Shown here piece after piece: positions 1 to 24,033 of a stretch of DNA of 24,033 nucleotides (within the stretch, counting starts at the first letter, position 1; each line of letters begins with the position of its first letter). The notes beneath the pieces are model-generated. The model saw only the letters and a program-made list of their open reading frames with translations, did no database searches and was not told where the DNA came from. The position numbers were made by a program, and so were the translations under genes. This stretch comes from Verrucomicrobia bacterium UBA3869 (GTDB lineage Bacteria; Verrucomicrobiota; Verrucomicrobiia; Opitutales; UBA9783), in contig DGGR01000017.1 in NCBI GenBank assembly GCA_002392285.1, forward strand, positions 1 through 24,033, in the 5' to 3' direction.

Positions 1-715
1 TTAAAAACTCCGGATGCGGGCGAACAACAACGCGATAATCCGTGCTTTTCAAAGTATCGATGAGAGAATCAATTCCCTGTTCCATTAAATTTCCCGGACC
101 CCAGGTCGGCGCGACCAACACGGTTGTTTGATCCGGGAATTTCGGGGTGTAATGCTGAAATTTTTGATACACAACATCGATACGCGGATAACCCACGGGT
201 AGCAATTGTTTTGCAGGTAAGGCATACACCTGTTCCCGCTTTTTTATTTCTTCGGTATGATGAGGGCCTACGCAAAAAATGGCATCATAAGCATCAAAAG
301 CAGTTTCGTTGTATTGCAAATGGGTACTGGAAAAAGCGTGAAATAGATAGAGGTAGGTTTTTACCTTCTTGGATTTTCGAAACGCACGCACCTGCGTACT
401 GTTTAAATCGGGTGCAGTCCAAACAAAACACCTTGCATCGATGCGATCCATAACCGATTTCAAACAAAGGTCAAAATAGAAGGGATGTAAGCGTTCGTGA
501 TGATGCGTTAAAATCGGATCCTTTGGGTCATTGGTAAGGTAACTGAACTGGATGGATGGATTTTTCAGCAATTCGATAATAAAGGGCTCAAACGTTTGAT
601 AATAGATAGCGCTTTCGGAAAAAAACACTAATTGGCGACAAGGCGCGAAGTCTTTGCTAAAAAAACGATTGTATGCCTTGAATTCCCCTAATAGACTTAG
701 GATGTGTTGGAACAT
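1..715 (-). CDS. CDP-glycerol glycerophosphotransferase (TagB/TagF, Glyphos_transf)-family phosphotransferase; N-terminal 238 aa only, 3' end runs off the window
   Basis: Not in the supplied ORF track because there is no stop in the window. My own minus-strand translation from the ATG (complement of 715-713) stays open to base 1: MFQHILSLLGEFKAYNRFFSKDFAPCRQLVFFSESAIYYQTFEPFIIELLKN...YLYLFHAFSSTHLQYNETAFDAYDAIFCVGPHHTEEIKKREQVYALPAKQLLPVGYPRIDVVYQKFQHYTPKFPDQTTVLVAPTWGPGNLMEQGIDSLIDTLKSTDYRVVVRPHPEFL. The motifs GYPRxD, xxAPTW and a later HP are those I associate with TagF-like enzymes. The track ORFs 69..275(-) and 124..453(+) are out-of-frame shadows of this gene. Confidence 0.6.
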   Translation of the reverse strand, partial: MFQHILSLLGEFKAYNRFFSKDFAPCRQLVFFSESAIYYQTFEPFIIELLKNPSIQFSYLTNDPKDPILTHHHERLHPFYFDLCLKSVMDRIDARCFVWTAPDLNSTQVRAFRKSKKVKTYLYLFHAFSSTHLQYNETAFDAYDAIFCVGPHHTEEIKKREQVYALPAKQLLPVGYPRIDVVYQKFQHYTPKFPDQTTVLVAPTWGPGNLMEQGIDSLIDTLKSTDYRVVVRPHPEFL

Positions 716-3691
716 AATTATCAATGTATTATCTTGGGGGCTGGGCGGTCAAAACAATTAACCCAAAATCCCGCGCTGGTTAATATTGATCAAGACCAAT
801 GCACTTTGGATTGGTTGCTTAAAACCGTAGGGGCTAATGCTTGCAGCAGTATTTTTGTTGGTGGATATACCTTTGATACGATTGCCCAAAAATATCCGCA
901 ATTGCGTTTTGTTTGCAATGCACAATGGGCGAAAACCGGCTGTGAAACCTCGTTGTACCTATCTCAATTCGACCCAAAACTCCCTGCATTTATATGCTAT
1001 GGGGATATCTTGGTGCGCTCTGCATTGGTTGAATTGGTTCTGAAAGTGGCCGAAGCTGATGATAGCGATGGGGTTATTACCTTGGATTCCCATACGCAGT
1101 TGTTGGATACCAAAGAAAACTATGAATGCTTCGAAGGAACGTTAAAGGGCCAATACGGAAATTACCCCTTCGTGGGATGTGTGTATTTAAAACCTAAGGC
1201 ATTGGGGCTCTTACACCAACAGCAGTGTTTTCGCAACAATGGGAAAAATTACCGCCTATCTGACTTGATACACCTCTGCCAGGATAAATTACGATTGACT
1301 TGCGTAGATGCGCATGGATTGTGGGCTGAAATCTTACGCCCCATTGATATTACCAAGTTTATCCTAACAACGAAATCCGAAACGCTCCAAACCTTGCAGC
1401 GTCATATTACCCAAGCACGGATGTTGGATCAGGTCCATTTTTCGGTTAAGGAGTGGCGTGAACAATCTTCTAGTTTGGTTTCGTGTATCCTGCAAACATT
1501 CCCACATCAACCATTGGTAGTGCGCAGTAGTTCACTGCAGGAAGATAACTTTACACAGGCCAATGCGGGTAAATTCGAAAGTATTTTAAACGTTCAGCCA
1601 GAAGCAACCGTTATTAAAGCAGCCGTTGATACCGTCATTCAATCCTATGGAACGCCGAAAGAAGCGGACCAGGTGTTGGTTCAACCCATGTTGCCGAATG
1701 TTAAATTGAGCGGAGTTGTTTTTACCCGTAGCCTGCAGCACAGTGCCCCTTACTATATTGTGAATTATGATGGGACGAGCACCGAATCCGTTACGAGTGG
1801 CCAAAGTACGCAGGATGTTACCTTTTATCATTGGAAACACGCCCCGATTCCGTCCCATGCACCTGATTTTTATCCACGCTTACAAGCAGCGATTCAAGAG
1901 ATTGAGCACCTAACCCAATGGGATGCGTTGGATATTGAGTTCGCGGTTACTCAGCAAAACGAACTGTATTTGTTCCAAGTACGACCTTTGGTCGCGCGTC
2001 ACTTGCAGGAAATTAGCGACGAACAGCTTCAGCAATGTTTGGATGAAGCCGCAGAGCGCTTCGATTCGCTACAAATCCCCCAGGAAGCAATTGCGGGGCA
2101 ACATACGATTTTCGGTGTTATGCCTGATTGGAACCCGGCTGAAATGATTGGAACGAAACCGAATGCGTTAGCGGCTTCCCTCTATCGTACGCTGATCACA
2201 GACTCCATTTGGGCACAACAAAGGGCGGAATTTGGTTATAAAGACGTACGGCCTTATCCCTTGATGGTGAGCTTTTCAGGTCACCCATATATCGATGTGC
2301 GTGCCAGTATCCATTCGTTTATCCCAAAGTCCGTTCCTACTGAAACAACCGGCAAGTTGGTTACATTTTTCGTTAACCGTTTAAAACAGCATCCTGAATG
2401 GCATGATAAGTTGGAGTTTAAGGTGATGCCGACGTGCGACACCTGCGATTTTGATGAACGTTGGCACGCGTTGTTAACCAAAGATGCAGGGTTATCGGTA
2501 ATGGAATATCAACAGTATCGCTCGGCTTTGCACGAAATAACCCACGCTGCTTTGATTCAATGCGAAGCCTACTACAAAGCTATTAAGGCGATCGAAGAGC
2601 GTTTTGCACGTATTAAAGCGTCTCAGCAAGCGGATAGCGATAAAATTTACACTTTGATTGAAACAGCCAAAATAGGTACGCTCAACTTTTCCCATTTGGC
2701 CCGATGCGGCTTTATTGCACGTTCCTTGCTGCAGGCTTATGAAGCACAGGGGATTATTACCAAGGAAGAAAGTCAGTCGCTTGTTGACGCTATTCAGACG
2801 ATTGCGGGACAATTTTTTAAGGATACTCAAGCTGCGATTGCGGGTAAAGGTTCTAAGCAAGCCTGTTTGGATATCTATGGGCATTTGCGTCCAGGAACCT
2901 ATGACATTACGTCGCCAACCTACCGTTCTGATCCTGAAAAATACTTGTTTGTAAAAAGCACAGTGGAATTGAGTCAGCGTTCCAAGGCAGCCTTTAGTTA
3001 TAACAAGCTAGAAGCCGCTTTACAAAAGGACTGGGGATTTTCACTTACGGCATTTCGCCAATTTTTACAATGCGCGATTGCTGGTCGAGAATATTCAAAA
3101 TTTATCTTTACGCGCTACATTTCTTTAATCCTGGATTTGATACAAGCAATTGGCGCTCGCTATGGATTTTCCCCACAAGAGCTGGAGCATGTACCCATTA
3201 CGGTTTTTCAGCAACTGCGCGGGGGTATTGATGCATCAAAAACCTTGAAAGCTTTGTTACAAACAACCATCGAACAAGGTGCGTTGGATTACTGTTTCGC
3301 TCAGGCTATAGAATTGCCGCCGCTGATTACCAACAAGAGCGATTTTTATGCCTTCTTTGTGCCTAAAACATTGCCGAATTTTATTGGAAATCAAAAGGCC
3401 GAAGCACCTTTGGTTTACCTCAAAAATTCTGATCAAATGGATGGTGCCGCTTTGCGCGATAAGATTGTTTTGATTGAAAAGGCAGATCCTGGGTTTGACT
3501 GGATTCTAAATTACGCTATTGCTGGGTTGATCACCGCTTATGGAGGCCCCAATTCCCATATGGCCATTCGTTCGGCCGAATGTCACTTGCCGGCAGCCAT
3601 TGGAATTGGAGAAGCGCTGTTTGACTCGCTCAAAACAGCTCAATTGGTTCACTTAGATTGCGCCAATCACACGTTAAAACGCATCCGATAA
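704..3691 (+). CDS. Three-module fusion of an N-terminal nucleotidyltransferase-like domain, a PPDK_N/PEP-synthase-type ATP-grasp domain, and a C-terminal PEP-utilizer phosphohistidine swivel domain; candidate Cj1418-like amide/small-molecule kinase (L-glutamine kinase type)
   Basis: 995-aa ORF with a GTG start at 704 (TTG 707 is an alternative; AGGA at 699-702). aa 8-220: IILGAGRSKQL...GGY...YGDIL, an NTase/GT-A-like domain. aa ~225-450: VVRSSSLQEDNFTQANAGKFESILNV...VLVQPMLPNVKLSGVVFTRS...LDIEFAV...LYLFQVRPL, classic PPDK_N ATP-grasp motifs. aa ~905-995: ITAYGGPNSHMAIRSAECHLPAAIGIG, a PEP-utilizer mobile-domain signature with the putative phospho-His at codon 3557-3559. The order ATP-grasp, central domain, C-terminal His domain is the architecture of rifampin phosphotransferase and Cj1418, not of bona fide PEP synthase. 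Confidence 0.85.
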   Translation: MLEHNYQCIILGAGRSKQLTQNPALVNIDQDQCTLDWLLKTVGANACSSIFVGGYTFDTIAQKYPQLRFVCNAQWAKTGCETSLYLSQFDPKLPAFICYGDILVRSALVELVLKVAEADDSDGVITLDSHTQLLDTKENYECFEGTLKGQYGNYPFVGCVYLKPKALGLLHQQQCFRNNGKNYRLSDLIHLCQDKLRLTCVDAHGLWAEILRPIDITKFILTTKSETLQTLQRHITQARMLDQVHFSVKEWREQSSSLVSCILQTFPHQPLVVRSSSLQEDNFTQANAGKFESILNVQPEATVIKAAVDTVIQSYGTPKEADQVLVQPMLPNVKLSGVVFTRSLQHSAPYYIVNYDGTSTESVTSGQSTQDVTFYHWKHAPIPSHAPDFYPRLQAAIQEIEHLTQWDALDIEFAVTQQNELYLFQVRPLVARHLQEISDEQLQQCLDEAAERFDSLQIPQEAIAGQHTIFGVMPDWNPAEMIGTKPNALAASLYRTLITDSIWAQQRAEFGYKDVRPYPLMVSFSGHPYIDVRASIHSFIPKSVPTETTGKLVTFFVNRLKQHPEWHDKLEFKVMPTCDTCDFDERWHALLTKDAGLSVMEYQQYRSALHEITHAALIQCEAYYKAIKAIEERFARIKASQQADSDKIYTLIETAKIGTLNFSHLARCGFIARSLLQAYEAQGIITKEESQSLVDAIQTIAGQFFKDTQAAIAGKGSKQACLDIYGHLRPGTYDITSPTYRSDPEKYLFVKSTVELSQRSKAAFSYNKLEAALQKDWGFSLTAFRQFLQCAIAGREYSKFIFTRYISLILDLIQAIGARYGFSPQELEHVPITVFQQLRGGIDASKTLKALLQTTIEQGALDYCFAQAIELPPLITNKSDFYAFFVPKTLPNFIGNQKAEAPLVYLKNSDQMDGAALRDKIVLIEKADPGFDWILNYAIAGLITAYGGPNSHMAIRSAECHLPAAIGIGEALFDSLKTAQLVHLDCANHTLKRIR

Positions 3692-3696
3692 CAACT

Positions 3697-4353
3697 ATGG
3701 ACCCAGCAACAAACCCATTGGAATCGCACAACCTTAAATGGCTAAAAATCGGGCTATCTCAGCGCACCATTCAGGCAGCGGAAGCCCAGGGGGTAGTTAG
3801 TCCATCCGATGAACTGCACGATGAATTGAGTCAGCAATGGACCACCTTATTAAACGCTCGCCATTTGTTGACCCTACCCATTCCCAACCTGGTTCCATTA
3901 CAACCGTGGCTATCGGCGGTGAATTTAGACGGAATTTTGTTGAGTGGAGGCAATGATCACGCTACCCGCAGTACCTGCGAAACCGCTTGTATCGAATACA
4001 GCATACAGCATCGCTTGCCCCTCATGGGCATTTGCCATGGGTTCCAATGCATCGCACGTTATTTCGGAGCAACCTTAATACCTATTCAAGGGCATGTTGG
4101 ATGTACGCATCCGGTTCAAATTCATGAAAATCCCTATATCCCAACAGGTACCCAAATCGTTAATTCCTTCCATACGCTAACGATAGCAACGCTTCCAGAT
4201 GGGTTTAAGCCACTCGCAACCGATTTGGAAGGCCATTTGGAGGCAATTTACCACGAAACGCTCCCGATAGTAGCTTTCATATGGCATCCGGAACGTCCTC
4301 CGTTCGATGCCAAGTGGAACGCATGGGCTTATTCTTTTTATGCAAAAAACTAA
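3697..4353 (+). CDS. Class-I glutamine amidotransferase-like hydrolase (peptidase C26 / gamma-glutamyl hydrolase type); candidate Cj1417-like gamma-glutamyl-CDP-amidate hydrolase
   Basis: The track ORF is 3658..4353. I prefer ATG 3697, which lies 5 nt after the upstream stop (product MDPATNPLESH...). Nucleophile elbow LMGICHGFQCIARYFG (Cys codon 4033-4035). C-terminal FIWHPE supplies the His/Glu pair (His 4285-4287, Glu 4291-4293). ILLSGGND precedes the elbow, as is typical of this fold. Confidence 0.8.
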   Translation: MDPATNPLESHNLKWLKIGLSQRTIQAAEAQGVVSPSDELHDELSQQWTTLLNARHLLTLPIPNLVPLQPWLSAVNLDGILLSGGNDHATRSTCETACIEYSIQHRLPLMGICHGFQCIARYFGATLIPIQGHVGCTHPVQIHENPYIPTGTQIVNSFHTLTIATLPDGFKPLATDLEGHLEAIYHETLPIVAFIWHPERPPFDAKWNAWAYSFYAKN

Positions 4354-5077
4354 GGTTTTTATTTTATGCGCCGGCGAAGGTAAACGCTTACGTCCGTATA
4401 CCGAGCATCAACCCAAATGCATGGTCCCTTACCAAGGGAAGCCGCTTGTAGCGTATCAATTGGATTTGTTCGCTCAACAGGGGCTTCGGGATATTGTTCT
4501 CATTGGTGGGTATTGCCATACGCTGTTGCCTAAACAAGCTACGGTGGTGGTTAATCCCGATTATGTTAAAACCAATATGGTCTATAGCCTGTTTTGCGCG
4601 CAGGAACAAATGGATGAAGCTTGCGATTGGCTCATTACCTATGGCGATATCATTTACCATGCGTCGGTATTGCAAGCGATGCTCAAAGCCAACGAATCCA
4701 TTGCGGTTGCAACCGATGTTGATTGGCAGTGTTATTGGAAACGGCGTATGGAAGATCCGTTGAAGGATGCGGAAACCTTTCGCTGGGATACACAAACCCA
4801 TCGCATTATTGAAATCGGCAAAAAACCGAAAACTTTGGCGGATATCCAAGGCCAGTACATTGGTTTTATTAAGGTAGCGGCTCAATATACCAAGGTTTTT
4901 AAGCAAGCCTATCGGCAGTTTTTAAACGTTCATCCAAGTCCAAAAACCGCTTATATGACAGATTTTTTGCAGTTTTTAATCGACCAAAAAATTCCGCTGT
5001 ATGGCGTACCCATTCACAATCATTGGGCTGAATTTGATACGGTTCAGGACCTATTGTTAACATTAGATTGGCTATAA
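4340..5077 (+). CDS. Nucleotidyltransferase (LicC/NTP_transf_3-like cytidylyltransferase type); candidate Cj1416-like CTP:phosphoglutamine cytidylyltransferase
   Basis: The track ORF is 4307..5077. I prefer ATG 4340 (MQKTKVFILCAGEGKRLRPYTEHQPKCMVPYQGKPL), which overlaps the upstream stop by 14 nt and suggests translational coupling. It has a canonical GxGxRLxPxTxxxPK signature, YGDII, and later KDAETF and GQYIGF motifs. Confidence 0.8.
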   Translation: MQKTKVFILCAGEGKRLRPYTEHQPKCMVPYQGKPLVAYQLDLFAQQGLRDIVLIGGYCHTLLPKQATVVVNPDYVKTNMVYSLFCAQEQMDEACDWLITYGDIIYHASVLQAMLKANESIAVATDVDWQCYWKRRMEDPLKDAETFRWDTQTHRIIEIGKKPKTLADIQGQYIGFIKVAAQYTKVFKQAYRQFLNVHPSPKTAYMTDFLQFLIDQKIPLYGVPIHNHWAEFDTVQDLLLTLDWL

Positions 5078-5132
5078 TCCACGTTTGATTCCTCGCTGTA
5101 ATTCCCTTATAATAAGCTTAATAGAGGCGTAC

Positions 5133-7208
5133 ATGAGGAATATGACTAAGAAAGCAACGACTGTCCATGCTAAAACAGCGAAAAAAACCTTAAAGCTGTC
5201 CGATAAAAAATCCTGCATCCGTAGTGCATCCACTAAACGGGTAAGAGCTGCCAAATTAACTCCTGTTATCGATTACCATGCAGCTTGGGAATTAGCCAAT
5301 CAGGCTGATTTGCTCGCCTTCCAACAAGGGCACTGCAATCGCATTTACAACGTACTTGGTTCTCATCCTGCAACTGAAGAAGAGAAATCGGGCTATCACT
5401 TTGCGGTATGGGCTCCGAATGCAAAATCTGTATCTGTGGTAGGGGATTTTAATCAATGGGATTCGAAGAAAAATCCTATGTACTTACACAATCTTTTTGG
5501 GGTATGGGAAGCATTTGTTCCTGGCGCTACAGTAGGACAAAAATACAAATATGCCGTTATCGGATGCAATCAACAATTGCAGTTGAAAGCTGATCCGTAC
5601 GGCAATTGGGGTGAACATACAGATTCGCACGCGTCCATCCTATGTCCTACCTTAAACCGATACGAGTGGAACGACAATACGTGGCTGCAAAAGCGCGCTA
5701 GACATAATTGCCAAGAACAGCCCTTGTCGATCTATGAGCTTCACATCGATTCTTGGCGTCACAATGCAAAAGACAATCCGCTCACTTACCGAGAATTAGC
5801 ACAGCAACTAGCGCAGTATTTAAAAGCTACAGATTTTACGCATGTTGAATTGATGCCGATTATGGAGCATCCCTTTACGGATTCCTGGGGCTATCAAATA
5901 ACTGGGTTTTATGCGCCCACCTCGCGTTATGGGACACCGGAAGACTTTCAGTATTTAATCGATACGCTGCATCAAGCTAATATTGGCGTCATTCTCGATT
6001 GGGTACCCGGTCACTTCCCAACCGACGATTTTGGTTTGGCGCGCTTTGATGGTACCGCTTTGTATGAACATGCCGATCCGCGCCAAGGTATCCATCCAGA
6101 TTGGGGAACCTATATCTTTAATTATGGACGCAACGAGGTCCGCAATTTCCTCATCAGCAACGCATTGTTTTGGATTGAGCAATTCCATATCGATGGTTTA
6201 CGTTTGGATGCAGTTGCTTCCATGCTTTATTTGGATTATTCTCGCAAACCTGATGCATGGATCCCCAACCAATACGGAGGTAAAGAGAATATAGATGCCA
6301 TTAATTTCTTGCGTGAACTCAATAACATCATCCATTCATCCTATCCTGGCGTTCTATCGATTGCTGAGGAATCAAGTTCCTTTGGTCGCGTTTCTCAACC
6401 AACTCAATCTTATGGATTGGGATTTGATTTTAAATGGAACATGGGTTGGATGCATGATGTATCCAATTACTGTAAATTGGATCCGATTTTCCGCAAATAT
6501 CATCACAACAAAATGACCTTTGCGATGCTTTATCAACGCTCAGAGCATTTCATCAATGTCTTTTCGCACGATGAAGTGGTTTACGGCAAAGGTTCGATGG
6601 TACAGAAAATGGGTTCGCCTTATTTAAGCGATAAACTGAGTACCTTGCGCGCCCTCTATACTTTTATGTGGGGATGGCCAGGCAAAAAAACACTCTTTAT
6701 GGGCAACGAATTCGCTCAGCTCGATGAATGGGATTTCCACAAGGCTTTGTCTTGGGAATTGTTGGAGAAACCAGAACATCAAGGGATGTTGCGCTTAATC
6801 TTTGATTTAAATCACCTCTACCGCACGCTGCGTTTTTGGCACGAAGGCGATATGTACGAAGGAAGTTTTTCTTGGATCAACCCAGAGGATTGCGATAACA
6901 GCGTATTCTCATTTATACGCAAAAGCGCTTCCTCAACCCATACGCTCTTGTTTATCTCGAACTTTACGCCAATTGAGCATTCAAATTACGAATGCGGCGT
7001 TCCTTTCGCCGGTACTTGGCATGAATTGCTTAACTCCGATAGTACATCCTATGGCGGACTTAATCGTGGGAATTTAGGCTCTGTAACTGCGATCAAGCAA
7101 GAACGCGACCTGCAACCCTGCACACTTAGCTTATACCTACCCCCGCTAAGTACGATTGTCTTAGAGTTTAAACGTACTCATATGAAGGCATGCGATAAAA
7201 GTGCTTAG
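5133..7208 (+). CDS. glgB: 1,4-alpha-glucan branching enzyme GlgB (GH13 with CBM48), carrying a Lys-rich N-terminal extension
   Basis: HFAVWAPNAKSVSVVGDFNQWD (CBM48). GH13 catalytic motifs are VILDWVPGHF, GLRLDAVASMLY, LSIAEESS and FSHDEV. The track ORF starts at 5085. ATG 5133 has GAGG upstream, and ATG 5142 is an alternative. Confidence 0.9.
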   Translation: MRNMTKKATTVHAKTAKKTLKLSDKKSCIRSASTKRVRAAKLTPVIDYHAAWELANQADLLAFQQGHCNRIYNVLGSHPATEEEKSGYHFAVWAPNAKSVSVVGDFNQWDSKKNPMYLHNLFGVWEAFVPGATVGQKYKYAVIGCNQQLQLKADPYGNWGEHTDSHASILCPTLNRYEWNDNTWLQKRARHNCQEQPLSIYELHIDSWRHNAKDNPLTYRELAQQLAQYLKATDFTHVELMPIMEHPFTDSWGYQITGFYAPTSRYGTPEDFQYLIDTLHQANIGVILDWVPGHFPTDDFGLARFDGTALYEHADPRQGIHPDWGTYIFNYGRNEVRNFLISNALFWIEQFHIDGLRLDAVASMLYLDYSRKPDAWIPNQYGGKENIDAINFLRELNNIIHSSYPGVLSIAEESSSFGRVSQPTQSYGLGFDFKWNMGWMHDVSNYCKLDPIFRKYHHNKMTFAMLYQRSEHFINVFSHDEVVYGKGSMVQKMGSPYLSDKLSTLRALYTFMWGWPGKKTLFMGNEFAQLDEWDFHKALSWELLEKPEHQGMLRLIFDLNHLYRTLRFWHEGDMYEGSFSWINPEDCDNSVFSFIRKSASSTHTLLFISNFTPIEHSNYECGVPFAGTWHELLNSDSTSYGGLNRGNLGSVTAIKQERDLQPCTLSLYLPPLSTIVLEFKRTHMKACDKSA

Positions 7209-8053
7209 AACCTTGTCCCTATACCAAAATAGACCTGGTCGGATTCCAAATCACCCAATTTGGGGATGCTATGGCCGTAGACTTTATTATCGAAAAGTTG
7301 GCTGAAGGCAATATGCCGATAGCCCCCTTCGATACGGCATCCAAATCCTTCGTAGCAAAGAAAAGCTGTAAGATTATATAACAGAGCTCCAGTATAAACA
7401 TACTTACGACGATAGCGAGATGAGCCTTCCCAAAACGGAATGCCTACAACGCCTGTAGTATCAACATTAAGTGCTTCCCATGTGGTAAATTTAGTAAAAA
7501 CGCAAGCGCCCCCCATTCCTCCGCCAATGCCTATTGACAGGGAATCCAAAAGATACTGCACCCAATACAGATTAACTTGACAGCCCATAATGCGTTGGTT
7601 TTTGAGGTACATTGCAGTAAACAAATTATTCCACCTACCACTGTAAAAACGGTAACGAGAGACTCGAAAATCAGGCTGTAATATCTGGAAATGGCCAACG
7701 GTTATCATCTTCCGGGATACGTCAAGATTCGCATAAGCTCCTAAGCATTCAAGTTCTAAGTTTAGAACACTGCTAGTAAAGATATCGAACTCCCCACCTA
7801 AAGCTACTGATAACGTACGATAGTTCTTATAGGGAAAGGATCCCTGAGTTCCCTTCCCGTCATCGGCTGGACGGGTGATATGGGTTCGTGTAACTCCAGC
7901 GTAGGGCTCGGATGTATCCTTAAGTCCAGTAATATCCCTTCCCCTAAGCTGTCCGAATCCGCTACGGAATATTAAATAGACCCCCTCACACGGTTGTGTA
8001 TTAAGACTTAAAATAAGCAAGCATATCCATAGGAATCGGTAACGAACATTCAT
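7205..8053 (-). CDS. Hypothetical outer-membrane beta-barrel protein (OMP_b-brl-like), no recognisable orthology
   Basis: The track ORF is 7205..8062. The fourth-codon ATG (8053) sits 8 nt downstream of AAGGA, so I prefer it. The N-terminus MNVRYRFLWICLLILSLNTQPCEG is signal-like. The protein has alternating hydrophobic/polar strands, a glycine-rich SIGIGGGMGG segment, and the C-terminal beta-signal ...QVYFGIGTRF ending in Phe. Confidence 0.55.
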   Translation of the reverse strand: MNVRYRFLWICLLILSLNTQPCEGVYLIFRSGFGQLRGRDITGLKDTSEPYAGVTRTHITRPADDGKGTQGSFPYKNYRTLSVALGGEFDIFTSSVLNLELECLGAYANLDVSRKMITVGHFQILQPDFRVSRYRFYSGRWNNLFTAMYLKNQRIMGCQVNLYWVQYLLDSLSIGIGGGMGGACVFTKFTTWEALNVDTTGVVGIPFWEGSSRYRRKYVYTGALLYNLTAFLCYEGFGCRIEGGYRHIAFSQLFDNKVYGHSIPKLGDLESDQVYFGIGTRF

Positions 8054-8171
8054 AGCGTACATCCTTGTAAATTTTAGTTTACCTATTTTTGGCTTGTGTG
8101 CTAGAACAATTTTAAAAAAATTATTCTTAATAGGGATAAAAACTGCTGCATCTCTATTTTTTAAGCAATTC

Positions 8172-8264
8172 GGAGAGATGGCTGAGAGGCTGAAAGCACC
8201 CGCCTGCTAAGTGGGTGAGCCCTCATAAGGGGCTCCGCGGGTTCGAATCCCGCTCTCTCCGCCA
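8172..8264 (+). tRNA. tRNA-Ser (anticodon GCU), class II with long variable arm, CCA encoded
   Basis: Manual cloverleaf. Acceptor GGAGAGA/TCTCTCC. Anticodon stem CCCGC/GTGGG with loop CTGCTAA, giving anticodon GCT. Long variable arm GAGCCC-TCATAA-GGGCTC. T arm GCGGG-TTCGAAT-CCCGC. Discriminator G followed by CCA. Confidence 0.9.
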
Positions 8265-8277
8265 GATCATTAGATGG

Positions 8278-9216
8278 CTATGCCTTAGGAGGCCGCTCCA
8301 GTTTAATGTTTAATTTTCGGAATAACGTTGCATCGCAGCCGGCTTTCACATTATCCACCGTGAGTAATTTTTCGCTCGAAAATAGTGCGTTGGCTCCAGC
8401 AAACAGGCACAGGGCTTGAGTGGAAGGCGATAAAGTGTTGCGTCCGGCCGCAATTTTAACGTAAGCGCTGGGCATTAATAAACGGGCGCAGGCAATTAAG
8501 CGTACTAGGTCGAAATCGTCAATCGGTTGGGTATCATCCACACGTGTCCCTGGAATTTTAACCAATTTGTTAATAGGAACGCAGCGCGGCGGAGTCTTTA
8601 AATTGGCCAAACAGACAAGCATTTTTACCCGATCTTCGTTCGTCTCTCCCATACCGACAATGCCCCCAGAACAAACTTGGATCCCTACCGACTGAACAAT
8701 TTCGATGGTTTTTAGGCGTTCATCAAGGGTACGCGTGGTTGTAATTTTTGGATAAAACTCAGGGGAGGTATCAATGTTATGGTTATAGTAATCCAGACCC
8801 GCATCTTTTAACAATTGCGCTTGGGGGAGCGTTAAAAATCCGGTTGTTACGCACGTTTCCAATCCTAAAGCTTTGACGGCTCGAATCATTTCACAGATAG
8901 GCCCAAACCCTTGAGGTTCTAGACAACGTCCGGAGGTACTCATGCAAAACCGACTAGATCCATTTTCCTTTGCCCGCTTAGCTGCCGACACCACCGTTTC
9001 CAAATCCAACATCGGTTGTTTGGGCGCCTTTGTTCCATTCCGTGCTGATTGCGCGCAGTAAGCGCAGTCTTCGGAACATCCACCGGTACGAACGCTTAAA
9101 ATGCCGCTCATTTGGACAGTTTGTTCATCAAAATGCTGAATGTGGGCTTCGTGAGCTTTCCTGAGTAATGTAAAAAATGGTTGATTAAAAATAGCGAGTG
9201 CTTCTTCAAAGGTCAT
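8278..9216 (-). CDS. bioB: Biotin synthase (radical SAM)
   Basis: 312 aa. Contains GGCSEDCAYCAQS, the CxxxCxxC radical-SAM cluster in a BioB context, plus the downstream motifs LGLETCVTTG and YNHNIDTS. Confidence 0.93.
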   Translation of the reverse strand: MTFEEALAIFNQPFFTLLRKAHEAHIQHFDEQTVQMSGILSVRTGGCSEDCAYCAQSARNGTKAPKQPMLDLETVVSAAKRAKENGSSRFCMSTSGRCLEPQGFGPICEMIRAVKALGLETCVTTGFLTLPQAQLLKDAGLDYYNHNIDTSPEFYPKITTTRTLDERLKTIEIVQSVGIQVCSGGIVGMGETNEDRVKMLVCLANLKTPPRCVPINKLVKIPGTRVDDTQPIDDFDLVRLIACARLLMPSAYVKIAAGRNTLSPSTQALCLFAGANALFSSEKLLTVDNVKAGCDATLFRKLNIKLERPPKA

Positions 9217-9296
9217 ACGAACCTTACCCTAACCCTTTTAAAGCAAAAATAAAGTTGATTTTTTCAAGATCCGATGCTCCTAATTGAAGGAGTTGC

Positions 9297-9896
9297 ATGA
9301 ATCTTTTTATTACTGGAACCGATACAGATGCGGGTAAAACAACTGTGGCTGCCTGGATTTGTTCGCGCCTAAAAGTTCCTTATTGGAAACTTATCCAAAC
9401 CGGATCCGATTCGGATAGTGCAACGGTTCAGCGCTTGGCACCCCAAACTCCAATCCTCCCTGAGGCGTACCGTTTAAGAGCTCCTTTATCGGCTTGGGAT
9501 GCCGCCCGATTGGAACAAGTTACTGTGGATCCCAACCGTTTCCAGACGCCCTGCACCCCATGTGTCATTGAAGGCGCTGGAGGGCTGTTAGTCCCAATCG
9601 CAGAGGATTTTTGTATGATCGATGCGCTGGAACAAACCCAATCGACTGCTTTGATTGTTGCGCGTTCCAAGCTTGGTATGATTAATCACATCCTCCTGAC
9701 TGTATTTGCCTTGCACCAACGGCAAATCCCAATCGCCGGGATTGTTATTTCCGGTGCAATAGAGCCGTACATTCAAGAAACCATCGAACAGTTTTCCAAA
9801 GAACGGATTGTGGCTGTTTTGCCGGAAAGTTCAGATTTACCGCGTCTATTTGAACGTACACCTGTCCCGGAAGCTATTTGTAAAGTGTTATCATGA
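9297..9896 (+). CDS. bioD: ATP-dependent dethiobiotin synthetase
   Basis: 199 aa. MNLFITGTDTDAGKTTVAAW is the BioD P-loop, and VIEGAGGLLVP is present. AAGGAG Shine-Dalgarno upstream. Its stop overlaps the bioA start (ATGA at 9893-9896). Confidence 0.9.
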   Translation: MNLFITGTDTDAGKTTVAAWICSRLKVPYWKLIQTGSDSDSATVQRLAPQTPILPEAYRLRAPLSAWDAARLEQVTVDPNRFQTPCTPCVIEGAGGLLVPIAEDFCMIDALEQTQSTALIVARSKLGMINHILLTVFALHQRQIPIAGIVISGAIEPYIQETIEQFSKERIVAVLPESSDLPRLFERTPVPEAICKVLS

Positions 9897-11137
9897 TCTG
9901 GAGGCCATTTACCCAAGAACAAACTGCTGCGCGTCCCCTAAAAATCGTTAAGGGGGATGGAATTTGGCTTTATACCGAGGATGGCAAGCGCTATGCAGAT
10001 TTAATTTCTAGTTGGTGGGTAACAGCTCATGGACATGCCTGTCCTAAAATCGCAGCAGCTATTGCCCAACAAGCCGCCACCTTAGAACAGGTGATTTTAA
10101 CCGCTTTTGTGCATCAGCCGGCCGAAAACCTGGTCGCACGCTTAAAAACAGTTTTGCCCCTAAGTTTAAATCATTTTTTCTTCTCCGATAATGGATCTAC
10201 GGCTGTTGAGGTCGCCCTAAAAATAGCCTATCAGTATTTTAAAAACCAAGGAGAAGGGCAGCGGAAAAAATATCTGCACCTGGAAGGAGCTTACCATGGT
10301 GATACGTATGGTGCGATGAGCGTTTCGGGCAGTCGCTCCATGTACCATTTTAACTTTACTGATTTCTTCTTCGAAACCGCCAGCATCCCGGTCCCCGAGT
10401 GGTACGAGGGGGTTGAGGATATTGAAGCCCAAGAGGAGCACATTCTGGAGCAAGTAAAAACCCTTTTGAAGGAAGAGGGATCATCGTTTTGTGCCCTGAT
10501 CGTCGAGCCACTGATCCAAGGGGCACGCGGGATGATTATGTACCGTCCGGAATTTCTTGAGCAATTGGTAACCCTCGTCCGTAGCTTCGGGATTCTTGTA
10601 ATTTTTGATGAGGTTTTTACAGGATTTTACCGAACCGGATCCTGCTTCGCTATGGATGCCGTTCCGACAAAACCGGATCTTGTGTGCCTTTCGAAGGCCT
10701 TAACCGGTGGTTTTTTGCCGTTATCCTTAACCATTGCTACTGATGCTATCTACCAAGCATTTTTGTCAGATGATCCCAAAAAAGCTTTGATTCATGGACA
10801 TTCTTACACTGGGAACCCTATTGCTTGTGCAGCTGCCTGTGCATCGTTCGATCTGTTTCGGCAACCGGAAACCCTTCAAAAGGTTAAGATGGTTAATCAG
10901 ATTCACCGTTCTCAAACGCTACAGGGAGTGTCTAAACGCCGTACTTTGGGCCTTGTAAGCGCTTTTGATCTAGCATCTCCTCAGGATGCTAAGAAAGTCA
11001 TAGAGCACCTTTTCGAGCGGGGGATTTTTATGCGCCCATTGGGTTCAACCCTTTACCTACTCCCGCCTCTATGCATAAAGGCTGATGAATTGCAGTGGGT
11101 CTATCAAGAGCTTCAGCAGGCTATTGAAATGCTTTAG
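9893..11137 (+). CDS. bioA: Adenosylmethionine-8-amino-7-oxononanoate aminotransferase (class III PLP aminotransferase)
   Basis: 414 aa. Contains SSWWVTAHGH, FFSDNGSTAVEVALK, VIFDEVFTGFYRTG and the PLP-lysine context DLVCLSKALTGG. Coupled to bioD. Confidence 0.9.
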   Translation: MIWRPFTQEQTAARPLKIVKGDGIWLYTEDGKRYADLISSWWVTAHGHACPKIAAAIAQQAATLEQVILTAFVHQPAENLVARLKTVLPLSLNHFFFSDNGSTAVEVALKIAYQYFKNQGEGQRKKYLHLEGAYHGDTYGAMSVSGSRSMYHFNFTDFFFETASIPVPEWYEGVEDIEAQEEHILEQVKTLLKEEGSSFCALIVEPLIQGARGMIMYRPEFLEQLVTLVRSFGILVIFDEVFTGFYRTGSCFAMDAVPTKPDLVCLSKALTGGFLPLSLTIATDAIYQAFLSDDPKKALIHGHSYTGNPIACAAACASFDLFRQPETLQKVKMVNQIHRSQTLQGVSKRRTLGLVSAFDLASPQDAKKVIEHLFERGIFMRPLGSTLYLLPPLCIKADELQWVYQELQQAIEML

Positions 11138-11145
11138 GGTTGCGA

Positions 11146-12015
11146 TTAGTGCTGTGGATGGGCCTTATGGTAGACCTTTTGCAAAAACTGGATGTTTACG
11201 TGGGTATAAATTTGGGTGGTTGATAGGCTGGCGTGCCCTAAGAGGGCTTGTACAACGCGCAAATCAGCTCCGTTTTGCAATAAATGGGTTGCGTAGCTAT
11301 GGCGGCAACTATGAGGGGTCATGGTAAGGGGCAAATGAGCGGCCAACAGGTGTTTTTTGATCAGCAACTGGACGCTGCGGGTGGTTAATGGCTCACCGGA
11401 TCGATTCGGGATGAGTACCTCGGTGTTTATGCGCGCATGTAAAGCTTGAAGGGCTTCTAAAGCGGGTTTACCAAAGGGTATCATGCGTTCTTTGCGTCCT
11501 TTCCCCAAGACCCGTAGTAAGCGTTGATCCCATAAAACGTGTTCCATACGTAAGGTGACCAATTCCCCGACGCGAACGCCGCTGCCATAGAGTAATTCCA
11601 GCAAGGCTTTATCCCGCCGCCAAAAAAACTCGGTTAGCTTACCTGCCTCGAACAATTGATCGGGTGTAGCTAATAGCGTGTTCATCTGTTCAAGGGTAAA
11701 AAACTGAGGCAATTTGGGCTCGAATTTGGGGCTCATTTCCTTTAAATTTTGCGGCATTTTATGGTGGTAATGCTGCTCTAAAAAATGGAAAAACGTGCGC
11801 AGTGCGGATAGGTCATGATTGAGGGTACGTTTATTAACCTTTCGTTGTTGTAAAAACAACCCGAGTGATTTGGTATCAAGTAGATCGCATGCCTGATCTT
11901 GGGTGAATGTTGCCCAGGCGTTAACAGAGCGCATGTAATCGCGTTGGGTATAGGGAGAATAAGCACGCTGCTTTAAATAATTCTGAAACGCTTCTAGGTA
12001 AGCAGAATCAGTCAT
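11146..12015 (-). CDS. Tyrosine site-specific recombinase, XerC/XerD family
   Basis: C-terminal catalytic region GVRVGELVTL...HSCRHSYATHLLQNGADLRVVQALLGHASLSTTQIYTHV (R...HxxR...H...Y). The track ORF starts at 12042. ATG 12015 (MTDSAYLEAF) overlaps the der stop in an ATGACTGA arrangement, so I prefer it. Confidence 0.85.
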   Translation of the reverse strand: MTDSAYLEAFQNYLKQRAYSPYTQRDYMRSVNAWATFTQDQACDLLDTKSLGLFLQQRKVNKRTLNHDLSALRTFFHFLEQHYHHKMPQNLKEMSPKFEPKLPQFFTLEQMNTLLATPDQLFEAGKLTEFFWRRDKALLELLYGSGVRVGELVTLRMEHVLWDQRLLRVLGKGRKERMIPFGKPALEALQALHARINTEVLIPNRSGEPLTTRSVQLLIKKHLLAAHLPLTMTPHSCRHSYATHLLQNGADLRVVQALLGHASLSTTQIYTHVNIQFLQKVYHKAHPQH

Positions 12016-13387
12016 ACTGACGCTCCGTATTGCGGGACGCATTGGGTTGTTTTTCTACCCACTCCCAAGCGATCGGACAGCCGCTTAATAAAAATTGTTC
12101 GCGCAGTGTGTTTTCCAAAAAGCGTTCGTAGGTAGGGGGCATCCAAGCGCATCGATTGCAAAAAACTTTAAACGTTAACGGTAATTGTTGCTTTTGTACG
12201 GCGTAATAAAGCTTAAAGCGTTTACCCTGTACCAAGGGAGGAGGTTGTATTTGCTGGGCTTTTTGTAAGCAACGGTTTAAAGCGCCGGTGGTAATCGGGG
12301 TATGGAGACGTTCATATAAGGCTTTTAGCTGCAACAGCAAGGGTTCTAACCCTTCGCGTGTTTGGGCGGAAAAAAAGCAAATGGGGGCATCCATAAACGG
12401 ACAGGCTCGTTTGAGCGCTTCTGTAAATTCCTGCTGAAACGCTTCGATCGATTGGCTACCGTTTCCCTTGAGGTGCTGTTGAGCAATATCCCATTTGTTA
12501 ACCCCTAATAAGCAGCCTTTACCCAAGGAGGCAACTTCATTGATGAGTGCTTTGTCGATCAGGGTTGGCCCAGTAGTCGCATCCAACAGAACCACCGCTA
12601 TATCGACTGATTTTAATGCGTTTTGCGTGCGAAGAGAAGCATAAAATTCCAGCGAATCACTTTGTTTTTTACGAATACCAGCTGTGTCTACCAATACAAA
12701 CTGGGCAGTTTCACCGCTTTTAAAGCCCCATTGGAAAGGGCATTCGATAGCATCTCGTGTAGTGCCTGCTAGGTCACTTACCAACACCCGCTCTTCCTTC
12801 AATAAGGCATTAGTTAAGGATGATTTGCCAACATTAGGTCGTCCTACCAAGGCAAAACGAACTGGAGCTGTCGGTACGGTGGGTATAGGGTCGTTTGTTC
12901 CTTCGGGCAATACCTGCAGAATGGCTTGCTTAAGTTCATCGATGCCGCGGTTATGCTCTGCTGAAATTGCGATAACTGGTTCAAAGCCCAAACGATAAAA
13001 TTCCCCCTGATTGGCTTCGTCGGCTTCCGTGTCCAATTTGTTAACTGCGAGAATGATGGGTTGTTTGATTTTACGCAATTGGCGAGCCAGAGTCAGTTCG
13101 TCTGAGTCTAATCCGTGCCGCCCATCCAAAACCCAAACGATTACGGCAGCGCTGGTTAATGCGCGCTGAACCTGTGCTTCAATGGCTGGGGTAAAGCCAT
13201 CCGATGGATTGAACAATCCTCCGCTGTCTACTAGGGTAAAGCATCCATCAATGGTTGCGGTTAGTAAATCGCGCGTTACTCCCGGTTGGTTATAAACAAC
13301 AGCGGTTCGTGAACGACTGATGCGATTAAATAATGTACTTTTCCCAACATTGGTACGCCCCAATAATAACACAGAAGGTAAAGTCAT
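12008..13387 (-). CDS. der: Ribosome-associated GTPase Der/EngA (tandem GTPase domains plus KH-like C-terminus)
   Basis: 459 aa with two P-loops, GRTNVGKSTLFN and GRPNVGKSSLTN. Each is followed by a DTxG/DSGG motif and an NKxD motif (NKLD, NKWD). GGGAGG Shine-Dalgarno upstream. Confidence 0.93.
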   Translation of the reverse strand: MTLPSVLLLGRTNVGKSTLFNRISRSRTAVVYNQPGVTRDLLTATIDGCFTLVDSGGLFNPSDGFTPAIEAQVQRALTSAAVIVWVLDGRHGLDSDELTLARQLRKIKQPIILAVNKLDTEADEANQGEFYRLGFEPVIAISAEHNRGIDELKQAILQVLPEGTNDPIPTVPTAPVRFALVGRPNVGKSSLTNALLKEERVLVSDLAGTTRDAIECPFQWGFKSGETAQFVLVDTAGIRKKQSDSLEFYASLRTQNALKSVDIAVVLLDATTGPTLIDKALINEVASLGKGCLLGVNKWDIAQQHLKGNGSQSIEAFQQEFTEALKRACPFMDAPICFFSAQTREGLEPLLLQLKALYERLHTPITTGALNRCLQKAQQIQPPPLVQGKRFKLYYAVQKQQLPLTFKVFCNRCAWMPPTYERFLENTLREQFLLSGCPIAWEWVEKQPNASRNTERQYD

Positions 13388-13497
13388 ACCTCCCTTGTAG
13401 GGGAAAAGCCGATGAGGAGCAAGTGGTAAAAATGAATTGCTTTTTTGGAACAGAAGGGTAGATTGATTTTCTTGTTACAACGAATTATTATTAAAAT

Positions 13498-13740
13498 ATG
13501 AAGAAGATTCACGTATTATCATTGGTATCAATCCTTTTGTCTAGCAGCGTATTTGCAGATAAAGTACAGGAATGTAAAACTAATTGCCCAGCAGGAACAA
13601 AATGCGTAACCAAACAAGAGGCAAAAGTAGAAAAAGCGGCTTCTGAGCAAGAAGAGACTGTTAAACCTAGAAAAGGGCATCGCGTTAATGGGCATGGTCT
13701 GTTGCAGAAATACGAAGATCAGTGGAAAAATAAAAAATAA
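13498..13740 (+). CDS. Small secreted hypothetical protein (80 aa), orphan
   Basis: Signal-peptide-like N-terminus MKKIHVLSLVSILLSSSVFA/DK. The mature part is charged, with three Cys (CKTNCPAGTKC). No Shine-Dalgarno sequence. Shares termini with the next gene (see findings). Confidence 0.5.
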   Translation: MKKIHVLSLVSILLSSSVFADKVQECKTNCPAGTKCVTKQEAKVEKAASEQEETVKPRKGHRVNGHGLLQKYEDQWKNKK

Positions 13741-13849
13741 GCTATTCCATCCATCGCTTATTTTAAAGGGTTATCCTCAATATTCAGTCAAAAGGATCGT
13801 TGTAAAAAAACACTTGAAACATTAGAAAAATACGTCTAACTATAAATTT

Positions 13850-14812
13850 ATGAAAATTCATCATTTATTAGCTATGCCTCTTACGCTCGCAACCAGCAGC
13901 GTATTTGCAGGTAATTATTGTGCGTGTTGTGAATCCGGCTGCAATTATCCCGATGCTTATCGTTTAGTGCAGCATTTAACCCAGAACGGTGGAGCTACCA
14001 TCCCCACTGCTTATGAAAAGATTGGTCGGGTTGATTTGCGGGATAACGCAGAAGATTCTTATCTTCATTTGTTTGTTCAAGAAACCTTTGGTGGTTTTGG
14101 ATTAAGCAACCGTTCACTGTCGTTAGAAGATAAGCGAGTAGCGCATTTTTCAGATATCGATAATATCCTCGCAAGCTATTTCGATCATTCTATGTCTGAA
14201 GCCAGAAAGAACCGCATCGCTTCTTTCTTCAAACATATTGCAACCGAAGAATTCATGCGTGAAATTTTGCTAGACGAGACCGTTGATGCTATTCGCGAAT
14301 ATACCGATCGTAATGACAACCGTGGTATTACTACCATTAACTTTACAACGGATAATCCCTACGCTTTGCATGAGATTTCCAACGATATCCAAATCCTTAA
14401 GGTTACGTTAACCTATGAGCAAAATGCTTATAAGACCCGTCGTTACCGTAACTTCTTGGCTTCATTCGAACTGACCTATGACATCATGGAAGACAAGATT
14501 GTAAACGTAAAGTTAATCGGTCCTATGCGGGTTAATTCGCAATTCGTCACGAATGAAGTGACTCAATTGTTCCCTTGCGAAGATCTGAATTGGAAAGTAG
14601 CTTCCATTTTTGATGATGAAGAGTATTTTGCCACATCTGAGAACGAGTGCTGCAAACAACAACCAAAGCCGATCGTTCACAAAGAAGAGGTCAATATTAC
14701 GATAAATCAGAATAACAACCCAGCTGTTGTACAACAAAGGGTTGCTCCAAAAAAAGCAACGAAGCGTCATCGCGGATTGTTTCAGGCTTTTCAGAACACA
14801 TTCGATAAATAA
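13850..14812 (+). CDS. Secreted hypothetical protein (320 aa), orphan
   Basis: Signal-peptide-like N-terminus MKIHHLLAMPLTLATSSVFA/GN, followed by the Cys cluster YCACCESGC. I recognise no family motif. Followed by a strong intrinsic terminator. Confidence 0.6.
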   Translation: MKIHHLLAMPLTLATSSVFAGNYCACCESGCNYPDAYRLVQHLTQNGGATIPTAYEKIGRVDLRDNAEDSYLHLFVQETFGGFGLSNRSLSLEDKRVAHFSDIDNILASYFDHSMSEARKNRIASFFKHIATEEFMREILLDETVDAIREYTDRNDNRGITTINFTTDNPYALHEISNDIQILKVTLTYEQNAYKTRRYRNFLASFELTYDIMEDKIVNVKLIGPMRVNSQFVTNEVTQLFPCEDLNWKVASIFDDEEYFATSENECCKQQPKPIVHKEEVNITINQNNNPAVVQQRVAPKKATKRHRGLFQAFQNTFDK

Positions 14813-14836
14813 TAAGCGTTAACAACTGCTTGATTC

Positions 14837-14872
14837 ACCGGATATTTTTTTAAGTATCCGGTTCTTTTATTT
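14837..14872 (+). terminator. Rho-independent terminator downstream of the 13850..14812 gene
   Basis: Perfect 8-bp stem ACCGGATA (14837-14844) / TATCCGGT (14855-14862). It is extendable by T-A pairs into the T-rich loop. It is followed by TCTTTTATTT. Confidence 0.65.
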
Positions 14873-14963
14873 ATAGGGACGTTCGTAGGGGGAAGAGCTT
14901 ACCTCTCATAACATAAAGGGAATAGAGAGGGCCCCTGCTAACCACTGAACCTATTAGTGTTTT

Positions 14964-16415
14964 TTAGGATTTGTTATTGAGGCATTCAATCAACAGCTGA
15001 TTGATGAGGTCGATAGGAGCTTTCCCTTGGGTACGCTTCATAATTTGTCCTTTAAGGACATTGATCGCTTTTTCTTTACCCGAACGGTATTCAGCAACGG
15101 GTTGCGGGAATGCGTTGATGACTTCTTGGCACACAGCCTTCAAAGCTTCGATATCCACTTTCATTTCCAATCCTTTATCCTGAACAATCTGTTTTGCCGA
15201 TAAGCCACTTTGGATCATTTCAACAAATACATCCTTAGCGTTTTGCTTGGAGAGTACCTGCCCATCGATCAACTGAACCAGTTCAGCGAGCATAGGAGGC
15301 GTTAGCTTCAATTCACTCCATGGTTTTCCTGCCATTTCCCGCAATAGGTCATTGGCGATCCAATTAGCAATGGCTAATGGATTTTTGGGATAAAGCGCAT
15401 GGGTTTGATCGAAAAAGTTACTGAGGAAGCAATCGGGGCAAAGCACGGATGTAAGCGTATACGGCAGTTTCAGTTCCTGCTGATAGCGTTCTTGCTTAGC
15501 AAACGGCAACTCAGGCAATTGATCACGTTGAGCTTGGATTACCTCATCAGATAAGGTAATTGGAAACAGATCCGGATCGGTAAAGTAACGGTAATCATGC
15601 GCGTCTTCTTTGGAACGCATGGAGGTACTGACTAGCTTTTCAGCATCCCACCGACGGGTTTCTTGCTCAATGTGGCCATTCGACTCTAAAACCTCTATTT
15701 GCCGCTGGATTTCATAGCGAATACCGCTGCATACGCCCGAAATAGAGTTGAGGTTTTTCAATTCTACCTTGGTCCCCAATTGCGTAGACCCAACGGGTCG
15801 AATACTCACATTGGCGTCGCAGCGCATTTGCCCCTTTTCCATATCGCAATCCGATGCGCCTATGTAGCGCAAATGCATTTCCAAGGATTTGAGGTAAGCA
15901 AACGCTTCTTCAGGCGAATGCATATCCGGTTCCGAGACAATTTCGATTAGCGGTGTACCCGCACGGTTAAAATCGATGCAGGTTTCGTTGGCGCCATGGG
16001 TTAATTTTCCTACGTCTTCCTCTAAATGAATACGATTGAGGGCAACCTTGCGGTGTTCGCCTTGAATATTACGCGCAGGTCCTGCCAATTCAATTTCTAC
16101 CTGGCCACCAGCGCATAAGGGCTGATCTAGCTGAGAAATTTGATAGTTTTTGGGTGCATCCGGATAAAAGTAATTTTTGCGGTCCCATTTGCACTGATGA
16201 GCAATTTTGCAACCAAATACATGGCCAGCAGCTACTGCTTTTAATATGGCACCTTTGTTTAGCACAGGGAGGGTTCCGGGGAGCCCAAGTACCACTTCAT
16301 TCAAAAGTGTATTGGGTGCTTCACCATAGTGATAAGGAACCCGCGTGAATAGCTTTGTTTTGGTCTTTAATTGAACGTGGACTTCAAGCCCAATAACGGC
16401 TTCATACTGTGTCAT
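14964..16415 (-). CDS. gatB: Asp-tRNA(Asn)/Glu-tRNA(Gln) amidotransferase subunit B
   Basis: 483 aa. Contains YEAVIGLEVHVQLKT, FDRKNYFYPDAPKNYQISQ, HLEEDVGKL, NRAGTPLIEIVSEPD and a C-terminal YqeY-like tail. Confidence 0.95.
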   Translation of the reverse strand: MTQYEAVIGLEVHVQLKTKTKLFTRVPYHYGEAPNTLLNEVVLGLPGTLPVLNKGAILKAVAAGHVFGCKIAHQCKWDRKNYFYPDAPKNYQISQLDQPLCAGGQVEIELAGPARNIQGEHRKVALNRIHLEEDVGKLTHGANETCIDFNRAGTPLIEIVSEPDMHSPEEAFAYLKSLEMHLRYIGASDCDMEKGQMRCDANVSIRPVGSTQLGTKVELKNLNSISGVCSGIRYEIQRQIEVLESNGHIEQETRRWDAEKLVSTSMRSKEDAHDYRYFTDPDLFPITLSDEVIQAQRDQLPELPFAKQERYQQELKLPYTLTSVLCPDCFLSNFFDQTHALYPKNPLAIANWIANDLLREMAGKPWSELKLTPPMLAELVQLIDGQVLSKQNAKDVFVEMIQSGLSAKQIVQDKGLEMKVDIEALKAVCQEVINAFPQPVAEYRSGKEKAINVLKGQIMKRTQGKAPIDLINQLLIECLNNKS

Positions 16416-16508
16416 AGGAGCAATTCCTTAATCTACCATCAGTACAAGGAGGATTGCACTGAAAGACAACTTAAATAGTTTAATCGTATCCAACGCATTT
16501 TATAGATT

Positions 16509-17975
16509 CTAAAGCAATGGGTAACAGTTGCTGTAATCGTGTCCTGCCTCAAAGGCTTCTGCAATCGATAACAAGGTACTTTCTTCAAATGGCTTACCAA
16601 TCAGCTGTAGTCCAATCGGCAAACCGTCTTGGGTAAATCCACACGGGATAGACATACCAGGCAAACCGGCTAAGTTAACCGAAACCGTATAGATATCGCT
16701 TAAATACATAGCTAATGGCGTATCCTTTTCTCCTTGCTTGTTAGCAGGAACTGGGGTGGTTGGGGCTAAAATAGCATCTACCTGCTTAAAGGCATCCATG
16801 AAATCATTGTAAATCAAGCGGCGTACTTTTTGAGCCTTATCGTAATAATAAGCATCATACTTTCCGCTGCTGAGAACGTGCAATCCCAATAAGATGCGTC
16901 GCTTTACCTCAGGCCCTAGTCCTTCGCCGCGCGAATACTCAAACACCTGATCAATCGTTTGCGCTTTGGGGCTACGATAACCATAACGAATGCCATCGAA
17001 ACGCGCTAGGTTCGAAGAAGCTTCCGCTGAAGCAATGACGTAGTAAACTGGAATGGCGTAATCTAAGGTCTTTAATTGAATGGGAACGATGCGATACCCT
17101 AAGTTTTTATAAAATTCAATCGCTTGCTCTACAGACTGCCGTATTTCTGGATTTAATCCTTCCTGAAAGTAGGCATCCGAAACCCCTAAACTCCATTGTT
17201 TCCCTTTATTTGCCTGCATGTCGGCCAAAAAATTAGGGATGGGTTTGCGCGCACTGGTTGCATCTTTGGGGTCAGCACCGCACAAAATCGATAGAATACG
17301 GGCTACACCAGATACCCTTCGAGCCAAGATCCCCGCTTGATCCAACGAGCTAGCAAACGCTACCATTCCGTAACGGCTGACCCGCCCATAACTGGGTTTA
17401 ATGCCTACCACACCGCACAACGCTGCAGGTTGGCGGATGGAACCTCCTGTGTCGGTTCCTAAAGCGACCGGCACTTCACCGGCTGCAACGGCTGCTGCGC
17501 TTCCTGAGCTACTACCCCCGGGGATACGGGTTAAATCCCAAGGATTGTGGGTCATTTTGAAAGCAGAATGTTCTGAGGACGAACCCATAGCGAATTCATC
17601 CATGTTTAACCGTCCCCATAGGACCATTCCTGCCTCCCTTAGGTGTTGGACCAAGGTTGCATCGTAGGGGCTAATAAAATGTTCTAGAATACGACTGGCA
17701 CAGGTTAATGGTTGCCCTTTTTCAGCAAAAATATCTTTGAGACCGATGGGAATTCCATCCAACTCACTGAGTGAAGCTCCTTCTGCGCGGCGTTTATCGG
17801 ATGCTTGTGCTTCTTTTAGGGTTTTATCCTCGTCAAAGCTTAAAAACGCACCTATTTTCGGCTCTACCGCTTTTGTACGCTGAATATAGAGTTGGGTAAG
17901 CTCAACCGACGAAAATTGTTTTGCGTTTAATCCATTGATAAGGGTGTCCAACGATTGAAAAATAACATCATCCAT
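16509..17975 (-). CDS. gatA: Glu-tRNA(Gln) amidotransferase subunit A (amidase signature family)
   Basis: 488 aa. Contains the amidase signature GGSSSGSAAAVAAG...GTDTGGSIRQPAA. Confidence 0.95.
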   Translation of the reverse strand: MDDVIFQSLDTLINGLNAKQFSSVELTQLYIQRTKAVEPKIGAFLSFDEDKTLKEAQASDKRRAEGASLSELDGIPIGLKDIFAEKGQPLTCASRILEHFISPYDATLVQHLREAGMVLWGRLNMDEFAMGSSSEHSAFKMTHNPWDLTRIPGGSSSGSAAAVAAGEVPVALGTDTGGSIRQPAALCGVVGIKPSYGRVSRYGMVAFASSLDQAGILARRVSGVARILSILCGADPKDATSARKPIPNFLADMQANKGKQWSLGVSDAYFQEGLNPEIRQSVEQAIEFYKNLGYRIVPIQLKTLDYAIPVYYVIASAEASSNLARFDGIRYGYRSPKAQTIDQVFEYSRGEGLGPEVKRRILLGLHVLSSGKYDAYYYDKAQKVRRLIYNDFMDAFKQVDAILAPTTPVPANKQGEKDTPLAMYLSDIYTVSVNLAGLPGMSIPCGFTQDGLPIGLQLIGKPFEESTLLSIAEAFEAGHDYSNCYPLL

Positions 17976-17999
17976 AACTTATCCTTCCCCCTCCAAAGG

Positions 18000-18272
18000 T
18001 TACAGTACTTTTGGCACTGACAATTGATCCGCTTCCATATGAGGTGCGTTTTGTGCCAAACAATTATTGATGCCATTGACATCGGGAACATCTTCACCCC
18101 AGGTATTATCAGGTTGTTCAAAGACATGAACCAGTGGCTCAAGGTTATCGACATCGAGCGTTTCTAATTTTTGGCAATAGGCAATAATCCCCTCTAAATC
18201 CTTAGCCAATTGTTTTTGTTCTTCTTCAGACAGTTGAATACGCGCCATGCGTGCTAATTTTTGAATGTCCAT
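18000..18272 (-). CDS. gatC: Asp/Glu-tRNA amidotransferase subunit C
   Basis: 90 aa. MDIQKLARMARIQLSEEEQKQLAKDLEGIIAYCQKLETLDV is a typical GatC N-terminus. The gene lies immediately upstream of gatA in the same orientation. Confidence 0.9.
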   Translation of the reverse strand: MDIQKLARMARIQLSEEEQKQLAKDLEGIIAYCQKLETLDVDNLEPLVHVFEQPDNTWGEDVPDVNGINNCLAQNAPHMEADQLSVPKVL

Positions 18273-18333
18273 ATCCTATGCTAAGCTGCTTTACATCATT
18301 AAAAAAGGCTTATTAAAGTGCAAGTTAAAAGGC

Positions 18334-20796
18334 TCAATTGAGTTTGCGAATCCGGTAAGACGTACTGTGTTCAATCTGTTCCTGCAAGGCATCGAATACG
18401 GATTGAACCTGCGTATCGGTTAATACCGAACCATTGGTGCCAAATTGCAAGGAAAACGCTAAACTTTTACGGTTATTTTGAGGGTCTTGGAACACATCAA
18501 ACACCGCTAGGTCGTGTAGAAAGATGGGATTTTTAATGCATTTTTTCGCTATTTTAACCAAATCACGTTGTACGGTGTCGCACAAAGTTTCTGTTGAAAC
18601 CCAAAGCGCAAGGTCTTTGGTTACGAGCGAGCCATCGTAATACGCCTGAAAGGTTTTATGGGTCATAGGGCGGAGGCGGTCGATGCGCCACAAACACTCA
18701 GCGGCTAAAACCACATCATCCTTAAACCAATTTTTGGTGAAATCTAAATCCAAATTTCCTAGGGCTATTTCTACCCCCTGTTGTTCCCAGTTGCCAAAGC
18801 GGTAACTGTATTTTGACTGCCACAACGCAGGTGTAGCATCCGGGAAAACGATGGGAAAAGGATGTCCGCTAGCGCTTACCAGATTTTGAGCTAATGCTTT
18901 CGCAGCGTAGAAATCGAACGGGGCAACAGGATTCCATAGGCGTTTTTTGGATGGCATGACGACAAAAGCCGTTGCAAAAACTTCGCACACAGATCCTTGG
19001 CGGTTGGTTTTAAAAATGTGCCCTGTTTCGAACAGCCGTTCAGTAGGATTGCCATAACGCCGGTTGTCGAACAGCGCTTGAACCAACCCAGGAATTAAAG
19101 AATATCGCAAGCAAGCGTGATCCACACTCAGCGGCTTTTCTAAATTCAATGCTTTGTGTTGCGCTTCGGAAAGGGATTCCGCATACCATTGCGCCGGTTG
19201 TAGCGTATCGGTATAACATTCGTAAAACCCAGCATGGGTAAGTAAAGCTGCGTGGTGTTTGCGTAGCGTATGAACGGGGTCATCCTGCAAGGTACAAACG
19301 GATTCGCTTGTTAAGCGCATCGGCAAGGTGTCGGTCCCTTGTAAGCGTATCCATTCTTCAGCCAGATCTACTTCTTGGGTAATATCCGGTCGATAGGATG
19401 GAATACGAACGGTTAAGGTATCGCCGTTAACCGAGTCGAGGGTGAATTGGAAACGCTTTAACGCATCCTGAAAGGCAGAACTATCTACCGGAGCGCCTAA
19501 AACACTGGTAATTTTCGACAAACGTACCGTTAAGGTTTGAGCTTCATTATGAGCCTGCCCTGCTTCTGTAAAAAACTTTATAGATAGCCCCGGATTGGTT
19601 AACGATAACAGTTGGATCGCGCGAACCAAGGCTAATGCTGCACGTTCCTTGTCCACAAAGCGTTCAAAGCGGTAGGAGGAATCGCTACTAAGGTGTAATG
19701 TTTGTGAGGTGTTGTGGATAGATCTGCGGTTAAAATGGGCACATTCGATAAAAATCCGCTTAGTTTGTTCGGTTATGCGGCTGCTTTCACCCCCCATAAC
19801 GCCAGCAATCGATAGCGCTTGTTGGTCATCAGCCACCACCATCGTTCGAGGGGTTAAGGTCTGCGTTGCTCCGGTTAATAACCGCAATGATTCATTGGGT
19901 TGAGCCAAACGTACGCAAAGATTGCCTTTAACTTGGTCAGCATCAAAGGCATGCAACGGCTGCCCTTGTTCCAACAGAATCACATTGGTTACGTCCACTA
20001 GGTTGTTGATGGGGCGCAATCCAGAGGCCAACAAAAACGATTGAATCGCTTCGGGACTTGGTTGTACCGTAATGTTTTCGATGCAACAGCCGGAAAAATA
20101 ATCACACGCATCGGTATCCAGCGTTACCCGTGCTTGCTGAGGTAATTGATGCAAAAAGGCCTTTGGGTTAGCAAGGTGCGCTTTAAAAGAGTCTTCAGAA
20201 ACAACGACTAAGTCAGGTGTTTCTTGAACGGGTATGCCCGATAAAGCGCTTAATTCACGTGCCAATCCAATATAGCTTAAGCAGTCTCCTCGATTGGAAG
20301 GAATCGATAGGTCGATCAAGGTATCCCGTGTATTCCCAAAAAGTTCTTCCAATGGAGTCCCTACCTTAAGATTGCGATCATTTAAAATGAAAAGTCCATG
20401 GCAGCGCGTTTCAGCTAATCCTAATTCGTCTGCGCTACACATCATACCGTAGGAATCGATACCACGCAAAGAAGCCTTTTCCATGATCCGATCGCCTAAT
20501 CGTGCGCCTATTAAGGCAACAGGTACGATATCACCGGCTTTGAAATTTTGTGCGCCACAGACAATCTGCAATGGGCTTGCTTGACCAACGTCTACTTTGC
20601 ATACGCTTAGCCGATCAGCCTGCGGATGTGGGTTCTTTTCCAAAATCTGTCCAACTACCAAGGACCCGTTGCCGCAATACCCGCAGGGCGTCATTTGCTC
20701 TACCTCAAATCCTAGGTGAATAAACGCTTCTGCAATCCACGCATCCGATTGAGTAAGTGGAATGTATCGTCTGAGAAACCCGCACCGTATGATCAT
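18334..20796 (-). CDS. pheT: Phenylalanine-tRNA ligase beta subunit
   Basis: 820 aa. tRNA-binding OB domain (VVGQILEKNPHPQADRLSVCKVDVG), B3/4 and B5 regions (SIAGVMGGESS), and a C-terminal FDX-ACB-like domain (DVFQDPQNNRKSLAFSLQF). The upstream in-frame stop leaves ATG 20796 as the only start. Confidence 0.92.
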   Translation of the reverse strand: MIIRCGFLRRYIPLTQSDAWIAEAFIHLGFEVEQMTPCGYCGNGSLVVGQILEKNPHPQADRLSVCKVDVGQASPLQIVCGAQNFKAGDIVPVALIGARLGDRIMEKASLRGIDSYGMMCSADELGLAETRCHGLFILNDRNLKVGTPLEELFGNTRDTLIDLSIPSNRGDCLSYIGLARELSALSGIPVQETPDLVVVSEDSFKAHLANPKAFLHQLPQQARVTLDTDACDYFSGCCIENITVQPSPEAIQSFLLASGLRPINNLVDVTNVILLEQGQPLHAFDADQVKGNLCVRLAQPNESLRLLTGATQTLTPRTMVVADDQQALSIAGVMGGESSRITEQTKRIFIECAHFNRRSIHNTSQTLHLSSDSSYRFERFVDKERAALALVRAIQLLSLTNPGLSIKFFTEAGQAHNEAQTLTVRLSKITSVLGAPVDSSAFQDALKRFQFTLDSVNGDTLTVRIPSYRPDITQEVDLAEEWIRLQGTDTLPMRLTSESVCTLQDDPVHTLRKHHAALLTHAGFYECYTDTLQPAQWYAESLSEAQHKALNLEKPLSVDHACLRYSLIPGLVQALFDNRRYGNPTERLFETGHIFKTNRQGSVCEVFATAFVVMPSKKRLWNPVAPFDFYAAKALAQNLVSASGHPFPIVFPDATPALWQSKYSYRFGNWEQQGVEIALGNLDLDFTKNWFKDDVVLAAECLWRIDRLRPMTHKTFQAYYDGSLVTKDLALWVSTETLCDTVQRDLVKIAKKCIKNPIFLHDLAVFDVFQDPQNNRKSLAFSLQFGTNGSVLTDTQVQSVFDALQEQIEHSTSYRIRKLN

Positions 20797-20851
20797 ATGC
20801 TTTTTATAAACAACTATAAATCGCTAACGTCAACGTTTATGGTTATTCATA

Positions 20852-20889
20852 TGTGCCAAGTGTGTCAAATGTGAGCCAATTGTGGCACA
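20852..20889 (+). promoter_or_regulatory. Phased TGTG-N(1-3)-CAA repeat cluster / 7-bp inverted repeat; candidate enhancer (bEBP) or other regulator binding site
   Basis: aTGTGCCAAgTGTGTCAAaTGTGAGCCAAtTGTGGCACAAa. TGTG occurs at 20852, 20861, 20870 and 20881, a spacing of 9, 9 and 11 nt. The outer units form a perfect inverted repeat, TGTGCCA (20852-20858) / TGGCACA (20883-20889), 31 bp centre to centre. The cluster lies 65-100 bp upstream of the sigma-54-like element. Confidence 0.3.
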
Positions 20890-20951
20890 AAACAGGCGAT
20901 GTTTTTAACGAGCGACATTGTCAAAATGGCTCTGGAAGCGGGTTTGTAAAA

Positions 20952-20968
20952 TTGGCACGATTTTTGCA
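20952..20968 (+). promoter_or_regulatory. Sigma-54 (RpoN)-type -24/-12 promoter upstream of dnaK
   Basis: TTGGCACGATTTTTGCA matches the extended consensus YTGGCACGrNNNTTGCW at every specified position. GG is at 20954-20955 and GC at 20966-20967. The predicted TSS is around 20979, about 19 nt upstream of the dnaK ATG. My scan of both strands for TGGCAC found no other copy with a correctly spaced TTGC. Confidence 0.5.
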
Positions 20969-20997
20969 CATTAATAAGGCGTAGATTGGAAAGTGTT

Positions 20998-22962
20998 ATG
21001 GATAAAGTTACAGGTAAAGTTTTAGGAATTGATTTAGGAACCACCAATTCATGTATGGCGGTTATGAGCAATGGCGAATGGGTGGTTATCCCCAACGCCG
21101 AAGGTGCGCGTACAACCCCATCGATTGTAGCGTTTACAAAATCAGGTGAACGCTTAGTAGGACAAGCAGCCAAGCGTCAAGCGGTTACAAACCCAAAGAA
21201 TACGATTTTTTCAGCAAAACGGTTGATTGGCCGTAAATTTACAGAAATTCAAGAGGTTGCCAAGCGCTTGCCTTATAAGGTAATTGCGGGTAAAAACGGG
21301 GATGCGTGGATTGAATGTCAGGTTGGGAATAAAACAGAACAGTTTGCGCCCGAACAAATTTCGGCTATGGTTTTAGCCAAATTAAAAGCAGATGCAGAAG
21401 CTTATTTAGGGGAAACGATTACGCATGCGGTTATTACCGTCCCTGCTTATTTTAATGATGCGCAGCGTCAAGCGACGAAGGATGCGGGTAAGATTGCTGG
21501 ATTGGAAGTGCTCCGTATCATCAATGAACCAACAGCGGCTTCATTAGCCTATGGATTAGATAAGAAAAAGAACGAAACGATTGCCGTTTTTGATGTCGGA
21601 GGTGGAACTTTCGATGTATCGGTTTTGGAAATCGGTGATGGTGTCTTTGAGGTAAAGGCTACCAATGGCGATACGCAATTAGGAGGAGATGACTGGGATG
21701 AAGCCATTATCCATTGGATGGCGGATGACTTTAGGAAAGCAAACGGTATCGATCTTATGCAGGATCCCAGTGCCCGTCAGCGTTTGAAGGAAAAGGCAGA
21801 AGAAGCCAAGATTGCGCTTTCATCTGCACAAGAAGTGGATATTAGCCTGCCCTTTATTACGGCCGATGCGTCCGGACCTAGACACTTAGAAGCTCATTTA
21901 ACCCGGGCTCAATTAGAGCGTATCTGCGATCCATTATACGAACGGCTAAAAGGTCCATTCTTTGCTTGCCTGAAGGATGCTAAAGTGGATGCTCACTCGA
22001 TCCATGAATTGGTATTGGTCGGTGGTATGACCCGTTCTCCGAAGGTTGTTGATATAGCCAACAGCTTGGCCAACAAACCGGCAAACAAGGGGGTAAATCC
22101 GGATGAGGTAGTGGCGATTGGTGCTGCTATTCAAGGTGGAGTGTTAAGGGGAGATGTTAACGACGTTTTGTTGTTGGATGTTACTCCGTTAACCTTGGGT
22201 ATTGAAACAGCAGGTGGAGTCGCAACCCCCATGATTGAGCGCAACTCAACTATTCCGACTAAAAAGTCGCAAATCTTTTCTACGTACGCGGATAATCAAA
22301 CGGCCGTGGATATTCACGTGCTGCAAGGCGAGCGTCCGTTAGCTAAAGACAATAAGACTTTAGGTATGTTCCGGTTGGATGGCATTGCTATGGCTGCGCG
22401 CGGAGAACCTCAAATTGAAGTAACGTTCGATATTGATGCTAATGGTATTTTGCATGTAAGTGCTAAAGATAAAGCAACCGGTAAAGATCAGCATATTACC
22501 ATATCCGGTTCGTCGGGATTATCGAAAGAGGAGGTTGAGAAACTCCGTCAAGAAGCTGAACAGTTTGCCGAACAAGACAAAAAAGACCGTGAGTTGATTG
22601 AAACCCGCAACCGTTTGGATAGCTTTGTCTATCAGGCCGAAAAGCAACTGAAGGAATTCGGTAGTAAGTTACCTGCCGATAAAATGTCCCTTATCCAAGG
22701 TAAAATTGATGAGGTTAAGAAGCTGCTAGAGGACAAAAATGCCACCTTAGATACGTTAAAGGCCAAGGAAACGGAGTTGATGAATCTTATGCAGGAGTTA
22801 GGCCATGCGCTATATGGTAACAATGGAGCGGCTAATGCTGCTGCAGGTGGCGCTCAAACTAGCTCGGGAGCTAACGAAAAGACTGCAAACCCCAAGGAAA
22901 ATGTGGTTGACGCAGATTTTGAAGTAGTGAATGATAAAAAGACGCAGAGCGGCACACGTTAA
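20998..22962 (+). CDS. dnaK: Molecular chaperone DnaK (Hsp70)
   Basis: [23 protein letters not shown]-type motif ([15 protein letters not shown]), [12 protein letters not shown], and an EEVD-less tail ending [11 protein letters not shown]. The track ORF starts at TTG 20986. ATG 20998 ([14 protein letters not shown]) gives a canonical N-terminus. Confidence 0.95.
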
Positions 22963-22986
22963 CATTTAAATACAGGAGGAAATAGA

Positions 22987-24033
<1,047 letters not shown>

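Follow-up and report, generated by a model that had tools for sequence, protein, structure and literature searches.

The locus at positions 1–5077 of the window, i.e. the whole 24,033-nucleotide stretch of DNA analysed here, which comes from a gut Opitutales (Verrucomicrobia) bacterium, represents a widespread and apparently undescribed variant of the Campylobacter phosphoramidate pathway, one that seems to do without the additional kinase. We favour, at somewhat better than even chance, a reading in which it would make cytidine diphosphoramidate (CDP-amidate) from glutamine, ATP and CTP, while a TagF-like enzyme would transfer the phosphoramidate to a glycan with release of CMP. Essentially this reading, a CDP-activated phosphoramidate handed to a glycan by a TagF-like protein, had been put forward in the initial annotation, and it gains sequence-level support from the family matches of the kinase and the C26 hydrolase, from synteny and from a conserved adjacent TagF orthologue. 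Catalytic residues are intact over the cassette, namely the kinase His952, the hydrolase Cys/His/Glu triad and the nucleotidyltransferase GxGxR...PK signature. To our knowledge, no phosphoramidate has been reported from Verrucomicrobia.

Gene content and layout of the locus

A TagF-like gene (715 to 1, minus strand), identified through Pfam PF04464 and an AF2 model as a Glyphos_transf protein of GT-B fold and a putative phosphoramidate transferase, stands head-to-head with three packed genes on the plus strand. These are a 995-aa ORF encoding a kinase with an extra N-terminal domain (704–3691; PPDK_N, PEP-utilizers and a weak NTP_transf_3 match), a Cj1417-like class-I glutamine amidotransferase/peptidase C26 hydrolase (3697..4353; GATase, Peptidase_C26 and NF045546) and a Cj1416-like, LicC-like cytidylyltransferase (4340..5077; NTP_transf_3 and a match to LicC 1jyk). 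The gene-caller starts were used for the hydrolase (218 aa; longest ORF 3658–4353 from TTG 3658) and the cytidylyltransferase (245 aa; longest ORF 4307–5077 from ATG 4307). The two divergent genes share 12 nt at their 5′ ends, 5 nt separate the hydrolase start from the stop codon of the kinase, and the last two genes overlap by 14 nt; all four genes and their tight packing were found as first described.

The module is flanked by housekeeping genes, with glgB (5085/5133–7208) downstream of the nucleotidyltransferase and bioBDA, lpxI and leuS also present, and no polysaccharide genes or glycosyltransferases were seen around it in the window, which agrees with the earlier description of a housekeeping rather than a capsule setting. 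Neither Pfam domains nor our own APS-kinase HMM revealed an APS-kinase domain in the window ORFs scanned or in the 10 kb to the left, and no methyltransferase domain was found in the same ORFs, in the same 10 kb or in locus L001; the lack of a Cj1415-like kinase and of methyltransferases noted for the window therefore extends leftward. A methyltransferase gene adjoins the TagF-like gene in related Opitutales/Puniceicoccales. No CDP-glycerol synthesis gene was seen next to the module. A DNA-level check for inverted repeats at the flanking outer-membrane-like paralogues, as a sign of mobile insertion, gave one weak 44-nt match only, and promoter and terminator scans, yielding fewer sites than in shuffled sequence, carry no evidential value.

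Such flanks, devoid of glycosyltransferases, would suit a module unrelated to glycans whose product is a soluble natural product of phosphoramidate or nucleotide type, yet other genomes have the same module within O-antigen/capsule-type clusters that also encode Wzm/Wzt, glycosyltransferases and sugar-nucleotide enzymes, and the TagF-fold enzymes of known structure that come closest to the model work on cell-envelope polymers; we consider a soluble product very improbable.

Properties of the encoded proteins

The glutamine-kinase-like part of the 995-aa protein (aa 215–995; 1346..3691, plus strand; assigned by NF004508) comprises a PPDK_N ATP-grasp domain (residues 225–318, nt 1376–1657; 48.4 bits), a phospho-His swivel domain (PEP-utilizers, residues 919–988, nt 3458–3667; 46.8 bits) and a central helical region between the two. 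His952 (nt 3557–3559) lies in GGPNSHMAIR, and the motif GGxNSHMAIR is invariant in 14 diverse homologues, so the ATP-grasp plus C-terminal phospho-His architecture originally recognised holds. When NCBIfam profiles were compared with this protein, NF004508 (PRK05849) matched residues 215–993 at 848 bits (cut-off 501), versus at most 63 bits for PEP synthase and 18 bits for rifamycin phosphotransferase models, siding with the proposed Cj1418 type rather than with a PEP synthase or a rifampin phosphotransferase. That NF004508 represents the Cj1418 type we infer from sequence, namely from a Campylobacterota cluster in which APS-kinase, methyltransferase, kinase, C26 and nucleotidyltransferase genes sit together and whose kinase scores 998 bits, and from the IMG product name ‘glutamine kinase’ given to some members, fused and unfused forms alike.

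This Campylobacterota comparison was made with an Arcobacteraceae MAG cluster (L085), a proxy for C. jejuni Cj1415–Cj1422 with an APS-kinase (138 bits) and a methyltransferase beside the three cassette genes. The window's kinase, hydrolase and nucleotidyltransferase are 38% (E 2e-170), 32% and 39% (E 2e-59) identical to its type-A homologues, in keeping with the enzyme types and the Cj1418-Cj1417-Cj1416 order that had been claimed. No C. jejuni protein was among the best 120 matches listed in either kinase search, the kinase as query matched nothing but a PEP synthase swivel domain among solved structures, and a literature search for ‘PRK05849’ found no report.

For the hydrolase, Pfam gave GATase at 75.6 bits and Peptidase_C26 at 54.2 bits, and the triad C126, H210 and E212, intact as previously read, is invariant in 79 homologues. 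Its best NCBIfam family is NF045546, gamma-glutamyl-CDP-amidate hydrolase, at 91.7 bits, ahead by 39 bits of the next family (52.7 bits) and below the equivalog cut-off of 250 bits, which leaves room for a different substrate; the Arcobacteraceae homologue, too, stays under that cut-off (189.8 bits). This best family, together with the synteny described below, argues against a PuuD or folate hydrolase. The stand-alone nucleotidyltransferase scored 60.2 bits with NTP_transf_3 and 34.8 bits with NTP_transferase, and its best PDB sequence match is LicC 1jyk (E 1e-14), with no Cj1416-specific curated model among the NCBIfam matches listed. Its signature, ILCAGEGKRLRP...PKCM, is of the GxGxR...PK type, and 74 stand-alone orthologues retain its G, R and PK residues without exception (100%), so that it is rightly called a canonical GxGxRL enzyme.

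The N-terminal domain (aa 1–214; 704..1345, plus strand) matched NTP_transf_3 over residues 8–126 at 26.4 bits, just below the cut-off of 27, and is 24% identical (E 5e-6) to the window's own stand-alone nucleotidyltransferase; its AF2 model (pLDDT 86) has IPCT 4jd0, PntC 6pd2 and LicC 1jyk as best PDB matches. GlmU/RmlA-type enzymes need an Arg-bearing loop and the PK Lys for binding of the NTP triphosphate. The domain lacks both the xGxRL loop and the PK lysine, and the model is disordered at residues 16–19, the site of the Arg-bearing loop. Judged by its sequence, it is a catalytically degenerate Cj1416/LicC-like paralogue. The extra fused domain listed in the initial annotation as a departure from Campylobacter is thus present; it is itself of nucleotidyltransferase fold, and the arrangement is widespread rather than peculiar to one lineage. 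Instead of a scaffold or sensor, the domain could be an active enzyme for an extra step, a second nucleotidyl transfer or a hydrolysis replacing Cj1415, as its own invariant residues (D36, W37, W75, D101, D128, D202, G205, W207 and E209), the negative correlation of its presence with APS-kinase and a PKC motif retained in a few family members (L070, L083) might suggest. However, the loop and lysine that every stand-alone orthologue keeps are deleted or replaced in ∼89% of 53 fused homologues, the model is disordered just there, and APS-kinase still occurs in three fused loci, which leaves an active domain quite unlikely in our estimate; we continue to treat it as degenerate.

The TagF-like gene runs off the left end of the window, with the N-terminal 238 of 382 aa inside, and the full-length protein was taken from a 99%-identical contig. 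Glyphos_transf PF04464 (cut-off 22.1 bits) matched the fragment at 23.1 bits and the full protein at 38.8 bits. The AF2 model of the 100%-identical full-length protein P0121 (pLDDT 93) gave TagF 3l7k (E 7e-13), TarL and capsule multienzymes as best PDB matches in Foldseek, with a TM of 0.63 and 13–14% identity to solved TagF in the structure matches; neither the single TagF-like sequence nor a profile matched solved TagF by sequence, so the link is made through Pfam and fold comparison. With the motifs GYPRID (GYPR.D), APTW, RPHP and TD.SG, the above-threshold Pfam match and the modelled fold, the divergent TagF-family gene first recognised by GYPRxD and APTW is borne out. His126 and His234 (the latter in RPHP) are invariant in 29 homologues and are candidate counterparts of the TagF catalytic residues His444/His584.

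Orthologues of the TagF-like protein adjoin the cassette in Opitutales, Puniceicoccales, Pseudomonas, SAR86, Flavobacteriales, Cyanobacteria, Bosea and others. In addition, relatives that are 36–44% identical were located by a reciprocal test in PEP-mutase/AEP phosphonate clusters, beside PntC-like cytidylyltransferases. Hence the clade accompanies small cytidylyl-activated phosphorus donors, and family membership does not fix the donor. Since the 382-aa protein is short, single-domain and tied to phosphoramidate/phosphonate donor genes, it is probably a single-transfer decorating enzyme rather than a polymerase.

Distribution of the cassette and two cassette styles

Relatives in which the genes stand in the order kinase-hydrolase-transferase come from 584 species or more, spread over many phyla. 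Among the 71 species loci with enough downstream sequence, kinase, C26 and nucleotidyltransferase genes are contiguous in 58 and all three are present in another order in 11 more, i.e. together in 69 of 71, confirming that the C26 gene co-occurs with the other two across genomes. The fused kinase is the commoner form in the sample examined. The view of the locus as an undescribed variant in a different lineage therefore stands in part: the variant is apparently undescribed, but it is widespread and not confined to one lineage.

Two styles of cassette were distinguished. Unfused kinases travel with a Cj1415-like APS-kinase, often together with a sulfotransferase-like protein, whereas fused kinases mostly occur without APS-kinase, and 17 of 33 fused loci adjoin a TagF-like protein (orthologues of the window's protein or canonical Glyphos_transf genes). 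APS-kinase was found in 3 of 33 fused versus 12 of 14 unfused loci (Fisher p = 7e-7, without phylogenetic correction), and of the 53 loci whose flanks extend 4 kb or more, 18 had a TagF orthologue or canonical Glyphos_transf gene, 20 an APS-kinase and none both; the loci behind these association counts are not phylogenetically independent. The proteins beside APS-kinase match solved sulfotransferases (E 4e-7) and were found in 14 loci, 13 with APS-kinase, which fits a PAPS-like 3′-phospho donor in that cassette type; no literature report connecting MeOPN with a sulfotransferase was found. In the Marinobacter loci a sulfotransferase-like gene occurs without a nearby APS-kinase.

A strict exclusivity of TagF and APS-kinase, although it holds for the window's orthologues and for canonical high-scoring Glyphos_transf genes, fails for more distant Glyphos_transf relatives, which co-occur with APS-kinase in four loci (L035, L048, L057 and L080) and, in one Lysobacterales MAG, in an apparent single operon; TagF-like enzymes are thus not intrinsically incompatible with a 3′-phospho donor. 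A neighbour family of Marinobacter and Natronospira was rejected as TagF-like, as its Marinobacter member (L019) is sulfotransferase-like and its Natronospira member has no Pfam match.

The TagF-like protein might be an ordinary CDP-glycerol/ribitol phosphotransferase that happens to adjoin a CDP-amidate cassette, in which case the actual transferase would be encoded elsewhere in the genome, perhaps along with a Cj1415-like kinase. NCBI does annotate the family as CDP-glycerol glycerophosphotransferase, and in 13 of 33 fused loci no recognised TagF orthologue lies within 10 kb and no APS-kinase is present; but from Opitutales to Pseudomonas, where the gene after the cassette is 32% identical over the full length, the 380-aa orthologue stays next to the cassette, in both divergent and co-directional arrangements, and no CDP-glycerol synthesis gene is adjacent. 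Moreover, loci with an APS-kinase nearly always carry it at a distance of no more than a few kb from the cassette, and scattering alone would hardly explain why 30 of 33 fused loci have none nearby. We thus give a chance neighbour a small probability.

A comparably unlikely alternative concerns the product, namely that the kinase acts on another amide or amine, or that CDP-glutamine itself is the donor with the C26 enzyme acting after transfer, so that phospho-glutamine or another phospho-head group is installed. The sub-threshold hydrolase score, the mere 38% identity of the kinase to type-A enzymes and the fused degenerate domain, which hints at altered substrate handling, would fit this, while the enzyme types, their order and the catalytic residues are common to both cassette types, over which the nucleotidyltransferase and the hydrolase each form one orthologous series (HMM scores 245–338 and 166–301, respectively).

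Proposed pathway and comparison with known systems

In the CDP-amidate pathway that we prefer, the kinase, by analogy with Cj1418-type enzymes, would catalyse ATP + L-Gln + H2O -> N-phospho-Gln + AMP + Pi. By homology to the characterised C. jejuni enzymes, the stand-alone cytidylyltransferase would then join phospho-glutamine to CMP from CTP, giving CDP-L-glutamine, and the C26 hydrolase would take glutamate off it to leave CDP-amidate, the expected intermediate that has been described for the MeOPN pathway (PMC11800397, PMC6429109). As fold, synteny and the CDP-glycerol analogy suggest, a sugar hydroxyl of a surface glycan, possibly LPS, may attack the terminal phosphorus on the TagF-like enzyme, so that CMP leaves and an O-phosphoramidate remains on the sugar. 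With a plain CDP-linked donor, as in TagF chemistry, the 3′-phosphorylation step of Campylobacter (Cj1415) would not be needed, and the TagF-like enzyme seems to replace the Campylobacter-type extra kinase and transferase; since the window and the 10 kb to its left contain no methyltransferase, the product may stay unmethylated. Most speculatively, the fused N-terminal domain might serve as a docking site through which labile phospho-glutamine is passed on to the genuine cytidylyltransferase, or sense a cytidine nucleotide product. More broadly, we tentatively propose, at rather less than even chance, that P–N decoration of surface glycans is encoded in hundreds of species of many phyla through two interchangeable deliveries, one with PAPS-like logic by a Cj1415 kinase plus a sulfotransferase-like protein and the other, of which the window would be an example, with teichoic-acid logic by a TagF-like enzyme acting directly on CDP-amidate.

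MeOPN and its glutamine kinase have been treated as Campylobacter-specific (PMC9561416, PMC6429109), and the transfer of the MeOPN group to sugar is still unresolved, C. jejuni included (PMC12409886). The kinase-less variant, with its identifiable and soluble-looking TagF-type transferase, offers an experimental handle on this sugar-transfer step, and it predicts P–N-modified LPS or polysaccharides in the culturable Pseudomonas, Marinobacter and Legionella and in gut Verrucomicrobia. If the reading is true, the modification would be no Campylobacter curiosity, its carriers including these groups and SAR86; the TagF-like clade would be the first identified phosphoramidate/phosphonate head-group transferase family, and the fused pseudo-cytidylyltransferase a new scaffold or sensor domain. 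The cassette also points to candidate genes for the phosphoramide on the Xanthomonas LPS core, which is unexplained (PMC8042644). Several phages recognise MeOPN on Campylobacter (PMC9561416), so the variant could matter for phage–host and host–microbe interactions elsewhere.

Compared with the C. jejuni MeOPN pathway (Cj1415–Cj1422), the window shares a PEP-utilizer-type kinase, a C26 hydrolase and a LicC-like cytidylyltransferase in the same transcription order, the kinase and hydrolase having MeOPN families as their best curated ones and the catalytic residues being intact. It differs in having no Cj1415-like APS-kinase and no methyltransferase (window and 10 kb to the left; sister Opitutales have a methyltransferase), in the fusion of its kinase to a degenerate nucleotidyltransferase domain, in a candidate transferase that is TagF-like where type-A loci have a sulfotransferase-like neighbour, and in its location outside a capsule locus.

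With TagF/TarL and the capsule polymerases (PF04464), the window's protein has in common the GT-B-like TagF fold, the motif set and the above-threshold Pfam match, and, by analogy, it would direct attack at the beta-phosphorus of a CDP-linked donor with CMP leaving; unlike them, it is a 382-aa single domain of 13–14% identity, tied to phosphoramidate/phosphonate rather than CDP-glycerol genes.

The Pnt pathway (PntC/LicC plus LicD-like) likewise has a LicC-like enzyme activate a small phosphorus head group with CMP, for later transfer to a surface glycan; PEP-mutase/AEP clusters harbour the 36–44% identical relatives of the TagF-like protein, and the N-terminal domain model resembles PntC. The Pnt paper proposes LicD-like transferases with no mention of TagF-like ones (Rice et al. 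2019, PMC6697681). The bond in the window would be P–N, not P–C, and the precursor would come from glutamine via a kinase and a hydrolase, not via PEP mutase.

GMPPA, the regulator paralogue of GMPPB, offers an analogy only, as another nucleotidyltransferase-fold paralogue, and GMPPA/GMPPB complexes are among the structure matches of the N-terminal domain. GMPPA is catalytically inactive and binds product. The window's paralogue is fused to the upstream kinase rather than to the transferase.

Gene content of the locus and its flanks

Genes of the window were located by an ORF map and six-frame translation, and their domains were assigned with Pfam. The plus-strand 995-aa kinase gene (704–3691), with PPDK_N and PEP-utilizers domains and a weak NTP_transf_3 match at residues 8–126, is followed on the same strand by the C26 gene (3658/3697–4353; GATase and Peptidase_C26) and the nucleotidyltransferase gene (4307/4340–5077; NTP_transf_3 and NTP_transferase), and glgB (ATG at 5133) comes directly after this cassette. 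The TagF-like gene, a Glyphos_transf match, runs on the minus strand from 715 off the left end, so that its N-terminal part lies in the window. The remaining genes, bioB, bioD, bioA, an xerC/D-type recombinase, der, gatCAB, pheT and dnaK, confirm with glgB the housekeeping flanks described in the initial annotation; two ORFs, 13850–14812 (plus, 320 aa) and 23276–23845 (minus, 189 aa), had no Pfam match at E ≤ 0.001.

The missing left flank was taken from the 99% identical metagenome contig L001, in which the full TagF-like gene encodes 382 aa and an outer-membrane-like gene, lpxI, a DUF5131 gene, leuS and plsY lie to its left. Neither the window nor the L001 flank yielded an APS-kinase domain (domain scan and purpose-built HMM) or a methyltransferase domain (domain scan); hence the initially noted lack of a Cj1415-like kinase and methyltransferases in the window holds, and the leftward extension then proposed gives the same picture. 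Among the matches listed, the closest named genome belongs to a horse-faeces MAG of the Opitutales, whose kinase is 93% identical.

At their 5′ ends the TagF-like gene and the kinase gene, which diverge, share 12 nt (704–715), so each promoter must sit within the opposite gene; an equal head-to-head overlap occurs in the related Opitutales loci L006 and L008, and the long TagF-like start is supported by N-terminal conservation with a Pseudomonas orthologue. The region's best promoter-like site (5085–5113, TTGATT-17-TATAAT, 10/12), downstream of the nucleotidyltransferase stop (5077) and ahead of the glgB ATG, may allow separate transcription of glgB; counts of promoter-like sites showed no excess over shuffled sequence. 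The TagF-cassette-glgB block is bracketed in inverted orientation by genes for paralogous 285-aa proteins (45% identical; window 7205–8062, minus; L001 7993–8853, plus), whose N-terminus resembles a signal peptide and whose C-terminal half is rich in Gly. They belong to no Pfam family and could be outer-membrane proteins; one weak 44-nt match was the sole DNA-level inverted repeat between the two genes.

Cassette enzymes with intact catalytic residues and a probably degenerate fused domain

Residues 215–993 of the kinase matched NF004508 at 848 bits (cut-off 501), versus at most 63 bits for the 995-aa protein against PEP synthase models and 18 against rifamycin phosphotransferase (NCBIfam), which supports the assignment of the central domain to the Cj1418 type rather than to rifampin phosphotransferases or PEP synthases. 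The suggested likeness of the C26 protein to Cj1417 stood as to family and fell short as to score: its best NCBIfam match, NF045546 (gamma-glutamyl-CDP-amidate hydrolase), led the runner-up, GMP synthase subunit A, by 39 bits and reached 91.7 bits, well below the cut-off of 250. As proxy for the C. jejuni proteins, we used an Arcobacteraceae MAG locus, L085, with a row of APS_kinase (138 bits), methyltransferase, kinase, C26 and nucleotidyltransferase genes, a gene set that we take to match Cj1415–Cj1420 of the NCTC 11168 locus. Against NF004508 the L085 kinase scored 998 bits, and against NF045546 the L085 C26 protein scored 190 bits; the window proteins are 38% (kinase, E 2e-170), 32% (C26, E 1e-32) and 39% (nucleotidyltransferase, E 2e-59) identical to their counterparts there. 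By alignment, the catalytic residues of all three cassette enzymes are intact: kinase His952 sits in an invariant GGxNSHMAIR motif, the Cys/His/Glu triad recognized initially (C126/H210/E212) is invariant in 79 hydrolase homologues, and the G, R and PK signature residues are 100% conserved in 74 nucleotidyltransferase orthologues.

The extra N-terminal domain of the kinase (residues 1–214), pointed out in the initial annotation, proved to have a nucleotidyltransferase fold by profile (NTP_transf_3, 26.4 bits, marginally below cut-off), by alignment (24% identity to the window's stand-alone nucleotidyltransferase) and by AF2 model (pLDDT 86), the best solved matches being CTP:inositol-1-phosphate cytidylyltransferase, PntC and LicC. 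Alignment of 53 fused domains against 74 orthologues of the stand-alone type revealed that the GxGxRL loop and the PK lysine, both invariant in the stand-alone enzymes, are lost from most of the fused ones, a five-residue GxGxRL stretch including the second Gly and the Arg being deleted in ∼89% of the 53 and the lysine replaced; the model is disordered at residues 16–19, exactly where the stretch is deleted. Intermediate forms retaining PKC occur in a few lineages (L070, L083), and D36, W37, W75, D101, D128, D202, G205, W207 and E209 are invariant within the fused domain. We read the domain as a constrained, catalytically degenerate duplicate of a Cj1416-like enzyme.

Distribution and two neighbourhood styles

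The initial annotation had envisaged an undescribed variant in a different lineage; the distribution proved wider: two conserved peptide motifs, scanned against 185,579 species genomes, picked up at least 584 relatives, an exhaustive search gave 1,531 clusters at 50% identity (E ≤ 1e-30), and the fused form occurs in many groups. HMMs made from the window proteins were run against ORFs called in the 80 best loci and in those collected before. In the 71 species loci that extended far enough downstream, the three genes are contiguous in order in 58, otherwise arranged in 11 and short of one gene in two, so the C26 gene is linked with the other two, as initially expected, in 69/71. Unfused kinases of ∼775 aa occur in Firmicutes, Arcobacteraceae, Rhodospirillaceae, Bdellovibrio-like and other groups, and fused ones of ∼1,000 aa in Opitutales, Puniceicoccales, Pseudomonas, Marinobacter, Legionella, SAR86, Flavobacteriales, Cyanobacteria, Anaerolineales, Bosea, Helicobacteraceae and others. 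Of the 14 unfused loci with 4 kb or more of flanking sequence, 12 carry an APS-kinase-like gene, usually together with a methyltransferase gene, versus only 3 of 33 fused loci (Fisher p = 7e-7); a TagF-like orthologue or canonical Glyphos_transf (187 bits in the Helicobacteraceae locus) adjoins 17 of the 33. Overall, such a TagF gene was found in 18 loci, APS-kinase in 20 and both in none, counts that reflect non-independent events, since the unfused APS-kinase-bearing loci form one fairly coherent clade in a rough neighbour-joining tree.

Counter-examples to this division were found. Distant Glyphos_transf relatives and APS-kinase co-occur in four loci, three of them scoring over or close to the Pfam cut-off, L057 (58 bits), L080 (39 bits) and L035 (18.5 bits, sub-threshold), and the fourth, L048, assigned solely by a purpose-built TagF HMM (∼85 bits). 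In L057, a Lysobacterales MAG, Glyphos_transf, a kinase with shortened N-terminal domain, C26, nucleotidyltransferase and an APS-kinase-like gene (8826–14900) look like a single operon; the order includes Xanthomonas, whose LPS core bears phosphoramide. Fused Marinobacter loci do not fit a simple two-style picture, having a Sulfotransfer_3-like gene beside the cassette (39 bits in L019, 14504–15430, minus; also in L015, L018 and L020) and no APS-kinase within 10 kb, and 13 fused loci lack a TagF orthologue as well as an APS-kinase. In two Opitutales/Verrucomicrobia MAGs (L012, 9187–12365; L013, 9276–12678) the TagF-like gene and kinase are split into several ORFs, and L012 misses the C26 gene; pseudogenisation or assembly error could be the cause.

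The model of full-length P0121, 100% identical to the window's portion of the TagF-like protein, had a pLDDT of 93 and best matched solved TagF (E 7e-13, TM 0.63), an Actinobacillus capsule multienzyme and TarL, phosphotransferases solved with bound CDP-glycerol, CMP or CDP-ribitol, at only 13–14% identity; neither the sequence nor its profile found solved TagF. The protein carries GYPR.D, APTW, RPHP and TD.SG motifs as well as two histidines that are invariant. The Pseudomonas orthologue, 32% identical across all 382 aa, is encoded directly 3′ of the nucleotidyltransferase gene. The IMG label ‘YidC/Oxa1 family membrane protein insertase’ on homologues P0140–P0142, P0148 and P0162 is at odds with their Pfam domain and predicted structure and is probably wrong. 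In a reciprocal neighbourhood check, a 36% identical relative directly followed a fused cassette with methyltransferase, and two others (44% and 36%) lay in phosphonate clusters with a PEP mutase-nucleotidyltransferase fusion, phosphonopyruvate decarboxylase, AEP-type aminotransferase and PntC-like transferases (L087, 2391–8164; L089, 1218–8167; Sulfatase-family genes also there). The phosphonate pathway has CMP-AEP as its known activated donor, and the candidate transferases published for it are LicD-like (PMC6697681). The clade thus accompanies small cytidylyl-activated phosphorus head groups. Such company is more in keeping with a decorating transferase than with a teichoic-acid polymerase and suggests that one clade serves phosphonate and phosphoramidate decoration alike.

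Beside APS-kinase in Firmicutes-type loci with unfused kinase are 550–670-aa proteins of no Pfam family (L068, 6988–8730; L073, 6711–8723; L076, 6877–8742; others), whose profile matched solved sulfotransferases (TPST1, E 3.6e-7; CurM, E 1.7e-6) and not the TagF-like family. An iterated HMM placed them in 14 loci, 13 with APS-kinase; the 14th sequence ends 584 nt past the kinase ORF. Cj1415–Cj1418 produce CDP-phosphoramidate 3′-phosphate (PMC11800397), whose 3′-phosphate, to our reading, recalls PAPS. A sulfotransferase-like transferase would fit this 3′-phospho donor and a TagF-like one unphosphorylated CDP-amidate (cytidine diphosphoramidate), making the 550–670-aa proteins candidate PAPS-logic phosphoramidate transferases.

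Proposed pathway and known systems

Upon the domain content, catalytic motifs, synteny, two neighbourhood styles and TagF and nucleotidyltransferase folds established here, a pathway can be drawn by analogy with the characterised C. jejuni enzymes. The kinase would convert Gln to N-phospho-Gln through phospho-His952, the cytidylyltransferase would form CDP-Gln, and the C26 hydrolase would release CDP-amidate. Judged by its fold, its conserved neighbourhood and analogy, the TagF-like enzyme would then pass phosphoramidate on to the hydroxyl of a glycan, CMP being the leaving group, which would, as we propose, make a 3′-kinase unnecessary. Most tentatively, the degenerate N-terminal domain might tether the real transferase or sense cytidine nucleotides. 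The only hint of LPS as acceptor comes from the lpxI and kdsA neighbours. In Pseudomonas sp. YeP6b (L003, 1–15631), the cassette and TagF-like gene lie within an ABC-transporter O-antigen-type cluster with Wzm, Wzt bearing a Wzt_C domain and a 799-aa methyltransferase, a Sulfatase-family gene being directly upstream; speculatively, phosphoramidate could there be a chain-end cap read by Wzt.

IMG names some members, fused and unfused alike, ‘glutamine kinase’, and since database pipelines already give such labels the homology itself is not new. The glutamine kinase has been termed ‘C. jejuni-specific’ (PMC9561416), sugars bearing MeOPN (O-methyl phosphoramidate) are said to be known from Campylobacter only (PMC6429109), and MeOPN genes were predicted in Borg elements (preprint). 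Among the glutamine-kinase papers surveyed, none appeared by title and abstract to deal with such a form, and none of those examined describes the fusion, a TagF-like partner or two styles of neighbourhood; the distribution may have been mentioned earlier in primary papers. Methyltransferase is present in sister Opitutales and absent from the window locus, so the product here may be unmethylated, and would in that case resemble the phosphoramide reported on the LPS core of Xanthomonas campestris (PMC8042644).

What the first reader, a model, noticed from the sequence alone, without database searches (positions are those of the whole stretch)
704..1380. Extra N-terminal NTase-like domain fused to the kinase is a degenerate paralogue of the stand-alone NTase two genes downstream
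Seen in sequence: residues ~8-125 of the 995-aa protein align by eye with the product of 4340..5077. The first aligned pair is IILGAGRSKQL...GGYTFD...NAQWAKTGCETSLYL...FICYGDILVRSALVELVLK. The second is FILCAGEGKRLRPYTEHQPK...GGYCHT...NPDYVKTNMVYSLFC...LITYGDIIYHASVLQAMLK. The NTP-binding signature is intact in the stand-alone enzyme (GEGKRLRP...PK). It is altered in the fused domain (GAGRSKQL, with PA in place of PK). From memory, Cj1418 is ~230 aa shorter than this protein, which is consistent with this domain being an addition. Inference, with three possibilities: a fusion of pathway steps 1 and 2 with a divergent active site, a catalytically dead domain acting as a nucleotide- or product-binding regulatory or scaffolding module, or an NTase with a different substrate that gives the locus two distinct nucleotidylyl transfers.
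Basis: partly seen in the sequence, partly recalled or inferred. Interest (0 to 1): 0.65.

Follow-up and report, generated by a model that had tools for sequence, protein, structure and literature searches.

The report
Dead nucleotidyltransferase domain on glutamine kinase
The extra 215 residues at the front of this glutamine kinase are an old, conserved copy of the pathway's own cytidylyltransferase that has lost its catalytic residues, and this fusion marks a widespread, unstudied version of the bacterial phosphoramidate pathway.

Summary
Residues 1-~219 of the 995-aa protein (704..3691) fold as a nucleotidyltransferase (NTase): AF2 pLDDT 92.7, Foldseek hits to LicC, IPCT, PntC and RmlA. They are homologous over the whole domain to the stand-alone Cj1416-like NTase at 4340..5077 (hhalign 99.9%, E 2e-33). 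The domain lacks the GxGxRL...PK signature: five residues are deleted over xGxRL, the Lys is replaced, and the second metal-binding Asp is replaced.

This is not specific to this locus. The fusion occurs in at least 12 bacterial phyla. The N-domains form one clade, separate from the stand-alone NTases. They are under purifying selection (dN/dS 0.13). Every evaluable fused locus keeps an intact stand-alone NTase and the Cj1417-like amidohydrolase, so the domain does not replace step 2.

Fused kinases go with a TagF-like transferase and mostly lack the Cj1415-like 3'-kinase. Unfused, Campylobacter-type kinases show the opposite pattern.

My best reading (about 0.55) is a non-catalytic pseudo-NTase that still binds a ligand and either regulates the kinase or docks it to the NTase. 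This is inferred and untested. It is a new variant of a known kind and of moderate interest.

The parts
704..3691 (+). Fused protein, 995 aa: an N-terminal pseudo-NTase domain followed by a Cj1418-type L-glutamine kinase (ATP-grasp, rifampin-phosphotransferase-like core and swivelling phosphohistidine domain)
   Evidence: ORF. NF004508 matches aa 215-993 at 848 bits; PF01326 and PF00391 also hit. Full-length AF2 model has pLDDT 86.4 and pTM 0.76; its best PDB matches are rifampin phosphotransferase for the core and NTases for the N-terminus.
704..1360 (+). N-terminal NTase-fold domain (aa 1-219), the subject of the finding
   Evidence: AF2 pLDDT 92.7. Foldseek hits to 2ggo, 6pd1/2, 2xme, 1jyk and 4jd0. 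hhalign to stand-alone NTases E 2.3e-33. dN/dS 0.128 against L003.
728..781 (+). Remnant of the NTP-binding loop, IILGAGRSKQLTQNPALV (aa 9-26). LGAG is kept, the five residues 'xGxRL' are deleted, and the Lys of 'PK' is replaced by Ala
   Evidence: In 62 N-domains, 58 carry the deletion and at most 1 keeps the Lys. All 64 stand-alone NTases keep G, R, T, P and K.
998..1006 (+). Y99-G-D101, the retained first metal-binding or catalytic Asp (equivalent to D112 of T. maritima IMPCT)
   Evidence: Asp present in 62/62 N-domains and 64/64 NTases. The three critical residues R16, K26 and D112 are as cited in PMC12275187.
1139..1144 (+). Site of a ~17-residue deletion specific to the Opitutales/Puniceicoccales clade. 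It lies in the 'W..R..R..E.K....G' sub-domain that covers the second-substrate pocket in this NTase family
   Evidence: Alignment A1, columns ~150-170.
1322..1336 (+). W207-A-E-I-L211, corresponding to the 'WxEvD' motif. The second acidic metal ligand is Leu here (Asn in 37/62 N-domains, Asp in 12/62)
1346..3691 (+). Glutamine-kinase part (aa 215-995)
   Evidence: Invariant His952 in the PEP-utilizers domain.
3697..4353 (+). Class-I glutamine amidotransferase-like hydrolase, Cj1417-like (gamma-glutamyl-CDP-amidate hydrolase). The likely ATG is at 3697; the mechanical ORF begins at 3658
   Evidence: PF00117 and PF07722 hit. NF045546 is the best NCBIfam hit at 91.7 bits, below its cut-off of 250. 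Conserved directly after the kinase in 64/67 fused loci.
4340..5077 (+). Stand-alone, catalytically intact COG1213 NTase, Cj1416-like (CTP:phosphoglutamine cytidylyltransferase by synteny and family)
   Evidence: PF12804 E 3.6e-16; LicC 1jyk E 1e-14. The family profile hits LicC at 2.5e-26. All signature residues are present.
2..715 (-). Divergent TagF-like transferase gene (PF04464 Glyphos_transf), cut by the window edge. Its ATG at 715 overlaps the kinase start by 12 nt. It is the probable phosphoramidate transferase
   Evidence: A full-length copy is in L003 (385 aa). Present in 40/67 fused loci and 0/14 unfused loci.

Best explanation
The N-terminal ~215 residues are a pseudo-nucleotidyltransferase. 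An old duplicate of a COG1213 cytidylyltransferase, the family that contains the pathway's own Cj1416-like enzyme, was fused once to the front of the L-glutamine kinase. It then lost the residues that hold the triphosphate and its leaving group: the GxGxR loop, the PK lysine and the second metal Asp. It kept the core of the nucleoside and ligand cleft: LxAG, GGY, N72, YxD101, D128, E141 and WxE209.

It no longer performs nucleotidyl transfer. That step is done by the intact stand-alone NTase encoded two genes downstream.

The domain most likely acts as a ligand-binding module that couples step 1 to the rest of the pathway. It could sense a cytidine nucleotide made or released downstream (CDP-amidate, CDP-glutamine or CMP) and so gate the ATP-costly kinase. 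It could instead dock the kinase to its NTase paralogue so that phosphoglutamine is handed on directly.

What is shown: the fold, the homology, the loss of the signature, purifying selection, constant co-occurrence with the active NTase, and the association with TagF-type loci. What is inferred: loss of activity, ligand binding, and a regulatory or docking role.
For: Fold and homology.

Loss of catalytic residues across the family: 5-aa deletion in 58/62; Lys in at most 1/62; second Asp in 12/62. All are invariant in 64/64 stand-alone NTases. R16, K26 and D112 are the critical residues in this enzyme family (PMC12275187), and only the Asp is kept.

The domain is not decaying. dN/dS is 0.128 against 0.070 for the kinase. 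It shows 26-51% identity across phyla, with 12 invariant and 11 nearly invariant positions. Many of these are cleft residues shared with the active family.

It is not a substitute for step 2. A stand-alone NTase scoring above 300 bits is present in 61/67 fused loci. The other six end at a contig edge or are fragmented, and two of them (L043, L008) still show a partial NTase.

Single origin: N-domains and NTases are reciprocally monophyletic, and the N-domain is no closer to the NTase of its own genome than to other NTases.

Pathway link: TagF-like transferase in 40/67 fused against 0/14 unfused loci; APS-kinase-like gene in 4/67 against 13/14.

Precedent, from general knowledge: GMPPA, GalF, the ADP-glucose pyrophosphorylase large subunit and eIF2B gamma/epsilon are NTase-fold paralogues with regulatory roles. 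GMPPA/GMPPB and eIF2B structures appear among the fold and sequence hits.
Against: No binding or activity data exist. A conserved basic residue follows LGAG (R/K in 43/62), and R105 is conserved (84%). The retained Asp101, D128, E141 and E209 could support some non-canonical chemistry.

In the window's own clade the sub-domain over the second-substrate pocket is shortened by ~17 residues and R132 is Gln. This weakens the ligand-pocket argument for this particular protein.

The full-length AF2 model gives no readable evidence of a defined interface between the N-domain and the kinase. Only pLDDT and pTM were available, and N-domain pLDDT is somewhat lower in the full-length context.

The context associations are not corrected for shared ancestry. 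They rest on the 80 loci most similar to the query.
Confidence: 0.55

Rival explanations
1. The N-domain is still an enzyme. It would be a non-canonical nucleotidyltransferase, or a related phosphotransferase or hydrolase, acting on a different substrate. The locus would then carry out two distinct nucleotidyl (or related) transfers.
For: The cleft acidic residues D101, D128, E141 and E209 and the LGAG loop are conserved. Basic residues R/K15 and R105 are common. Purifying selection acts on the domain. The domain is tied to a pathway variant with different downstream enzymes, which could need a different activated intermediate.
Against: The Arg-containing loop is deleted and the Lys is lost in nearly all members. 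The second metal ligand is mostly Asn, and is Leu here. No position supplies a conserved replacement Lys or Arg in all members: position 15 is A, P, M or L in about 30%. The N-domain evolves faster than the active paralogue, with mean distance 0.70 against 0.57. The window clade has also lost part of the substrate lid.
Confidence: 0.15
2. The N-domain is a purely structural relic. It would be kept because it is needed for folding, solubility or oligomerisation of the kinase, and it would bind no ligand or partner.
For: Catalytic residues are lost. Constraint is relaxed relative to the kinase: dN/dS 0.128 against 0.070, and 30% against 43% identity to distant homologues. A further deletion in the window clade is tolerated.
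Against: The residues conserved in common with the active family lie in the cleft-forming motifs (N72, YxD, D128, E141, WxE) rather than only in the hydrophobic core. Unfused kinases of 767-810 aa exist and are presumably functional without it.
Confidence: 0.2
3. This is a true bifunctional fusion of step 1 and step 2. The N-domain would be the working phosphoglutamine cytidylyltransferase, and the downstream NTase would do something else.
For: Kinase-NTase fusions are common in nucleotide-activated precursor pathways (general knowledge). The N-domain belongs to the same COG1213 group as Cj1416.
Against: The intact stand-alone NTase sits in the kinase-amidohydrolase-NTase order in fused and unfused loci alike. 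It is the conserved, slowly evolving partner. The N-domain lacks the signature.
Confidence: 0.07

Closest known systems
Cj1418, L-glutamine kinase of Campylobacter jejuni (first step of O-methyl phosphoramidate biosynthesis; Taylor et al. 2017, known to me from memory and from reviews PMC6429109 and PMC9561416)
   Same: Residues 215-995 match the family model NF004508 end to end, above its cut-off. They have the same ATP-grasp, rifampin-phosphotransferase-like core and phosphohistidine domain layout. The gene is followed by Cj1417-like and Cj1416-like genes.
   Different: It carries about 215 extra N-terminal residues that form a pseudo-NTase domain. The locus has a TagF-like transferase and no Cj1415-like 3'-kinase or Cj1419/1420-like methyltransferase within the window.
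Cj1416, CTP:phosphoglutamine cytidylyltransferase, and other COG1213 cytidylyltransferases (LicC 1JYK, IMPCT 4JD0, IPCT 2XME, PntC 6PD1)
   Same: Same fold. Clear full-length homology. Shared motifs LxAG, GGY, N, YxD, D, E, G, WxE and D.
   Different: The N-domain lacks the GxGxRL loop, the PK lysine and the second metal Asp. It forms its own clade. It is always fused to the kinase and always accompanied by an intact family member.
Regulatory NTase-fold paralogues: GMPPA (with GMPPB), GalF (with GalU), ADP-glucose pyrophosphorylase large subunit, eIF2B gamma/epsilon
   Same: Each is an NTase-fold paralogue of a pathway enzyme that is kept alongside the active enzyme, with reduced or absent catalysis. 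The functional analogy is from general knowledge. GMPPA/GMPPB and eIF2B appear among the hits.
   Different: Those proteins are separate subunits that pair with their catalytic paralogue. Here the pseudo-domain is fused to the enzyme of the preceding step. No interaction or allosteric ligand has been shown.
TagF/TarF-type CDP-glycerol glycerophosphotransferases (PF04464), as context
   Same: The divergent neighbour gene is in this family. Such enzymes transfer a phospho-group from a CDP-linked donor and release CMP (general knowledge). This would fit cytidine diphosphoramidate being used directly as the donor.
   Different: The match is weak (23-39 bits). The donor and acceptor are unknown. 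No phosphoramidate transfer by this family has been reported, as far as I could find.

Membership tests
Catalytically competent COG1213 / LicC-like nucleotidyltransferase | GT-A-like (Rossmann-like) NTase fold | tested here: met
   AF2 pLDDT 92.7. Foldseek E ~1e-11 and TM ~0.7 to 2ggo, 6pd1, 2xme, 1jyk and 4jd0.
Catalytically competent COG1213 / LicC-like nucleotidyltransferase | N-terminal signature (L)xxGxGxR(L/M)x4-8PK, with the catalytic Arg and Lys (R16 and K26 of IMPCT) | tested here: not met
   The window has IILGAG-----RSKQLTQNPA. The 5-aa deletion is in 58/62 N-domains and the Lys in at most 1/62. All are invariant in 64/64 stand-alone enzymes. The critical residues are as cited in PMC12275187.
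Catalytically competent COG1213 / LicC-like nucleotidyltransferase | First metal-binding or catalytic Asp in the 'YGD' strand (D112 of IMPCT) | tested here: met
   D101 is conserved in 62/62 N-domains.
Catalytically competent COG1213 / LicC-like nucleotidyltransferase | Second acidic metal ligand in the C-terminal 'WxE(v)D' motif | tested here: not met
   Leu211 in the window; Asn in 37/62 and Asp in 12/62 N-domains; Asp in 64/64 NTases.
Catalytically competent COG1213 / LicC-like nucleotidyltransferase | Measured nucleotidyl-transfer activity | not testable with these tools
   Needs an enzyme assay.
Cj1416 orthologue (CTP:phosphoglutamine cytidylyltransferase) | Groups with the stand-alone NTases that follow the kinase and amidohydrolase genes | tested here: not met
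   The N-domains form a separate clade in an NJ tree of 62 N-domains and 64 NTases. The NT-profile score on the window N-domain is 25.8 bits, against 336 bits for the stand-alone gene.
Cj1418-type L-glutamine kinase (NF004508 / PRK05849), tested on residues 215-995 | Full-length match to the family model above its curated cut-off | tested here: met
   848.2 bits against a cut-off of 501, model positions 5-787 of 789.
Cj1418-type L-glutamine kinase (NF004508 / PRK05849), tested on residues 215-995 | ATP-grasp domain plus swivelling phosphohistidine domain with a conserved His | tested here: met
   PF01326 and PF00391 hit. H952 is invariant in 29 homologues. The fold matches rifampin phosphotransferase.
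Cj1418-type L-glutamine kinase (NF004508 / PRK05849), tested on residues 215-995 | Operon partners Cj1417-like hydrolase and Cj1416-like NTase | tested here: met
   Genes at 3697..4353 and 4340..5077. The order is conserved in the loci.
Cj1418-type L-glutamine kinase (NF004508 / PRK05849), tested on residues 215-995 | [quoted passage not shown] | not testable with these tools
   Needs an enzyme assay.
Regulatory pseudo-NTase paralogue (GMPPA / GalF / AGPase-L type) | NTase fold with impaired catalytic residues, kept under selection | tested here: met
Regulatory pseudo-NTase paralogue (GMPPA / GalF / AGPase-L type) | Co-occurs with an active paralogue of the same pathway | tested here: met
   61/67 fused loci. 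The remaining six are cut by contig ends or fragmented.
Regulatory pseudo-NTase paralogue (GMPPA / GalF / AGPase-L type) | Physical association with the active enzyme, or allosteric ligand binding that changes pathway flux | not testable with these tools
   No multimer prediction, coordinates or binding assay were available.

The most novel reading that the evidence does not exclude
The fused pseudo-NTase marks a second, phylogenetically dominant form of the phosphoramidate pathway. In this form cytidine diphosphoramidate is used directly by a TagF-like transferase, with no Cj1415-type 3'-phosphorylation. The dead NTase domain would be an intramolecular sensor of a cytidine nucleotide (CDP-amidate or CMP) that throttles glutamine kinase. 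That would be a pseudo-enzyme feedback device built from a copy of the pathway's own second enzyme. It would also imply that P-N-linked surface decorations are made in a dozen or more bacterial phyla, including gut Verrucomicrobiota, Pseudomonas, Legionella, Marinobacter, Actinomycetota, Planctomycetota and Cyanobacteria, rather than being a Campylobacter speciality.
Probability: 0.3. Interest if true: 0.75.

Novelty: new variant of a known kind. Interest (0 to 1): 0.55.

Why it matters
Glutamine kinase and the phosphoramidate pathway have been studied only in Campylobacter jejuni. A 2022 review still calls the kinase 'C. jejuni-specific' (PMC9561416).

In this survey the kinases closest to the window's protein mostly carry this dead NTase domain, across many phyla. 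They sit in a different gene set: a TagF-like transferase is present and the 3'-kinase is absent.

If the domain is a sensor or docking module, it is a clean bacterial case of a pathway enzyme being duplicated, inactivated and reused to control or organise the preceding step.

It also gives a simple sequence marker for finding organisms likely to make unmethylated or otherwise different phosphoramidate decorations on their surface glycans. The marker is LGAG-(R/K)-P, without GxGxRL...PK, at the N-terminus of a PRK05849 protein. Such decorations are relevant to phage receptors, immune recognition and vaccine antigens.

Tried and rejected
- A word-indexed search with the N-domain alone found a single hit, P0001. 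Its C-terminus runs into the kinase start, so it is a truncated fusion and not a stand-alone domain.
- I looked for stand-alone N-domains in the 1.84-billion-protein representative library. All short top hits I inspected continue into the kinase motif 'LGTKAQTL' or stop at fragment ends. Only three canonical NTases (P0261, P0266, P0267) appear among the best 149, so there is no evidence for a free-standing pseudo-domain.
- I suspected that PF27448, seen in some homologues, was a curated family for the N-domain. It is Rph_4th, inside the kinase core.
- I considered that the N-domain might replace the NTase in some genomes. This is rejected: the six fused loci without a full NTase hit are all cut by contig ends or fragmented.
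- I considered recent, repeated duplications of the local NTase. This is rejected because the two groups are reciprocally monophyletic, and own-genome distances are no smaller than distances to other NTases.
- I considered that the true start lies downstream. This is rejected because of conservation and purifying selection over residues 2-214.
- Four author manuscripts from the Raushel laboratory (PMC5629633, PMC5938751, PMC5938747, PMC6643271) are not held. I could not check whether they mention the fusion or the length of Cj1418.
- The full-length AF2 run returns no coordinates or PAE, so contacts between the N-domain and the kinase could not be read.

Full report
**What is in the window**

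The ORF 704..3691 (+) encodes 995 aa from a GTG that lies one codon after an in-frame stop. NCBIfam NF004508/PRK05849 is the family I take (from memory) to include Campylobacter Cj1418. It matches residues 215-993 at 848 bits against a cut-off of 501, over model positions 5-787 of 789. Pfam finds PPDK_N and the PEP-utilizers phosphohistidine domain.

Three neighbouring genes belong with it:
- 3697..4353 is a class-I amidotransferase-like protein. Its best NCBIfam match is gamma-glutamyl-CDP-amidate hydrolase (Cj1417 type), below the cut-off.
- 4340..5077 is a 245-aa NTase (PF12804 E 4e-16). Its best solved relative is LicC.
- A partial TagF-like gene (PF04464) lies upstream on the minus strand. 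Its ATG at 715 overlaps the kinase start by 12 nt.

The rest of the window is housekeeping: glgB, bioBDA, xerC/D-like, der, gatCAB, pheT, dnaK and groES/EL. A 93%-identical locus comes from an Opitutales genome assembled from horse faeces, so the window is from a gut Verrucomicrobiota bacterium.

**Check of the observation**

Residues 1-214 lie outside the kinase family model.
- They hit PF12804 just under the gathering score (26.3 against 27 bits).
- BLASTP to the stand-alone NTase gives 24% identity and E 9e-6.
- I aligned 29 diverse N-domains (A1) and 23 stand-alone NTases from kinase loci (A3). hhalign gives probability 99.9%, E 2.3e-33, over 228 columns.
- AF2 on A1 gives pLDDT 92.7 and pTM 0.90.
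- Foldseek against the PDB returns only nucleotidyltransferases at the top (ST0452, PntC, GlmU, IPCT, LicC, IMPCT, RmlA), with E ~1e-11 and TM ~0.7.

The domain is therefore real, it is an NTase fold, and the homology runs through the whole domain.

**Is it degenerate?**

In 64 stand-alone NTases next to kinase genes, the G, R, T, P and K of AAGxGxRLRPxTxxxPK, the Asp of YGD and the Asp of WxEvD are invariant. In 62 N-domains:
- 58 have a 5-residue deletion. The profile alignment places it over 'xGxRL'.
- The Lys survives in at most one (L079).
- The second Asp is Asn in 37, Asp in 12, and Leu in the window clade.
- The YGD Asp is kept in all 62.

For COG1213 cytidylyltransferases the critical residues are R16, K26 and D112 of the T. 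maritima enzyme (PMC12275187). The N-domain keeps only the last.

Other stand-alone invariants are also replaced: N80, D144, K163, Q173 and T208. The two families share LxAG, GGY, N72, L84, Y99xD101, D128, E141, G158, W207xE209 and D215. The N-domain family also has its own conserved positions: D36, W37, Y64, P65, W75, R105, D122, D202, G205 and F219.

The Opitutales/Puniceicoccales clade, including the window, has a further ~17-residue deletion in the 'W..R..R..E.K..G' sub-domain.

**It is not decaying**

Between the window and L003, dS is 0.54 over the N-domain and dN/dS is 0.128. The kinase part has dN/dS 0.070. Identity to distant homologues is 26-35% in the N-domain and 41-45% in the kinase.

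**Distribution**

- A search with the whole protein finds 3338 relatives at E <= 1e-10. Nearly all of the best 120 are 990-1060 aa with 99% coverage, from Pseudomonas, Halomonas, Marinobacter, Natronospira, Opitutales and Puniceicoccales. Automatic names include 'choline kinase/phosphohistidine swiveling domain-containing protein' and 'NTP transferase domain-containing protein'.
- A scan of one genome per species returned 595 confirmed stretches, of which the best 80 loci were kept. Fused genes occur in Verrucomicrobiota, alpha-, beta- and gamma-Pseudomonadota (including Legionella and Pelagibacteraceae), Helicobacteraceae, Actinomycetota, Chloroflexota, Planctomycetota, Bacteroidota, Cyanobacteria, Chlamydiota, Bdellovibrionota, Spirochaetota and Acidobacteriota.
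- Unfused kinases of 767-810 aa occur in Lachnospiraceae, Oscillospiraceae, Rhodospirillaceae, Bacteriovorax and Obscuribacterales.
- The N-domain profile finds 288 clusters at E <= 1e-30 among 1.84 billion representative proteins. Of the best 149, 85 are at least 950 aa. The shorter ones I inspected are fragments of fusions, apart from three canonical NTases.
- Pfam has no dedicated model. PF27448, seen in some homologues, is Rph_4th, inside the kinase.

**Gene context**

I called ORFs in 83 loci, clustered them, built profiles and searched six-frame translations. After removing one duplicate and one locus that could not be classified, 67 were fused and 14 unfused.

| Neighbouring gene | Fused (of 67) | Unfused (of 14) | Fisher p |
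|---|---|---|---|
| Stand-alone NTase | 61 | 13 | 1 |
| Amidohydrolase | 64 | 13 | 0.54 |
| TagF-like (PF04464) | 40 | 0 | 3e-5 |
| APS-kinase-like (Cj1415 type, PF01583) | 4 | 13 | 8e-11 |
| PF08241 methyltransferase (presumed Cj1419/1420 counterpart) | 0 | 12 | 1e-12 |

The six fused loci without a full NTase hit end at a contig edge or are fragmented. Two of them (L043, L008) still show a partial NTase.

These tests ignore shared ancestry, so they describe two operon types rather than independent events. Unfused loci contain no N-domain-like gene.

**Origin**

An NJ tree separates N-domains and stand-alone NTases into two clades. N-domains are no closer to the NTase of their own genome than to other NTases, and they evolve faster.

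In a kinase-domain tree the unfused kinases group with five fused proteins: L057, L058, L065, L069 and L079. At least four of these N-domains (L057, L058, L069, L079) lack the 5-residue deletion, and L079 still has PK. Together with the extra deletion in the window clade, this suggests stepwise decay after one old fusion. The trees are rough, being NJ with midpoint rooting and no outgroup.

Three canonical NTases (P0261-like) score higher with the N-domain profile (172 bits) than the Cj1416-like enzymes do (68-104 bits). The donor of the duplicate may therefore have been a neighbouring COG1213 clade.

**Mechanism**

*Shown:* the domain has the NTase fold, has lost most of the machinery for the triphosphate and leaving group, keeps much of the cleft, is selected, never occurs without the active NTase, and belongs to the TagF-type operon.

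*Inferred:* it does not catalyse nucleotidyl transfer, and it works as a binding module. Two versions fit equally well.
- It could be a sensor of a downstream cytidine compound that gates the kinase, which spends ATP to AMP. This would resemble GMPPA sensing GDP-mannose.
- It could be a docking surface that pairs with the NTase paralogue so that phosphoglutamine passes directly to step 2.

The absence of a 3'-kinase and the presence of a CDP-donor-type transferase suggest that cytidine diphosphoramidate is the final donor in these loci. This would make it, or the released CMP, a natural signal. That link is speculative. I put 0.55 on the non-catalytic binding-module reading as a whole.

The rivals are:
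- residual or new catalysis (0.15);
- a purely structural relic (0.20);
- a true step 1 + step 2 fusion (0.07).

**Comparison and novelty**

The kinase part is a member of the Cj1418 family. The N-domain is not a member of the active COG1213 enzymes, because the signature was tested and not met, and it is not a Cj1416 orthologue. It works most like the regulatory NTase paralogues (GMPPA, GalF, AGPase large subunit, eIF2B gamma/epsilon), but it is fused to the preceding enzyme.

I found no paper describing the fusion. The key Raushel manuscripts were not available, so prior mention cannot be excluded. I rate it a new variant of a known kind, with interest 0.55.

Noticed in passing
window 704-715 (also L002 10001-10012): The GTG start of the fused kinase (+) and the ATG of the divergent TagF-like gene (-) overlap head to head by 12 nt. 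The same 12-nt overlap is annotated in a 60%-identical Opitutales locus. Each promoter would therefore have to lie inside the other gene.
   Followed up: partly
L001, L012, L021, L030, L033, L035, L041, L050, L055 and other fused-type loci: Fused-type loci share further conserved companions of unknown role. These are a 300-460-aa protein with a weak Formyl_trans_N match, a ~153-aa and a ~80-aa protein with no Pfam hit, a ~700-aa sulfatase-superfamily protein, and a YidC-like (PF02096) protein.
   Followed up: partly
P0261, P0266, P0267 (representative library): These are canonical stand-alone COG1213 NTases with an intact GxGxRL...PK. They score higher with the N-domain profile (172 bits) than the Cj1416-like NTases do. 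One (P0267) is fused to a C-terminal methyltransferase. They may be nearer to the ancestor of the fused domain.
   Followed up: partly
L032, L051, L065, L069: Four fused loci (Rheinheimera, Lysobacterales, Saprospiraceae) do carry an APS-kinase-like gene. They have divergent N-domains and only a very weak TagF-like hit (none in L069). They look like a mixed or intermediate operon type.
   Followed up: no
L008 and L009: In two Verrucomicrobiota genome assemblies the kinase and the TagF-like gene are split into fragments. These are either pseudogenes or assembly errors.
   Followed up: no
window 7205-8062 (-) and 13850-14812 (+): Two ORFs of 285 and 320 aa have no Pfam match (the 285-aa ORF also has no NCBIfam match). 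They sit among housekeeping genes.
   Followed up: no
window 3658-3697 and 4307-4353: The mechanical ORF starts of the amidohydrolase (TTG 3658) and the NTase (ATG 4307) overlap the preceding genes by 34 and 47 nt. Homologues suggest the real starts are ATG 3697 and ATG 4340. The latter still overlaps the amidohydrolase end by 14 nt, which fits translational coupling.
   Followed up: partly
window 11146-12042 (-): A tyrosine recombinase (Phage_integrase plus SAM-like N-domain) lies between bioA and der. It is probably XerC/D rather than a mobile-element integrase.
   Followed up: no
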